Positions 1 through 64,000 of a DNA stretch of 64,000 bases are shown piece by piece; position 1 is the stretch's first letter, and the number at the start of each line of letters is the position of its first letter. Position numbers and translations under genes: made by a program. Under the pieces are notes generated by a model. The model was not told where the DNA came from and made no database searches. It saw only the letters and a list, made by a program, of their open reading frames with translations. This DNA is from Calditrichaceae bacterium (GTDB taxonomy: Bacteria; Calditrichota; Calditrichia; Calditrichales; JBFXGD01): positions 64,001 through 128,000 of the forward strand of contig JBFXLE010000009.1 of the NCBI GenBank assembly GCA_050173015.1. Reading direction: 5' to 3'.

Positions 1-1986
1 TTTTGGCCTGCCGGTGGAACCCGATGTATAGATAAGATAGGCCAGGTTAGATGAATCGATACTTGATACCGGATCGGAATCATTTTCCCCTGTGATGATA
101 TCCCATTTTTCATCGAGGGATAAAACAGGAAGACTTTCCGGTAAAAGATTTCTGTCAATGGATCCCCGGGTGATCAAAAGTGAAACATTGGCGTCTTTCA
201 GGATATAAGAGATCCGATCAGCGGGATATGAGGCGTCTAAAGGCAGATAAGCGCCTCCTGCTTTCCAGATGGCAAGGATACTGACAATCATGTCTATAGA
301 ACGATCCATAAGGATGCCAACGATGGATTCTGCAGCAATTCCGCTGTTTATCAGATAATGGGCCAGTTGATTTGCTTTGCCGTTTAGTTCCTGATAGGTT
401 AATTTTTCATTTTTAAACCCAATGGCGATGGAACCGGGAGTACGCTGAACCTGTTCTTCAAATTTTTTCGGAATATTGCTTTCTGAAGAAAATTCAAGTG
501 TTCCACTGTTACACTTCAAATTTATTTCTTGTTCTTCTGTCTTTGGAATCATATTCAGTCTGCTGACCGGCAAATGCGGGGTTTTGACGATATTTTGGAG
601 CAATTCGATAAAATGGCCGGCCATTCTTTCTATGGTCCCCGTTTTAAAAAGATCGCGGTTAAATTCCAGATTTCCCCGCAGATTATCGTCTTTTTCCTCA
701 AGCATCATCAATAGATCAAACTTAGCCGCCCCGGTCTCGAAATCAATTCTGCTTAGTTTCAGGTTTCCGATCCGTATTTCGGCGATGGGATCTCCCTCAA
801 GCTGAAACATCACCTGAAAAAGCGGATTATAGCTGAGATCTCTTTCTGGAAGCATGGTTTCAACCAGTTTCTCAAAGGGTAGATCCTGATTATCGTAGGC
901 ATCGATCGCCCGGGATTTAACAAGCTTGATTAAATCGCTAAAAGACGGATTATCATTGAAATCAGCGCGTAATACCATGGTGTTCACAAAAAATCCGATT
1001 AGATTTTCCGTTTCTTTGCGGTTTCTGTTGGCGATCGGAATTCCAACGCCAAATTCCCGTTGTCCGGAATAACGATAGAGCAGGGTTTGGAAAGCGGTCA
1101 GCATTGTAATAAAGAGAGTTGTCGATTCCGCGCGGCTTAAAACTTTAAGTTTACTTGTCAGATCACCCGGAATATTGAAATGATAGTGGAGCCCGTTAAA
1201 TGATTGAATCGTTGTCCTTTGATAATCGGCAGGCATTTCAAGAAAATGGGGCATCCCTGCAAGCTGATCTTTCCAGAACTTAAGTTGTCTTTTTATTTTA
1301 TCTGAATTCAGACCGGATTCCTGCCAGGCGGCGTAGTCGGCATAATTGACGGTTAATTCCGGCAGTTTTGCTTCAAGGCCGGAGATTTCAGAATCATAGA
1401 AAGCGGAAATTTCATTCAGAAAGACGCCGAGAGACCACCCATCGGCAATAATATGATGAAGTGTAATCAGCAAAATATGATTTTCCGGGTTGAGCCGTAT
1501 TAATCTGATTCTTAACAGGGGAGGGTCAGAAAGGGAGAAAGCCGTCCGCGCTTCTGATTTCGCGAGCTCAAGGACGGTTTTATCCTGATCCTTCGCGGAC
1601 ATTTTGCTCAGGTCCGTAATGTCCGGTTTAATTGAAATAGATGTTTCAATTTTTTGGACAGGATTGCCGTTTTCAGTGGTATAAAATGACCTGAGTATTT
1701 CATGCCGCTCAATAATCCGGTTAACGGCTGATTCCAGGGCGCTGATATTCAATGGTCCCTCCAGTCGGAGGGCTGCAGGAATATTATAAAACGGATTTAA
1801 AGGAGATAATTGATCCAGAAACCAGAGCCGCTTTTGAGCAAACGAGATCGGATATACGGAACTATTGTTTCTTCTTGGTATGGAATCCTGTTGATGACCT
1901 GGCTTATCTCCGCTCTGAAGCTTTCTCCTGAGTATTTCTAATTTTTCGGGAGAAAGATCCGCGAGACGTTTGGATATATTAGACAC
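1..1986 (-). CDS. Non-ribosomal peptide synthetase, N-terminal part (docking helix, C domain, start of A domain); truncated by the window edge
   Basis: Not in the ORF track because it has no stop in the window. Manual translation from GTG at 1986 (AAGGAA upstream) gives MSNISKRLADLSPEKLEILRRKLQ..., C-domain motif LHHIIADGWS and A3 motif LAYLIYTSGSTGRPK at positions 45-1. Confidence 0.93.
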   Translation of the reverse strand, partial: MSNISKRLADLSPEKLEILRRKLQSGDKPGHQQDSIPRRNNSSVYPISFAQKRLWFLDQLSPLNPFYNIPAALRLEGPLNISALESAVNRIIERHEILRSFYTTENGNPVQKIETSISIKPDITDLSKMSAKDQDKTVLELAKSEARTAFSLSDPPLLRIRLIRLNPENHILLITLHHIIADGWSLGVFLNEISAFYDSEISGLEAKLPELTVNYADYAAWQESGLNSDKIKRQLKFWKDQLAGMPHFLEMPADYQRTTIQSFNGLHYHFNIPGDLTSKLKVLSRAESTTLFITMLTAFQTLLYRYSGQREFGVGIPIANRNRKETENLIGFFVNTMVLRADFNDNPSFSDLIKLVKSRAIDAYDNQDLPFEKLVETMLPERDLSYNPLFQVMFQLEGDPIAEIRIGNLKLSRIDFETGAAKFDLLMMLEEKDDNLRGNLEFNRDLFKTGTIERMAGHFIELLQNIVKTPHLPVSRLNMIPKTEEQEINLKCNSGTLEFSSESNIPKKFEEQVQRTPGSIAIGFKNEKLTYQELNGKANQLAHYLINSGIAAESIVGILMDRSIDMIVSILAIWKAGGAYLPLDASYPADRISYILKDANVSLLITRGSIDRNLLPESLPVLSLDEKWDIITGENDSDPVSSIDSSNLAYLIYTSGSTGRPK

Positions 1987-2018
1987 GATCTATTCCTTCA
2001 GTAAAAAAATCGATTGAT

Positions 2019-5000
2019 TTATTCTCCGGTATTGATAATTTTCTGAACTTCTTCTTCGGACAAACTTTCCAGTTCGGCCAGCATGTTGTCCAGTTCTTTC
2101 TGATCTTCCCCCATCGATTGCGATTCTGTAATAACCCGCATCATGCCATCGACTGTGGGATTTTCAAATACAGACCGTAAAGGGATTTCCACATTAAAAG
2201 ATTCGCGCAAACGCGAAATAAACTGCGTCGCGAGCATGGAATGTCCTCCCAGCTCGAAAAAATTGTCATAAACTCCTATTTTTTCAATTTTTAGCAGTTG
2301 ACCGGCAATTCCCGCTATCTTTTTCTCGGTCGGTGTCCGCGGTGTTACAAACGCGGATTCAAGTTCCGGTCGCAGATTGTCAGGGACGGGCAAAGCGCGG
2401 CGATCAATCTTCCCGGCCGGTGATAATGGAAACTGATCCATCCTTATGAATGCTGACGGGATCATATAATCCGGCAATCGCTTTTGGATGGAGCCGCGAA
2501 GTTCCTTAACCGGCAGATCCTGATTTTTTCCGTTGATATAATAAGCGATCAGCCTTTTGACTCCGGAGGAATCTTCAATCGCTGTTACGATGCTCCGTGA
2601 TATGCCGCCGCATTGATTGAGAGCGGCTTCAATTTCGCCGAGTTCAATACGAAACGCTCTTATTTTGACCTGATTATCCGCGCGGCCTAAAAATTCGATA
2701 TTACCGTCCGGAAGATATCGGGCAAGATCTCCCGTTTTATAGAGCAGAATTCCGCTCTCTTTGCCAAATGGATTATTTATAAATTTTTCAGCCGTCAGTT
2801 CGGGCTGATTTAGATAGCCAATGGCCAGAGCGTTGCCTCCGATATGCAGTTCTCCGGGAATACCAACCGGGAGCGGACGAAGCTGATTGTCAAGGATGTA
2901 AAATTCCCTGTTTGCTCTGGGCCGGCCAATGGGAATATTTGTACCCTTAAAAGTCTGCGGTATATCATAGGCCGACGCGGTGATTGTGGTTTCTGTTGGC
3001 CCGTAGGCATTGAGCAGGCGTACCCCGCTTAACGGCGTTTTTTGCCATAATTCTAAAGTATCACTTGACATGCGGTCACCGCCGATGATCACAAGTCGTA
3101 AGCGGTTTTTGGAAAGCCATTCCGGATGGGAAGCCCAGTCAAGGGCAAGCTGTTGCCAGTACGCGGTCGGCAGATTGATCACACTTAGGTCAAATTGTCT
3201 GATCTTATTATGAAACTCAATAGTCGGCCAGATCTCATCGTCTCTCAGAACAAGTCTCGCTCCGCCGGTTAAAGTGGGCAGAATCTGTTCAACCGACGCG
3301 TCAAAATTAAATGACGCGAATTGAAGTATGTGATCTTCCGGGGTGATTTTATAATAGTCTTTCATATCACAGCAGTGATTCGCTATGGCCTGATGAGATA
3401 TGAGAACGCCTTTTGGAGTTCCGGTTGATCCTGATGTGTATATAATATATGCCGGGAGGTCCTTTGTAAGATTAATTTCAGGATTCCGGCTATTTTCTTT
3501 GCTTATATCGGGCCAGCGGCTATCGAGACAAATCAGTTCACATTGGGAAGTAGGGAATGTTTTAGCGATTCGCTCCTGAGTCAGAACAAATTTCGCGGAT
3601 GAATCTTCAAGCATAAAACGGATTCTCTCTTTTGGATAACCCGGATCGAGAGGAAGGTAAGTACCGCCTGCTTTTAAAATTCCCAATATCCCGATGATCA
3701 GGTCGGGAGTACGGTTGACGGATACGCCTACAAATGTACCAGGCAGCACGCCTTTTCGAATCAGATAACGCGCTAAACAATTGGCCCGCGTGTTTAATTC
3801 TTCATAACTCAGCTGATTTTGATCCGCGATCAGCGCGATGGCCTGAGGGGACTTTTCAGCCTGTGCTTCAAATAATTCATGAACAAATTTTTCGGAGTCA
3901 TACCAGGCTTCCGGCTTGCTGAGAACGGTCGTAAGATATCTGAACTCCTCACCGGTCAGCATGGGTAAATCGGATATTTTTGAAAGGGGATTGATAAGTA
4001 TCCCGTCAATAAGAACCTTAAAATGTTCAATAAACCGTTCCATAGTGTCGCGGTTAAAAATATCGGTATTATATTCCAGCTTTCCCTGCAGAATGTTTTC
4101 TGTTTCAGTCAGATTCATTATGATATCGAATTTGGATGTTCTGCTTTCAATATCAATCAATGAAACTTCAAGACCCGGAAGAGTGACGGCATTCTCAGGA
4201 GTGTTATTATAAACAAACATCACCTGAAATAAGGGTGAATGATTCAGAGCGCGGTTTGGATTGACCGCCTCCACCAGCATTTCAAACGGTAAATCCTGAT
4301 TCGCATAGGCGTTAAGAATGGTATGTTTCATTCTTTCAAGGAATGATGTAAATGCCGGATTTTCGGAAAGATCACCACGCATAACGAGCGTATTGACAAA
4401 AAATCCTATCAATCCGGCAACTTCCGCCCGGTTTCTGTTAGCGATGGGTGAACCCACACAGATATCGCTTTGTCCCGAATATCTGTGAAGCAGTGCCTGA
4501 AACACCGAGATGAGCGTCATGAACATCGTAACATCCTGTTTGAGACAGAAATCTTCCAGTTTTTGTACTTTCTCCATTTCAATATTGAAAATAATATGAT
4601 CACCCCGGTATGTTCGCGAAGCCGGTCTGGGGCGGTCCGTTGGTAGTTCAATTAATGGCGGAACATCTTTTAGCTGATTTTTCCAGTAGGTGATTTGTTG
4701 TTCAAGTACTTTTCCTCTAAACCATTTCCGCTGCCAGACAGCGTAATCGGCATACTGCACGGGCAATTCCGGTAAGGAGACAGGTTTGTTGAGACAATAG
4801 GCGGGGTAAAGTGCTTTGATTTCGCTAATGATCACACCCATGGACCAACCGTCGGAGACGATATGATGTACCGTTAATATCACAATCGTTTCATCTACAC
4901 TTAATTTTAACAGCAACGCGCGTATCAGCGGTCCGGTCTGAAGGTCAAATGGTTTTTCTGTCTCTGATAAAATGACTTCATTTACACGCGAATGAATTTC

Positions 5001-5396
5001 TTTTTTGTCGATCCCTGAGAGATCAATTTCGGGGAGATCAATCTTCAGTTTCCCGGCAATTATCTGAGAGGGGGAACCGTCATTTTGGCTGAAAACCGTT
5101 CTAAGTACCGAATGTCTTTTTATAATTGTGTTTATACTGTTTTTAAAAGCCTCTTTATTAAAATTTCCCCGTATTTTTACCGCCGCGGGAATGCTGTATA
5201 AGGAATTGCCCGGTTCAAGCTGATCCAGAAACCAAAGTCTTTGCTGCGCGAATGAAACGGGTACAGATTTGTCCTTGGACTGCCGTGGCAGAATAACGAT
5301 CTCTGAAAGATCAATTCCTTCATCAATCAGCATCAATTCAAAGAGTTCTCTCTTTTCCGGTGATAATGTGGAAATCTGTTCAAAGAGACTATTCAC
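2019..5396 (-). CDS. Single-module NRPS (C-A-PCP)
   Basis: SFAQQRLWFL, HHIVSDGWS, YTSGSTGTPKG, NAYGPTETT, YKTGDL, PCP FFELGGHSML. GTG at 5396 is preferred over the track start 5402 on RBS spacing. Confidence 0.96.
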   Translation of the reverse strand: MNSLFEQISTLSPEKRELFELMLIDEGIDLSEIVILPRQSKDKSVPVSFAQQRLWFLDQLEPGNSLYSIPAAVKIRGNFNKEAFKNSINTIIKRHSVLRTVFSQNDGSPSQIIAGKLKIDLPEIDLSGIDKKEIHSRVNEVILSETEKPFDLQTGPLIRALLLKLSVDETIVILTVHHIVSDGWSMGVIISEIKALYPAYCLNKPVSLPELPVQYADYAVWQRKWFRGKVLEQQITYWKNQLKDVPPLIELPTDRPRPASRTYRGDHIIFNIEMEKVQKLEDFCLKQDVTMFMTLISVFQALLHRYSGQSDICVGSPIANRNRAEVAGLIGFFVNTLVMRGDLSENPAFTSFLERMKHTILNAYANQDLPFEMLVEAVNPNRALNHSPLFQVMFVYNNTPENAVTLPGLEVSLIDIESRTSKFDIIMNLTETENILQGKLEYNTDIFNRDTMERFIEHFKVLIDGILINPLSKISDLPMLTGEEFRYLTTVLSKPEAWYDSEKFVHELFEAQAEKSPQAIALIADQNQLSYEELNTRANCLARYLIRKGVLPGTFVGVSVNRTPDLIIGILGILKAGGTYLPLDPGYPKERIRFMLEDSSAKFVLTQERIAKTFPTSQCELICLDSRWPDISKENSRNPEINLTKDLPAYIIYTSGSTGTPKGVLISHQAIANHCCDMKDYYKITPEDHILQFASFNFDASVEQILPTLTGGARLVLRDDEIWPTIEFHNKIRQFDLSVINLPTAYWQQLALDWASHPEWLSKNRLRLVIIGGDRMSSDTLELWQKTPLSGVRLLNAYGPTETTITASAYDIPQTFKGTNIPIGRPRANREFYILDNQLRPLPVGIPGELHIGGNALAIGYLNQPELTAEKFINNPFGKESGILLYKTGDLARYLPDGNIEFLGRADNQVKIRAFRIELGEIEAALNQCGGISRSIVTAIEDSSGVKRLIAYYINGKNQDLPVKELRGSIQKRLPDYMIPSAFIRMDQFPLSPAGKIDRRALPVPDNLRPELESAFVTPRTPTEKKIAGIAGQLLKIEKIGVYDNFFELGGHSMLATQFISRLRESFNVEIPLRSVFENPTVDGMMRVITESQSMGEDQKELDNMLAELESLSEEEVQKIINTGE

Positions 5397-5429
5397 TCGC
5401 AATTCCTTCCGTTTCCTTTATTAGATAAT

Positions 5430-8400
5430 TTAAAGTGAATCATTTTTTCTTGCTCGCAGCATCTCATTTGCTTGTTGGTCAGAAATTTTTTCAATTCGAG
5501 CGAGCATGCTTGCCACTTTATCAATTTTTTGTGAAGCCTTATTTATTTCGCGATCAATTATTTTTGTTATCCCTGAAATAGTCGGATCGGCGAATAGACT
5601 CTGCAAGGGCAGTTCAATATTGAATTGTTCACGTACTTGCGCGATTAGCTGAGTTCCCAGAAGTGAATTACCGCCCAAATCAAAAAAATCGTCATTTACG
5701 CCAATGGTCTGAATACCCAGCAAATTTTGCCAGGACTCGACAACCTGTTTTTCCAGTTTTGTTTTTGGCGGTATATAATTCGTTGGGAGATCGGGTCTCG
5801 AATATTTAATGTTCCCGGATTTACCTGTTTCAGAAATTTCAGATACTTCGGTTATTTCACTGTCAGGGACTTCTGATGAAACGGTTATCCGGCCGATCCC
5901 ACGGAGCGCCAAAATTCTCAGGATGGCGTTTGCTGATTCCTCGCTGTTGATCCCGGGTTCTGATCTTGTCTCAGTCTTTCGGATAAACCGGTTGTCACGG
6001 TTGACGCTTATCCACTGAGTCTGGCCGGCGCGGTTTTGGAGAGATGAAAAACTGTCGATAAAATGATTTACCGCTGCATATGCCGCCAACCCATATTTGT
6101 CATTAGGATGGGGTTGGGATGAGTGTAAAATACAGAAATCTGATCCGTTTTCTATCGTCAGTTTGGTGAGTTTCTTAAAACCCGCATCCATATTCTTGAT
6201 AGAGTTGGTAATATTTTCATGACTTCCATTCGAGGTGACATTCAAGAGCGCGGGATCTGAATCAATATCCGCGAAGATAAATCCGCGAATCGGTCCCATG
6301 CTTTTAATACCGGCGTCATAATTTTTAAAATTAGACAGGTTTCCCGTAAAAATTTTGACCCTGGCGCCTCTTTTTTCGATTTTTCTGATTTGCCTGATCT
6401 GCCGACTGATTACATTTTTGTCATCATGAGATTCCAGCCATAAATCCCAGTTTTCATTAGCGGGAAAAGAATCCGCTGATAATAAAATTAGCTTTAGTTT
6501 CGCTGATTTGCTGAGGTGTTCGGCGAGTAAAAGCGCCGACTTATCAAAACTCCCCGCGATCAAATAGGTGGAATCATCACGCAATAACAGTTCCTTCTTA
6601 TCCGGAACATCCAGTTGAATGGCTTCATTATGCCTGGTCCAGCGGTGACGGCCCCGGTAAGCGACAATCGGGTCAGAATTCCGCCCGGTGAATTCATGGA
6701 GAATTTGTTCTGAATATCTTCGTGAGAATCCTTCCCCGTGAGCAAACGGATCAAGATCAATCAGATGAAGATGGATGTCAGGATGGCCTTCATGTAAAGC
6801 CACGATTAGTCCAGCGAAAACTGATAGGGAAGTATCAATTTTTTCAGATCCGGTTACGTCAAACATTCCCCGCGTAATGACTCCGAGGCGCGGTGCTTCG
6901 GAATAGTTCAGGGTATTTAACACCTTTGACAGATAAACAAACCCCGGTGTTCGGTCATGCCGATCCAATATGTCCTTGCCTCGATGGTCTGATGCTATCT
7001 CAGGACCATTAGTGTCATAGAGTATGACGCCCGGATTGATTTTTTTTTCAGACAAATAATCAAACAATTGACGGAAGTCATCTTCTGATGACGGATTTAT
7101 GATGATTTTTTCATTTGATACATGAAAATTATTACCATCACAAATATTGATAACGCTTTTGGTGTACTCCCGAAGATGTTCTGTAATTTGCTTTGTTAAA
7201 GGGTCATGATGTCCGAATATCAGGCATACAGTATCTTTGAATGCCGAAATTAGCTTAGTTTTTCTGACCGGGATATCGCTTTGTTTCCAAACCGGGATAT
7301 GGAACCGGCTTGATGTATCGATTGGTTTTTCACCGTTGGAATCAGCAATGGATGATGTTTTATGAATATCGATCCAGTAGCGCTGCCTTTCAAAGGGATA
7401 AGTGGGCAATGATATTTTATTTCTGATTTCATCGCGGTAAAACGCGCTCCAGTTTATTTCTTTTCCGGACAGCCATATTTTTCCAAGAAGACTGTATAGG
7501 CATAGGGTTGCAGATCGATCAATTTCTGAATCTTCCATCATGGACAGTATTCGGTTTTCAGATACGGGAGTCCGGGATCCTGAACGGTCATTACCAAAAC
7601 CGACAATAATTGGCTGTATCGGTAGATCTGAGAGAGCGTTCAGAATATGATCAGATTGTCCGGGTGCTGTAAGTAAGTCGATATAATAGGCTGGATTCGC
7701 GGCTTCTTCAGGCGCAATAAAATCTCCGCTGACAGAAGAAATGTATTTGATCGATGGCTTTTTTAAAGTAATGCTGGAGATATACTCCTTAAAATTACCT
7801 GACAGATCGGAAAGCATCGCGTCGTTTTTGTTTCCGGCAACCGAAAATTCAGCATGTTTTAAGATTAATTTCAGGCTGTCTTCAAGCGTAATAACGCCGG
7901 CCAGATGGGCGCATAAGAATTCTCCCGAATCATATCCGGCCATGATCTCGGGCATAACACCATAGTCGATTAAAATCCGCGCGAAAGCGTATTGTATGAT
8001 GAAGGACGCGAGATGAGAAGCGGCTTCTTTTTCAAGCTTTACTTTAGATTCATTCTGAAAATTAATTTTGCCGGAAATAATGTCCGACATCGGTAAATCT
8101 GATTGATTCTTTGTCAGGGCGCAACAATGATCCACATATTTTTTGAATTCCGGAATTTCTTCATAAAATTTTCCCGACGAGCCGATACCGGAATAATTTC
8201 TACCTTCAAACAAAAAGGCCATTCCCGCCTGAACCGGGATTCTTTTGTGAGAGAGGGTGGGAAATTTATCAGATTTACTATCCTTCAGAGCTTCAATAAG
8301 TTCCTGATAATTCTGATACGTTATTATTTTCCGGTGATTAAAGGGTTTTCTTCCGGTGTTGAGGGTATAATCGAGGTCTGACAAATTTGTATCCGGATAT

Positions 8401-11400
8401 TTCAAAAGGTACGCAACCAAATTCGCTGATATTTTGTCAAGAGCCGACATACTTTTTGCTGAAAGAGTCAGCAAATGATGTTTTTGTTCGGCAGAGCCGG
8501 GTAATGGCTCGGGAGCGTTTTCAAGAATAATATGGGCATTTGTGCCGCCAATTCCGAAGGAACTGACTCCGGCGAGTCTTCTGGTGTTTTTCACTGGCCA
8601 TTCCTGACCGCTGATGGTAAAAGCTATCGGGCTTTCGCCTGATTTGATATGCGGATTTAACCTGCTCAGGTGAAGATGTTTCGGAATATATTTGTTATTC
8701 AAAGCAAGTATCGTTTTAACAAAACCTGATATTCCGGAAGCGGCTTCAAGATGACCGATATTGGTTTTGACTGATCCGATAATCAGCGGGTTTGAAAAAT
8801 CACGTTTAACGGTCAGCACATTTCTGATCGCGTCTATCTCTATCGGATCGCCATACGCGGTACCGGTAGAGTGAGACTCAAGATAATCAATATCATCCGG
8901 TGAAACACCCGCGTCATGGAGAGCGAGCCGCAATACTTCCTGCTGCGCAAGACCTTTTGGAGCGCCAATACCGTTGCTCCGGCCATCCTGGTTTAGGGCA
9001 GATCCCCTGATTACAGCGTGAATCGGATCATGATCGCGGACCGCGTCGGATAACCTTTTTAATAAAACCACCCCGCATCCTTCACCGCGCACATATCCGT
9101 CAGCGTTTTCATCAAATGATCTGCAGCGTCCGGAGGGCGAGAGCATTCTTGCCTGAGATAATGTGACCGATACTTCAGGAGAAAGGATGAGATTAACGCC
9201 TCCCGCGATAAACAAATCCGAATCACCTTGTCTAAGGCTCCGGCAGGCATTATGAATCGCTGTCAGAGAGGACGAACAGGCCGTATCGACAGAGAGACTG
9301 GGGCCTCTGAGATCAAAGGTATAGGAGATACGATTGGCCGCAAGACTTAGAGCGTTCCCGGTGCCTGAATAACTGCTGATGTCATTAAGATTTTTGTTAT
9401 TAAGCCTTGAATAATCATTGGTGCTTATGCCGATATACACACCGGTATTGCTTCCGGCTATTAAGTCGGCATTTATACCCGCTGATTCAAAGGCTTCCCA
9501 CGTAGTTTCAAGTAACAGTCTTTGTTGAGGGTCCATATGAACCGCTTCTTTGGGAGATATACCAAAGAAATGGGCGTCAAATTGATCAACACCGCTGATA
9601 AATCCGCCGTATTTTGTAACCATTTTTCCGGGAGTACCGGGATTCGGATCATAAAAATCCTCTGCCCGCCAGCGATCCGCGGGAACTTCGGTAACGGCGT
9701 CAATCCCGTCTTTCAGAATTTTCCAGAACTCATCAGGATTATTCGCGCCGGGCATTCTCAAACTGTAACCGATCACAGCAATGGATTCATTTTTTATCTC
9801 TGCCGGCTTTGTCTTTTGATGAACGATGATTGGGATTTCGCCTTCACCCGCGAGATGCGCGGCCAGAGATGCAATATCAGGGTAATCCCAAATCAGTGTG
9901 GGGGACAGGGAACGGTTTAACCAGACTTCAAGGTCTCCCACCAATCCGACTGCCTGTGCTGAATCCAGCCCGTAACTTGAGAAAGGTTTTTGCGGGTCAA
10001 TCTCCGGGGCGCTAATTTCCAGTGCTTCCGCAAGACGCGCGGTTATCCATTCTTCTATCCGGAGCGTGTTTTCGTTTTTTTGCAAAGAATCACCGGAAAC
10101 ATGTTCTAGGTCCCGGATGACGTCAATATCTTCGGGTGATTCTGTCTCAACGGATTTTGTGACGAGCTTTAAAATCCCGTTTTCGTATTCATTTTTACAG
10201 GCGTGCCGTTGTATTTTTCCGCTTGAAGTTTTTGGAATAGTTCTCGGTTTGATGAGCGCGATTGAATGTGTCTGGATATCAAAAGTTTCATTGACGATCA
10301 GACGAATGGCATCGGTAATTTGCTTAATGTTTATGTTTTTTGAATGACGAACTTCTGCCACGACGACAAGGCGTTCGGAACCATCTTTTTCAATCGAAAA
10401 AGCGGCGGAACAACCCGGCCGAATCTCGGGATGACAGTTTTCTATAAGATATTCAATATCCTGAGGATAGTAATTTCTCCCCCTGATAATGATCAGATCT
10501 TTCACCCTGCCGGTTACATACAAATTACCGTTCTCAAGGTAGCCAAGATCTCCCGTTCTCAAAAACGGGCCTTCTCCGGAATTCGCGAGATGGGCATGGA
10601 AGGTTTTTTCTGACTCCTCAGAACGATTCCAGTAGCCCTGAGCCACATTGTCGCCTTTTATCCAGATCTCGCCGATCTGCAATTCTTCACAAGCGATCAT
10701 AGAATCCGGATTGACAATCGCGATTTTTTGACCGGATGGAGTTGTGCCGCAACTGACCAGGGGCAACGCATCCGGTGATTCTTTTTCCGTCGGAACTACT
10801 TTGTTTGAAGCCAGAGCATTCTTATCAAGTGTGGTCACAATAGGTTCAACTTTTATTGTGGTTCCTGTTACAAAAAGTGTTGCCTCCGCCAGACCGTAAC
10901 ATGGGATGAAACTGTCTTTTCTGAACCCCGCGACTTTAAATGTTTCCGTAAACCGTTCAATTGTCTGCTGTCTGACGGGCTCTGCGCCGCTAAAGGCTAC
11001 ATCCCAGTGACTCAGATCCAGCCCCATTAATTGTTCGGTAGTGATTTTTTTGACGCATAAATCATACGCGAAATTTGGACCGCCGCTTATGATTGATTTG
11101 TCCTTAATTTTTGAGATCGCCTGCAGCCAGCGGATGGGCTGCTGAAGAAAGTGTATAGGTGACATTAATGTAGCGGGTAGATTGCCAAAAAGCGGCTGAA
11201 GAATGCCTCCTATTAATCCCATGTCATGATAGATGGGCAGCCATATTACTCCGTGCGAATTGTTTGAGTATCCAAAACCCTCATGGATTTGGGCAGAATT
11301 AACGAGAAGATTATTATGCGAGAGCATGACCCCTTTAGGGACCCCTGTGGATCCGGAAGTATACTGCAAAAATGCCAGATTATCCCCGGTAATTCCGGGA

Positions 11401-12005
11401 TCCTTCCAATTCTCCGCCTGACCACCCAAAATATCATCTGTAGAGATCCATTGTAAATTGCCAAGTTCGTTTGCCTCGGCGATTCCGCTGCTCTTTGTTG
11501 AGAAAAAATCCATAGTGGTGCGGAATTTTCTCAGGAAAGGCACTTTATCCAGTGATTCGGTAAATTTGTTCCCGAGTTTTAAAATACGGATCATGTGAAG
11601 AATTGAGTTGTTTGTGAGAGCCAGAGTAGCCTGCGCATCCCTTATAATACCCTGAAGCCGCGGTAGGGTGCGGTTTAGGCGGTTCGGGTCTGGCGGGTAG
11701 GCGGGAACCGCAATGATACCGGCGTAGAGACAGCCGAAGAATCCTATAATGTATTCCAGTCCGGGCGGATAAAGCAATAAAGCGCGCGCGCCGGTCAGGC
11801 CTTTTTTCTGCAGGGTAGCCGCTACCGCGCGGGCAAGTTTGTCCAAATCGCTGTAGGTATAATTAATCTCCTTGGATTCACCATCTTTCAGATAGGTGTA
11901 GGCGATTTTGTCCGGATCAGTGAACGCTCTCCACTGTAAAAGCTCGATAAGTGTTGATGGCTTAAATTTTGGATCCGAATAATCAATTGATTTATATTTT
12001 GACAT
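5430..12005 (-). CDS. Hybrid loading/PKS protein: fatty acyl-AMP ligase, ACP, KS, degenerate AT, degenerate KR, ACP
   Basis: FAAL motifs LQYTSGSTG, WLPIYHDMGLIG, CYGLAEATL; ACP GLDSAQ; KS DTACSSS, HSTGT, NIGHLEAA; AT site reads GYDSG; KR Rossmann motif reads IAGSFDKSA; C-terminal ACP LGGNSL. Confidence 0.93.
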   Translation of the reverse strand: MSKYKSIDYSDPKFKPSTLIELLQWRAFTDPDKIAYTYLKDGESKEINYTYSDLDKLARAVAATLQKKGLTGARALLLYPPGLEYIIGFFGCLYAGIIAVPAYPPDPNRLNRTLPRLQGIIRDAQATLALTNNSILHMIRILKLGNKFTESLDKVPFLRKFRTTMDFFSTKSSGIAEANELGNLQWISTDDILGGQAENWKDPGITGDNLAFLQYTSGSTGVPKGVMLSHNNLLVNSAQIHEGFGYSNNSHGVIWLPIYHDMGLIGGILQPLFGNLPATLMSPIHFLQQPIRWLQAISKIKDKSIISGGPNFAYDLCVKKITTEQLMGLDLSHWDVAFSGAEPVRQQTIERFTETFKVAGFRKDSFIPCYGLAEATLFVTGTTIKVEPIVTTLDKNALASNKVVPTEKESPDALPLVSCGTTPSGQKIAIVNPDSMIACEELQIGEIWIKGDNVAQGYWNRSEESEKTFHAHLANSGEGPFLRTGDLGYLENGNLYVTGRVKDLIIIRGRNYYPQDIEYLIENCHPEIRPGCSAAFSIEKDGSERLVVVAEVRHSKNINIKQITDAIRLIVNETFDIQTHSIALIKPRTIPKTSSGKIQRHACKNEYENGILKLVTKSVETESPEDIDVIRDLEHVSGDSLQKNENTLRIEEWITARLAEALEISAPEIDPQKPFSSYGLDSAQAVGLVGDLEVWLNRSLSPTLIWDYPDIASLAAHLAGEGEIPIIVHQKTKPAEIKNESIAVIGYSLRMPGANNPDEFWKILKDGIDAVTEVPADRWRAEDFYDPNPGTPGKMVTKYGGFISGVDQFDAHFFGISPKEAVHMDPQQRLLLETTWEAFESAGINADLIAGSNTGVYIGISTNDYSRLNNKNLNDISSYSGTGNALSLAANRISYTFDLRGPSLSVDTACSSSLTAIHNACRSLRQGDSDLFIAGGVNLILSPEVSVTLSQARMLSPSGRCRSFDENADGYVRGEGCGVVLLKRLSDAVRDHDPIHAVIRGSALNQDGRSNGIGAPKGLAQQEVLRLALHDAGVSPDDIDYLESHSTGTAYGDPIEIDAIRNVLTVKRDFSNPLIIGSVKTNIGHLEAASGISGFVKTILALNNKYIPKHLHLSRLNPHIKSGESPIAFTISGQEWPVKNTRRLAGVSSFGIGGTNAHIILENAPEPLPGSAEQKHHLLTLSAKSMSALDKISANLVAYLLKYPDTNLSDLDYTLNTGRKPFNHRKIITYQNYQELIEALKDSKSDKFPTLSHKRIPVQAGMAFLFEGRNYSGIGSSGKFYEEIPEFKKYVDHCCALTKNQSDLPMSDIISGKINFQNESKVKLEKEAASHLASFIIQYAFARILIDYGVMPEIMAGYDSGEFLCAHLAGVITLEDSLKLILKHAEFSVAGNKNDAMLSDLSGNFKEYISSITLKKPSIKYISSVSGDFIAPEEAANPAYYIDLLTAPGQSDHILNALSDLPIQPIIVGFGNDRSGSRTPVSENRILSMMEDSEIDRSATLCLYSLLGKIWLSGKEINWSAFYRDEIRNKISLPTYPFERQRYWIDIHKTSSIADSNGEKPIDTSSRFHIPVWKQSDIPVRKTKLISAFKDTVCLIFGHHDPLTKQITEHLREYTKSVINICDGNNFHVSNEKIIINPSSEDDFRQLFDYLSEKKINPGVILYDTNGPEIASDHRGKDILDRHDRTPGFVYLSKVLNTLNYSEAPRLGVITRGMFDVTGSEKIDTSLSVFAGLIVALHEGHPDIHLHLIDLDPFAHGEGFSRRYSEQILHEFTGRNSDPIVAYRGRHRWTRHNEAIQLDVPDKKELLLRDDSTYLIAGSFDKSALLLAEHLSKSAKLKLILLSADSFPANENWDLWLESHDDKNVISRQIRQIRKIEKRGARVKIFTGNLSNFKNYDAGIKSMGPIRGFIFADIDSDPALLNVTSNGSHENITNSIKNMDAGFKKLTKLTIENGSDFCILHSSQPHPNDKYGLAAYAAVNHFIDSFSSLQNRAGQTQWISVNRDNRFIRKTETRSEPGINSEESANAILRILALRGIGRITVSSEVPDSEITEVSEISETGKSGNIKYSRPDLPTNYIPPKTKLEKQVVESWQNLLGIQTIGVNDDFFDLGGNSLLGTQLIAQVREQFNIELPLQSLFADPTISGITKIIDREINKASQKIDKVASMLARIEKISDQQANEMLRARKNDSL

Positions 12006-12784
12006 AACCTGCCTTTATAAATTTAAAAACCGGCATCGTACCGGTTTTGTAATTCAGATGTTTTGAGACAACGAACAAGCCAGTAAAGAATGAGAAATAT
12101 CGATCATGAATGCCGGGATGAAGATATGCGGAATTCTGAACGATTGTGATAATGAGACATGATAAATTAGAGGGATAGGTTGAGATGAAAAATGCTGAAA
12201 GAAGGGGATAATTCAACAACGCCGTTATTTTAAACAGACTGGAAATAGTAGAGTTGCCGATGCTCTCCGGATTTATAGTACCGGATATTAAAATATAGGT
12301 CGCATCGACTATTCTAACTTTGTCAGCATAGTCCCGGATTTGTTCTGGTAATGATAGACCCAACAAATCTCTCTCCCCCCAAAGACGAGATTCAAGTCAT
12401 CAATATCCATATTAAATTTAATTCCAAATACTCAGTAAGAACCGAAAAAATATAAGATCGCGTGTGTGTGTAACTGCTAATTAAAAATCAGTATTGCGCA
12501 GGTATAACCCCACTAGGTGTAGCCGTTTGAGCATAGAATTATTTACAAAATTATGATATTGTGAATAGTGATATAGGTCACTCATATCATACCTTAAAAT
12601 GTATTTTATCTAACGCTAAGACTCAGAAAATATTCCAACTTAGTTAGCTTTAATCACTCGATTAGATTTTTAATCGGAGGGAAGATATTTTTCGGGATAT
12701 TTATAATAATTAAACCAATTAAATATTACTAAATTCATCTTATTACCGATATTTAACGGATTCAAAGACTATAAAGATGAATAA

Positions 12785-12958
12785 TCATAAGGGATTATCC
12801 GGCTTTTTTAGGATGCGGTTTGGATCAAATCGCATCTGCATCACCGGACATGACGCGCATTGAGACCCGTCTTCACCGACGGTCATCACTTTTTTGACAT
12901 GTTTGTATATATAAAAAACCGCGCCTGTCAGCACCAAACCGATAATTAATTCTTCCAT
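12785..12958 (-). CDS. FeoB-associated small Cys-rich membrane protein (57 aa)
   Basis: Below the ORF-track size cutoff. MEELIIGLVLTGAVFYIYKHVKK...QCASCP...: one hydrophobic helix followed by CxxC, directly downstream of feoB. Confidence 0.75.
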   Translation of the reverse strand: MEELIIGLVLTGAVFYIYKHVKKVMTVGEDGSQCASCPVMQMRFDPNRILKKPDNPL

Positions 12959-12967
12959 AATTTCCGC

Positions 12968-15127
12968 CTATCCTAATCCTAAAAATATACCTGCCTGGTA
13001 AACTAAAAGTGATGAGATATATGCCAGGCTTGTCATATAGCCCACCATAATCAGCGGCCATTTCCAGGAGTTGGTTTCTTTTTTAATAATCGCAAACGTT
13101 GCCATGCATTGTGCGGCATAAGCGAAAAAGACCATCAGTGATATCGCCACAAGAGTCGTAAAAACCGGTCTTCCGTCAGGATGTGTATCTCTTTTCATGG
13201 CATCGATCAGACTGGTGCTCTCACCATCCCCGTTTTCAAGGTTGTATAAAGTCGACAGGGTACTGATGATGACTTCTCTGGCAGCAAACGAGGTGACTAA
13301 ACCTACACCGATTTTCCAGTCATATCCGAGCGGCTTGATGACCGGCTCGATGGCATGCCCTAATTTCCCGGCGTAACTTTGCTCAATCCGTTCTTTCGCG
13401 GTAAGGTCATTGTAATTGTCCGCTTTGGGGTATGAGGCGAGAAACCAAAGAACAATGGATATGGCAAGAATAATACTTCCCGCGTTGGCCAGAAACGATT
13501 TACCACGTTCATAGATTTGCCACCAAACAGATCTAAACAATGGCATCCGGTACGGAGGCAGTTCCATGATAAGACCGGATGAAGATTTCCGGCGAAAAAC
13601 TTTTTTAAATATGATCGCTACAAAAATTGCGGTGAACATGCCTAAGAAGTAGATACCCATCAGGGCGATTCCCTGAAGAGATAGGAATCCGAAAATGGTT
13701 TTTTGGGGAATGAATGCCGCGATTAATAACGTGTAAACGGGAAGACGGGCGCTGCAGCTCATTAAGGGAATGATCATAATTGTGACTACGCGATCCCGCC
13801 AGTTGTCGATAGTACGGGCCGCCATTATCGCGGGAATTGCGCATGCAAATCCACTGAGAAGAGGCAGTACTGAACGTCCATGAAGACCAATTTTACCCAT
13901 AAGGCGATCCAGCATAAAAGCCATTCTCGCCATATAGCCGGTATCTTCGAGAAGTGTCAGAAAGAAGACGAGTAGAATAATTTGTGGAAAAAATACGAGA
14001 ATACTGCCCACACCGGCAATAATACCGTCAACCAACAGGCTTTTCAGAACTCCCTCGGGGAGAAGCAAATTCGCCTGGGCAGATATCCATTCCACTCCTC
14101 CGGAAAACACTTCCATCGGATATTGCGCCCAGCTGAATATGGCGTTAAAAATAAAACCAATTACTAATATTAACGCGATCGGTCCGAAAACCTTGTGAGT
14201 CAATATCGAGTCAACCTTCTCGCTGAAACTTTTCAATTCAATTTTATCTTCATTGACCACTTTTGATAAATATACATCAATAAACGCGTATCTTGAAGCA
14301 GGTTCGAGGGCCTGATAGGGAATATCGCGTTTTTTAAATTCACCCCGGACACCTTCCAGCAGGCTCCTTAACTCATCGATTTCTTCCGATGACAGTATCT
14401 TTTCCAGATGAACGATATAATTGACTTCACCAATAAGCCGCAGCGCGTCAATCAGGGGAGAATGGTTGAGTTTGTTTTCCCGCTCAGAAAGAAATGTGAT
14501 CACCGGATTCAGTGGTTCCAGAAACCGGTCAATCTCAAGAAGTCTTGGTCGTGTTGCTTTGGGTTTATATTGATCAGGCGCTTTTAAGATAGCGTCAATG
14601 ATATCAGAAATCCCTTCGCCATATCTCGCGGAAGCCGGAATCACGGCGTATGCTTTTAGCCGGGATTTTAACAGAGGAACGTTTATTTTCAGACCTTTTT
14701 TTCTGGCTTCATCCATCATGTTAAGAACAATAACCGTGGGAATTGACCAATCCAGTATTTGCAAAGCAAGATAAATATTTCTTTGCAGATTTGTGGCATC
14801 AAGAACAACGACAACGGCATTCGGCCTGTTCTCCTTATCCCTCCAGCTTTGAACCATATCCGAGACAATCTTTTCGTCGATGCTCTTGGCGTTTAGGCTG
14901 TAGGTTCCGGGAAAATCTCTAATTTGAACCTTGTGTCCTCTAAGCCATCCGGATTTCTTTTCAACAGTGATCCCGGGATAATTTCCCACCTTGTGATGCA
15001 ATCCCGTCAATCTGTTAAAAAGTGCTGTTTTTCCACAGTTTGGATTTCCCAGAATAGCGATCCAGGGTGTTCTTTTGCTTCGGTCTATAATTTCGGAACT
15101 GATAGGCTGAAATTTAATTCCTTTCAA
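12968..15127 (-). CDS. feoB: Ferrous iron transport protein B
   Basis: G1 GNPNCGKT, G2 VGNYPGITVE, DFPGTYSL, NMMD, and a multi-TM C-terminal half with SCSARLPVY. Confidence 0.97.
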   Translation of the reverse strand: MKGIKFQPISSEIIDRSKRTPWIAILGNPNCGKTALFNRLTGLHHKVGNYPGITVEKKSGWLRGHKVQIRDFPGTYSLNAKSIDEKIVSDMVQSWRDKENRPNAVVVVLDATNLQRNIYLALQILDWSIPTVIVLNMMDEARKKGLKINVPLLKSRLKAYAVIPASARYGEGISDIIDAILKAPDQYKPKATRPRLLEIDRFLEPLNPVITFLSERENKLNHSPLIDALRLIGEVNYIVHLEKILSSEEIDELRSLLEGVRGEFKKRDIPYQALEPASRYAFIDVYLSKVVNEDKIELKSFSEKVDSILTHKVFGPIALILVIGFIFNAIFSWAQYPMEVFSGGVEWISAQANLLLPEGVLKSLLVDGIIAGVGSILVFFPQIILLVFFLTLLEDTGYMARMAFMLDRLMGKIGLHGRSVLPLLSGFACAIPAIMAARTIDNWRDRVVTIMIIPLMSCSARLPVYTLLIAAFIPQKTIFGFLSLQGIALMGIYFLGMFTAIFVAIIFKKVFRRKSSSGLIMELPPYRMPLFRSVWWQIYERGKSFLANAGSIILAISIVLWFLASYPKADNYNDLTAKERIEQSYAGKLGHAIEPVIKPLGYDWKIGVGLVTSFAAREVIISTLSTLYNLENGDGESTSLIDAMKRDTHPDGRPVFTTLVAISLMVFFAYAAQCMATFAIIKKETNSWKWPLIMVGYMTSLAYISSLLVYQAGIFLGLG

Positions 15128-15381
15128 TTCATCTTTCCTTTCCCATTCCTTCTTCGAACGCGAATTTGTTTGGCTACAGAATTCCTGATAGACAAATGAA
15201 AACCGCGAATCTTTATTTCAATTGGATCCCCCAGGGGCGCGTACTTTATTACACGCAGTGGTGTTCCGTCGCTCAATCCCATATCCCTCAAACGCTCCTG
15301 ACTGTTTGTGTCATCATCCACTCCGCTTATAACCGCCTCATCACCGGGCATCAATTCATTGAGGGTCAATATCTTTTTCAT
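15124..15381 (-). CDS. feoA: Ferrous iron transport protein A
   Basis: RLRDMGL...APLGDPIEIKIRGFHLSIR; overlaps the feoB start by 4 nt. Confidence 0.95.
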   Translation of the reverse strand: MKKILTLNELMPGDEAVISGVDDDTNSQERLRDMGLSDGTPLRVIKYAPLGDPIEIKIRGFHLSIRNSVAKQIRVRRRNGKGKMN

Positions 15382-15397
15382 TGCACATCCTTAGTGA

Positions 15398-15919
15398 TTA
15401 GTATTTCTCAAAACGGTTGGAGGATGATTTCTCTTTTCTTCCCCTTGATGATGCTGACCGTTTTAGGGTTTGTCGATAATTCTCCAATTGATCCAGAAAA
15501 GCGGACGCGGTTTTTTTCTCGCTGAGAGTAAAATCAATAAAATGCGTCAGTTCTTCATAAGTTTCGTAACTCAAAAGGTGTTCAATTTTACAGGCGTCAA
15601 TCTCGGCTTGTCGCTCAGAAATTCCGAGCACTTCCGTGAAAAATGTAAACGCGGCAATCCTTCTCTGTTTAATCATCTCCACAATTCCGCGTGATTGTTC
15701 AGACAAATTCAAAAATCGGTTTTCATCTTCTCCCACCAGTCCCTTATCCTTAAGGGATTTAATTGTCAGAGACGCGCTGCCCCTGGTGATATTAAGTCTT
15801 TTTGCTACATCGGTCACTCTGGCATAACCATATTCATTTAATAAATCGTAGATTGTCATCAAATGATGGGCGACGCTGTGCGTCGTGGAATTGTGGTCAA
15901 ATTCTTTCCATGTTTCCAA
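15398..15919 (-). CDS. DtxR/MntR-family metal-dependent transcriptional regulator
   Basis: HTH ARVTDVAKRLNITRGSAS and dimerisation motif AEIDACKIEHLLS; first gene of the feo operon. Confidence 0.9.
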   Translation of the reverse strand: METWKEFDHNSTTHSVAHHLMTIYDLLNEYGYARVTDVAKRLNITRGSASLTIKSLKDKGLVGEDENRFLNLSEQSRGIVEMIKQRRIAAFTFFTEVLGISERQAEIDACKIEHLLSYETYEELTHFIDFTLSEKKTASAFLDQLENYRQTLKRSASSRGRKEKSSSNRFEKY

Positions 15920-15963
15920 TGTTCCGGGCTCCGATTATTAAGCTTATGTTATATTTGTAACTT

Positions 15964-15983
15964 TTGTTTTATATGTAAAACAA
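15964..15983. promoter_or_regulatory. Candidate DtxR/MntR operator palindrome
   Basis: TTGTTTTA-TATG-TAAAACAA, a perfect 8-bp inverted repeat ~45 bp upstream of the regulator start. Confidence 0.5.
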
Positions 15984-16208
15984 TTGGATTGAATATAAAA
16001 ATACAAAACATCATAGTCAATCAAATTAATAATCTAATCATCAATAAAATTATAACTCAGGATGATGATGCTAATTGTTAAGATTATCTAAATCGTCTTT
16101 ATTTAATACGCATTTACTTGACATAAATGGGGGCTCATCGTATCTTTCAAATTCATTATTTTGATAATATAATCACTAAACATAAAAAGTTCTACGGAGG
16201 TTTTCCCC

Positions 16209-18881
16209 ATGTCAGAAAAATTTGTTTATAAATTCGGGGCAGGAAAAGCAGACGGTAACGCGGGTATGAAGTTATTACTCGGCGGAAAAGGTGCGAATCT
16301 TGCTGAAATGTCTAATCTGGACGTCCCTGTACCACCGGGATTTACCATATCAACGGAAGTTTGTACTACATTTTACGCAAACGACGGAAAATATACCGAT
16401 GATGTTAAGAAACAGGTGATGGAAGGTGTGAAACACATCGAAAAAGAAATGGATTCTGTTTTTGGTGATTCAAAAAATCCTCTTCTGGTGTCTGTTCGGT
16501 CAGGCGCGCCTGCTTCGATGCCGGGTATGATGGATACTGTTCTCAATCTGGGTTTAAACGATGAGACGGTTAAAGGAATTATCGAACAATCCGGTAACGA
16601 GAGATTTGGATGGGATTCATACCGCCGTTTTGTACAGATGTATGGTGATGTGGTGATGGGTATGAAACCGGAATCGAAAGAAGAGGAAGATCCGTTCGAG
16701 GTGATTATCGATGAAGTCAAAGAAAAACGAAATGTGACGAATGATACCGATTTAACGGCGGATGACTTAAAAGAATTGGTTTCACTTTTCAAGGCAGAAA
16801 TCAAAAAAAGAACGGGCTCCGAATTCCCCACCGATCCCTGGGTCCAGTTATGGGGTTCCGTCAGCGCGGTTTTTGGGAGCTGGAATAATAATCGGGCGAT
16901 TACCTACAGAAAACTTAATAACATCCCGGCGGACTGGGGAACAGCAGTCAATGTCCAGGCGATGGTCTTTGGAAATATGGGCGATGATTGCGCCACAGGC
17001 GTTGCTTTCACCCGTGACCCTGCCACCGGAGAAAAAAAATTTTACGGTGAGTATCTGATCAATGCCCAGGGTGAAGATGTTGTGGCCGGAATCAGGACGC
17101 CGCAGCCGGTTAATGAATCGACAAAGAGTGATCCAACCCATAAAACACTTCAGGAAGTAATGCCGACAGCTTACGCTGAACTCGAATCGATTTACAAAAA
17201 TCTTGAAAATCATTACAAGGAAATGCAGGATATCGAGTTTACGATCCAGAGAGGACGTTTATGGATGCTCCAGACACGCACGGGTAAACGTACCGCTGCC
17301 GCCGCTGTGCGTATTGCCGTTGAGATGGTGGATGAAGGCATGATTGACAAGAAAACAGCTTTAAAAAGAATTGAACCAAATCAGCTGAATCAGTTACTCC
17401 ATCCAACATTTGATCCAAAAGCGAGCAAAACTGTCATTGCGAAAGGGTTGCCCGCCTCTCCCGGAGCGGCGACTGGACGTATCGTGTTCCATGCGGATGA
17501 TGCTGAAGAATGGGCAGAACGTGGAGAATCTGTTATTCTCGTAAGAATTGAAACATCGCCGGAAGATATCGGCGGTATGAATGTTGCCAAGGGTATTCTA
17601 ACGGCCCGCGGCGGTATGACCTCACACGCGGCTGTGGTGGCGCGTGGAATGGGTAAGTGCTGCGTCGCCGGTAGCGGTGCATTGAGAATCAACTATAAAG
17701 AACAAACGATGACCGTGGACGGCAACGTTTATAAAAAGGGCGACTGGATTTCGCTCGACGGATCATTAGGTGAAGTAATTGAAGGAAAAGTACCCACTAC
17801 CCAACCGGAACTTTCGGGTAACTTTGGCAAATTAATGTCATGGGCTGATGAGGTAAGAAGATTAAAAATACGCACCAACGCGGATACTCCGCATGATGCC
17901 GGTGTGGCCCGCGATTTTGGCGCTGAAGGTATCGGTTTATGCCGTACCGAACACATGTTCTTTGAAGGTGATCGGATCAAGGCGGTCCGGGAAATGATTT
18001 TGGCGGAAGATGAGGCCGGAAGACGCAAGGCGCTTGATAAATTGCTTCCTTATCAAAGAGATGATTTCTATGGAATTTTTAAGGCAATGCATGGACTGCC
18101 TGTGACCGTAAGAACGCTTGATCCACCCCTGCATGAGTTCCTGCCTCACGATGATGATAATCAAGCGGAGATGGCCAAAGAGATGGGAATCAGCCTGGAA
18201 GAAGTCAAGGCGAAAGTTGATGCTCTTCATGAGTTTAACCCGATGCTTGGTCATCGTGGCTGCCGTCTTGGCATATCCTATCCTGAAATTACTGAAATGC
18301 AGGCCCGCGCTATTCTGGAAGCTGCCTGTCAGCTAACAAAGGAAGGCATTGAAGTTTATCCGGAGATCATGATTCCTCTGATTGGAACGAAGGCTGAACT
18401 GGCAAATCAAAAACAGGTGGTAGTAAGAGTTGCCGAAGAAGTTCAGAAGGAGATGAATGTTAAAGTCGCCTATTTGGTAGGAACGATGATTGAAATCCCG
18501 AGAGCCGCGCTCACGGCGAACGAAGTAGCCGAAGAAGCGGAATTTTTCTCATTTGGTACCAACGATCTTACACAGATGGCTTTCGGATTTAGTCGTGATG
18601 ACGCCGGAAAATTCCTGAAAGAATATGAGGATAAAAAAATCCTGCCGCAGGATCCGTTCCAGACCCTCGATCAGAGTGGTGTCGGACAGCTCGTTGAAAT
18701 GGGCCTGAAAAAAGGACGTCAAACCAAACCGGATCTGAAGGTCGGGATTTGCGGTGAACACGGCGGCGATCCAAAATCCATTGAGTTCTGTCACCGGGTG
18801 GGATTGAACTATGTAAGTTGTTCTCCTTACCGTGTACCAATAGCGCGTCTGGCAGCCGCTCAGGCCGCTCTGGATAAATAG
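16209..18881 (+). CDS. ppdK: Pyruvate, phosphate dikinase
   Basis: [18 protein letters not shown]...SMPGMMDT, phospho-His motif [31 protein letters not shown]. Confidence 0.98.
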
Positions 18882-18891
18882 CTGATTCAAC

Positions 18892-18926
18892 AAAAAAGCC
18901 ACCGTTTTTGACGGTGGCTTTTATTT
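18892..18926 (+). terminator. Rho-independent terminator after ppdK
   Basis: AAAAGCCACCGT-ttttg-ACGGTGGCTTTT hairpin with T tail. Confidence 0.85.
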
Positions 18927-19064
18927 CGTCGAGGAAACTTCCAGGTTTCAGGAAATTAATCAGTATCCTGCCTGAAAATTTCCTCTTTTTTTTTATTCAT
19001 TATAATTATTATCTTATAATGTAGTTGTGATCACTCGCACGTAAGAGTAGAAAAATTGTAATTT

Positions 19065-20054
19065 ATGAAAAAAATTCTCCTTGTCCACACCGGCGGGACC
19101 TTTGGAATGGTGCCCGCGGAGCCGAAAAGTATCCTGGCGCCCGGAAATTTTCAAAGCCAGATCCTGATAAATGTTCCGGAAATTGTCCGTATCGCGGATA
19201 TAGATGTTGAAATACCATTCAATCTTGACAGTTCCAATATCGGGATCAATGAATGGCAAATTCTCACAGAGTTAATTCACGCGAGAATGGACGAATATGA
19301 TGGGTTTGTTATCATCCATGGCACAGATACAATGGTTTACACGGCGGCAGCCCTTTCATTTACTTTGAGAAATCTCAATAAACCGGTGATCCTTACCGGG
19401 GCGCAGCGTCCATTGTCAAAATTGCGCTCCGATGCCAGGACAAACCTGATCGATGCCGTGGAACTGGCTACTCTGGATATTTTTGAAGTGCTTATCGTTT
19501 TCGGTCAAAAGATTGTTAGGGGCAGCAGGGCAAAAAAAGTGAGTATCAGCAGCTATGACGCGTTTGAATCGCCTAATTTTCCTTTAATAGGGGAAATAGG
19601 TCTCAAGATCAAGTTAAACCAACTGCTTTTGTACAAATCCGTTGAAAAATACAGTTTTCTTCCCGGTTTCAAACAAAAAGCGCTGATTATAAATATCGTG
19701 CCTTCACTGAATCCCAAATATTATTTTCCTTTGTTGGAAAATGACTTGGAGGCATTTATTCTGGCCGGTTTTGGAGCCGGTAATCTCCCAAATACGTCGC
19801 CGGATTGGATACCGTTTATACAAAACGCGACAAAGCTGGGCAAATCAGTTTTTATCTGTAGCAATTCAATGCATGGTTCTGTAGATTTATCATTGTATGA
19901 AAGCGGTCAGAAAGCGCTTGAAGCGGGCGCGGTGGGGCTTGGTGATATGACAATTGAATCAGCCTATGTAAAATTATTGAAAATACTGAATATAACGGAT
20001 ATCCCGGGAGAAATAGTAACTCTCATGAATGAAAACTGGGCGGGTGAAATCTAA
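19065..20054 (+). CDS. ansA: Type I L-asparaginase
   Basis: HTGGTFGM, DSSN, HGTDTM, LTGAQRP motifs. Confidence 0.92.
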   Translation: MKKILLVHTGGTFGMVPAEPKSILAPGNFQSQILINVPEIVRIADIDVEIPFNLDSSNIGINEWQILTELIHARMDEYDGFVIIHGTDTMVYTAAALSFTLRNLNKPVILTGAQRPLSKLRSDARTNLIDAVELATLDIFEVLIVFGQKIVRGSRAKKVSISSYDAFESPNFPLIGEIGLKIKLNQLLLYKSVEKYSFLPGFKQKALIINIVPSLNPKYYFPLLENDLEAFILAGFGAGNLPNTSPDWIPFIQNATKLGKSVFICSNSMHGSVDLSLYESGQKALEAGAVGLGDMTIESAYVKLLKILNITDIPGEIVTLMNENWAGEI

Positions 20055-20055
20055 C

Positions 20056-20985
20056 ATGTGGCATATTTTCAGGAAAGAATACGCGAAAGTTGTTTTCTCA
20101 TCAGATTACATTTATGGACTTCCCACTTCAGGCGATCATCAAACTTTTGATATCATGAAGTACAAAAAGATAAGAGATAAGTTGGTCGCGAAAAAACTGT
20201 TGAAAAGAAGAAATGTCCTGCGGCCTGATTTGTGTTCATATGAGGATCTTAAACTTGTTCATACGGAAAAATACCTGAAATCTTTGCAGGATCCGCAAAA
20301 TGTCAGTCAAATTCTGAAGCTCGGAATTGTTAATCCCTGGGACAATTTTATATTGGAATATTTCAGGGCTGTGACAGGCGGTACCTTAATGGCGACGGCT
20401 TATGCTCTGAAATGGAACAAGCCGACATTTAATCTGGGCGGTGGATACCATCATGCGCACCCGGACAAGGCGGAGGGATTCTGCCTGATCAACGATGTCG
20501 CGATTGCCATACAGAAATTCCGGCATTTGCACCGCGCCAGGAAATTTATGATTATTGATCTTGATTACCATCAGGGGAACGGCAATTTACTTTATTTTAA
20601 GGACGATCCCGATGTTTTCACATTTTCCATGCACGCGAATACCTGGGTGGAGATCGAAGGAAGGTGGAATCAGGATATTCTGCTTCCCGAAAACTGTGAC
20701 GATGACACATATCTTGAAATTCTCGAGCAGCAATTATCGGAATCATGCATGGCTTTCAAACCGGACGCGGTCTTCTACATTGCCGGGTCCGATCCGTATG
20801 AAAAGGATATGCTCGCGGATATGAAATTAACGCGCGAAGGAATGCTGAAAAGAAACCTGTATGTGTATCGAAAAGTGAGAAAACGGAATATACCTTTGAT
20901 TGTGATAGCCGGAGGAGGCTATGGAGCGGATAGCTGGGAAGTATATTATGATTTTCTTGAATACTGTTTACAAAATAAATATTGA
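20056..20985 (+). CDS. Zn-dependent histone deacetylase family protein
   Basis: GGGYHHAH...GFCLINDVAIA, DLDYHQGNG, GSDP..D, GGGY. ATG at 20056 follows the ansA stop (track start 20029). Confidence 0.92.
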   Translation: MWHIFRKEYAKVVFSSDYIYGLPTSGDHQTFDIMKYKKIRDKLVAKKLLKRRNVLRPDLCSYEDLKLVHTEKYLKSLQDPQNVSQILKLGIVNPWDNFILEYFRAVTGGTLMATAYALKWNKPTFNLGGGYHHAHPDKAEGFCLINDVAIAIQKFRHLHRARKFMIIDLDYHQGNGNLLYFKDDPDVFTFSMHANTWVEIEGRWNQDILLPENCDDDTYLEILEQQLSESCMAFKPDAVFYIAGSDPYEKDMLADMKLTREGMLKRNLYVYRKVRKRNIPLIVIAGGGYGADSWEVYYDFLEYCLQNKY

Positions 20986-20997
20986 AATGAATAAAAA

Positions 20998-21900
20998 ATG
21001 AGTTTTAAAATACAAAAAAAATATTGGCAGGTTGCTAAAAAACTAACAACCGCGCAATTACAGAAGGAAAATTCCGACCAGTCTTTCCTGATGGAAGAAG
21101 ATTTTTTTAACATAGATATTGGGAAGAGAGGGCATAGCTTTTTTCTGGGATATTATTCAAAGGCGGGAATTGAACTCGCATTGGAAAAATATGATGTTAA
21201 GAAAATTCTAAAAGAGAAGGGATTCGAAAAACTTGTCCTTAATTTGGATACAAACGATCCCTACAGACACCGGTTAACGGTCTATGATAAGGTTCAGGAA
21301 CCGGACAAAATGCTGTTTGAGCTGATTCTGAAGAAAGAACGGATCCAGATCGATATGCCGTTCAGGACTGACCTAAACGGCAAAACATTTGAGACAATTG
21401 CGATTGAATGGATGTGTATGCAAAATCCATACAAAGATTTCACACCCGAAAAGCCCATATTGCCGGGTCAGCGATTTCCCGGTTTGGGGATGGCCTCAAA
21501 AGCGGTCGAATTGCTCATAATAATTTCCTGGCGCTTGAAGCTGGCCGGCCTGGTGAATATTCCACAGCATTTTCATAATGCCTGCCTCTATTCGAAGGTG
21601 TTTTATTACATAGATCCCCTGGATCAGGCAAAGCTGCTGGCCATGATAAGAGATACAAAAATCTATCCTCTTGAGAAGGTGGCCTGGGCAATGGAGTATG
21701 GAGCTATTACTGATTTGAATACCGGTCAGCCCGCAGAGTGGTTTGTTTCCAAACAAATTATACCGCTTGATTCCCAACTGAAAAAATTATTTAATTCAAG
21801 AGCATACAGGCAACTGGTGAAAAAGGAAGTTCAAAATTATAAATACAAACTGGACATACAAAAATATCTCGATGATGAAAAAAACAGGAGTACCAGATGA
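20998..21900 (+). CDS. Hypothetical protein, possible GNAT-fold acyltransferase
   Basis: 300-aa ORF in the operon; PGQRFPGLGMASKAVELL...HNACLY resembles GNAT motifs A and B; stop overlaps the efp start (ATGA). Confidence 0.6.
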   Translation: MSFKIQKKYWQVAKKLTTAQLQKENSDQSFLMEEDFFNIDIGKRGHSFFLGYYSKAGIELALEKYDVKKILKEKGFEKLVLNLDTNDPYRHRLTVYDKVQEPDKMLFELILKKERIQIDMPFRTDLNGKTFETIAIEWMCMQNPYKDFTPEKPILPGQRFPGLGMASKAVELLIIISWRLKLAGLVNIPQHFHNACLYSKVFYYIDPLDQAKLLAMIRDTKIYPLEKVAWAMEYGAITDLNTGQPAEWFVSKQIIPLDSQLKKLFNSRAYRQLVKKEVQNYKYKLDIQKYLDDEKNRSTR

Positions 21901-22460
21901 AGTTAAAAGCGACACAATTGCGCAAAGGAATGATCATTATATATAACGATGACCTCTATGTTCTTACCGATGTCATGCATGTTACCCCCGGAAAAGGTCA
22001 GGCCTCCGTTCAGACAAAAATGAAAAACATTAAGTCCGGTACCAACGCGGAAAACCGGTTCCGTTCGGATGAGACCGTTGAAAAGGCAAATTTAGAAAAT
22101 CGTGTCATGGAATATCTGTACGATGACGGACAGCATTATTATTTTATGGACAAGGAAACGTTTGAGCAGATTCCTCTTAGCTCAGAATTGTTGGGTGACG
22201 CGCATCTTTACATGCTTCCGAATATTTCAGTAGATGTGAGTTTTTATAATACTGAAGCCATTGGTGTGGATTTACCGAATACAGTGGATCTGAAAGTTGT
22301 TGAGACCGAGCCGACAATGAAAACGGCGACCATCACATCCTCTTATAAACCCGCGACACTGGAAACAGGTCTCAAAGTGCAGGTGCCGCAGTTTATATCG
22401 GAAGGTGAAGTGATCCGAATAGATACGCGTGACGGGAAATATCTCGAAAGAGCAAAATAA
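21897..22460 (+). CDS. efp: Elongation factor P
   Basis: HVTPGKGQA loop, KPATLETG, VPQFI..GE.I.IDTRDGKYLER. Confidence 0.97.
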   Translation: MKLKATQLRKGMIIIYNDDLYVLTDVMHVTPGKGQASVQTKMKNIKSGTNAENRFRSDETVEKANLENRVMEYLYDDGQHYYFMDKETFEQIPLSSELLGDAHLYMLPNISVDVSFYNTEAIGVDLPNTVDLKVVETEPTMKTATITSSYKPATLETGLKVQVPQFISEGEVIRIDTRDGKYLERAK

Positions 22461-22468
22461 TATTTCTT

Positions 22469-22500
22469 AATACCGGGTGGTAATGCCCGGTATTTTTTTT
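22469..22500 (+). terminator. Rho-independent terminator after efp
   Basis: AATACCGGG-tggtaatg-CCCGGTATT followed by a T run. Confidence 0.8.
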
Positions 22501-22611
22501 CCTGAATTCTCAAGATGTGTTCATTTTCTGTGAACTTCATTTGATATCAGAATAATAATGTTTCCGTATAGAATGTAATTTTATCGAAAATATTGAACGG
22601 AAGGCTCTGTT

Positions 22612-23958
22612 ATGTCCCGCTCAACCAAGTCAACCTTTATTTGCGCCGCCTGTGGATATCAAACCCAGCGCTGGTTGGGAAGATGTCCCGAATGCATGAG
22701 CTGGAGCAGTCTGGAAGAACATATCGAAAAAAGCCCGTCAGGCAATAAGGGTGACCGACCAATCCAAGCGGTTGAGCTCATCCCTTTAACGGAAAAAAGA
22801 AACACGAATGAAATTCGTGTGCGGACGGGTATTTCAGAGCTTGATCGAGTACTCGGGGGTGGAATTGTCCAGGGGGCGCTCATCATGATCGGTGGTGATC
22901 CCGGTATCGGAAAGTCCACGATTATGCTGCAAATGTTAAACAAAATTTCGGTCAGACAAAAAAGTGTCTACATTTCGGGCGAGGAGTCTCTTGAACAGAT
23001 ACAGGACCGGGCGGAACGAATTGGATTTGATAACAAGAATATCTTCTTCCTGAGTGAAACAAATATCGAAAATATGACCGGGTTGCTGGAAAAAGAAAAT
23101 CCCGCTCTGGTCATTATCGATTCCATACAAACGGTCAGCAGTGAAGAAATTGATGGCATTCCGGGAAATAGCAGCCAGCTTCGGTACTGTACGGCGAAAC
23201 TGCAATATTTCGCGAAATACAACAACATTCCGGTGTTTATCGTGGGCCATGTGACAAAAGACGGATCCATTGCGGGGCCAAAAATCATTGAACACATGGT
23301 GGACACGGTTCTCTATTTTGAGGGGGACAATAATCATGATTACAGGATACTGCGATGTATCAAAAACCGATTTGGCGCCGTAAATGAGATCGGAATTTTT
23401 CAAATGCAGAAGACCGGACTTGAACCGGTCTCTAATCCTTCTGAATTGTTCTTGAATAGCGGGGAACATGATCGTCAGGGAACCACCGTCATTGCCGTTA
23501 TGGAGGGAAACAGGCCGTTGCTGGTGGAGGTTCAGGCGCTGGTGACAAAAACACAGTTTGGGATGCCGCAGCGGACCTCGACCGGATTTGATCAGCGAAG
23601 GATTAATCTTTTACTTGCCGTGCTGGAGAAAAAATACGGCAAACCCTTTGGATTTCATGATGTCTTTATCAAAACTGCCGGCGGATTACGCATTGATGAA
23701 CCGGCCGCGGATCTGGGTATTTGCATGGCCTTGTTATCCAGCCTCCAGGAAAAGACGACTGATCACCAGACTGTATTTATCGGCGAGGTTGGATTAAATG
23801 GCGAACTCCGCGGTGTGAGTTCTCTTCAGGAGCGCGTTAGTGAAGCCGAAAAGCTGGGATTTAAAAACATCGTTATCCCGCGAGTAAAGAAATCTCCCGC
23901 AGTAAAAAAATCAAAACTTTATCAAATCTCGAAATTGGATGAAGTTTTCAACCACTAA
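22612..23958 (+). CDS. radA: DNA repair protein RadA/Sms
   Basis: C4 zinc finger CAACG...CPEC, Walker A GDPGIGKST, KNRFG motif. Confidence 0.97.
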   Translation: MSRSTKSTFICAACGYQTQRWLGRCPECMSWSSLEEHIEKSPSGNKGDRPIQAVELIPLTEKRNTNEIRVRTGISELDRVLGGGIVQGALIMIGGDPGIGKSTIMLQMLNKISVRQKSVYISGEESLEQIQDRAERIGFDNKNIFFLSETNIENMTGLLEKENPALVIIDSIQTVSSEEIDGIPGNSSQLRYCTAKLQYFAKYNNIPVFIVGHVTKDGSIAGPKIIEHMVDTVLYFEGDNNHDYRILRCIKNRFGAVNEIGIFQMQKTGLEPVSNPSELFLNSGEHDRQGTTVIAVMEGNRPLLVEVQALVTKTQFGMPQRTSTGFDQRRINLLLAVLEKKYGKPFGFHDVFIKTAGGLRIDEPAADLGICMALLSSLQEKTTDHQTVFIGEVGLNGELRGVSSLQERVSEAEKLGFKNIVIPRVKKSPAVKKSKLYQISKLDEVFNH

Positions 23959-24136
23959 AAATTTACATCCGGCCGCCCCCGGCAATATATCCTAATTGTA
24001 TGATGTCATTATGGCGCACTAATAAGACATTTGTTCCGATAAATTGAAATACTGACATGTTTACTGTCTTGACAATTTTTAATGTGAGTATTGTTAAATT
24101 GATTAATAATAGGCATTTATCAATATATTTGCGACT

Positions 24137-24153
24137 TTGGCACGCATATTGTC
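24137..24153 (+). promoter_or_regulatory. Candidate sigma-54 (-24/-12) promoter of hsp20
   Basis: TTGGCACG-CATA-TTGT, one mismatch to TGGCACG-N4-TTGC. Confidence 0.45.
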
Positions 24154-24209
24154 TAATATAATATCAAACTAATGATAATTGATAGATAATATCAGTAAAG
24201 GGAGGCAGT

Positions 24210-24644
24210 ATGAATATGTTAAAATTAAATCCGATCGGAAATTATATTTCACCGTCGCGTCAAAATGAGCACATATTAAATGATTTTTTTGGTACAGAAG
24301 TCGGTGATAGTCGTTTTCAGGATTTCCAGCCACCGGTGAATGTGCTGGAAAACGATGACGCGTTTATTATGACTTTTGAAATTCCGGGTATTGCAAAAAA
24401 GGATGTGAATATTACTTTTAAAGATGATGTGTTATCTGTCAGCGGAGAGAAAAAAATCGACAATAAAGCTGACAAAGCGGTTTTCCATCGCTTTGAAAGA
24501 AAAAATGGCAAATTCCAACGAGCATTTTACATCAATGAAAAAATTGACCCGGAAGGTATCGACGCATCCTTCAGAGACGGAATTCTGACGATAGTATTAC
24601 CCAAAGCGGAAGAAGCGAAACCGAGAGAAATCAAAGTAAATTAA
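24210..24644 (+). CDS. Hsp20/alpha-crystallin small heat-shock protein
   Basis: PPVNVLE...EIPGI.K.DV, ER..G.FQRAF, ASFRDGILTIVLPK. Confidence 0.95.
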   Translation: MNMLKLNPIGNYISPSRQNEHILNDFFGTEVGDSRFQDFQPPVNVLENDDAFIMTFEIPGIAKKDVNITFKDDVLSVSGEKKIDNKADKAVFHRFERKNGKFQRAFYINEKIDPEGIDASFRDGILTIVLPKAEEAKPREIKVN

Positions 24645-24666
24645 TATCATTTTATTGAATTCAAAG

Positions 24667-24695
24667 AAAAGCAGGTCATTGTACCTGCTTTTTTT
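24667..24695 (+). terminator. Rho-independent terminator after hsp20
   Basis: AAAAGCAGGT-cattgt-ACCTGCTTTT plus T run. Confidence 0.8.
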
Positions 24696-24821
24696 GTTTA
24701 TAAATCGGAAAAGTTGAGTCATGATTAAAATTAGTTGCGGAATATAAACCTATTTATGTAACTTAATAGCAATATAATCATAAACTTTAGATGATGTTCA
24801 ACTAATGGCAAAGGAAATTAT

Positions 24822-24974
24822 ATGAACTTTGGGTTAACCGAATTAATCATCATTTTTGCAATTATTATTCTTTTATTCGGAGCAAAAAGGCTGCCTGATC
24901 TGGCGAAAAGCCTTGGATCCAGTATCAAACAGTTCAAAAAAGGCGCCAGTGAAGACGATGAGGAAGAAAAATAA
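24822..24974 (+). CDS. tatA: Twin-arginine translocase TatA/TatE subunit (50 aa)
   Basis: Below the track cutoff. [43 protein letters not shown] helix, FG hinge, amphipathic helix; AAGGA RBS. Confidence 0.93.
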
Positions 24975-25072
24975 AACGACATCTGTCGTTCTGGCATAAT
25001 TTACTAATCAATCCTTCCTGAAATACATTCCTGTATACTCAACAGAATCAATAAGTTACGTGTTTAATTCGA

Positions 25073-25089
25073 TTGGCATTGTTATTGCA
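25073..25089 (+). promoter_or_regulatory. Candidate sigma-54 (-24/-12) promoter of clpB
   Basis: TTGGCAT-TGTTA-TTGCA with canonical GG-N10-GC spacing. Confidence 0.55.
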
Positions 25090-25121
25090 GCTCCTGAAAA
25101 TAAACTATTATGGAGGTTGGA

Positions 25122-27734
25122 ATGAATTTTGAAAATTATACGATTAAAGCTCAGGAGGCTTTACAAAAGGCGAGTCATATGGCCGTTGAAAATGAGCACC
25201 AGCAAATTGAACCTGAACATTTGTTAAAAGCGCTGATAAGCGATGCGGATGGCGTTGTCAGCGCTACCATAAGAAAATACGGTGTCCCGATTGATTTGAT
25301 AATCAATAAACTTGATGAAACGTTTAAAAATATGCCCAGAGTTTACGGCGGATCGACCGGTAATGCCTATTTTAGTGACCGTTTACAGAGGATTTTTCGT
25401 GAGGCGGGCAATGAAGCTCACGCATTGCATGATGATTTTATAAGTACTGAGCATTTGTTTATTTCGATAAGCGCGGAAAGAAACGGAAGCGCGGCTGAAA
25501 TATTAGGTTCAGTTGGTTTAAACAAAGAGATGATCCTAAAAGCGCTTCGTGAAGTCAGAGGAAATCAGCGTGTAACGGACCAGAATCCAGAAGCAAAATA
25601 TCAGGCCCTGGAAAGATACAGCAAAGACCTGACAAGGTTGGCATACCAGGGAAAACTAGATCCCGTCATTGGTCGTGACGAGGAGATTCGCAGGGTGTTG
25701 CAGGTACTCTCGAGACGCACCAAGAATAATCCGGTTTTGATTGGTGAACCGGGGGTTGGCAAAACCGCGGTTGTTGAAGGCATTGCGCACAGAATTGTCA
25801 ATGGGGATATCCCTGAAAATTTGAAAGATAAAAAAATTGTAGCGCTGGACATGGGAGCTCTCATCGCGGGCGCAAAATTCAGAGGAGAGTTTGAAGAGCG
25901 TCTAAAAGCAGTGTTAAAAGAAGTTGTCGAATCCCAGGGTAAAATCATCCTGTTCATTGATGAACTGCATACACTTGTTGGGGCGGGAGCGGCCGAGGGC
26001 GCGATGGACGCTTCCAATATGCTGAAACCGGTTTTAGCAAGAGGCGAGCTGAGAGCGGTCGGCGCCACTACGATTAATGAATACAGAAAATATATTGAAA
26101 AGGATGCCGCGTTTGAAAGAAGATTTCAGCCGGTTTTAGTGGAAGAGCCGTCAGTCGAAGATACCATATCCATCTTGCGCGGGCTCAAGGAAAAATATGA
26201 GGTTCATCACGGGGTACGGATTCAGGATTCAGCGCTGGTGTCGGCGGCCGTTTTGTCTCACCGCTATATCTCCGACCGCTTTCTTCCTGACAAAGCCATC
26301 GATCTTGTGGACGAAGCCGCGTCTAAATTGAGGATTGAAATTGATTCTATGCCTGAAGAACTGGACGATGTGGAGAGAAGAATTAAACAACTCGAAATTG
26401 AAACGGTTGCTTTAAAGAAGGAAAAAGATAAGGTTTCTGCTGAACGGCTTTTAGTCGTCAAAAATGAGATTCGCAATTTGAGTGAATCCTCGGCGCGGTT
26501 GAAAACCCAGTGGAAGGCGGAAAAAGATATCATTCAATCGATTCGGAGTCTGAAATCAAAAATCGATGAATATAAGAGTGAAATGGAAAAATCCGAGCGT
26601 GACGGAGAATTAAACCGGGTCGCTGAAATTCGCTATGGCCGTATTCCGGAAGCAGAAAAAGAATTGCTTCAGTTGAATGAAAGGCTGTCGGAGTTGCAAA
26701 AAACAAAAAAAATGTTGAAGGAGGAAGTGGGAGACGAAGATATCGCTGAGATAGTATCAAAATGGACGGGAATTCCCGTCAGTAAGATGCTGGAAAGCGA
26801 AAAAGAAAAATTACTGAAAATGGAAGACAGAATGGAAGAACGTGTGATCGGGCAGCATGAAGCGGTCGTATCCGTATCAAACGCCATTCGAAGATCCAGA
26901 TCCGGTCTGAGCGATCAGAACAGACCAATCGGTTCTTTTATCTTTTTGGGTTCGACGGGAGTGGGTAAAACGGAGCTGGCAAGAGCACTGGCGGAATTTT
27001 TATTTGATGACGAAAACGCCATGATTAGGATAGACATGTCCGAATATATGGAGAGTCACAGTGTGTCCCGTCTCATCGGCGCTCCACCCGGATATGTAGG
27101 ATATGATGAAGGGGGCCAGCTCACCGAGGCCGTTCGCCGGAAGCCCTATTCCGTAATTCTGCTCGATGAAATTGAAAAGGCTCATCACGATGTTTTTAAT
27201 ATTCTGTTACAGGTTCTTGATGACGGGCGGTTGACCGATAATAAGGGTAGAACGGTAAATTTTAAGAATAGCATAATCATTATGACCTCCAATCTGGGCG
27301 CTCAGTATATCAGGGAGCGAACCGATGAACTGGCAGGGTCAGATACAGAGATGATTTATGAAGAAATTAAGGTAAAAGTGTTTGATATCCTGAAACAGAG
27401 CCTGAGACCGGAATTTTTAAATCGTGTTGATGATATTATAGTGTTTCATGCTTTAAGCAGGGATAATCTCAGAGAAATTATACGGATACAATTTAGTCTC
27501 ATTCAAAAATTACTGGTGGAAAAAGGACTGAGCGCGGAACTTTCCGACAGGGCGGTAGACTATCTGATTCAAAAAGGGTATGATCCGGCTTTCGGAGCAA
27601 GGCCATTGAAACGCCTGCTGCAGAAGGAAGTCGTGGATCAGCTCGCGAAAGAACTAATCGCCGGTAACATTGTCCAGGGTGATCAATTTAAGATTGATTA
27701 CGATTCTGATAAAATAACTTTTCAAAAAAACTAA
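25122..27734 (+). CDS. clpB: ATP-dependent chaperone ClpB
   Basis: Two AAA+ modules ([16 protein letters not shown]), coiled-coil middle domain, [12 protein letters not shown] at 25122 follows GGAGG. Confidence 0.97.
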
Positions 27735-27740
27735 AATCAC

Positions 27741-27776
27741 AGGGGACAAGGTTGTATGTCTGTCCTTGTCCCTTTT
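27741..27776 (+). terminator. Rho-independent terminator after clpB
   Basis: GGGACAAGG...CCTTGTCCC followed by TTTT. Confidence 0.7.
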
Positions 27777-27982
27777 ATTTTTATAAAAATGGTAAAATCG
27801 TTATTAATTATTGTCATTATTAGCAGAAAATTACCATTTTTTTTTTTATTCCCCTGTTTTTTTATTACATTTAAAAATTATTTTTGAATCATAATTAAAA
27901 CTATCAAATTTCACAATAAACAATCAGCAATTTCGATTTTGATAAGTTCACGGGATCGAAAGAAATAATATATAAAGGATGT

Positions 27983-29023
27983 ATGATGGCAGATAAAACT
28001 AAAGATAAAGGTAACGTATATAATATCACTCTTATCCCCGGTGACGGAATCGGACCGGAAGTTACTTCCGCTGCCCGAAGAGTGATTGCGGCGGCCGGGA
28101 TAGTGGTGGACTGGGAAATTGCGGATGGAGGCTCTGTTGCCCTTGAAAAACATGGCACAACGCTTCCGGATGAAACTCTGGAATCGATTAAGAAAAATAA
28201 AGTTGCTCTAAAAGGACCTATTACCACACCGATCGGGGGAGGTTTTCAATCGGTTAATGTTGGTCTTAGAAAGGCGTTGGATCTTTATTCTAATGTTCGT
28301 CCAGTACGTTCAGCTCTTGGAATTTCTTTACATCATACACCAATTGATCTTGTCATATTCAGAGAAAACACGGAAGATCTGTATAGCGGGATGGAATACG
28401 AAGTCGCGCCCGGTGTCGCGCAAAGTTTAAAAATTATTACCGAAAAAGCATCCACACGCATCGCAAAAGCGGCGTTTAAATGGGCTAGTGAGCGTAAACG
28501 GAAGACCATCCATGCTGTGCATAAAGCCAATATTATGAAGAAGAGTGACGGACTTTTCCTTGATAGTGTCAGAAAAGTCGCCGCCCAATATCCGGAAATT
28601 ACCTATAAGGAAATTATAGTAGATAACTGCGCTATGCAAATGGTGATGCATCCTGAGCAGTTTGACGTGATGGTTTTAGGCAATCTTTATGGTGATATTA
28701 TTTCTGACCTTGCCGCGGGGCTGGTTGGGGGACTCGGAGTCGTTCCGGGCGCCAATCTTGGTGATGATATCGCCGTTTTTGAATCGGTTCACGGGAGCGC
28801 GCCGGACATCGCGGGTAAAGGAGTAGCGAATCCCATGGCCACGATTTTATCCGCAAATATGATGCTGCGCCATATCGGTGAAGAAAAAGCCGCGGACCGC
28901 GTCCAGGCGGCGCTGGTTCTCTTCCTTTCGGAAAAAAAATGTCTGACTCCGGATCTCGGCGGGAATGCCACAACCGATAAAATGGTTGACGGTATTATTG
29001 AAAAGATAAATTTACTGAAATAG
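27983..29023 (+). CDS. Isocitrate/isopropylmalate dehydrogenase family protein, probably NAD-dependent isocitrate dehydrogenase
   Basis: IPGDGIGPEV, SVNVGLRK.LDLYSNVRP, RENTEDLY, NLYGDIISD, HGSAPDIAGK. Confidence 0.9.
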   Translation: MMADKTKDKGNVYNITLIPGDGIGPEVTSAARRVIAAAGIVVDWEIADGGSVALEKHGTTLPDETLESIKKNKVALKGPITTPIGGGFQSVNVGLRKALDLYSNVRPVRSALGISLHHTPIDLVIFRENTEDLYSGMEYEVAPGVAQSLKIITEKASTRIAKAAFKWASERKRKTIHAVHKANIMKKSDGLFLDSVRKVAAQYPEITYKEIIVDNCAMQMVMHPEQFDVMVLGNLYGDIISDLAAGLVGGLGVVPGANLGDDIAVFESVHGSAPDIAGKGVANPMATILSANMMLRHIGEEKAADRVQAALVLFLSEKKCLTPDLGGNATTDKMVDGIIEKINLLK

Positions 29024-29216
29024 GTCGAGTGATCGATATCGCCGGAAAGTATAAAAATAAAATAGTTTGGAGGCATAACCTTCTCTATAGACTGAAATTC
29101 TCGCTAAAAACACACATGCATCACAACTTTAGCTGGTGATTTGGTTATTATTTTCATAGCTGTATGATGAGGTGTGTAGAATGAATCTAATCAGATAAAA
29201 GGTTTTGTTTCGGAAT

Positions 29217-30200
29217 ATGAATAGAAAATTTGAAGAATTACATAAACTGATTTTGAAGAATGAGAGATTTGTGTTGACCAGTCATGTTTATACTGACGGG
29301 GATGCTTTGGGTTCTCTCCTGGCGTTAAATCAGTATTTAAAGAGTTTAAATAAAACGGTTGATGTGATTGTACCCGGTGAGATCCCTCCGAAATACGACT
29401 TTCTCAATACGGAGAATATCATTAACCGGCTTGACGATACTCACACAAAAATAGCAATCAAAAACGCGGATGTGATTATCATCCTGGATGTCAGCGCACT
29501 CGACAGGCTGAATCATCTTTACGAACCTGTTCATGCGAGTAAGGCCTATAAGGTTTGTCTTGATCACCATCCGGTTAAACAGGATTGGATAGATTTACTT
29601 TTAGTTGATCTTGAAAAAGTAGCGACCGGCGAAATCATTTATGAATTTTTCAAATTTTGTAATACGGAAATCTCCATGTCCATCGCCGAAGCGTTATATA
29701 CATCGATCTTATCCGATTCAGGCGGTTTTAGATTTCACCGGACGGGTGTATCAACATTCAAAATGGCCGCGGATCTCGTAAGCGCCGGTATCGATCCAAC
29801 TGATATCTATAACCGTGTGTTTGAGAGTGGAAATCTGCGACAGTTAAAGGCCTGGGGACAGTTATTATCCAATATCCGCTCCAATGGCAGAGTCACCTGG
29901 GCGGTTGCCGACAAAAATCTGTTAGGCGTCCATGGAATCACTCTTGAAGAAGTTGACGGTATTATCGATCTTTTACGTAAGAATGATCAGGCGGATGTCG
30001 TTATCGTCTTCATCGAAAAGGAGATCAACGAAATTTTGGTAGGATTACGATCCAAAAATGGAATCAATGTTGCGGAAATTGCCGGAAAATTCGGTGGAGG
30101 CGGTCATTATCACGCCGCCGGCTTTACTTCACGTGAACCGCTATCAGATGTCATTAACCTGACCCTCAAATATATCCCCGGTGTCAATATCGAAAATTAA
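29217..30200 (+). CDS. nrnA: DHH/DHHA1 phosphoesterase (bifunctional oligoribonuclease/PAP phosphatase NrnA-like)
   Basis: H..TDGDALGS, LDHH, SDSGGF, GGGGHYHAAG. Confidence 0.9.
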   Translation: MNRKFEELHKLILKNERFVLTSHVYTDGDALGSLLALNQYLKSLNKTVDVIVPGEIPPKYDFLNTENIINRLDDTHTKIAIKNADVIIILDVSALDRLNHLYEPVHASKAYKVCLDHHPVKQDWIDLLLVDLEKVATGEIIYEFFKFCNTEISMSIAEALYTSILSDSGGFRFHRTGVSTFKMAADLVSAGIDPTDIYNRVFESGNLRQLKAWGQLLSNIRSNGRVTWAVADKNLLGVHGITLEEVDGIIDLLRKNDQADVVIVFIEKEINEILVGLRSKNGINVAEIAGKFGGGGHYHAAGFTSREPLSDVINLTLKYIPGVNIEN

Positions 30201-30209
30201 AGGACCCAA

Positions 30210-31364
30210 ATGATTCGATACTTAACGGCCGGAGAATCCCACGGCCCCGGACTTGTCGGAATCGTTGAAGGGATTCCGGCAAATCTTGAGATAGACATTG
30301 AAAAAGTAAATCACGAATTATATCGCCGCCAGCAAGGCTATGGAAGAGGCGGGCGAATGCGAATCGAAAATGACCGTATCGAAGTTTTGTCGGGTATTCG
30401 TTTCCGCAAAACATTGGGAAGTCCGATCAGTTTTGTGCTTCGAAACCGGGACTGGGAAAATTGGCGTGATGAAATGTCTGTCGGGCAGGGCCGGTCTGCA
30501 AAGCCGATCAGCAAACCGCGTCCCGGTCACGCCGATTTACCGGGCGCTCTAAAGTATGGTTTTGATGATATTCGAAATGTACTTGAGCGGTCCAGCGCGA
30601 GAGAGACGGCAATGCGAGTGGCGGCCGGAGGATTTGTCCGACAGTTTCTCGAATCATTTGATATTCAGATCTATTCTCATGTCATTCAGGTCGGTCCTGT
30701 GCGGGTTGACGCGGAGATTCTCGAAAAAGCCAGGAAGATAAAGGATCTTAAAGAGATAACCGATGCTTCGCCCGTAAGATGCCTGGATAAAAAAACCGAA
30801 GAGAAAATGGTTAACTATATTCATGAGGTGAAAAAGGAAGGCGACACGACCGGAGGAATCATCGAAATAATAATCAGGAATGTTCCACCCGGATTGGGAG
30901 GCTATATTCAATGGGACCGGAAATTAGATTCCTTGCTCGCGTCGGCGCTGATGTCGATTCAGGCGGTAAAAGGGGTGGAGGTTGGAACCGGATTTGAAGG
31001 AGTGGCCCGGAAAGGTTCTGAATTTCATGATGAAATTTTTCATGATGGTAAAAGATATTTGAGAAAAACGAATAATGCCGGAGGTATCGAAGGCGGTATG
31101 TCCAATGGTGAGGATATTATTCTTAGAATTGTCATGAAACCAATTCCCACACTAATGAAACCACTAAGTTCTGTTGATATGAACACAAAGGAGTCTTTTC
31201 AAGCCCATAAGGAACGAAGCGATGTCACGGCTGTACCGGCATGCGCGGTGATCGCGGAAGCGGTTACGGCGCCTGTTATCGCGGGTGTTTTTCTGGATAA
31301 GTTTGGTTCCGATAGCATGGAAGACATAAAATCAGCATATAAATTGTATATGAATAGAATTTAA
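30210..31364 (+). CDS. aroC: Chorismate synthase
   Basis: TAGESHG, RPGHAD, ERSSARETA, GGIEGGMSNG, MKPIPT. Confidence 0.98.
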   Translation: MIRYLTAGESHGPGLVGIVEGIPANLEIDIEKVNHELYRRQQGYGRGGRMRIENDRIEVLSGIRFRKTLGSPISFVLRNRDWENWRDEMSVGQGRSAKPISKPRPGHADLPGALKYGFDDIRNVLERSSARETAMRVAAGGFVRQFLESFDIQIYSHVIQVGPVRVDAEILEKARKIKDLKEITDASPVRCLDKKTEEKMVNYIHEVKKEGDTTGGIIEIIIRNVPPGLGGYIQWDRKLDSLLASALMSIQAVKGVEVGTGFEGVARKGSEFHDEIFHDGKRYLRKTNNAGGIEGGMSNGEDIILRIVMKPIPTLMKPLSSVDMNTKESFQAHKERSDVTAVPACAVIAEAVTAPVIAGVFLDKFGSDSMEDIKSAYKLYMNRI

Positions 31365-31381
31365 ATATAGGATTAGTTAAA

Positions 31382-31609
31382 ATGAAATTGATAATTGAAT
31401 ATTGTGTTGTTTGAAATTATTACCCCAGAGCCGCCAGTTTGGCGCAGGAATTAGAAAAAAAATTTGATCTGGAAATTGATCTGGTAAAAAGCAGCGGCGG
31501 AAGATTTGAGGTCTTTCTTAATGATGAGCAGATATTTTCCAAATACAATACATATCGTTTTCCGGAAGAAGGCGAGATTGAAAGAATGATCAGTGAAAAG
31601 ATTGCCTGA
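31382..31609 (+). CDS. SelT/SelW/SelH (Rdx-family) selenoprotein, CxxU motif, 75 aa
   Basis: MKLIIEYCVV-(TGA 31412-31414)-NYYPRAASLAQEL...SSGGRFEVFLNDEQIFSKYNTYRFPEEGEI. Family similarity continues through the TGA; hairpin CGCCA-GTT-TGGCG downstream is a SECIS candidate. Confidence 0.88.
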
Positions 31610-31620
31610 TGAATGCGGTT

Positions 31621-33438
31621 TTAATTAGTGTATTTTTCTAAATTAGTGAGCAGATTTTTTGCTTCATTATTATTCGGGCTCATGGTCAGTACTTTTCGAA
31701 GCACATTTGCTGCTTTGCCATAATAACCCTGAGCCTGAAAAACTTTTGCCAGAATTAAATTATTGTTCGTATCATTGGGATTGGTCTTAAGCTTCCCGTC
31801 GAGTTCCCTCATAAATTTGTCAAAGACATTAATGTATTGATGTTCCGGTCCGAGTGTCGGCTGGGACACAAAAATCGCCGGCTCTATTTCAAACACTTTT
31901 TTATACTGCTCGATGGCAAGATCAAGCCGTTTTGTTTTTTCATAAACTTCCGCAAGCTTCATGTATGCTCTTATCAGATATGGATTTATCAGAAGGGTAG
32001 CCTTAAAATATCTTTCGGCAAGTTCATAATTACCCATTTCGAAATAAGTAAGAGCAAGATTGAAAGTCGCTTCCATAAAATTGGATTGAGCTTGTGATGC
32101 TTTGGTGAACGCGTCAACCATATCTTCATAGACTTTTCGTTTTTTTACCGGATCAATACCGGTATTTTTAGAAAATTTGTTGTTGGTCACCTCTTGACCG
32201 CCAGTGTTGCTCTCCGCCAAAATATCTAAAAACGCGTCAATCAACTCTTCAAGAACGGCCTGTTTGTATATCGTCACGCCAAGCATAAAATTGGCGATCG
32301 GTTCATTGGGCTGCAGAGAAAGAACAAAATTAAACTCGGTCAGCGCGTTATAATAGATCTGTGAGCGATAATAGGTCTCACCAAGTATCAAATGATACTG
32401 AACATTATTATTATCTAATTCCGTTGCTTTTTTGTAGTATTCTATTGATTTCCGGTAGAGGTTCTGGTCATAATAAATATTTCCCATTTCAAAGTAAATA
32501 GGGGCATAGTCCGGATTCAGGCTTTGGGCCTTGTCAAGATAGGTTTGAGCATCCTTAAAATTCTTATCCAGAACACTTATTTTGCCAAGGTAATAATAAG
32601 GTTTAAAGTCGTTTGGGTTAAATTCAGTTACTTTTTTAAAATCATCAATCGCCAGGTTATATTTTTTTTGTTTTTCATAAATTAAACCACGTCCGTAGTA
32701 AGGTTTATCAAAATTTGGCAGGGCAGTGATGACCGAATTGAACTGCTCGATGGCCTCATCATACTTTTTACTGTTAAAATATACAATTCCCAAGTTGTAA
32801 TATGCTTCCCAGAATTTAGGATCCTCACGGATGGCTTTTCGGAAAAGACCTGTTATAACCTCCATCCGCCCATTTGGATTCTCATTTTCCATATAGGCCC
32901 GCACAAAACTCTCAAAGGCGCCAATAGATGTGGTTATTGAGCGGTTTATCAAATTGGTTTCCATGGGGGATATTCCGATTCCGGCAATCGTAACGACACG
33001 GTCAATAATTTTTCTCGAAGTTGAAAACAGGTTGGAAATATTTTCATTATAACTGTCGGTAATGATCAGCGAACCGTTAAAAGTATTATAATAGGATACC
33101 TGCAGGTTCAGAGTCTGGCCGTTCATGGTATATGATCCGGTGATTGCCACCTCTGCGCCAGATGCTTTCCCAAAGTGATAACTCATTCTTCCGTCAAGAG
33201 CGCGTGTTCCATATCCGGCTTCCTTGAGAGCATCTCTCATCAGAGATTTTTCGGGAACATAAAATCCTGATATCACGGATAATTTATTCATCAACAGATA
33301 ATCAAGGCCGCTCGAAACCCATTCATGTCTTGAATCACCGGTCTTATTCTCGAAAGGAATCAGACCAATCTTGCGTTTATCCTGAGCATATACAACAGAG
33401 AATGCAATCAGAAGAAGAATAATAGTTTTAAATTTCAT
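31621..33438 (-). CDS. Secreted tetratricopeptide-repeat protein with TolB_N/FlgO-like N-terminal domain
   Basis: Signal peptide, IPFENKTG...W.SSG motif, many TPRs (AYYNLG, PYYGRG, ATFNLA). Confidence 0.85.
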   Translation of the reverse strand: MKFKTIILLLIAFSVVYAQDKRKIGLIPFENKTGDSRHEWVSSGLDYLLMNKLSVISGFYVPEKSLMRDALKEAGYGTRALDGRMSYHFGKASGAEVAITGSYTMNGQTLNLQVSYYNTFNGSLIITDSYNENISNLFSTSRKIIDRVVTIAGIGISPMETNLINRSITTSIGAFESFVRAYMENENPNGRMEVITGLFRKAIREDPKFWEAYYNLGIVYFNSKKYDEAIEQFNSVITALPNFDKPYYGRGLIYEKQKKYNLAIDDFKKVTEFNPNDFKPYYYLGKISVLDKNFKDAQTYLDKAQSLNPDYAPIYFEMGNIYYDQNLYRKSIEYYKKATELDNNNVQYHLILGETYYRSQIYYNALTEFNFVLSLQPNEPIANFMLGVTIYKQAVLEELIDAFLDILAESNTGGQEVTNNKFSKNTGIDPVKKRKVYEDMVDAFTKASQAQSNFMEATFNLALTYFEMGNYELAERYFKATLLINPYLIRAYMKLAEVYEKTKRLDLAIEQYKKVFEIEPAIFVSQPTLGPEHQYINVFDKFMRELDGKLKTNPNDTNNNLILAKVFQAQGYYGKAANVLRKVLTMSPNNNEAKNLLTNLEKYTN

Positions 33439-33848
33439 TACCCAATACCATCGTTAAAAACGTGTTTGAACCGCAGCCTTTTGCTTTCATTTCGTTTATT
33501 AAGGTTCGGCTTAAATTTGGAAGTCTTAATATAAATCGGATAACATTTGCTTCCCATTAAGATTTTTTTCTCTGTTTAGGCATAATTTATATAATATATG
33601 ACAGTTGCATAAATATAGTCAAACCCTTATATCAAAAAAGCTGAATTTATTCTGAGAAAATCTTCTATCCGGATGTTTTAATTCAAATAAGTATTGAGAC
33701 ATCCGGGATTATTTATAAAAAGTGAAAAGAGTCCGCCCTAAAAACAAATTTGATATTACGGGACAGACTCAATTTTACATCAAATTACCAACCTCTCACC
33801 ATTAACTTTTACAACAGATGAGATATGATAGCAATAATTTTATTAAAG

Positions 33849-35204
33849 TTATGTTAACAGATCGATCAAATCTATTTTAGTCAATATATCTTTCACTTTT
33901 TTATTTTCAATCACCAGAACCGCATCGGCTGATTTTAGTTTTTTCAGCACATCGTTGATGGGATCAGTCCCGGTCGCTGTTTGCACATGGGTTTCTATCA
34001 GATCAGAAATTGGACGGTTTTTGTCATGTTCGTTTTCGATCAAAAAGTTCAAAAGGTTGTTTTCAGTGATTAATCCCAAAAGCTGATCGTTATCGATAAC
34101 AGGCATCTGCGATATACTATTGTTTTTCATTATCTTGATGACTTCGGATATGACCGAAGCGCTGTGCGTGGAAAGCAATGATTTCTTTGGTTTTTTCTTT
34201 AAAAAATCATCTACCGTGCCGGAGAGAATGATCTCAAGCATTCCGTTATCCTGCATCCATTCGTCGTTGTAAATTTTTGAAAGATATCGAAATCCCGTAT
34301 CAGGAAGAATGGTCACGATATTTTTTCCAGGACCCGCTTTTTTAGCGATCTGTAACGCTCCCCAAACCGCTGAACCGGATGATCCACCGGCGAAAATACC
34401 TTCTTTTCTGGCCAGATCGCGTACTGTCATAAATGAATCTTTATCGTTCACCTGAATGATATCGTCAAGAAGGTTAAAGTCCAATGCGTCCACAAGCATA
34501 TCTTCGCCGACGCCTTCAACCTTATAAACATGAGGTTCTATGAGTTTTCCTGATTTAAAATAATCGTAAAACACCGATCCCACCGGGTCAACGGCAATGA
34601 CTTTAATGTCAGGATTCTTCTCTTTCAGGTATCGGGCCACTCCGCTCAGTGTGCCGCCTGTACCTATACCGGCCACAACGTAATCAATCTTTCCGTCCAT
34701 CTGATCCCAGATTTCCGGCCCGGTTGAACTATAATGCGCCTCCGGATTTTCGGGATTATGATATTGATTGACATAAAAAGAATTCTCGGTGGACTGATGG
34801 ATTCTTTTTGCGGTTTCATAGTAGCTCTGAGGAGAATCCGCCGGGACATTTGTCGGAGTAACCACGACTTTCGCGCCAAAAGCTTTTAGAAAATTGATTT
34901 TTTCACTGCTCATTTTATCCGGGATTGTAAATATTGCCTTATACCCTCTAACCGCGGCTACAATGGCCAGCCCGGCCCCGGTGTTACCGGATGTGTTCTC
35001 GACAATCGTGCCGCCTTTTTTGAGCGCTCCGGTTTTCTCCGCCTTGTTGATGATATGCAGGGCAATACGGTCTTTGATGCTCCCCCCGGGATTCAGAAAT
35101 TCAAGTTTCGCGTAAACATTTGCTTCGGAAGCGCCGGCTATTTTGTTTAGCCTGACTATTGGTGTCTCACCTATAACATCGAGAATATTATTATATACCT
35201 TCAT
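33849..35204 (-). CDS. Cystathionine beta-synthase (PLP enzyme with C-terminal CBS domains)
   Basis: NPGGSIKDR, TSGNTG, GIGTGGT, YKVEGVG, C-terminal SQMPVID CBS pair. Confidence 0.9.
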   Translation of the reverse strand: MKVYNNILDVIGETPIVRLNKIAGASEANVYAKLEFLNPGGSIKDRIALHIINKAEKTGALKKGGTIVENTSGNTGAGLAIVAAVRGYKAIFTIPDKMSSEKINFLKAFGAKVVVTPTNVPADSPQSYYETAKRIHQSTENSFYVNQYHNPENPEAHYSSTGPEIWDQMDGKIDYVVAGIGTGGTLSGVARYLKEKNPDIKVIAVDPVGSVFYDYFKSGKLIEPHVYKVEGVGEDMLVDALDFNLLDDIIQVNDKDSFMTVRDLARKEGIFAGGSSGSAVWGALQIAKKAGPGKNIVTILPDTGFRYLSKIYNDEWMQDNGMLEIILSGTVDDFLKKKPKKSLLSTHSASVISEVIKIMKNNSISQMPVIDNDQLLGLITENNLLNFLIENEHDKNRPISDLIETHVQTATGTDPINDVLKKLKSADAVLVIENKKVKDILTKIDLIDLLT

Positions 35205-35618
35205 CAAAATTCCTCTGAAATAATTTATATAATGCGGATCATTCTGTTTTGAACAACCACAATAATGTGGAAAATAATCCGTATTAGGCTCTAATTAATT
35301 TAGATATTAAGTTAAATTTTCTGCTAAAATAAAGGAATCATATGATTTTTGCACAAAAAAGTTTCCCGAAAGTGATATTTTTTTATAAACCTGATGGTAT
35401 GAATGGATGTTTTTTGATATCTCATGAGGATATCAGCGGGAAATTGACCATTCAGTATATCGGGGAAAATCATGAAAAATATTTTGCGTCATATCCTTCG
35501 ACAGGCGTATCTTGTCAAACCAAAATCAATTCAAATTAACCGGATGACATCAATTTATTATTCTTACGATTTAAAATAATTATTTATATTTAATCTTTCT
35601 GTCAGGAAAGGAAAAAAG

Positions 35619-37088
35619 ATGATTTATACGCGCATAATATTAATGATTATCATAGGTGTTAACGGATTATTCGCCGCTTCGAAGGTAAGTTTTAATGATT
35701 TTTTCGTTGACCGTACCATGAGGATCGATTATTTCCACATCGGAAACGCGGTGGACGATATCATTACAGTTGACCGCATATACATGGGAGGAGTCTGGGC
35801 CGGGAATCCGGATAAACTGGTAGAAACAGTTAATACGGGAAGATATGTTGTCAAAGTATATGATGAAAAATCAGGGGCTCTTATTTATTCAAAAGGCTAC
35901 GACAGTTATTTTGGAGAATATAAAACGACCGCTCCGGCGATAAACGGGATTCAGCGTGTTTACCATGAATCAGCCCTGATCCCTTATCCCAAAAACAAAA
36001 TTTTGTTTACGATCGAGGCACGGGATCGACAAAATAATATGAATGTGATTTTTAAAAACGTCGTGGAGCCGGATAACGTCGGGATCATTAGAGAAAACGC
36101 GGACAGCCGTATAGAGGTGTATGAAATGGTGAAGAATGGAAATCCGCATAAAAAAGTTGATCTTGCTATCATTGCGGAAGGCTACACTGAAAGTGAAAGA
36201 GATAAACTTCAAAAAGATCTCACGCATTTCACCGAAGTATTTTTCAATAATGAGCCTTATAAATCCTATAAAGATCATTTTAACGTATATGGAGTATTCA
36301 GACCCTCCGCGGAATCGGGATGTGATCAGCCGACGCATAATGTTTACCGGAATACAAGTCTGAACGCAACGTTTAACTCTCTGGAATCACCTCGTTATTT
36401 GCTCACAGAAGACAATAAAAGTTTACATGATATCGCCTCTGCCGTACCTTATGACGCGTTATTGATTATGGTAAATCATGAGCGCTATGGGGGAGGTGGA
36501 ATTTATAATTTCTACCTGACTTTTACTACGGACAATGAATGGCGTGACTATGTGTTTTTACATGAATTTGGTCATTCCTTCGCCGGTCTCGCGGATGAAT
36601 ATTACTCATCTTCGACGGCATACAATGATTTTTATCCGAAGGGAATAGAACCGGTCGAACCCAATATTACGGCGCTGCTGGATCCTGCTAAACTTAAATG
36701 GGGCCATTTGGTCGAAAAAAATATGCCGGTTCCCACACCCTGGGACAAAGATGCCTATGATGGAGCCGAGATGGACTATCAGAAAAGCCGTAGGGACATC
36801 AATGAAAAAATTGCTGAAATGAACCGTCGTGGAGCACCGGAGGAGGAGATAAAAAAAATGCAGGAAACGGCGATCCTTTTATCAAAAGAAAACTCAAAAA
36901 AACTGGATTCATTGTTGTATAACAGCAGATACAGCGGTAAAGTTGGCGCGTTTGAAGGCGCCGGATATTCATCAAAAGGACTGTACCGGCCGGCTCTTGA
37001 TTGTACGATGTTCAGCAAGGGGAAAAAGGGATTTTGCCCCGTATGCCGGGAAGCGATAATCAGAACAATTGAGTATTACACTGAGTAA
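35619..37088 (+). CDS. Secreted peptidase M64 family metalloprotease
   Basis: Signal peptide, TMRIDYFH N-terminal domain, HEFGHSFAGLADEY, C-terminal CTM...FCPVC. Confidence 0.9.
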   Translation: MIYTRIILMIIIGVNGLFAASKVSFNDFFVDRTMRIDYFHIGNAVDDIITVDRIYMGGVWAGNPDKLVETVNTGRYVVKVYDEKSGALIYSKGYDSYFGEYKTTAPAINGIQRVYHESALIPYPKNKILFTIEARDRQNNMNVIFKNVVEPDNVGIIRENADSRIEVYEMVKNGNPHKKVDLAIIAEGYTESERDKLQKDLTHFTEVFFNNEPYKSYKDHFNVYGVFRPSAESGCDQPTHNVYRNTSLNATFNSLESPRYLLTEDNKSLHDIASAVPYDALLIMVNHERYGGGGIYNFYLTFTTDNEWRDYVFLHEFGHSFAGLADEYYSSSTAYNDFYPKGIEPVEPNITALLDPAKLKWGHLVEKNMPVPTPWDKDAYDGAEMDYQKSRRDINEKIAEMNRRGAPEEEIKKMQETAILLSKENSKKLDSLLYNSRYSGKVGAFEGAGYSSKGLYRPALDCTMFSKGKKGFCPVCREAIIRTIEYYTE

Positions 37089-37179
37089 AAGTCCTTTTGG
37101 CATAAAAATTTCAATAAGGTTATCTGAGCCAGCAGGTTAGATAGAGATTAGACGATCAACCAGAGGAGAAGGAACTAGA

Positions 37180-38406
37180 GTGAATCCGGAATATGATGTC
37201 ATTATTGTCGGTGGCGGTCCCGCCGGGGCGACTGCCGCGTTATACGCGAAAAGAGCCGGATTAAAAAGCTTGTTATTGGATAAAGACAAATTTCCCAGAG
37301 ATAAGATCTGCGGCGACGCTGTTTCGGGAAAATCAATGAATATTCTGAAAGATCTCGGTTTGCTCGAAAAAGCATGCGCTCTGCCCGGCGCGGAAATCAG
37401 ATCAATTACATTTGGCAGTCCCGCCGGCACAACGATCAATATCGGCCTGATGAGTGAAAAGCGGAAGGGGATGCCCGGCGGAATGGTCATCCGAAGGGAA
37501 GTGTTTGATCAGTTTTTACTTGCTGAAGCATCAAGAGCCGCGGATCGGGTGATCCAGGGATTTAAGGTTATAGATGTTGTTAAAGAGAACGGATTTGTAC
37601 GCGGTGTTCGCGGAATTAATTCTGAAACGGCCAAAGAAGAAGTTTACCGCGGTAAAATAGTCATTGGAGCGGATGGTTTTAATTCGGTTGTGTCACGAAA
37701 AACAGGTCTTTACCGGCACGAACCCGGCCACCTGATTATTGCCCTGAGACAGTATTATAAAAATGTTTCAGAGTTATCGGATCAGATAGAAATTCATTAT
37801 TTAAAAGATGTACAGCCGGGGTATTTTTGGGTTTTCCCGCTTGATAACGGCACGGCAAACGTTGGAATAGGAATGCTTCATGAAACGATTACAAAACGTA
37901 ATATTGATCTCAAACTTTTGCTCAGGAAAGCCATTACAAGTGATAAATTCAAAGATCGTTTCGCGGAGGCGGAGCCGTTGGAGAGCCCAAAAGGCTGGAA
38001 TCTTCCGATCGCCAGTAAACACAGAAAAATTCACGGCAATGGATTTCTGCTGATTGGAGACGCCGCGGGATTGATAGACCCGTTTACCGGAGAAGGTATC
38101 GGAAACGCCCTATACTCCGCAAAAATAGCTGTCCGCTCCGCGGAGAAAGCAATTTCTTTTGATGATTATAGTGAAAAAATGCTTGCAGAATATGATCATC
38201 AGCTTTGGAAAACAATGGGAAATGAATTTAAAACCAGTACCCGGTTACAAAAAATCGGACGTTTTCACTTCCTTTTAAATTTTGTTATAAACAGAGCAGC
38301 GCGCAGCGCTGAGGTCAGTGAGATTATCAGTGGAATGATGGCAAATCAAATACCAAAAACGAAACTGGCAAATCCGTTTTTTTATTTAAAAATTTTGTTT
38401 AGCTAA
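37180..38406 (+). CDS. Geranylgeranyl reductase family FAD-dependent oxidoreductase
   Basis: [38 protein letters not shown]. Confidence 0.9.
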
Positions 38407-38420
38407 ATTTTATATCATTT

Positions 38421-38870
38421 ATGATAAGGATATCTAAAATGGAAGAATCTCATTACAGAAAACTCGAAAAAATGTATGCTTCGGCTCCGATCAACCATTT
38501 CTATCACCCTGAAATGGTGGTTAGTAATGGAATAAGTGAGATTACAATAACAAACCGTCCGGATTTCTTTCATGCCGCCCACGCGGTCCACGGCTCCGTA
38601 TATTTTAAGATGCTGGATGACGCCGCTTTCTTTGCGGTCAATTCGCTTGTGCCCGATGTATTTGTGCTGACGGTATCATTTAATATCTATCTGATCAGAC
38701 CTGTAACAGAAGGACAATTAATCTCCAGGGGCCGCGTTGTGAACGAATCTAAGCGTCTTTATATTGCCGAGTCAGAATTATATGATTCTGAGGGAAGAAT
38801 CATCGCCCGCGGCAGCGGAACCTTTATGAAGAGTAAAATACCATTGTCCGCGGAAGTTGGTTACAGATAA
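38421..38870 (+). CDS. PaaI-family thioesterase (hotdog fold)
   Basis: HAAHAVHGSVYFKMLDDA, ARGSGTF. Confidence 0.88.
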   Translation: MIRISKMEESHYRKLEKMYASAPINHFYHPEMVVSNGISEITITNRPDFFHAAHAVHGSVYFKMLDDAAFFAVNSLVPDVFVLTVSFNIYLIRPVTEGQLISRGRVVNESKRLYIAESELYDSEGRIIARGSGTFMKSKIPLSAEVGYR

Positions 38871-39067
38871 TTTTCATCTTTTAATTGTTTTAAGAGCTGA
38901 GGCAAAATTGACTATCAGTGTTTTTGATTTTTCTGACAAACTTGTTAAATTCAATAAAGAAGACCAATGGATTTGCACCGGTTCTGAAGAATGTGTTTCA
39001 GGTATATTATATCCGATAATTTTAAGATTAAAACAGCAAAATAAATTTTCGAGAATGAGGAGAAATC

Positions 39068-39916
39068 ATGATCAAACGTATATTAGTACCCCTTGATCCG
39101 TCGCCTTACACCGATAAAGTGATAGAACTCGCCTGTAAACTGGCCAAAAACAATAAAGCTGAATTAACCGGACTGGTAATTCTTGATATACCCGGTATTG
39201 AAAAATCAATTGGACCGGTACCGGCGGGAGCGCTTTATTATGCTGAAAAACTGGAAAAGAAAAAAGAAACGCAGGCCTCAGAAAGAATAAAGGCGCTTCT
39301 TGAAAAATTCGTAGAATCCTGCAAAGCCTCCGGCGTCACTTGTCATACCGCTCATTCCCAGGGAAGCCCGAGCGAAAGAATTATCGCGGAATCAATATAC
39401 TATGACGCCATCATGGTGGGGCTGCGTACTTTTTACCACTTCCAGGCGGATGACAGGCCCGGGGATTCGCTCACCGAGATCATGAACCATTCAATTACTC
39501 CGGTTTATGGAGTCCCTGAAACATTTTCGGTGCCCGATATCCCTGCCGAAAAACTGAAAGTTCTACTGGCGTTTGACGGAAGTCTGCCGGCGGCAAGGGC
39601 CATGCAACGGCTGGCCCAGTTAGCCAACGCCGATTTAATGGAAGTGATGATTTTGACATCAAACGCGAACAAAGAGACGGCGGATTACTACCTGGATAAT
39701 GCCGAAGCTTATCTCAGGGCGCATAACTTCAAAAATATTCAAAAGACCCGGATTACCGGGAATATTATAGACGCGGTTGAAAAGAAATATCTGGATTGGG
39801 CGCACGTCGTGGTAGTCGGAGCTCACTCAAAGCAGGGTATCTTTGATTTTATGCTTGGGAGTTTGACCAAATTTCTGATCAAGGCAGATAAAAAACCCGT
39901 AATCATCGGGCAGTAG
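39068..39916 (+). CDS. Tandem-domain universal stress protein
   Basis: RILVPLD.S, VLLAFDGS..A.RA, VVVGAHS...MLGS.T. Confidence 0.9.
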   Translation: MIKRILVPLDPSPYTDKVIELACKLAKNNKAELTGLVILDIPGIEKSIGPVPAGALYYAEKLEKKKETQASERIKALLEKFVESCKASGVTCHTAHSQGSPSERIIAESIYYDAIMVGLRTFYHFQADDRPGDSLTEIMNHSITPVYGVPETFSVPDIPAEKLKVLLAFDGSLPAARAMQRLAQLANADLMEVMILTSNANKETADYYLDNAEAYLRAHNFKNIQKTRITGNIIDAVEKKYLDWAHVVVVGAHSKQGIFDFMLGSLTKFLIKADKKPVIIGQ

Positions 39917-40021
39917 ATTTGTAAGAATGAAAGCGACTAATCGTATAAAATTTATTTTTTCGGCACTAAGCGATAAATGAAAAATTTAATTTATTGTAAT
40001 CCCGGAGTTTATAAAAGGAAC

Positions 40022-41698
40022 ATGTTTATGAAAAATATTTTATCCTTAATGATGATAACGGTAACCGGATTAACAATTTTCTCGTGCGGCGGGAAACAAG
40101 GTGATGAGGTACCTATGCTTCAGCAGAAAATTAACCAGTTCGCGTCAACCGAACTAAAATATGATGAATCTCTTCTCGACGACCGCCAAAAAATGGTCGT
40201 TGAAAAACTATTCATGGCGGCAAAAATCATGGATGAAATATACCTGGATCAAGTATATTCAAAAAATAATGATCTAAAAGCAACCCTTATGGAGGCTACA
40301 GACGAAAACAGCCGGCTCATCCTTGATTATTTTGACATCATGTTTGGTCCCTTTGACCGGCTGGACCATGATAAGCCATTTTACGGAAATGCCTCCAAAC
40401 CCGCGGGCGCGAATTTTTATCCGGAAGATATGACCAAGGAAGAATTTCAGGAATGGTTAAAAAATCATCCCGAAGATGAGCCGGCCTTTACATCGGAATT
40501 CACCGTCATCCGTCGGGATGGGGACAAACTTGTTGCCATTCCCTATTCAGAATATTATAAAGAGCCTTTGAGCAGAGCGGCAAAATATCTTCGCCAGGCC
40601 GCGGAATATGCCGATAACGCTTCCCTTAAAAAATATCTGATCACCCGGGCGGATGGATTTGAATCAAATGATTATTTCGAGAGTGACATGGCCTGGATGG
40701 ATTTAAAAGATCATTCTATCGAGTTCATCATTGGTCCCTATGAAGTTTACGAAGACGAATTATTTAACTATAAAGCATCCTTTGAGAGCTTTCTGACCTT
40801 GAAAGATCCTGCTGAAAGCGCGAAACTGGCTGTTTTTGGCAGTTATCTGAATGATATCGAAAAGAATTTGCCAATCCCCGATGAATATAAAAATTTTAGC
40901 AGAGGCAGTGAGTCACCCATTATGGTGGTCCAGGAAGTTTTTTCAGCAGGCGATACAAAGGCGGGAGTCCAGACTCTGGCATTCAATCTGCCCAATGATG
41001 AGAGAGTGCGTGAAGCCAAAGGGTCAAAAAAAGTGATGCTGAAGAATATGCATGAAGCAAAATATAATAAATTACTGTTACCGATCGCCGAGCTGATTAT
41101 CGCTCCGGATCAGCTTCAGTATGTCAGTTTTGATGGTTTTTTCAATCATACTTTGATGCATGAGATGTCCCACGGAGTCGGACCGGGCAAAATCACTATT
41201 AATGGAAAACAGACTGAGGTCAAAAAAGAACTCAAGGAAACCTATTCCAAGCTGGAAGAATGTAAAGCTGATCTCCTTGGTATGTATAACAATATGTTTA
41301 TGATCAGTAAGGGCGTTTATCCCGAATCATTTGAAAAGGAAACATGGGTCACATTCCTCGCCGGTACATTTCGCTCAGTACGGTTTGGTATCAATGAAGC
41401 GCACGGCGCCGGCAACGCGATTATTTATAATTTCCTTCTGGAAAAAGGCGCGTATGCATATGATGAGGCAAGCCAGAAAGTCAGCGTCAATTTTGACCGG
41501 ATATATGATGTGGTCACCGAGCTTTCTTCTCTTATATTGACAATCCAGGCGGAAGGTGATTATGAAGGGGCAAAAAAACTGATCGAAACATACGCGGTTG
41601 AGACACCTTCAATGAAAACGCTCAGAGAAAAATTGACCGTGCTTCCGGTTGATATTAAACCGGTCTTCCAGATAGAGAAAACCCTGGCGTCGCGATAG
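40022..41698 (+). CDS. Peptidase M49 (dipeptidyl-peptidase III-like) lipoprotein with HEXXH motif
   Basis: Lipobox TIFSC, AFNLPNDE, HEMSH and EECKAD zinc-binding motifs. Start 40022 follows AAGGA (track start 39977). Confidence 0.88.
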   Translation: MFMKNILSLMMITVTGLTIFSCGGKQGDEVPMLQQKINQFASTELKYDESLLDDRQKMVVEKLFMAAKIMDEIYLDQVYSKNNDLKATLMEATDENSRLILDYFDIMFGPFDRLDHDKPFYGNASKPAGANFYPEDMTKEEFQEWLKNHPEDEPAFTSEFTVIRRDGDKLVAIPYSEYYKEPLSRAAKYLRQAAEYADNASLKKYLITRADGFESNDYFESDMAWMDLKDHSIEFIIGPYEVYEDELFNYKASFESFLTLKDPAESAKLAVFGSYLNDIEKNLPIPDEYKNFSRGSESPIMVVQEVFSAGDTKAGVQTLAFNLPNDERVREAKGSKKVMLKNMHEAKYNKLLLPIAELIIAPDQLQYVSFDGFFNHTLMHEMSHGVGPGKITINGKQTEVKKELKETYSKLEECKADLLGMYNNMFMISKGVYPESFEKETWVTFLAGTFRSVRFGINEAHGAGNAIIYNFLLEKGAYAYDEASQKVSVNFDRIYDVVTELSSLILTIQAEGDYEGAKKLIETYAVETPSMKTLREKLTVLPVDIKPVFQIEKTLASR

Positions 41699-41750
41699 CG
41701 GGTTACTTATCTGTTATACGCCGGTATCGACATAAGTATTGTATATAAGT

Positions 41751-42042
41751 TATAAACCGGAGGTTTGTCTTTTTGAAGACTCAGGGGTGGAAAGTATTCT
41801 GCCACAAGCATAGCAAATATTTTAAAAAAATCAGCTCAAAAAGCAGGAATAACAAAAACGATAACGCCGCCTACGCGGCGTTCTTGTTTTGCGACGCGGT
41901 TGCTTGCGCAGGGTAGGGATTTAAGGTATATTCAGGAGTAGTTAGGTCAAAATAGTCCCGGGAAGACTGAACTGCACCCGTTTCGAATAAGTCTATTGAT
42001 TGAATAAGGAATTCTGTTGATGATATTTTTGAAAAGGATTAG
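41751..42042 (+). pseudogene. Tyrosine recombinase C-terminal remnant, copy 1
   Basis: YKPEVCLFE / GGKYSATSIANILKKSAQKAGITKTITPPTRRSCFATRLLAQGRDLRYIQE*LGQNS...: box II (HxLRHSFATHLL...IQELLGH) with stops and frameshifts. Confidence 0.88.
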
Positions 42043-42059
42043 TTAATTGTAAAAAAAAT

Positions 42060-42131
42060 ATATAAACAATGGTTCATACACCGCCAATTTGGGGGGATAA
42101 GAACAATGGGATATATACGAACGTTATGGGC
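42060..42131 (+). repeat. attI-like site, copy 1
   Basis: Conserved ~65-bp block shared with 46508-46580 and 55378-55451; similarity ends at the GTT core (42123) where cassette 1 begins. Confidence 0.7.
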
Positions 42132-42254
42132 AAGGCAATGAAAGAAAACGCAATGGGAGTAATATTGTCAGGAAATAGAAAGTTGGAGACTAAAAATAGC
42201 TAATATAGATGAATGTTTTGAGAAAATAAAAATAGATTCTAAAGAGAAAATATT

Positions 42255-42761
42255 ATGAGTATATACACAGATAAAACATATGTTGCTTTTGATGCTGATA
42301 ATGATATCCACTACTACAGATTGATGCAAGCTTGGAAAAAAAATGATAATTCTTCATTTAACTTTTATGATGCTCACGATTTGAATAATTTGATGTCTTG
42401 GTCTTCAGAAGAAACAATAAAAGCGAGACTTGCTGAAAGAATGAAAAACTCAAAAGTCTTTATTTTACTTGTAGGAAATAACACAAAATTTCTATACAAA
42501 TTTGTTCGATGGGAAATTGATCAAGCTTTAAAAAGAGAAAAACCTATTATAGTTGTTAACTTAAATAAAAAGAGAAGCAGGGATACCGAACGATGTCCTG
42601 CTATTTTAAATAGTGAATTAGCGGTTCATATAAGTTTTAATCAAAAGATAATTGAATACGCAATAAATAATTGGCCTAGCTCTGAGGAGTATTACCGTAA
42701 GAACAATGAAAAAGGAGATTATTATTACAAAGATTCTGTTTATAAAGAATTAGGAATATGA
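42255..42761 (+). CDS. thsB: Thoeris ThsB TIR-domain protein (cassette 1)
   Basis: KTYVAFDADNDIHYYRLMQAWK...FNFYDAHDLN and FVRWEI with the catalytic Glu: MTH538-like TIR typical of type II Thoeris. Confidence 0.85.
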   Translation: MSIYTDKTYVAFDADNDIHYYRLMQAWKKNDNSSFNFYDAHDLNNLMSWSSEETIKARLAERMKNSKVFILLVGNNTKFLYKFVRWEIDQALKREKPIIVVNLNKKRSRDTERCPAILNSELAVHISFNQKIIEYAINNWPSSEEYYRKNNEKGDYYYKDSVYKELGI

Positions 42762-43663
42762 AAATGGGTATTTACAGATGGTTGTCGAAATATAAATCTA
42801 TCCTTACAGATTTGATGTCTGGTATAGGCCTTTTTTGGCTATTTGTTGAAATAGCAAGTTATTCGACAAATGGACAAATTGACAAATACACGAAAAGCAT
42901 AGCTTTTTTCTTAGTAGGGTTTGTATTAATCATTATTATAGTGCTAATAAAAAATAGGCCTAGAACATCTTTTTCCTATAAATTACGAGATAAAGATAAT
43001 TTCATAGAAGTTAAAGTAGGTGATGCTTTTGATAATAATGGAGCTTTAATAATTCCATTCAATAATTATCTTGATGTATCTCTCGGTGGTAATGTAAAAA
43101 AGGCTAATAGTCTGCAAAACAAACTTATAAAACAATATTATTTTGATAAAGAAGAACATTTAGTTCAAGATATTTTAAAAAAAACAAATCTAACTGCACC
43201 ATTTGATATTGGTACGACTGTAGAAATTGAACAAAAAGGTAAAAGTTTTTTTCTACTAGTTAATTCTCATAAAAAAGAAAATAACCGAGTTGTATCGACA
43301 GTTGATGACTTCTTATTGAGTTTATCGAAGGTTTGGGATTTCATTGCTTTGGAATCCGGAAGAAAAAGTATAGTAACAATTCCAATAATAAGTACAAATC
43401 ACGGCAGAATAACAGACTTAAACAGAATGAATGCGATAAAAGAAATTATTAATAGCTACGTTGAGGCTTCAAAGTTTCTAAATATTGCAGATAAATTGAT
43501 AATCAGCATTTTTCCAGACGATATAAATAAAGGAAATATTAAACTTGATGAAGTAGATGAATATTTAAAGTTTCAGTGTAATCATTATAGAAAAGTTCAT
43601 TTTTCACCTAAACTAGAAGGTAAAGAAGTAAGTCCTTCAGTTACAAAGGGTATTAATAATTAA
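42758..43663 (+). CDS. thsA: Thoeris type II effector ThsA (two TM helices plus Macro domain; cassette 1)
   Basis: Two N-terminal hydrophobic segments, then IEVKVGDAF...LIIPFNNYLD, IGTTV, IPIISTNHGR Macro-like motifs; overlaps thsB by 4 nt. Confidence 0.8.
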   Translation: MKMGIYRWLSKYKSILTDLMSGIGLFWLFVEIASYSTNGQIDKYTKSIAFFLVGFVLIIIIVLIKNRPRTSFSYKLRDKDNFIEVKVGDAFDNNGALIIPFNNYLDVSLGGNVKKANSLQNKLIKQYYFDKEEHLVQDILKKTNLTAPFDIGTTVEIEQKGKSFFLLVNSHKKENNRVVSTVDDFLLSLSKVWDFIALESGRKSIVTIPIISTNHGRITDLNRMNAIKEIINSYVEASKFLNIADKLIISIFPDDINKGNIKLDEVDEYLKFQCNHYRKVHFSPKLEGKEVSPSVTKGINN

Positions 43664-43721
43664 TTACAAGAATAATAGGAAATACAATAGGAAATTTTAA
43701 TTAAGGAAATTAAGAAGCCCA

Positions 43722-43856
43722 GCCCATAACAATGCATATACTTTATGGCGGGTTCCGTTATGAAAATGAGTATTTTAGTTTCAAATATAAATCAGTGTGG
43801 ACAGAAAGATTTGTCTTCCAAAGTCCGCCACAAAGCATATGCTTCCCGTTATGCAC
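43722..43856 (+). repeat. attC-like site 1
   Basis: GCCCATAAC...GTTATGCAC; inner arms GCATATACTTTATGGCGG / CCGCCACAAAGCATATGC. Confidence 0.85.
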
Positions 43857-43879
43857 AAGCTAAAAAAAGAATATAGTTA

Positions 43880-44737
43880 ATGATTATAATAAATGACAAG
43901 TCAATAGAGAAACTCAGAGACCTGATAAATGAAGAAACTGAATATCGGTCAGGTCCGAAACTCATCGAGTTTTTTAAAGACTTGGGCTTCAATGACTCTT
44001 ATGGTCAAGGATTTCCTTCTCGTTGGAAATATACTGATGATCGCCTTCGCAAAATTAACGGTAAACCAGAATTAGATAAGTGCATCAGAAAATTATTCAA
44101 TCCAGTTAATTTCATTGGCAAAACTTCTGAACTTGATAACCACATCAAAAATCTGAATCAATATTTAGCTTTTGATAAATGGCAGGTAGTTCGTAATGGT
44201 ACAGAAATAACTTTCAAAAAGAAAGATAAGGTTGAACTGCATGATGATTATGCAGAACTGAAAGCAGATGAATTTTTAGATAAAGAATTTGATGATATTT
44301 CAATAGATGCTCTAGGTCTTGATTCTATAGTTTCAGAAGTTCTCAAAATTCGTTTTGTAGAAATAAAGAATTGTTTTGCAGCAAAAGCACATTTGTCGGT
44401 CATTTTTCTTTCAGGCAGTAGTCTTGAAGGAATCCTACTAGGAATTGCTTTGAAGTCACCTACGGAATTCAACCAAGCTAAATCTGCACCTAAAGACAAG
44501 GAAGGCAAAGTCAAACAATTTCCTGATTGGACTTTGAGCCAACTAATTGACGTTACGTTTGAAGTTGGTCTCATCAAGGATGATGTGAAAAAATTTAGTC
44601 ATGCTCTTCGAGACTTCAGAAACTACATTCACCCATATCAGCAAGTAAGCTCGGGATTTAATCCTGATCACCATACAGCAAAAATTTGCTTTCAAGTATT
44701 GAAGGCAGGAGTATTTCAACTATCAAAAAACAAATAA
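43880..44737 (+). CDS. Putative AbiJ-like N-terminal domain plus HEPN-like C-terminal domain protein (cassette 2)
   Basis: N-terminal YRSGPKLIEFF...GFPSRWKYT; C-terminal SVIFLSGSSLEGIL...LRDFRNYIHP. Family assignment is from motif memory. Confidence 0.6.
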   Translation: MIIINDKSIEKLRDLINEETEYRSGPKLIEFFKDLGFNDSYGQGFPSRWKYTDDRLRKINGKPELDKCIRKLFNPVNFIGKTSELDNHIKNLNQYLAFDKWQVVRNGTEITFKKKDKVELHDDYAELKADEFLDKEFDDISIDALGLDSIVSEVLKIRFVEIKNCFAAKAHLSVIFLSGSSLEGILLGIALKSPTEFNQAKSAPKDKEGKVKQFPDWTLSQLIDVTFEVGLIKDDVKKFSHALRDFRNYIHPYQQVSSGFNPDHHTAKICFQVLKAGVFQLSKNK

Positions 44738-45076
44738 ATGGATACTACACAATTTAAAAACGGCTATTTCATTGAGAGAGTTTATCAACCAATCTCAGAA
44801 ACTGAATTCAAGTGTCGACTAATAGTTAAATCAAAGGCGAATAATCAAGAAATTACAGGAATAGAGACTAAAATAAATACCGTTGAGATTGGTCAGGGAT
44901 TAGCAGACTCACAATTTAGCGTTAATCCAATAAGTTGGGAGAGATATTTGAACCAGACAATTACAATGTTATTCAACATGTTGATGCTTCGTCTGAATAT
45001 TACCGACTTGCATAATGTTGACGGAGAAGATAAAATTTCTGAATTCTTTGACGAAAATCCGTTTCACCAAAATTAA
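44738..45076 (+). CDS. Hypothetical protein (cassette 2)
   Basis: 112-aa ORF abutting the upstream stop and ending 8 bp before attC-like site 2. Confidence 0.75.
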   Translation: MDTTQFKNGYFIERVYQPISETEFKCRLIVKSKANNQEITGIETKINTVEIGQGLADSQFSVNPISWERYLNQTITMLFNMLMLRLNITDLHNVDGEDKISEFFDENPFHQN

Positions 45077-45084
45077 AAAAGCCA

Positions 45085-45219
45085 GTGCCTAACATCGGCT
45101 ATAGCAAATGCGGGCTAAAGTGCTATAATGAAAGTAATTACACATAATAAACCAACTGCTAGTCGGACAAGTAAGTACCTTGAAACCCCGCACTTTCCAT
45201 AGCCATGACCGTTAGCTGC
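45085..45219 (+). repeat. attC-like site 2
   Basis: GTGCCTAAC...GTTAGCTGC; arms GGCTATAGCAAATGCGGG / CCCGCACTTTCCATAGCC. Confidence 0.85.
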
Positions 45220-45257
45220 AAGGTTAAGAGCGATACTGCAAAATTGAAAATTAAGAA

Positions 45258-46142
45258 ATGATTTTAGACTATTTAAATAAAACATTTAATAACAGAGAAA
45301 TCGTATTGATTTCCTATTTGACAATTTTCATTATATGGACACTTACACAGAAAAATATTAGACAGTCCATAGTGTCTGTGATTAAAGCATTTATGGCATG
45401 GAAGATACTTGTTTCAATATTTGTGTTGTTACTATATATTGCATTGATTGCTTTTGGATTATTTAAAATTGGACTTTGGGATAAATCCATGATTAAAGAT
45501 ACTGTTTATTGGACTTTTGGGGTCGGATTCATTATTATGATGAATTTTGACAAAGCATTGAAGGAAGAACACTATTTTAAGAACCTTGTCAAAGAAAATT
45601 TTAAAGTCCTTATAATCATTGAATTTATAGTTGGAATTTATGTTTTTGGTATCATCACTGAATTTATTTTAATGCCATTTGTGATTCTATTTTCAATGTT
45701 ATTAGGATACACTGAAGTTTATAAAGAGCATGGACAAGTTCGCAAATTTTTAAATGGAATCTTTGGCATCATAGGTACGATTTATTTAATTTATTCCGGT
45801 TATCATATTTACTCTGATTTTACTGGATTTGCAACTCTGGGGAATCTTAAAACATTTTTATTCCCTTTAATAATGTTTGTTCTATTTTTACCATTTGCAT
45901 ATTCCTTTGCACTATTGGCTCATTACGAGAGCTTATTCGTTCGATTAGGTTTTTTCCTTAAAGACAAAAAATTGAGAAGATTCGCTAAGTGGAGAATATT
46001 ATTGTCAGTAAATTTTAGCATTTTAAGATTAAAACGAATAACACCTGGAATGTTATTTAGTGACTGTTCTACTAGAGAAGATATAAAAAATGAGATAAAA
46101 AATAAAATAAACCCAGCAGCTAACACACAATATAGCCAATAA
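45258..46142 (+). CDS. Hypothetical polytopic membrane protein (cassette 3)
   Basis: 294 aa with about seven hydrophobic segments; the stop codon lies inside attC-like site 3. Confidence 0.8.
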   Translation: MILDYLNKTFNNREIVLISYLTIFIIWTLTQKNIRQSIVSVIKAFMAWKILVSIFVLLLYIALIAFGLFKIGLWDKSMIKDTVYWTFGVGFIIMMNFDKALKEEHYFKNLVKENFKVLIIIEFIVGIYVFGIITEFILMPFVILFSMLLGYTEVYKEHGQVRKFLNGIFGIIGTIYLIYSGYHIYSDFTGFATLGNLKTFLFPLIMFVLFLPFAYSFALLAHYESLFVRLGFFLKDKKLRRFAKWRILLSVNFSILRLKRITPGMLFSDCSTREDIKNEIKNKINPAANTQYSQ

Positions 46143-46254
46143 GGGTTTCAGTGGTATGCAAAGGGTTGTAGTGTAGCCCGCTCCAACTTTTCGTGTAACT
46201 TGATAGGAAATCACCCGCAATCCCTTACTGGCCATATTGTCAAGCGTTAGCTCC
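46116..46254 (+). repeat. attC-like site 3
   Basis: GCAGCTAAC...GTTAGCTCC; arms CAATATAGCCAATAAGGG / CCCTTACTGGCCATATTG. Confidence 0.85.
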
Positions 46255-46310
46255 AAGGCTAAAAAATAGAAACAAAAAGAATAAAATATTTGCCAAAAGG
46301 ATGAAAATAG

Positions 46311-46490
46311 AACGCCGCCTATGCGGCGTTATTGTTTTGCGACGCGGTTGCTTGCGCAGGGTACGGATTTAAGATATATTCAGGAGTAGTTATGTCATAT
46401 TAGTCCCGGGACGACTGAACTGCACACGTCTCAAATAAGTCAATTGATTGAATAAGGAATTCTGTTGATGATATTTTTGAAAGGGATTAG
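46311..46490 (+). pseudogene. Tyrosine recombinase C-terminal remnant, copy 2
   Basis: TPPMRRYCFATRLLAQGTDLRYIQE*L...; near-identical to 41863-42042. Confidence 0.85.
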
Positions 46491-46507
46491 TTAATCGTAA
46501 AAAAAAT

Positions 46508-46580
46508 ATATAAACAATTGTTCATATACCGCTGATTTGGGTGGATAAGAACAATAACATATACACGCACGTTAGGTTGC
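46508..46580 (+). repeat. attI-like site, copy 2
   Basis: TATATAAACAATTGTTCATA...GATAAGAACAATAACATATACACGCAC then GTTAGGTTGC (46571). Confidence 0.7.
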
Positions 46581-46595
46581 ATTAAAAAAGAAACC

Positions 46596-47180
46596 ATGAA
46601 ACTATATCACAGATACAACATAAAGAGAAAACAAGAACATTTATTTTTGGAGTTTATCTTGAATAATATTCCAGGAATAAATTATTTAAAAGAGAATTAT
46701 CGTCTTACAGAAAATGAATATGATTCATCAATTGAGATAAAACCCATAATTGATTCATTAAAAAATGACACTTGGTTACCAAAAAAGCGTAAACAAAATT
46801 GCATTGACATTTTACAGGACATTAAACTTAATCATGACAAGGTCGTAGTATTTGAATCGGTTAATAAAATATCATTTGATTTCACTATTAAAATAGATAG
46901 TGACTTGTTTTTCTTTGAATTACACGAAGACCAACACAAGAAGTTAAAAGTAAATAGACAGTCAAAAATATTTGATATCCAAGGAAATGAAATTTTTGTT
47001 CCTCGTTATTTACAAAGATTATTAAAGGATATTTGGCGCTGGGAGAATCTTGACAACTACAAGATAATTTGGGCTGACTGGTTTATTTCATCATCAAATA
47101 AACTTTCTAACTTGTTGGAAAAAGGAAAAATCGAATACGGAATAGATAATACATTTCAATTTAAAAACTTAGGAATATGA
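46596..47180 (+). CDS. Hypothetical protein, possible PD-(D/E)xK/Vsr-like nuclease (cassette 4)
   Basis: SFDFTIK...FFFELHEDQH and a later RLLKD resemble the D...ExDExQH pattern of DUF559/Vsr-like nucleases. Confidence 0.55.
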   Translation: MKLYHRYNIKRKQEHLFLEFILNNIPGINYLKENYRLTENEYDSSIEIKPIIDSLKNDTWLPKKRKQNCIDILQDIKLNHDKVVVFESVNKISFDFTIKIDSDLFFFELHEDQHKKLKVNRQSKIFDIQGNEIFVPRYLQRLLKDIWRWENLDNYKIIWADWFISSSNKLSNLLEKGKIEYGIDNTFQFKNLGI

Positions 47181-47844
47181 ATATTGAAGAATTGGAACAA
47201 AAGATTGCGAAACTTAGAAACGAAATAAAAAAGGATACTCTAGAACTTGAGAATGTTCCCGAAAGATTTATTTCAGTAATCAAAGGAGAACTGAAAACAA
47301 AAGAAGGTAGATTAATTGATTTGGAGTTAAAACTGGATGATTTAATTGAAAATGGAATTACTGATAGGCTGCAAAAGCCAATTGATGAATTACAAGAGAA
47401 AATTAAATCGTTTATTCTTGATTATCAATTTCAATATCCACAGGACAAAGAAATGTTTATCTATCAAATTGCATTTGAAGAAAATGATGATGAACTCTTG
47501 ATAAGCTTAAAACCAAAGGAAAAAACCACAAATCGATTGAACAAATACAACAAGGATTTACTAAAAGTTACAATAGAGAACAAAGTAATACAAGAACCAA
47601 AAGCTACTGACCTTTTATTAAGACTTTAAAGCACTTTTCAATTAAAAAAGTTAAATCACTTGACCTTGTATTCTTAGGAGTTCCCTTAATCGCTGAATAT
47701 AGCCATGACAAATATCAATAGAAACAAATATCAAACAACCTTTTCGTTTTGACTCAGATTTCCAAAGATAAAAAGAAAGAAATTCTTGAATATATTGCAG
47801 AAAAATTCAATCAGAGTATAAAAATCGAATTTGTGAAGAAATAA
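47177..47844 (+). pseudogene. Coiled-coil protein gene disrupted by a frameshift and an internal stop (cassette 4)
   Basis: Track ORF ends at 47629; restoring one base near 47611 continues ...TDTFIKTLKHF...GVPLIAEY...KYQ*(47719)KQI...KIEFVKK* to a TAA at 47842-47844 next to attC-like site 4. Confidence 0.65.
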
Positions 47845-47845
47845 C

Positions 47846-47982
47846 GCAACCTAGCACGCAATAAAAAACATAGGGCAGAAAGTGCAAAAATTGAACGACA
47901 TAACATTTAATAAACGACTTGGTAACTTGACAGGGAAGTGCTTCGAAATGCCAAACGTTTCATATACGTAACCGATAGCGTT
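47846..47982 (+). repeat. attC-like site 4 (degenerate cores)
   Basis: GCAACCTAGC (AAC to AGC) ... GATAGCGTT (GTT to GAT); arms still partly complementary. Confidence 0.75.
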
Positions 47983-48070
47983 CATTGTAAGGAGACAAAA
48001 CAACCGTCAGAATAATTATGGTATTTTTGCTGCATGAAGAAAAAAGAAAATATGGAAATAGCCACCGCAC

Positions 48071-48133
48071 AAATGGCATATTTGGTTTTTGCCGACGCAC
48101 AGCCAAACGCTGAAAAAACCAAAAGAGCCATTT
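48071..48133 (+). repeat. Inner hairpin motif H1 (5' end of cassette 5)
   Basis: AAATGGC-ATA-TTTGGTTTTT ... AAAAACCAAA-AGA-GCCATTT. Confidence 0.75.
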
Positions 48134-48163
48134 CTTGCCATCTCACGACTGAAAGATAATGAT

Positions 48164-51010
48164 ATGACAACATATAAAAATCAAAATCCTGAACAAATAG
48201 CCAGAGACAAAATTGACAAAATGTTAATTGAAGCTGGTTGGATTGTTCAATCTAAAAATGAAGTTGACTTGGGTGCAGGCAGAGGTGTTGCGTTGAGAGA
48301 ATACCAAACGGAAACAAAATTTGCGGATTATGTGCTGTTTGTTGACAAAAACCCTGTTGGAATTATTGAGGCAAAAAAAGAAGACGAAGGACATAAACTA
48401 ACCGTAGCGGAAGACCAAGCCTCTGAATATGCCAAAGCAAAACTAAAATATTTGGATAACGACCCATTGCCTTTTGTTTTTGAGAGTACCGGAACAATAA
48501 CCCGTTTTAGAGATACACGAGACCCAAAACCAAGAGGGCGACATATTTTTTGGTTTTACCGTCCCGAAACATTGGCGGAATGGCTACAAAAAGATAAAAG
48601 TTTAAGAGGTAGATTATTAGATATTCCGCAATTAAATGAGACTGGGCTTCGCCCTGCTCAAATTAAGGCGATTAATAACCTTGAACAATCTTTTAAAAAG
48701 AACAAGCCAAAAGCTTTAATACAAATGGCTACCGGAGCAGGTAAAACTTTTACTGCCTGTACTTTTGTGTATCGCTTATTGGAACACGCCAAAGCCAAAC
48801 GGATTTTATTTTTGGTTGACACCAAAAACTTAGGAGAACAAGCAGAACAGGAGTTTATGGCTTTTCAGCCCAACGACAGCAATCGCAAATTCACAGAATT
48901 GTATAATGTACAGCGTCTTACTTCAAGCTACATAGCAAGCGATAGTCAGGTTTGTATCTCTACCATTCAACGGATGTATGCCATTTTAAAAGGTGAAGAA
49001 CTAGACGAAGGAGCCGAAGATACAAACCCGAACGAATCGACCTGGATGGAACAACAGCGAAATAAAAAACAGGCAATGCCTGTGGAATATTCTGCCAAAG
49101 TACCCATTGAACAATTCGATTTTATTGTAATTGATGAATGCCACCGCTCTATTTACAATCTTTGGAAACAAGTGTTGGATTATTTCGATGCTTTCCTTAT
49201 CGGCTTAACTGCCACACCCGATAAGCGAACTTTTGGCTTTTTTGAGGAAAATGTAGTGAGCGAATATACCTATGAAGAATCTGTGTTGGATGGTGTAAAT
49301 GTTCCTTACGATGTGTACAATATTGAAACTGAAATTTCGCAAAAAGGCAGTGTGATAAAAGCAGGTTGGTTTGTGGACAGACGAGATAAGCTCACCCGAA
49401 AAACGCGTTGGCAACAAGAAGATGAAGACACCGAATATTTGAAAAACGATTTGGATAAAAAGGTCGTTAATCCAAGCCAGATACGGAATATTATTCGCCA
49501 ATACAAAAAAGCATTGGAAACCGAAATTTTCCCGAACAGAAAAGACGAAAATGGAGAATACGAAGTTCCTAAAACACTGGTTTTTGCAAAAACTGACAGC
49601 CACGCGGATGATATAATCAAAATCATTCGTAAAGAATTTGACGAAGGCGATGATTTCTGCAAAAAACTGACTTATAAAATAAAAGAAGACCCAAAATCGG
49701 TGTTAAACCGTTTTCGGAATTCATATCATCCCCGCATTGCGGTTACGGTAGATATGATTGCAACGGGAACCGATGTAAAACCTTTGGAAGTGTTGTTGTT
49801 TATGCGTGATGTTAAAAGCACCAACTACTTTGAACAAATGAAGGGTAGAGGAACACGCACCATTAACAAAGATGCTTTTCAGGCAAACAACACCAATGTA
49901 AAAGGGGCTTGCAAAACCCATTTTATTATTGTGGATGCAGTTGGCGTAACAAAGTCGAAGAAAACCGACAGCCGGCCTTTGGAACGCAAACCAACTGTAG
50001 CCTTAAAAGATTTATTGGGAGCGGTAACAATGGGAGTTACCGAAGAAGATTTGTTTCTTTCGCTTGCAAATCGTTTGATACGATTAGAAAAAGAAATTAC
50101 CGACAAGGAAAAAGATAAATTACTGGAACATTCCAAAGGCAAAAATCTGAAACAAATCAGCAAAGAATTATTATCGGCTTTTGATAAAGATGAAATTGAA
50201 AACAGAGCACAGGAAAAAATTGAAAAATTCTGTAAAGACGCCCTACAGGGCGTCTCTTCTGCTGCCGATTTATCTCCGGCACAAATAGAATCTTTCCGAC
50301 AGGACGCACAGAAAGAATTGATTAATACCGCCGCTTCTACTTTTAACGGAAAGCTGAACGATTATATTGAAAAAGTGCGTATGGAACACGAGCAAATTAT
50401 CGACAGCCACAATATCGACACCGTAACAAAATCGGAATGGGACACCGCTTCGGTGGATAAAGCCAAAGAAACTGTAAAAGATTTTAACGAATACCTCGAA
50501 GCCAATCAGGACGAGATAAAAGCATTGACCATTTTTTACAAACAACCCTACAACCGCCGAAACATTACCTTTAAAATGATTAAAGATGTGTTTGATAAAC
50601 TGAAATTGGATAAACCCACCCTTGCCCCCGATTATGTTTGGGCGGCATACAGCCAATTGGAAGAGGTAAAAAGCAAACAACCGATTGACGAACTCACCGC
50701 GTTAATTTCGTTAATTCGCAGGGCTTGCGGAATTGACAGCGAGTTGAAAGCTTTTGATTCCACCATTGACGAAAATTTCAAAAACTGGATTTTCAAACAA
50801 AACGCAGGCAAGCACAACCGCTTTACAACCGAACAAATGGACTGGCTGCGAGAACTGAAAAATCACGTAGTAAATTCGTATCACATAGAAATTGAAGACC
50901 TCGATTATACACCCTTTGATGAAAAAGGAGGACGTGGCAAAATGTACCAACTCTTTGGTGCCGAAATGAACGATATTATTAATGAACTTAACGAGGTATT
51001 AGCAGCATAA
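48164..51010 (+). CDS. hsdR: Type I restriction enzyme, R subunit (cassette 5)
   Basis: ADYVLF...IIEAKK nuclease motif, MATGAGKT, DECH, TATP, QMKGRGTR. ATG 48164 is preferred because the track start 48089 lies inside hairpin H1. Confidence 0.95.
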   Translation: MTTYKNQNPEQIARDKIDKMLIEAGWIVQSKNEVDLGAGRGVALREYQTETKFADYVLFVDKNPVGIIEAKKEDEGHKLTVAEDQASEYAKAKLKYLDNDPLPFVFESTGTITRFRDTRDPKPRGRHIFWFYRPETLAEWLQKDKSLRGRLLDIPQLNETGLRPAQIKAINNLEQSFKKNKPKALIQMATGAGKTFTACTFVYRLLEHAKAKRILFLVDTKNLGEQAEQEFMAFQPNDSNRKFTELYNVQRLTSSYIASDSQVCISTIQRMYAILKGEELDEGAEDTNPNESTWMEQQRNKKQAMPVEYSAKVPIEQFDFIVIDECHRSIYNLWKQVLDYFDAFLIGLTATPDKRTFGFFEENVVSEYTYEESVLDGVNVPYDVYNIETEISQKGSVIKAGWFVDRRDKLTRKTRWQQEDEDTEYLKNDLDKKVVNPSQIRNIIRQYKKALETEIFPNRKDENGEYEVPKTLVFAKTDSHADDIIKIIRKEFDEGDDFCKKLTYKIKEDPKSVLNRFRNSYHPRIAVTVDMIATGTDVKPLEVLLFMRDVKSTNYFEQMKGRGTRTINKDAFQANNTNVKGACKTHFIIVDAVGVTKSKKTDSRPLERKPTVALKDLLGAVTMGVTEEDLFLSLANRLIRLEKEITDKEKDKLLEHSKGKNLKQISKELLSAFDKDEIENRAQEKIEKFCKDALQGVSSAADLSPAQIESFRQDAQKELINTAASTFNGKLNDYIEKVRMEHEQIIDSHNIDTVTKSEWDTASVDKAKETVKDFNEYLEANQDEIKALTIFYKQPYNRRNITFKMIKDVFDKLKLDKPTLAPDYVWAAYSQLEEVKSKQPIDELTALISLIRRACGIDSELKAFDSTIDENFKNWIFKQNAGKHNRFTTEQMDWLRELKNHVVNSYHIEIEDLDYTPFDEKGGRGKMYQLFGAEMNDIINELNEVLAA
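50232..50259. repeat. Degenerate REP palindrome in frame inside hsdR
   Basis: GTAAAGACGCCC-TACA-GGGCGTCTCTTC, translated as CKDALQGVSS. Confidence 0.7.
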
Positions 51011-52548
51011 TGAGAGAAGATTGGATTGACGTTGAATTAAAAGATGTTTGCCTAAGTTCAAAGGGAAAGAAACCAAGTGTTTTAGAAAAAAATAATTCTG
51101 AAACTGCTAATGTGCCATATATAAATATCAAAGCTTTTGAGAAAGGTATAATAGAAGAATACACTGATGGTGAAAAATGCAATTTATGTGAAGATGGTGA
51201 CTTGTTAATGGTTTGGGATGGTGCAAGGGCTGGGCTTACAGGTAAAGCTAAAAAAGGTGCTGTTGGTTCAACACTAATGAGAATTGAAGAAGTAAAAGGT
51301 ATTGAAAAGGAATATTTATATTATTTTCTTTTATCACTTTTTACAAAGATTAATACAAATCCAAGAGGTGTTGGTATTCCACATGTTGAACCACGAATAC
51401 TATGGTTGTCAAAAGTATTAATTGTTAGCAGTCCCATCCAACGAGCAATAGTATCCAAAATCGAAGCCCTGTTTTCCGATTTGGACAACGGCATCGCCAA
51501 TTTAAAAAAAGCACAGGAGCAATTAAAAATATACCGTCAAGCGGTTTTGAAAAAGGCCTTTGAGGGCGAACTCACAAAAGAATGGCGTGAAAAGATTGTA
51601 CAGACGCCCAATTTGGGCGTATCAACGCCCCTGCCAACAGCCGAAGAACTGCTAAAACAAATAAAAGAAGAACGCCAAAACCACTACAACCAACAAATTG
51701 AAGACTGGAAAAAAGCGGTTAAGGAATGGGAGAAAAATGGGAAAGTTGGGAAGAAGCCAAGTAAGCCTAAGCAGCAAAAAGAATTGCCACCTTTAAATGA
51801 GGAAGAATTGAATGAGCTGCCGAAATTGCCAAAGTCAATGGTATGGACACAACTTGGAAATGTGGTTTGGTCTGTAAAAGATGGACCTCATTTTAGCCCT
51901 AAATATTCAAAAACTGGTATACCCTTTATCTCAGGTGGGAATATTAGACCAGAAAAAATTGACTTTGAAAAAGTAAAATATATTTCAGAAGAGCTTCATA
52001 AGGAACTAAGTCGAAGATGTAAACCACAATTAGATGACATTCTATACACCAAAGGCGGAACAACTGGAATTGCAAAAGTTAATACATATAAATTTGATTT
52101 TAATGTTTGGGTGCATGTAGCAGTATTAAGACCAATCCAAATGATTTTACCATTATATTTACAACATGTTTTAAATTCTTCTCATTGTTATAAACAATCG
52201 CAAGAATATACACATGGGGTTGGTAATCAAGATTTAGGTTTAACAAGAATGATTTTAATCACACTGCCTATTTGTTGTAAAGAAGAACAAACCCAAATCG
52301 TCCAAGAAATAGAAAGCCGTTTATCGGTTTGCGACAAAGTAGAGCAAAGCATAACCGAAAGCCTTGAAAAAGCCGAAGCCCTTCGCCAAAGCATTCTTAA
52401 AAAAGCATTTGAGGGCAAATTATTAAGCGAAGCTGAAATAGAACAATGCAAAAAGGCAGCCGATTACGAACCTGCGGCAAAATTGTTGGAACGAATAAAA
52501 CAGGAAAAAATAAATAAGGATAATAATAAAAAAACAAAATCAAAATAA
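51010..52548 (+). CDS. hsdS: Type I restriction enzyme, S subunit (cassette 5)
   Basis: Two TRDs with repeated conserved blocks Q..IVS.IE...RQAVLKKAFEGEL and EQTQIVQEIE...RQSILKKAFEGKL. Confidence 0.94.
   Translation: MREDWIDVELKDVCLSSKGKKPSVLEKNNSETANVPYINIKAFEKGIIEEYTDGEKCNLCEDGDLLMVWDGARAGLTGKAKKGAVGSTLMRIEEVKGIEKEYLYYFLLSLFTKINTNPRGVGIPHVEPRILWLSKVLIVSSPIQRAIVSKIEALFSDLDNGIANLKKAQEQLKIYRQAVLKKAFEGELTKEWREKIVQTPNLGVSTPLPTAEELLKQIKEERQNHYNQQIEDWKKAVKEWEKNGKVGKKPSKPKQQKELPPLNEEELNELPKLPKSMVWTQLGNVVWSVKDGPHFSPKYSKTGIPFISGGNIRPEKIDFEKVKYISEELHKELSRRCKPQLDDILYTKGGTTGIAKVNTYKFDFNVWVHVAVLRPIQMILPLYLQHVLNSSHCYKQSQEYTHGVGNQDLGLTRMILITLPICCKEEQTQIVQEIESRLSVCDKVEQSITESLEKAEALRQSILKKAFEGKLLSEAEIEQCKKAADYEPAAKLLERIKQEKINKDNNKKTKSK
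51598..51626. repeat. Degenerate REP palindrome in frame inside hsdS
   Basis: GTACAGACGCCCAATTTGGGCGTATCAAC, translated as VQTPNLGVST. Confidence 0.8.
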
Positions 52549-52599
52549 TTGTGAAACGCGTTGGACGTATTTGTCGCATTTGACGCGTTGGACGCATTG

Positions 52600-52628
52600 G
52601 TAGAGACGCCCAATTTGGGCGTCTCTAC
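52600..52628. repeat. GTAG-type REP palindrome upstream of the RAYT
   Basis: GTAGAGACGCCCAA-T-TTGGGCGTCTCTAC, perfect 14-bp arms. Confidence 0.88.
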
Positions 52629-52700
52629 GACGACGATCCCTACGATCCCGATCCCGACGACGACAATATCGTTCACGTTCACAATAACGAAAACAAAAAT

Positions 52701-53312
52701 ATGCCCGATAAATTTCAAAACAAATACCGCATACCATCGGCACGATTGCAAACATGGGATTATGGAAGCAATGGAACCTATTTTATAACCATTTGCACCC
52801 AAAACCGTGAACATTATTTTGGTGAAATTACAGACGGTAATATGATATTATCCGAAATAGGAATTTTGGCGAACAAATATTGGAATGAAATACCAGAACA
52901 TTTTCCATTTGTCAATTTGGATGAATTTGTGGTAATGCCCAACCACGTGCATGGGATTATTATCATTGATAAACCCGATGATGGACGGGATGATGGGCGG
53001 GACGTTGGACGGGACGTTGGACGGGACGTAGAGACGCCCAAATTGGGCGTCTCTACCAATACCAATACCAATACCAATACCAATCATCAAACCGCCACGG
53101 CATCCGAAAAATGGAAACCGGCATCATTGGGGGTAATTATCAACCAATATAAACGAATGGCAACCATTAAATCGCGTAAAATCCACGCTGATTTTGGTTG
53201 GCAATCCCGTTTTTACGACCAGATCATACGAAACAACGAATCGTATGAAAAAATCAGAAATTATATTGTCAACAACCCATTGAAATGGGAAGAAGATAAA
53301 TTTTACAATTAA
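52701..53312 (+). CDS. REP-associated tyrosine transposase (RAYT, Y1 HUH family)
   Basis: SARLQTWDY...YFITICT, VVMPNHVHGII (HUH), WQSRFYDQIIRN...YIVNNP. Confidence 0.92.
   Translation: MPDKFQNKYRIPSARLQTWDYGSNGTYFITICTQNREHYFGEITDGNMILSEIGILANKYWNEIPEHFPFVNLDEFVVMPNHVHGIIIIDKPDDGRDDGRDVGRDVGRDVETPKLGVSTNTNTNTNTNHQTATASEKWKPASLGVIINQYKRMATIKSRKIHADFGWQSRFYDQIIRNNESYEKIRNYIVNNPLKWEEDKFYN
53028..53056. repeat. GTAG-type REP palindrome in frame inside the RAYT gene
   Basis: GTAGAGACGCCCAA-A-TTGGGCGTCTCTAC (VETPKLGVST), flanked by 12-bp and 6-bp tandem repeats. Confidence 0.88.
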
Positions 53313-53327
53313 ATTGAAAGAAATAAT

Positions 53328-54848
53328 ATGTCAGAAAGTGCAATAGTATCAAAAGTGTGGAATTTCGCCAATGTTCTTAGAGACGATGGAGTGGGTTATG
53401 GTGATTATTTAGAGCAAATCACCTATTTGCTTTTCCTAAAAATGGCAGACGAACTTAACAAACCGCCCTACAATAAAGGTTTAAAATTTCCGAAACTCAA
53501 AAATGCTGAGGGTGTTGAATTGCCCGATGCCGAAACCTGCGACTGGCAAACGCTGTCGCAAAAACGTGGTTTGGAATTGGAAAATTTTTACAACCAAATG
53601 CTACGAAGTTTGGGAAGCGAAAAAGGAACGTTGGGGCAAATTTTCGTAAAAAGTCAAAACAAAATACAAGACCCATCAAAACTCTTAAAAATCATTGATA
53701 TGATTGATAAAGAGCAATGGAGCTTAATGGGAACCGATGTAAAAGGGAAAATTTACGAAGGTCTTTTAGAGAAAAATGCCGAAGACACCAAAAGCGGTGC
53801 AGGGCAATATTTTACGCCTCGTTCGCTCATCAAAACAATGGTGGCTTGTGTTCGTCCCAAACCCATGAAAACCATTATAGACCCTGCTTGTGGCACTGGC
53901 GGTTTCTTTTTGGCAGCTTACGATTATATCAAAAGTCAGAATTTAGACCAGGAAGAAAAGGAGTTTTTGAAAAACAAAACTTTCTACGGAAACGAAATTG
54001 TAGCCAATACACGCAGAATGTGTTTGATGAACATGTTTTTGCACAACATTGGCGAAATTGATGGCGAAACACTCATTTCTTCAGCTGATGCTTTGGTTTC
54101 GGACAATGGCATACGCTACGATTATGTGCTGGCAAATCCGCCTTTTGGTAAAAAAAGCAGTATGACCATTACCAACGAAGAGGGCAAACTGGAAAAGCAG
54201 GATTATACTATCAATCGTCAGGATTTTGTGGCTACCACAGCCAACAAGCAACTAAACTTTTTGCAACACATAAAAACGCTTTTAAAACTCACAGGCGAAG
54301 CAGCCGTTGTACTTCCCGATAATGTTTTGTTTGAGGGCGGAGCAGGCGAAACGGTTCGGAAAGAATTGATGAAAACAACCGAATTGCATACAATTTTAAG
54401 ACTTCCAACAGGTATATTTTACGCACAAGGTGTAAAAGCAAATGTTTTGTTTTTCGACAACAAACCAGCTTCAAAAGAGGCTTGGACAAAAGATGTTTGG
54501 ATTTATGATTATCGAAGTAACATAAGCCACACATTAAAGAAAAACCCAATGCGATTTGAGCATCTACAGGAATTCGTAAAACTCTACAATCCCGAAAACC
54601 GAAATAAAAGAACAGAAACGTGGAGCGAAACAAATCCCGAAGGCAGATGGAGAAAGTATAGTTATGCTGAAATCATTGAACGAGATAAAACCAACTTGGA
54701 TATATTTTGGATTAAAGACAAAAGCTTAACCGACTTAGATAATTTACCCGACCCCGATATTTTGGCAAACGAAATCATTGAAAACATTGAAGCCGGATTA
54801 AATAGTTTTAAAGAAATAATGGAAACAATAAACGGAGATGAAAGCTAA
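53328..54848 (+). CDS. hsdM: Type I restriction-modification N6-adenine methyltransferase (cassette 5)
   Basis: GQYFTPR, DPACGTGGF, NPPF, LRLPTGIF. Confidence 0.96.
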   Translation: MSESAIVSKVWNFANVLRDDGVGYGDYLEQITYLLFLKMADELNKPPYNKGLKFPKLKNAEGVELPDAETCDWQTLSQKRGLELENFYNQMLRSLGSEKGTLGQIFVKSQNKIQDPSKLLKIIDMIDKEQWSLMGTDVKGKIYEGLLEKNAEDTKSGAGQYFTPRSLIKTMVACVRPKPMKTIIDPACGTGGFFLAAYDYIKSQNLDQEEKEFLKNKTFYGNEIVANTRRMCLMNMFLHNIGEIDGETLISSADALVSDNGIRYDYVLANPPFGKKSSMTITNEEGKLEKQDYTINRQDFVATTANKQLNFLQHIKTLLKLTGEAAVVLPDNVLFEGGAGETVRKELMKTTELHTILRLPTGIFYAQGVKANVLFFDNKPASKEAWTKDVWIYDYRSNISHTLKKNPMRFEHLQEFVKLYNPENRNKRTETWSETNPEGRWRKYSYAEIIERDKTNLDIFWIKDKSLTDLDNLPDPDILANEIIENIEAGLNSFKEIMETINGDES

Positions 54849-54863
54849 GCCCAGCCCAAAAAC

Positions 54864-54921
54864 CATACACATTTGCAATTCGCGCGAGCCAACGCTTGAC
54901 CAAAAATTGCAAAAGAGTATG
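54864..54921 (+). repeat. Inner hairpin motif H2 (3' end of cassette 5)
   Basis: CATAC-ACA-TTTGCAATT ... AATTGCAAA-AGA-GTATG. Confidence 0.75.
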
Positions 54922-54990
54922 TCTTGCCAACGCACGGACAGAGAATGCAGCAAAAATGAAAGATAAATTGGCTGGAAAAATAAACAACGA

Positions 54991-55123
54991 AACGCTAACA
55001 CGCGGTATAAAACATTGGGGTTTAAGTATTTATTCGAGCGTTCTACCCCGCATCAAGTTCGGTGTAACTCGACAGGATAGTAGCCCGCAATCCCTTACGA
55101 GTCATACACTCAAAGTTAGTTCC
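54991..55123 (+). repeat. attC-like site 5
   Basis: AACGCTAAC...GTTAGTTCC; shares CCCGCAATCCCTTAC with site 3 and CGCAATCCCTTAC with site 7. Confidence 0.82.
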
Positions 55124-55179
55124 AAGCCTAAAAAATAGAAACAACAAGAATAAAATATTTGCCAAAAGGATGAAAATAG

Positions 55180-55361
55180 AACGCCGCCTATGCGGCGTTA
55201 TTGTTTTGCAACGCGGTTGCTTGCACAGGATAGGGATTTAAGGTATATTCAGGAGTAGTTAGGTCATAATCGTTCCGGGACTACTGAAATTTGCGCACAT
55301 CTCAAAAAAGTCTATTGATAAAAACAGTAATCCTACGGATGATATCTTTGAAAGGGATTAG
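55180..55361 (+). pseudogene. Tyrosine recombinase C-terminal remnant, copy 3
   Basis: TPPMRRYCFATRLLAQDRDLRYIQE*LGHNRSGTTEICAH: the catalytic Tyr position reads Cys. Confidence 0.87.
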
Positions 55362-55377
55362 ATAATTGTAAAAGAAA

Positions 55378-55451
55378 TATATAAACAATTGTTCATACAC
55401 CGCCAATTTGGGCGGATAAGAACAATAGAATATATACGAACGTTGTGTGGC
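55378..55451 (+). repeat. attI-like site, copy 3
   Basis: TATATAAACAATTGTTCATACACCGCCAATTTGGGCGGATAAGAACAATAGAATATATACGAAC then GTTGTGTGGC (55442). Confidence 0.7.
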
Positions 55452-55484
55452 ATTAGAAGTAACTTACATAAAAAAGGGTGACTT

Positions 55485-56072
55485 ATGGAAATAAAATTTG
55501 ATGTGGAAATACAAGATGAAGAGAAAGAACTTCTGAAAACGATATTACATTGTGATAATGATGAAGACTTAAATAATCTCTTGAATAAATTAGGCCGTTC
55601 TTCATTTGAAGATATTAGAAGAATGACAATTGGACAAAAAGTATTTACTCGTGGAAGAGATATTTTAGAATATCGGTTATTTAATTTAATAAAGTTTTTC
55701 TTCGATGGGAAAATACCAGACGAACAAAAAATATGTGATTTATTCCAAATAACGGCAACTGAAAGTCGAGCATTTATTCGCTCAATAATGTCAAAGTATC
55801 AATATGACTTAAAAGAAACAATATCTTCAACATTAAAAGAACAAGTAGAAAATATTCAAAAAGAAGAAAATGAAGAAGTTTATAAACTTTCCATTCAAAA
55901 CCAGTATTTCAAAGATGAATTAAATAGAATATTAGGAACAATAGACACAAGTTTACCGATTATTGAAAAAGAGCGGGGAACTATTTCTACTTATGTAATT
56001 CAAACATCATCTTACCAGAAGTTATGTGAACATTTTGGCATTGAACTAGAAGAAGAAAACAATGAAAACTGA
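55485..56072 (+). CDS. Hypothetical protein with possible HTH (cassette 6)
   Basis: 195 aa; PDEQKICDLFQITATESRAFIR is HTH-like. Confidence 0.75.
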   Translation: MEIKFDVEIQDEEKELLKTILHCDNDEDLNNLLNKLGRSSFEDIRRMTIGQKVFTRGRDILEYRLFNLIKFFFDGKIPDEQKICDLFQITATESRAFIRSIMSKYQYDLKETISSTLKEQVENIQKEENEEVYKLSIQNQYFKDELNRILGTIDTSLPIIEKERGTISTYVIQTSSYQKLCEHFGIELEEENNEN

Positions 56073-56481
56073 TTTACCTAATTTATTAACTGCATCAAGT
56101 ATTCTATTGGGAATTATTACTGCATTATATGGTTTATTTTTTCCTGCGATTAATTCAATTTTAGTAATAAAATCTAAGCCCCATAAGGTTGATAATAAGA
56201 AGGCCTACAGTGAAAGCAAGGATATTATAAAAGCAAAATATATTCCATTATTAATTGGTTCGTTAGTAATTACATTGATAAACATACCAGAGCTGTTTTC
56301 TCAATTAAGAAATAGTTTTGTTGCAATAAAAACTAGTGGAATAGAGAACACAACATATGATACGTTAACAGCATCATTTATTGTCGTTTGCCTTTTTATG
56401 ATTTTCATTACGATAATGATGATAGCAACTGGTTTTAAGTTAAGAAAGAAAATAAAAGAACTTAATCCAAATGAACAATAA
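56062..56481 (+). CDS. Hypothetical membrane protein, about three TM helices (cassette 6)
   Basis: 139 aa, overlaps the upstream gene; stop lies 1 bp before attC-like site 6. Confidence 0.78.
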   Translation: MKTDLPNLLTASSILLGIITALYGLFFPAINSILVIKSKPHKVDNKKAYSESKDIIKAKYIPLLIGSLVITLINIPELFSQLRNSFVAIKTSGIENTTYDTLTASFIVVCLFMIFITIMMIATGFKLRKKIKELNPNEQ

Positions 56482-56482
56482 C

Positions 56483-56619
56483 GCCACACAACAAAAAATA
56501 TAGTGCATTTGGCAGATGGTGCTAAAAATGAAAATGATTGCAATAAATGAACATAGTAGTAAATTGAAAGCTTGGAGCGTTGAAATGCCAAACGCACCAT
56601 ATTCAAACCGTTGTATGCC
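56483..56619 (+). repeat. attC-like site 6
   Basis: GCCACACAAC...GTTGTATGCC; arms AATATAGTGCATTTGGCA / TGCCAAACGCACCATATT. Confidence 0.85.
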
Positions 56620-56643
56620 ATGCTGGAAACGAGCTAACCGCAC

Positions 56644-56705
56644 AAATAGCACATTTGGTTATTGCTGACACAAAAGCAAAGGCTGAAAAACTAAAAGAGC
56701 TATTT
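56644..56705 (+). repeat. Inner hairpin motif H3 (5' end of cassette 7)
   Basis: AAATAGC-ACA-TTTGGTT ... AACTAAA-AGA-GCTATTT; homologous to H1. Confidence 0.75.
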
Positions 56706-56737
56706 TATTGTCAAACGCACATAGACTAAAACTAAAA

Positions 56738-59700
56738 ATGAATGAAGAAATAGTATCAGCAAGTGGAGAAAGAGCAGCAATGGGAGGCTATTTGCCTCAA
56801 TTTGATGAGTTCGCTTGGTTTGTCTATTTGAATCTAATAAATAAAAAGCTTGAATGGATACGAATAGCAGACTCCAAGGCTGAAAAACTAGATGATATAC
56901 AGTATTCTACTCATTCAGAAATTCATGCATACCAAGTAAAATGGACTATCGCTGATGCAAATATATCATTTGCAAATTTTACGGATTTGTTTCCTCTTAT
57001 CACCTCTAGTTGGAAGAGTTTAAAAACAGCTAATCCTAGCAAAAAAATAATTCCTCATTTAATCACTAACAAACCTATTTCCTCCCACGACAGCTTAAAG
57101 GTAGGCGATACAAAAATCGGTTCATTTCAAGACTTCGTCTCAGAAGTTTGGGTAAAGCTAAAATCAAATCAATCAATTGATGATAAGTGGAAACAAGTTC
57201 TTGAGGAACTCAAAAAGAGTTCAAAACTCAATGATTCTGAATTTGGAGAATTTATCATCTCTTTTGATTTTCAACCAGACTATAAACAAAAACAGTTTAG
57301 TATAGGAAATATTAAATACTCTAAAGAAGACGAAGACCTTCAACAGATCAGTCGATATATAGTACAAAAAGTTGCTAGCCCGAAAAGAGTCGTTGAATTT
57401 ACTCGCCAAGAAATTATTAAAGAATTAGGTTGGTCTGATAGATTTAAAACAATTTTTAATCACGAGTTAATAGTCGATAGACAAAGATACCAGCCGATTC
57501 AATCGACAATTGACCTGTTAAATTCAAAGTTAGAGGAGCATAAAAATGGATACCTGTTTTTGCTAGGTGGCCCAGGTTCTGGAAAATCTACCTTATTGAA
57601 TCAATGGTCAAAAGGCCTTAAAACACGAATAATACGATACTACGCCTTTGATTTCGTTAATCCATCTTCACACTTAAACTTTTATGAAAGAGGAAATGCT
57701 ACCCATCTTTTTTTCGATTTAGTTTTTCAATTAAAGGAAGCTGGAATATATAAAAGAGACATTCTTCCATATAAAGACTTACTTTTTCTAAAAGATGTAT
57801 TCAATGAGCAATTAAGTGCAATTGGAGAGGACTTTGTGACAAATGGTCAATCGACCATAATATTGATTGATGGTCTAGATCATGTTCCTAGGGAATACAA
57901 ATCAACAACTAATAGTTTCCTACGAGAACTTCCTTTACCATCTTCTCTCCCAAACGGGGTCTTCATCATTTTAGGTAGTCAATCTTATGAACTTGAAGAC
58001 ATTCAACAGGAAATTAAAACTGAATTTCAGAAAGGAAATAGAACCATTCAAATTGATCCACTTAAAAAGGAGGAAGTATACAAGTACATTGATAATCTTG
58101 ATACTTCAATTCAACTTAATGGTTCTCAAAAGCTGCAAATATTTGAGAAATCAGAAGGACACCCGTTATACCTGTCATACTTAATTGAAAAAATCAATAA
58201 CGCAGATTCTATTAACGATACAATCGAATCTTTTGAAGTTATTGATGGTAGTATTGATAATTATTACAAAAAAATATGGGAGCCTATCCAGAAAGAAGAT
58301 AGCCAAATTCAATTCTTAGGTTTAATTGCGAGAATTAATGGTTTGATCAAACTTCAGTTCATTCAGGAATGGGACTTCCAACCGAGTGTTTTAAAGTCCT
58401 TTCGTGAAAAGGCCAGATTTCTGTTTAATGAAACCGAAAAAACTTTGTCTTTCTTTCATAATTCGTTCAAGCAATTCCTTCTTCATCATACCTCTTTAAA
58501 TTACTTAACAGATGAGTTTGATCCGACAATTAACGTCAATTATCATAGTCAACTTACTGATTATTATGTAAAATCAGAGATTGAAAAATCCTGGAAACAG
58601 AATCATCACCTATTTCAGGCTAAACAATATGATAAGTTTATTTCAGAAGTTACCCCAAATAGTATTACTGAACAGTTACTTAACTTCAGACCAGCAGAAG
58701 AAATTAAGCAGGATGCAAAATTGGGAGTTGAAATAGCAAGACAGAATAAGGACATTAATACTCTGGTAAGATATCTGTTTTCATTAGCAGAAATTGAAAG
58801 AAGATTATTCAATATTGATCCCACATCCTTTATAGAAGAACTTTTGTACCTAAATAAATACGACTTAGCAAGGGATTATCTAAGAACTGGCAACACCCTC
58901 CATTGTAGCGAATCGTACGCATTTAAAGCATGTCGATTGTTTATTGAATCTGGGCACAAATCAGAAGGAGCAACTTTATACAATTTGGCTTATCCAGAAA
59001 TCATTACAGATTCCGGGATACATATTGATGATTCTCACAGATATGAAGAAATAAGAGATTCTTTAGAAGAATGGATTTATACTTCTCCCTATTTTGAAGC
59101 AACCGAGAATATTTTCTCAATAATTGAGAAAATTCAATTCTCAGGTAGCATACGGAAAAACAGGTTTGAAGAAGAAGAATCTGATTTACTTTTAAGGTTA
59201 CTCTCTAATCTTGGTTATAGTTTAGTGGATCAAAACAAGTGGGATGATTTTAATAAAGTCATAGAAAAAATAGATTCGAGGTCTTCAAGAGGAAGGAATT
59301 CTCTTTTCCAACTTATAAAGTACGCTATCGAGCAATGCCTTGACTTAAAAGATAGTAGTCGAGTGAATGAATATCTGTCATTTTTAACCACTCATTTCAC
59401 AAAAGAGAAGACAAAATCCATTGGCAAAATATTCATTGCAGATTTAGTCTATAAAGTCACTAGAGACCTAAATGAAACATATAGTTGGATTAAGGAAGTT
59501 GAGCAACCATCTAATGTGGGTAAAGACCAGCTAGGATATGATGATTCGTTAGACGCCTTTCTTCCATTAATCAAACTTAACAAGTTACTTAACCTATGTG
59601 GAAAAGGAGTTTCGATTACGTCTGCAATTCCATCTGTTGCGAAAGGTACTGATGAAGAAGTTTTAGTGGAGTTTGAACGAATGTTATGTATTACCACTCA

Positions 59701-62700
59701 AATTCTAGCCGAGGGCATTCTTCAAACACCAATGCCAGGTGATCCTATTAAAAGAGTATTTCCAATTGTTCGGTTTTATTACAAAGAAATATCCCACCGA
59801 AACAGCTATTGGTATAAGCTGACACAAGCAAAAGGCCAATATTATGATTTTTTGATTTCGGCGGTGTCTGAATTGGGTACTGAAAAATTAGAATTATTAG
59901 GAGATTATTTGTTCAGTGAGTTTAAGAATATTCCAAAATATTGGAGTACAAGTGTCCAGCGGAAAATCATTAAATCCCTCTTGAATAAAGGGTTTAATGC
60001 TAAAAAAGCAGTAATAAAGTTGAGATCCATAGAGGATTCCATGTTGGAAGGTCACGATATAGATGGCCGTATAACCGAATGCTTGGCCCACTCAAAAGTA
60101 TGGTTCATTTTAGGCAAGCTAGATGAAGGTGAAATATGGCTCAAACAGGCTATTCAAGAATCTATTGGAGTAGGATATAGAAAAGATTATCAATTTAGTA
60201 CATGGATTGAATGGTTAAGAAAAATAAACCATAAAGACCCATCAAAAGCTACTGAAAGAATAAAGTGGTTCTTATCTCATTTAAAACATATTAAAGAAAC
60301 CACGGAGGGAAGGGCTTATTGGAATGCTTCTGAAGAATTATTAGAAGTCGCATATGAACACAATCTGGAAGATGGCTTAGAGCAGGCTATTTGGCAATTA
60401 AAGAACGATCTAATAGACTTTAAAGATTCAATTGCTCTTTTCATAAAATATTTTATGATAAAAACAAAAAGTAAAGAAGAGTTCAAAAGTATTGTTCAAC
60501 TATATAGTGATTTATATCTGCTTCTTGCTGAATCTGCCAATTCTTCCCTGCTCAAATCTATCTTAGAAAAAGGGCATGAAATTTTAAAAGAAGATTTTTT
60601 AGTAGAACATGCTCAAGCCATTATTTCGGCAATAGAAATTAAAGCTTACGAAGAAACCAGACATTACTTACTATCTGAAATTGATAACTTCTATACATCA
60701 AAAGGGCTAAAAGCAGAAGACTATTATTCACGGTTTAATATACCGGCAAAAAGCGAAAGAAATAGTTCATCAACATCTTCTAACACATTGACTTTAAAGA
60801 CAGATCATGAAAAGATTGATGAAAGTGAAGTACTAAAACGAGTTACAAATTTTGAAGATTTCAAAAAAATCATTCAAGAAGAAGATCAGGCAAATTCATT
60901 TTTTAATTGGTCAAAGGTTATAGATAAAATAGCTCCATTATTGTCTTCAAGTCAAATTGAAGAAATCACCAAACTGGCTAGAATAGGAAGGAGAGAGTCA
61001 GATTTCTATGCTAAATTAAGTGAGGCTGCCTTGGAGCTAGAAAACACAGAACTCGCAACTAGTTTAGCCAATAAAAGTATTGAGTTATCGAGCGAATCGG
61101 GGTGGGTAAAATATTATGATGGAGGAACAAGAATCAATGCATTTAATGCACTAAAACGAATCAATCCTGCAATATCATCTAATAAGGCATTTGAAGTATT
61201 TGCTCATGATATAGTAACCAGTAATTATCCAAGTTCATATATCGAACATCTTGAAGACATCGTTCCACTTTTAACAGAAAATTATGTTGAGGAAGAGCTT
61301 TGGCATGAAATATATGGTTACCTGCAAAGACTGATGTCGAATAGTAAACCGGTTGAGGATTTACCTGTTCTTCCATCATTAAATCGTCCAATCATAGAAA
61401 CCTTAGTCGATTATATGGTGTATTTATCACAGAGTCCCGTCTCAATAATAAAGGAGCAATCTTTACAGCTATTGGCAAAATATATAAATCAAGATAATGA
61501 CTATGCTTTGACTCAATTACTGAATGGACGTTTAGATGATTACTCAAGTATGAACGTGATGATGAAATTAACTGCGTTCAACTCCCCCAAAGTCCATTTG
61601 CTTAAATCAAAGATCAATAGTTTAGCTATATCAAATGACTATCAATTAAGAGAAAGCTCAAAACAAATACTTTCCTCAATTCAAGAAGAAATTCCAACTC
61701 CCAAAAACATCGAATTATCTAAAGTATACTCTTTCCATATTCCAGAAACTGAAAAACCAGATTTTAGAAAAGAGATTGACCCTTATTTCCCAGAAGTTGA
61801 TACTAATGACCCCCGTGATCTGATACGACCATTTGAATTTTTAATCAAAATCTTATCTGAGGAGTCTGGGATTAATGAATCTAACCTTATATATAGAGCC
61901 TACTCGATCATGAAAGAAATTGGTCGAGAGGAGGAATGGTCCGTTGAGTATGAAAAAAAGCTTAGAAATCATTTAGAAGAAATTTACCTAAGATACTCTT
62001 ACCCTAGACCAAGGGTAATTGCGGCTCGAAGAGCCATAATGCATGTCACCAATGAATTAATAGATTCTGGAACAATTGATGATGAGCGAATTCAGAAACC
62101 TTTTATATCACATGATTATGCGGTTCTGTTTTTTAATGAAATAGCAAAACCTGAATTCATTCAAACTATTAAAGAGAGAGATTTTGGAGGAGTTGGCAAT
62201 GATTGGTTAGATCGAATAGGTGAATCAGAAAGATTAAACGAATCAATATTAGACTATAATGATAACTTCAAGATTATTGCAGAATATAATCAAGTTAAAA
62301 ATTTAGATTGGGGTTCTCCTACTGAAGAATACATGTACCAAATTGCGGTTAATGAGGAGTTGGATGAAGAAGATAATTACATTTTTGGCTCTGTTTTTCA
62401 CCAATTAAGCAGTAACTATCATGATTTGAGAAGTGGTGGACATTTTATTGTTGTAGTCAGGGATCATAGATTTGACCAATTTGATCTGAAATCTAAGTGG
62501 ATTGCAATTAACCCTGTTTTGGCTAGATACTTAGGATGGGAGCCTGAAACAACCAAATTATTTGCTTGGAAAAACTCGCAAGGTGAATTGATGGCGGAAT
62601 CAATTTATTGGTCAAATGGAAATATTAACATGACACCTCGTAAGGATGGAGAAGTCGGGGAAGGGTGGTTTGTTATTGTTTCCAAAGATGGATTAGAGAA

Positions 62701-62809
62701 GATAAAATCTATCGAGAAGAAATTGTTTCTGCAAAAGAAATTAACAAGATCTAAATTTGAAGATTCAGTTCTAATGAATAATCAAGCAATTAGTGTGACA
62801 AAAATTTGA
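56738..62809 (+). CDS. PD-(D/E)xK nuclease - STAND/NACHT NTPase - helical repeat protein, Avs/NLR-like (cassette 7)
   Basis: N-terminal AAMGGYLPQ...KLDDI...AYQVKW nuclease motif, Walker A GGPGSGKST, Walker B ILIDGLD, EGHPLYL (GxP), long helical C-terminus. ATG 56738 is preferred over track start 56708. Confidence 0.85.
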   Translation: MNEEIVSASGERAAMGGYLPQFDEFAWFVYLNLINKKLEWIRIADSKAEKLDDIQYSTHSEIHAYQVKWTIADANISFANFTDLFPLITSSWKSLKTANPSKKIIPHLITNKPISSHDSLKVGDTKIGSFQDFVSEVWVKLKSNQSIDDKWKQVLEELKKSSKLNDSEFGEFIISFDFQPDYKQKQFSIGNIKYSKEDEDLQQISRYIVQKVASPKRVVEFTRQEIIKELGWSDRFKTIFNHELIVDRQRYQPIQSTIDLLNSKLEEHKNGYLFLLGGPGSGKSTLLNQWSKGLKTRIIRYYAFDFVNPSSHLNFYERGNATHLFFDLVFQLKEAGIYKRDILPYKDLLFLKDVFNEQLSAIGEDFVTNGQSTIILIDGLDHVPREYKSTTNSFLRELPLPSSLPNGVFIILGSQSYELEDIQQEIKTEFQKGNRTIQIDPLKKEEVYKYIDNLDTSIQLNGSQKLQIFEKSEGHPLYLSYLIEKINNADSINDTIESFEVIDGSIDNYYKKIWEPIQKEDSQIQFLGLIARINGLIKLQFIQEWDFQPSVLKSFREKARFLFNETEKTLSFFHNSFKQFLLHHTSLNYLTDEFDPTINVNYHSQLTDYYVKSEIEKSWKQNHHLFQAKQYDKFISEVTPNSITEQLLNFRPAEEIKQDAKLGVEIARQNKDINTLVRYLFSLAEIERRLFNIDPTSFIEELLYLNKYDLARDYLRTGNTLHCSESYAFKACRLFIESGHKSEGATLYNLAYPEIITDSGIHIDDSHRYEEIRDSLEEWIYTSPYFEATENIFSIIEKIQFSGSIRKNRFEEEESDLLLRLLSNLGYSLVDQNKWDDFNKVIEKIDSRSSRGRNSLFQLIKYAIEQCLDLKDSSRVNEYLSFLTTHFTKEKTKSIGKIFIADLVYKVTRDLNETYSWIKEVEQPSNVGKDQLGYDDSLDAFLPLIKLNKLLNLCGKGVSITSAIPSVAKGTDEEVLVEFERMLCITTQILAEGILQTPMPGDPIKRVFPIVRFYYKEISHRNSYWYKLTQAKGQYYDFLISAVSELGTEKLELLGDYLFSEFKNIPKYWSTSVQRKIIKSLLNKGFNAKKAVIKLRSIEDSMLEGHDIDGRITECLAHSKVWFILGKLDEGEIWLKQAIQESIGVGYRKDYQFSTWIEWLRKINHKDPSKATERIKWFLSHLKHIKETTEGRAYWNASEELLEVAYEHNLEDGLEQAIWQLKNDLIDFKDSIALFIKYFMIKTKSKEEFKSIVQLYSDLYLLLAESANSSLLKSILEKGHEILKEDFLVEHAQAIISAIEIKAYEETRHYLLSEIDNFYTSKGLKAEDYYSRFNIPAKSERNSSSTSSNTLTLKTDHEKIDESEVLKRVTNFEDFKKIIQEEDQANSFFNWSKVIDKIAPLLSSSQIEEITKLARIGRRESDFYAKLSEAALELENTELATSLANKSIELSSESGWVKYYDGGTRINAFNALKRINPAISSNKAFEVFAHDIVTSNYPSSYIEHLEDIVPLLTENYVEEELWHEIYGYLQRLMSNSKPVEDLPVLPSLNRPIIETLVDYMVYLSQSPVSIIKEQSLQLLAKYINQDNDYALTQLLNGRLDDYSSMNVMMKLTAFNSPKVHLLKSKINSLAISNDYQLRESSKQILSSIQEEIPTPKNIELSKVYSFHIPETEKPDFRKEIDPYFPEVDTNDPRDLIRPFEFLIKILSEESGINESNLIYRAYSIMKEIGREEEWSVEYEKKLRNHLEEIYLRYSYPRPRVIAARRAIMHVTNELIDSGTIDDERIQKPFISHDYAVLFFNEIAKPEFIQTIKERDFGGVGNDWLDRIGESERLNESILDYNDNFKIIAEYNQVKNLDWGSPTEEYMYQIAVNEELDEEDNYIFGSVFHQLSSNYHDLRSGGHFIVVVRDHRFDQFDLKSKWIAINPVLARYLGWEPETTKLFAWKNSQGELMAESIYWSNGNINMTPRKDGEVGEGWFVIVSKDGLEKIKSIEKKLFLQKKLTRSKFEDSVLMNNQAISVTKI

Positions 62810-62831
62810 CCATGAATCCAAACGCTCGCAT

Positions 62832-62893
62832 CCATACACATTGGCAAATCGCACAGGACAGCCACACCAGCCAAAATTTGCCAAAGAGTATGG
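62832..62893 (+). repeat. Inner hairpin motif H4 (3' end of cassette 7)
   Basis: CCATAC-ACA-TTGGCAAAT ... ATTTGCCAA-AGA-GTATGG; homologous to H2. Confidence 0.75.
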
Positions 62894-62932
62894 CTGCACC
62901 AACGCCGCCAGAAAAGAAAATGAAAAAGCACG

Positions 62933-63059
62933 GGCATACAACAATGTGTATAATTCATAAGGGTTTCAGCGGATTGCAAGCCGTATCACCCGCATCAAAT
63001 TCGGGTGGTAACTTGATAAGTAAAAAGTTCGCAATCCCTTACGAATCATAGTTAGCTCC
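62933..63059 (+). repeat. attC-like site 7 (right spacer deleted)
   Basis: GGCATACAAC...GTTAGCTCC; arms TATAATTCATAAGGG / CCCTTACGAATCATA joined directly to GTT. Confidence 0.8.
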
Positions 63060-63132
63060 AAGGCTAAAAAATAGAAACAAAAAGAATAAAATGTTTGCCA
63101 AAAGAATAGAAATAAAAGCCACCGCACAGTAA

Positions 63133-63187
63133 GCACATTTGCAATTCGCGCGAGCCGGCGCGAAAACCAAAAATTGCAAAAGATTGC
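63133..63187 (+). repeat. Inner hairpin motif H5 in the terminal cassette stub
   Basis: GC-ACA-TTTGCAATT ... AATTGCAAA-AGA; closest to H2. Confidence 0.65.
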
Positions 63188-63571
63188 AATCTTGCCGGCG
63201 CGTGACTGAATACGAATAGAAAACTATATAATTTGGAATTGAACTAATGAAATTATCACCCGCGCGATTAGAGAACTTGATCCCGGAATTTATCGGATAT
63301 CTTATCCGTTAAGTATAAATAATATCGAAATTATAACTGTACGACATAACACTTTTATCAGAAACAGATCCTAAAAAATAAATCAAAGGCGATACAACAA
63401 CACAATCAAGGTAACAAAAAAGCGGTTACTGTAGATTGTCTCCCTATTATTACACACCGTGGTAGATCATCAGAAACCCGACAAGCGCCGGACGCCGGTT
63501 TTTTGCGCCAAAACGTGGAGGTGATACCTTATGCAAAAAACGATTTTAAAAAATAGTACAGGATTTAAACT

Positions 63572-64000
63572 ATGATAAAAACGATCATTTTTCTCATCGC
63601 CATAAGTATTGCATCGCAACTCAATGCTCAAAGCAAAGAATCTCTTTCTCCAATAATATTTATTTATGATGCCAGTGGCTCTATGTGGGGTCGGATACAA
63701 GGCGAAACAAAAATGGAGATTGGCGCTGATGTCTTATCTGCCGCTGTAAATAGCCTTCCCGATAATCAAAAAACAGGATTTGTCGTCTACGGTCACCGTA
63801 AGGAGGGTGATTGCGCCGATGTGGAGTTTCTGGTTGATGTTGAAAGTGGAACAAAAGCTGATGTTATTCAAGCGGTTAAGGGGATAAAGCCGCTCGGAAA
63901 AACGCCTTTGGCATATTCCGCTTTACAGGTGATGAATAGAATGCGTCAAACCAAATTTAAAGCAACCATTATATTAATTACTGATGGAATAGAATCTTGT
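63572..64000 (+). CDS. Secreted von Willebrand factor A domain protein, truncated by the window edge
   Basis: Manual translation: MIKTIIFLIAISIASQLNAQ...IFIYDASGSMWG (MIDAS DxSxS)...GKTPLAYS...ILITDGIESC. Confidence 0.9.
   Translation, partial: MIKTIIFLIAISIASQLNAQSKESLSPIIFIYDASGSMWGRIQGETKMEIGADVLSAAVNSLPDNQKTGFVVYGHRKEGDCADVEFLVDVESGTKADVIQAVKGIKPLGKTPLAYSALQVMNRMRQTKFKATIILITDGIESC

Follow-up and report, generated by a model that had tools for sequence, protein, structure and literature searches.

Paired hairpin modules inside the ends of large integron-like gene cassettes in Calditrichaceae and other bacteria

The hairpins found in the last quarter of the window (the whole 64,000-nt stretch of Calditrichaceae DNA that was analyzed) are modules placed just within both ends of the cassettes in one integron-like subclass, and all five of them truly belong to a family of folded DNA/RNA elements that is widespread and, it appears, undescribed. 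They are not the cassette boundaries; true attC sites of ~130 nt flank them in a fixed register. The original prediction of a second structured, covarying repeat family lying just inside both ends of the large cassettes is thereby borne out.

The five hairpins and their family

A covariance model built from the five hairpins and run over the window with filters off scores them at 70–93 bits, the next-best match in these 64 kb reaching 11.8 bits (E 0.69). Across the 4.34-Mb genome, the model matches the same five only, all within one cassette array, while a strict structure scan of the whole genome on both strands yields four matches that include H1, H2, and H4. The elements are as follows:

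48060–48152, + strand: H1, 5′-position (L-type); stem-loop 48071–48133; 92.6 bits
54852–54941, + strand: H2, 3′-position (R-type); stem-loop 54863–54922; 83.6 bits
56633–56724, + strand: H3, 5′-position (L-type); stem-loop 56644–56705; 70.1 bits
62820–62913, + strand: H4, 3′-position (R-type); stem-loop 62832–62893; 79.6 bits
63117–63209, + strand: H5, solitary chimeric copy; stem-loop 63129–63190; 88.2 bits

All five are present where they had been predicted, with small shifts in the start of the stems of H2 (54863, given as 54864) and H5 (63129, given as 63133), and the stem pairs given, like the A(C/T)A internal loop opposite AGA, agree with the description. The predicted size of ~60 nt applies to the stem-loops as placed, the conserved element being longer, at ~93 nt with both flanks. 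Folded as DNA, H1 reaches -16 kcal/mol, and the z-scores of H1 to H5 are -5.2, -3.0, -1.1, -3.9, and -3.5; 29 of 200 shuffles fold as well as H3, the weakest of the set, which on its own is therefore no better than shuffles. H5 joins an L-type left flank to an R-type inner stem and loop and has no cargo downstream: its inner stem is intact, its outer stem keeps only three of seven pairs (the mismatched ones are marked in the model alignment), and its minimum-energy fold is a different structure.

Each module opens with a left GCCA(A/C)C(C)GCAC box, followed by an outer stem of free sequence (AAATGGC, CCATAC, ACAGC, TTGGTGGC, and others), a fixed A.A / C-G / A.A bubble, an inner stem opening TTTG/CAAA, a C/A-rich loop of ~25 nt that contains another GCCAACGC-like box, and, as the right flank, a TTTGCCAACGC box. 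The middle C of the internal loop can pair with G, which leaves two A.A mismatches, and the bubble is strongly conserved (ACA in 96 and AGA in 98 of 101 distinct copies). Over these 101 copies, 96.0% of the stem cells are paired, against 66.0% in shuffles, and 14 of 16 stem pairs show double changes; among 20 distinct copies found by the model alone, the figures are 92.0% and 15 of 16. The predicted covariation of the stems is thus confirmed, and the hairpin structure is under selection.

The family was found in 9 of 39 genomes of Calditrichales, the order to which the window belongs, and, among species-representative genomes, in at least 127 stretches, most of them from Bacteroidota. There are up to 34 copies per genome (12 in the record titled Leeuwenhoekiella blandensis MED217), and the cassette system also occurs in records titled Ignavibacterium, Balneolales, Calditrichaceae, and Caldisericales. 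Only six stretches of viral contigs match, so that the hairpins are not a phage feature, and the single plasmid match lies on an unannotated Persicobacter replicon. As had been anticipated, the elements correspond to no known family: Rfam release 15 gives no match at gathering scores, and nothing in it covers any of the five hairpins even at E up to 5. No description of them was found in the literature consulted. At the very least, then, Rfam lacks an element that covaries and is widespread.

Register with attC sites and large cargo

The surroundings of the hairpins were mapped with a covariance model of attC, R3, because a naive energy scan for AAC...GTT sites was noisy and missed known sites. 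The features that bear on the five hairpins are listed below:

47849–47980, + strand: attC-like site closing the small cassette upstream, with the start of the R-M cassette at its GTT; R3 57.7 bits
48164–54848, + strand: cargo 1, type I R-M (hsdR, hsdS, a 203-aa ORF, hsdM)
54993–55122, + strand: attC-like site of the R-M cassette; R3 62.9 bits
56486–56616, + strand: attC-like site that ends the small cassette ahead of the STAND cassette; R3 77.6 bits
56738–62809, + strand: cargo 2, a 2023-aa NACHT/STAND ATPase (NACHT 2.7e-06, just above its cut-off)
62936–63057, + strand: attC-like site of the STAND cassette; R3 66.4 bits
63046–63117, + strand: cassette 5′ leader (repeat D4), 72 nt, ahead of H5

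Seven attC-like sites are found in the window and dozens in other arrays, and their stems covary (93% of cells paired). The organization is that of an integron array, with promoter-poor cassettes separated by attC sites and crossover points at GTT. The D4 leader is also found ahead of the 340-nt repeats (46241 and 55110), and H1 has a diverged copy of it upstream.

Within this array, the L type begins ~19 nt past the crossover GTT of the preceding attC, and the R type lies a median of 3 nt past the last stop codon and 21–50 nt before the cassette's own attC. H1 is followed 11 nt downstream by the start codon of hsdR; H2 begins 4 nt past the hsdM stop codon, the attC at 54993 following 51 nt on; H3 begins 16 nt past the attC at 56486–56616, with the STAND gene directly downstream; and H4 begins 11 nt past the STAND stop codon, 22 nt ahead of the attC at 62936. 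The same register holds more broadly. An R3 attC lies on the same strand within 100 nt of 64 of 122 hairpins, with gap modes of 10–13 nt when it is upstream and of 21–22 or 44–50 nt when it is downstream, and some of the remaining 58 sit at contig ends, at attI, or beside attC of another class seen by eye. Among 120 elements, 57 follow a stop codon, with a median distance of 3 nt and with 47 of the 57 no more than 10 nt from it on either side, and of 62 elements without an upstream ORF stop, 30 have a GTTRNN within 60 nt, located 16–23 nt upstream in 25 cases. The order attC–hairpin...hairpin–attC recurs in two other genomes and in relatives from the window's order, and the L and R types remain distinct and position-specific across phyla. 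Taken together, the array maps, the attC register, and the stop-codon spacing tie the hairpins to cassette ends, as predicted, rather than to random positions.

Junctions between cassettes fall on the GTT of the true attC sites, and one cassette present in two records loses homology there. At the other edge, near-identical R modules (at least 97%) are attached to unrelated cargo, homology stopping at the cargo-side edge of the module, and two loci (L113 and L100) share a leader and an L hairpin and diverge past the 3′ box.

With regard to cargo, the R-M genes of cargo 1 carry ResIII, EcoEI_R_C, Methylase_S, N6_Mtase, and HsdM_N domains, and hairpin cassettes in general are multi-gene and mostly anti-phage, with R-M systems, Hachiman, mer operons, an OLD nuclease, or a STAND gene. 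Single cassettes carry complete type I R-M systems, Hachiman, mer operons, or the 2000-aa STAND gene, a hairpin lying on the cargo side of each attC. The proposed association with large cargo is upheld: the 13 hairpin cassettes have a median of 6052 nt (6.1 kb) and the 46 others one of 1559 nt (1.6 kb), with a Mann–Whitney p of 1.8e-6 in a test to which related cassettes contribute non-independent values. Cassettes without hairpins are the majority (46 of 59), so recombination as such does not require the modules. Length alone is not deciding either, since a 4.1-kb GmrSD cassette and a 2.4-kb XhoI R-M cassette lack hairpins, which are present in a ~2-kb cassette whose one gene encodes an OLD nuclease. 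Every copy is oriented in the sense direction of its cargo, and a hairpin cassette with fully reversed cargo was not found among the cassettes mapped. The small cassettes do lack the hairpin family itself, as had been noted, although the 340-nt repeat that precedes them contains a weakly similar hairpin at 55378–55437 (10.3 bits, E 1.6, not significant).

The array recombinases of two relatives score 222 and 214 bits against TIGR02249 (cut-off 265) yet pass NF040815; compared with IntI4 (2a3v), the match splits, ~43 residues being missing, so that the IntI-specific insertion is not found in them, and the best solved relative is XerA. The window's own genome holds only decayed 3′ fragments of the array recombinase and none intact, which suggests that the hairpin elements may here be relics. 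Three other origins or roles for the hairpins were considered and rejected: a decayed integrase 3′ end, as present in the 340-nt repeats (local alignments were matched by 59–252 of 300 shuffles); a small peptide (H1 and H3 have an open L-type frame, but its ATG falls in the covarying outer stem and is not conserved); and a promoter within the hairpin itself (neither TAnnTTTG nor the TTTG spacing fits).

Possible roles of the modules

Our preferred reading, which we hold tentatively, is that the hairpins may extend the attC as accessory modules of folded DNA, with exposed GCCAACGC boxes to which a protein would bind. Since L lies past the preceding GTT and R before the cassette's own attC, both hairpins would flank the attC in an excised circular cassette, the implied backbone of this circle being ~400 nt long and common to unrelated cargo. 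The modules would act as DNA, folding when the array is single-stranded or extruded, and would then expose their boxes to a protein, either the Xer-like cassette recombinase or a host factor; once bound, they could assist or control how the two attC sites of a long multi-gene cassette, far apart as they are, fold and pair. The protein-binding role put forward in the original prediction is compatible with the conserved single-stranded GCCAACGC boxes. In RNA, G.U is usually about five times commoner than A.C. Here, among 1,587 cells, 16 are G.T and 15 A.C, which would be unlikely under such a ratio (binomial p 5e-5), although only 31 cells enter the comparison and the counts would also allow a mild (2:1) strand bias; this lack of an RNA-type wobble bias counts for action at the DNA level. 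So does the scarcity of T after the stem: as had been stated, a terminator-like tail is essentially missing, only 11 of 126 copies having at least four T in the 8 nt after it, and no classical U tract is seen. The covarying stems, the conserved bubble, the fixed register to attC, the array maps, the backbone common to different cargo, and the size link described above also speak for this reading. Against it stand the majority of cassettes without hairpins, the exceptions to the size link, the uniform sense orientation, the hairpins with no R3 attC within 100 nt, and the lack of an intact array recombinase in the window's own genome. The positions, moreover, fit the ends of RNAs equally well, R abutting a stop codon and L being followed by a promoter motif, and the findings include no candidate protein partner, the module boxes showing no match to the attI sequences examined.

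It is also possible, if rather doubtful, that the hairpins are transcribed with the cassette and end, process, or stabilize RNA, thereby acting as insulators at the RNA level. Read-through from upstream cassettes would be stopped or cut at the L type, ahead of the promoter that belongs to the cargo; at the R type, the cargo transcript would finish before reaching attC; and a self-regulated, potentially toxic cargo would thus be shielded from the array. The close spacing of the R type to stop codons described above is what such insulators would show, and after 23 of 47 L-position elements comes a TAnnTTTG, the Bacteroidota -7 promoter motif (5.0 per kb, when ~0.63 is expected), with the full TTTG..TAnnTTTG motif after 9 of the 47. 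The cargo, moreover, consists mostly of regulated operons: an HTH_3 regulator comes first in 5 of 11 hairpin cassettes from two Flavobacteriia genomes, and mer operons open with an ArsR-type regulator. In the window's small cassettes, the same post-D4 position is taken by a GC-rich hairpin with a T run, flagged by a terminator scan (46311 and 55180), and the unpaired parts of the modules are rich in C and A and poor in G (A.38, C.35, G.15, T.11). Against this stand the wobble counts, the rarity of T runs (the usual tail after the stem is TTTGCCAA, and one subtype enters GCCAACGC directly), the conservation of loop and flank sequence across phyla, unexpected for terminators, and the tight register to attC. 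For 13 of 47 L elements, moreover, the start codon is no more than 30 nt away, which leaves no room for a promoter, and a terminator there would silence the cargo. The stem followed by a U tract that marks an intrinsic terminator was not found, and the scan flagged none of the five hairpins. The proposal of an ncRNA or antitermination element is likewise weakened, G.U being no commoner than A.C and the element also occurring after the last gene.

That the hairpins are second recombination sites, cargo being loaded into or swapped between standard backbones at the hairpins or their GCCAACGC boxes, appears improbable, and the corresponding suggestion in the original prediction is poorly supported. 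The boxes do flank the cargo directly and in direct orientation, the homology breaks described above fall at module edges and past the 3′ box, and 2 of 126 copies (H5 and L052:99) are chimeric, the inner stem being intact and the outer one mismatched, which is the pattern that a crossover between two hairpins at the conserved core would leave. However, 124 of the 126 keep at least four of seven outer-stem pairs (123 at least five, and just two keep three), which implies that crossovers inside hairpins are rare, and the two chimeras could be explained by simple slippage deletions. Junctions between records fall at the attC GTT, the distinctness of L and R across phyla argues against a duplication per loading event, no empty L–R tandem occurs among 105 matches, and a dedicated recombinase was not found in the cargo. 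Very improbable is a selfish REP- or MITE-like hairpin that inserts beside attC, with target duplications as flanking boxes: the imperfect palindrome between direct repeats (GCCA(A/C)C(C)GCAC ... GCCAACGC), the high copy numbers, and four Y1 transposase genes in the window's own genome would fit it, but the copies are ordered L...R pairs flush with ORF ends, have a third box within the loop, and in this genome are all in the array rather than dispersed, while the Y1 genes are on other contigs (C4, C5, C22, and C10), none being encoded in or adjacent to the cargo, and the window also holds a different palindrome family (51598, 52600, and 53028).

Classical integron cassettes are small. A preprint ties this to a drop of recombination between attC sites with cassette length and sees defense systems in integrons as "streamlined" to fit (10.1101/2024.07.02.601686). 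A more ambitious version, which we consider unlikely, is that the L and R hairpins might form a second structural layer of protein-bound folded-DNA sites that pair the cassette's two attC sites or gate their folding, upon which the Xer-like recombinase would move intact defense operons of 3–11 kb past the classical size limit, the standard ~400-nt backbone being marked for cargo building. Should they turn out to aid recombination or to insulate expression, the hairpins would explain how large operons become cassettes and would provide a sequence tag to find such cassettes, and their common backbone would bear on the question of how cassettes form.

Comparison with known systems

The attC sites of integrons, acted upon by IntI, are folded single-strand recombination sites, as MacDonald and colleagues reportedly described in 2006. 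The modules resemble them in being imperfect hairpins of two stems parted by an unpaired spacer (here the conserved ACA/AGA bubble) with a variable loop, and in their freely covarying stems, fixed orientation, and location at cassette ends. They differ in having no AAC...GTT R boxes, AAC/GTT not being conserved in their outer stems, and in concentrating conservation in the bubble, inner-stem base, loop, and flanks. Where an integron cassette has one attC at its 3′ end, these cassettes have two hairpins plus a separate 130-nt attC, to which the crossovers map and whose model, R3, misses the hairpins. Moreover, the attC sites of these same arrays show the wobble bias expected for bottom-strand DNA folding (42 A.C vs. 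20 G.T), which the hairpins lack (15 vs. 16).

The accessory direct repeats DR1 and DR2 at the attI of class 1 integrons are extra integrase-binding sites and, like the module boxes, are short, directly repeated, and adjacent to a recombination site; the hairpin box, like an integrase half-site, contains AAC. Unlike DR1 and DR2, however, the boxes lie on the attC (cassette) side, travel with the cassette, and are located in hairpin loops and flanks, their binding being putative. The subterminal hairpins of IS200/IS605 and the REP/BIME elements, which go with Y1 (HUH) transposases, share with the modules imperfect hairpins with conserved mismatches, strand specificity, and left and right versions that bracket cargo, but the modules have no Y1 gene in or adjoining the cargo, occur only in cassette arrays, and keep a fixed register to attC. 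Finally, RNase III-type processing hairpins lie between the genes of phage T7. The modules resemble these and intrinsic terminators in coming after a stop codon or before a promoter and in their two-part stem with an internal loop, and are set apart from both by a tail of only T3, the absence of G.U tolerance, and a loop and flanks conserved across phyla.

Structure and spread of the hairpins

The five hairpins of the cassette array (H1–H5, at 48071, 54863, 56644, 62832, and 63129 in the window) read as the original prediction had described them, each with an outer stem of 6–7 bp, a bubble of A(C/T)A facing AGA, an inner stem of 9–10 bp, and a loop of about 25 nt. For H1–H4, ViennaRNA recovered this fold, in which the bubble has its middle C–G paired and two A.A mismatches; H5 preferred another fold, and just three of its seven outer pairs form. 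A covariance model trained on the five (R1) scored them at 70–93 bits, the next window match reaching 11.8 bits, and matched only these across the whole 4.34-Mb genome, in which a strict structure scan gave four matches, including H1, H2, and H4. The proposed Rfam comparison returned no family at gathering scores, and none at the hairpins even with E values up to 5; nor was a description of them found in Rfam or in the portion of the literature searched.

The covariation claimed for the stems is borne out and strong. In the 20 distinct copies that the model alone detected, the paired cells amount to 92.0% versus 63.6% in shuffles, and 15 of the 16 pairs show double changes; among 101 distinct copies, the values are 96.0% versus 66.0%, with 14 of 16 pairs compensated. 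The search pattern fixed CACATTTG, AAAGAG, and CCAACGC in the 101-copy set, and the order-level set, in which they were not fixed, has them too. The bubble is kept (ACA in 96 and AGA in 98 of the 101), the base of the inner stem is conserved as TTTG/CAAA, boxes resembling GCCAACGC are conserved in the left flank, loop, and right flank, and the unpaired parts are rich in C/A. There are two main types: L, at the 5′ position of a cassette after the GTT crossover point of the preceding attC recombination site (inner stem TTTGGTTTT, loop TGCCGACAC..GCCAACGC), and R, at the 3′ position after the last stop codon (inner stem TTTGCAATT, loop CGCACAAGCCAACGC).

Within the window's order, R1 found copies in 9 of 39 genomes; of the 86 genomes of the class, a second covariance model (R2) found copies in 11, every one inside that order. 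Among species-representative genomes, at least 127 stretches match the three-motif pattern; of the matches listed there, the majority are Bacteroidota (Flavobacteriales, Chitinophagales, Saprospiraceae, Bacteroidales, and Cytophagales), and a few record titles name Ignavibacterium, Balneolales, Calditrichaceae, Caldisericales, and Gammaproteobacteria. Viral contigs yielded 6 stretches. Of 78 loci retrieved, 77 were confirmed by R2 (105 hits in total), and in five genomes behind named records the copies, numbering 4 to 34 per genome, form several clusters.

Place of the hairpins in the cassettes

The array begins after a peptidase M49 gene and stops before a VWA gene. In the window, an attC model built from sites 3′ of R hairpins (R3) found seven attC-like sites of about 130 nt; attC stems also covary (93% of cells paired).

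Features of the array (window positions)
43724–43855: attC-like site (R3)
45087–45217: attC-like site (R3)
Starts at 46118, 47849, 54993, 56486, and 62936: attC-like sites (R3)
Thoeris cassette, 1.7 kb
Two cassettes of unknown function after Thoeris, 1.4 and 1.0 kb, split by the attC sites at 43724 and 45087
Two cassettes each headed by a 340-nt repeat, 1.7 and 1.5 kb
R-M cassette, 7.1 kb, holding H1 and H2
STAND cassette, 6.4 kb, holding H3 and H4
Terminal piece of the array, holding H5
41798–42139, 46246–46587, and 55110–55458: ~340-nt repeat, three copies
46311–46330 and 55180–55199: GC-rich 8-bp hairpin (AACGCCGCC TATG CGGCGTT) then ATTGTTTTG, inside the recombinase remnant directly 3′ of the D4 leader (72-nt cassette 5′ leader); flagged on both strands by a terminator scan
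51598–51626, 52600–52628, and 53028–53056: 29-nt perfect palindrome family GTAGAGACGCCCAA(A/T)TTGGGCGTCTCTAC, in the type I R-M cassette, close to hsdS and an unassigned 203-aa ORF
52965–53024: 12-nt tandem repeat, same cassette, near the same two genes

Relatives keep the order seen in the window. In genome G021, the recombinase is followed by attI (the recombinase-proximal site), an L hairpin, an 8-kb R-M-like operon, an R hairpin, attC, and the next cassette; a mer operon in G031 and an OLD-family nuclease in G016 lie between L and R, and two Flavobacteriia genomes (240 kb) show attC–hairpin...hairpin–attC throughout. An ORF stop lies at most 40 nt upstream of 57 of 120 distinct elements (median gap 3 nt), and GTTRNN at most 60 nt upstream of 30 of the other 62, usually 16–23 nt away. 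The predicted link to cassette ends holds, an R3 attC lying on the same strand within 100 nt of 64 of 122 hairpins, with sharp gap modes; among the other 58 are positions at contig ends or attI, attC sites of other sequence classes (judged by eye), and copies with an extra box-rich leader, whose attC is 102–188 nt upstream. In some copies, an additional module of further CCAACGC-like boxes and A/T-rich spacers of about 20 nt occurs between attC and hairpin (loci L078, L082, L094, L096, L114:304, L115:779, and L043:1330) or after the R hairpin (L086, L102, L114:4722, and L073). Genome G088 also has three 178–179-nt "mini-cassettes" (L169–L175; 1552423–1552601, 1563152–1563330, and 1659064–1659243) holding little beyond a second, shorter attC-like site, two of them directly after hairpin cassettes.

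In the window and two mapped genomes, hairpin cassettes (n = 13) have a median of 6052 nt (range 2703–11614) and others (n = 46) one of 1559 nt (Mann–Whitney p = 1.8e-6, although related cassettes do not count as independent and any overlooked attC site would make a cassette seem longer). The predicted restriction to large cassettes thus stands as a strong tendency and not as a rule: large cassettes without hairpins are mostly enlarged by IS elements, but a 4.1-kb GmrSD pair and a 2.4-kb XhoI R-M cassette are true exceptions. Eight of 11 hairpin cassettes carry R-M systems of types I, II, or IIG, the remaining cargo being Hachiman, a mer operon, and an MmeI-like enzyme with an AAA_13 protein; an HTH_3 regulator comes first in five of the 11. 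The same 515-aa DDE transposase (DUF772/DDE_Tnp_1_6) lies immediately 3′ of attC in at least four cassettes (L178/L179, at 2764694, 2770272, 2778012, and 2785700 of G086, and L177), a repeated position that suggests an IS targeting these attC sites.

Possible roles of the hairpins

We lean towards a DNA-level accessory role beside attC, a tentative reading whose mechanism we infer, over an RNA insulator. Excision to a circle would bring together the R hairpin, spacer, attC, leader, and L hairpin as a single conserved block, leaving the cargo between the two boxes. The proposed comparison of cassettes with common ends revealed near-identical modules on unrelated cargo: R modules are at least 97% identical in four records, homology stopping at the cargo-side module edge; L072 and L113 have one cassette in common, with homology ending at GTT; and L113 and L100 have leader and L hairpin in common and diverge after the 3′ box.

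Insulation by the hairpins at the RNA level is the main rival and the less likely reading. In its favor, they are sense-oriented, the R type directly adjoins the stop codon, 23 of 47 L-position copies precede a Bacteroidota −7 promoter motif, and the window's small cassettes have a terminator-like hairpin at the corresponding place. Against it, the 1587 hairpin cells hold 16 G.T versus 15 A.C, a start codon lies within 30 nt of 13 of the 47 L copies, conservation of loops and flanks extends across phyla, and a T-rich tail, whose absence had been noted, is found in only 11 of 126 copies. Neighboring attC sites show 42 A.C versus 20 G.T, an excess expected for bottom-strand folding.

The suggested second recombination site is poorly supported: the outer stem is mismatched and the inner one perfect in only 2 of 126 copies, H5 and L052:99, whose chimeric look resembles exchange or slippage of two hairpins at the conserved core, and all other evidence speaks against routine recombination there (stems are intact, the L and R types are specific to their positions, junctions fall at the GTT of attC, and the 105 R2 hits include no empty L–R tandem).

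Recombinases and relation to integrons

The relatives' array recombinases (L030 8548–9390 in G031 and L032 13498–14385 in G021) are Xer-like: they pass the XerA/integron-integrase model NF040815, fall below the cut-off of the integron-integrase model, and miss about 43 residues relative to IntI4, at the IntI-specific insertion. Their arrays nonetheless use long folded attC-like sites, and three other genomes have an ortholog on the same strand as the array and upstream of it. The window's genome holds no intact array recombinase, only three decayed tyrosine recombinase 3′ ends (integron-integrase model hits with internal stops), one in each 340-nt repeat, after which come a hairpin and an attI-like ...ACG(A/C)ACGTT(A/G)... 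junction; of these repeats, the second and third stand directly 3′ of attC and the 72-nt leader and head small cassettes. We term the system integron-like rather than an integron.
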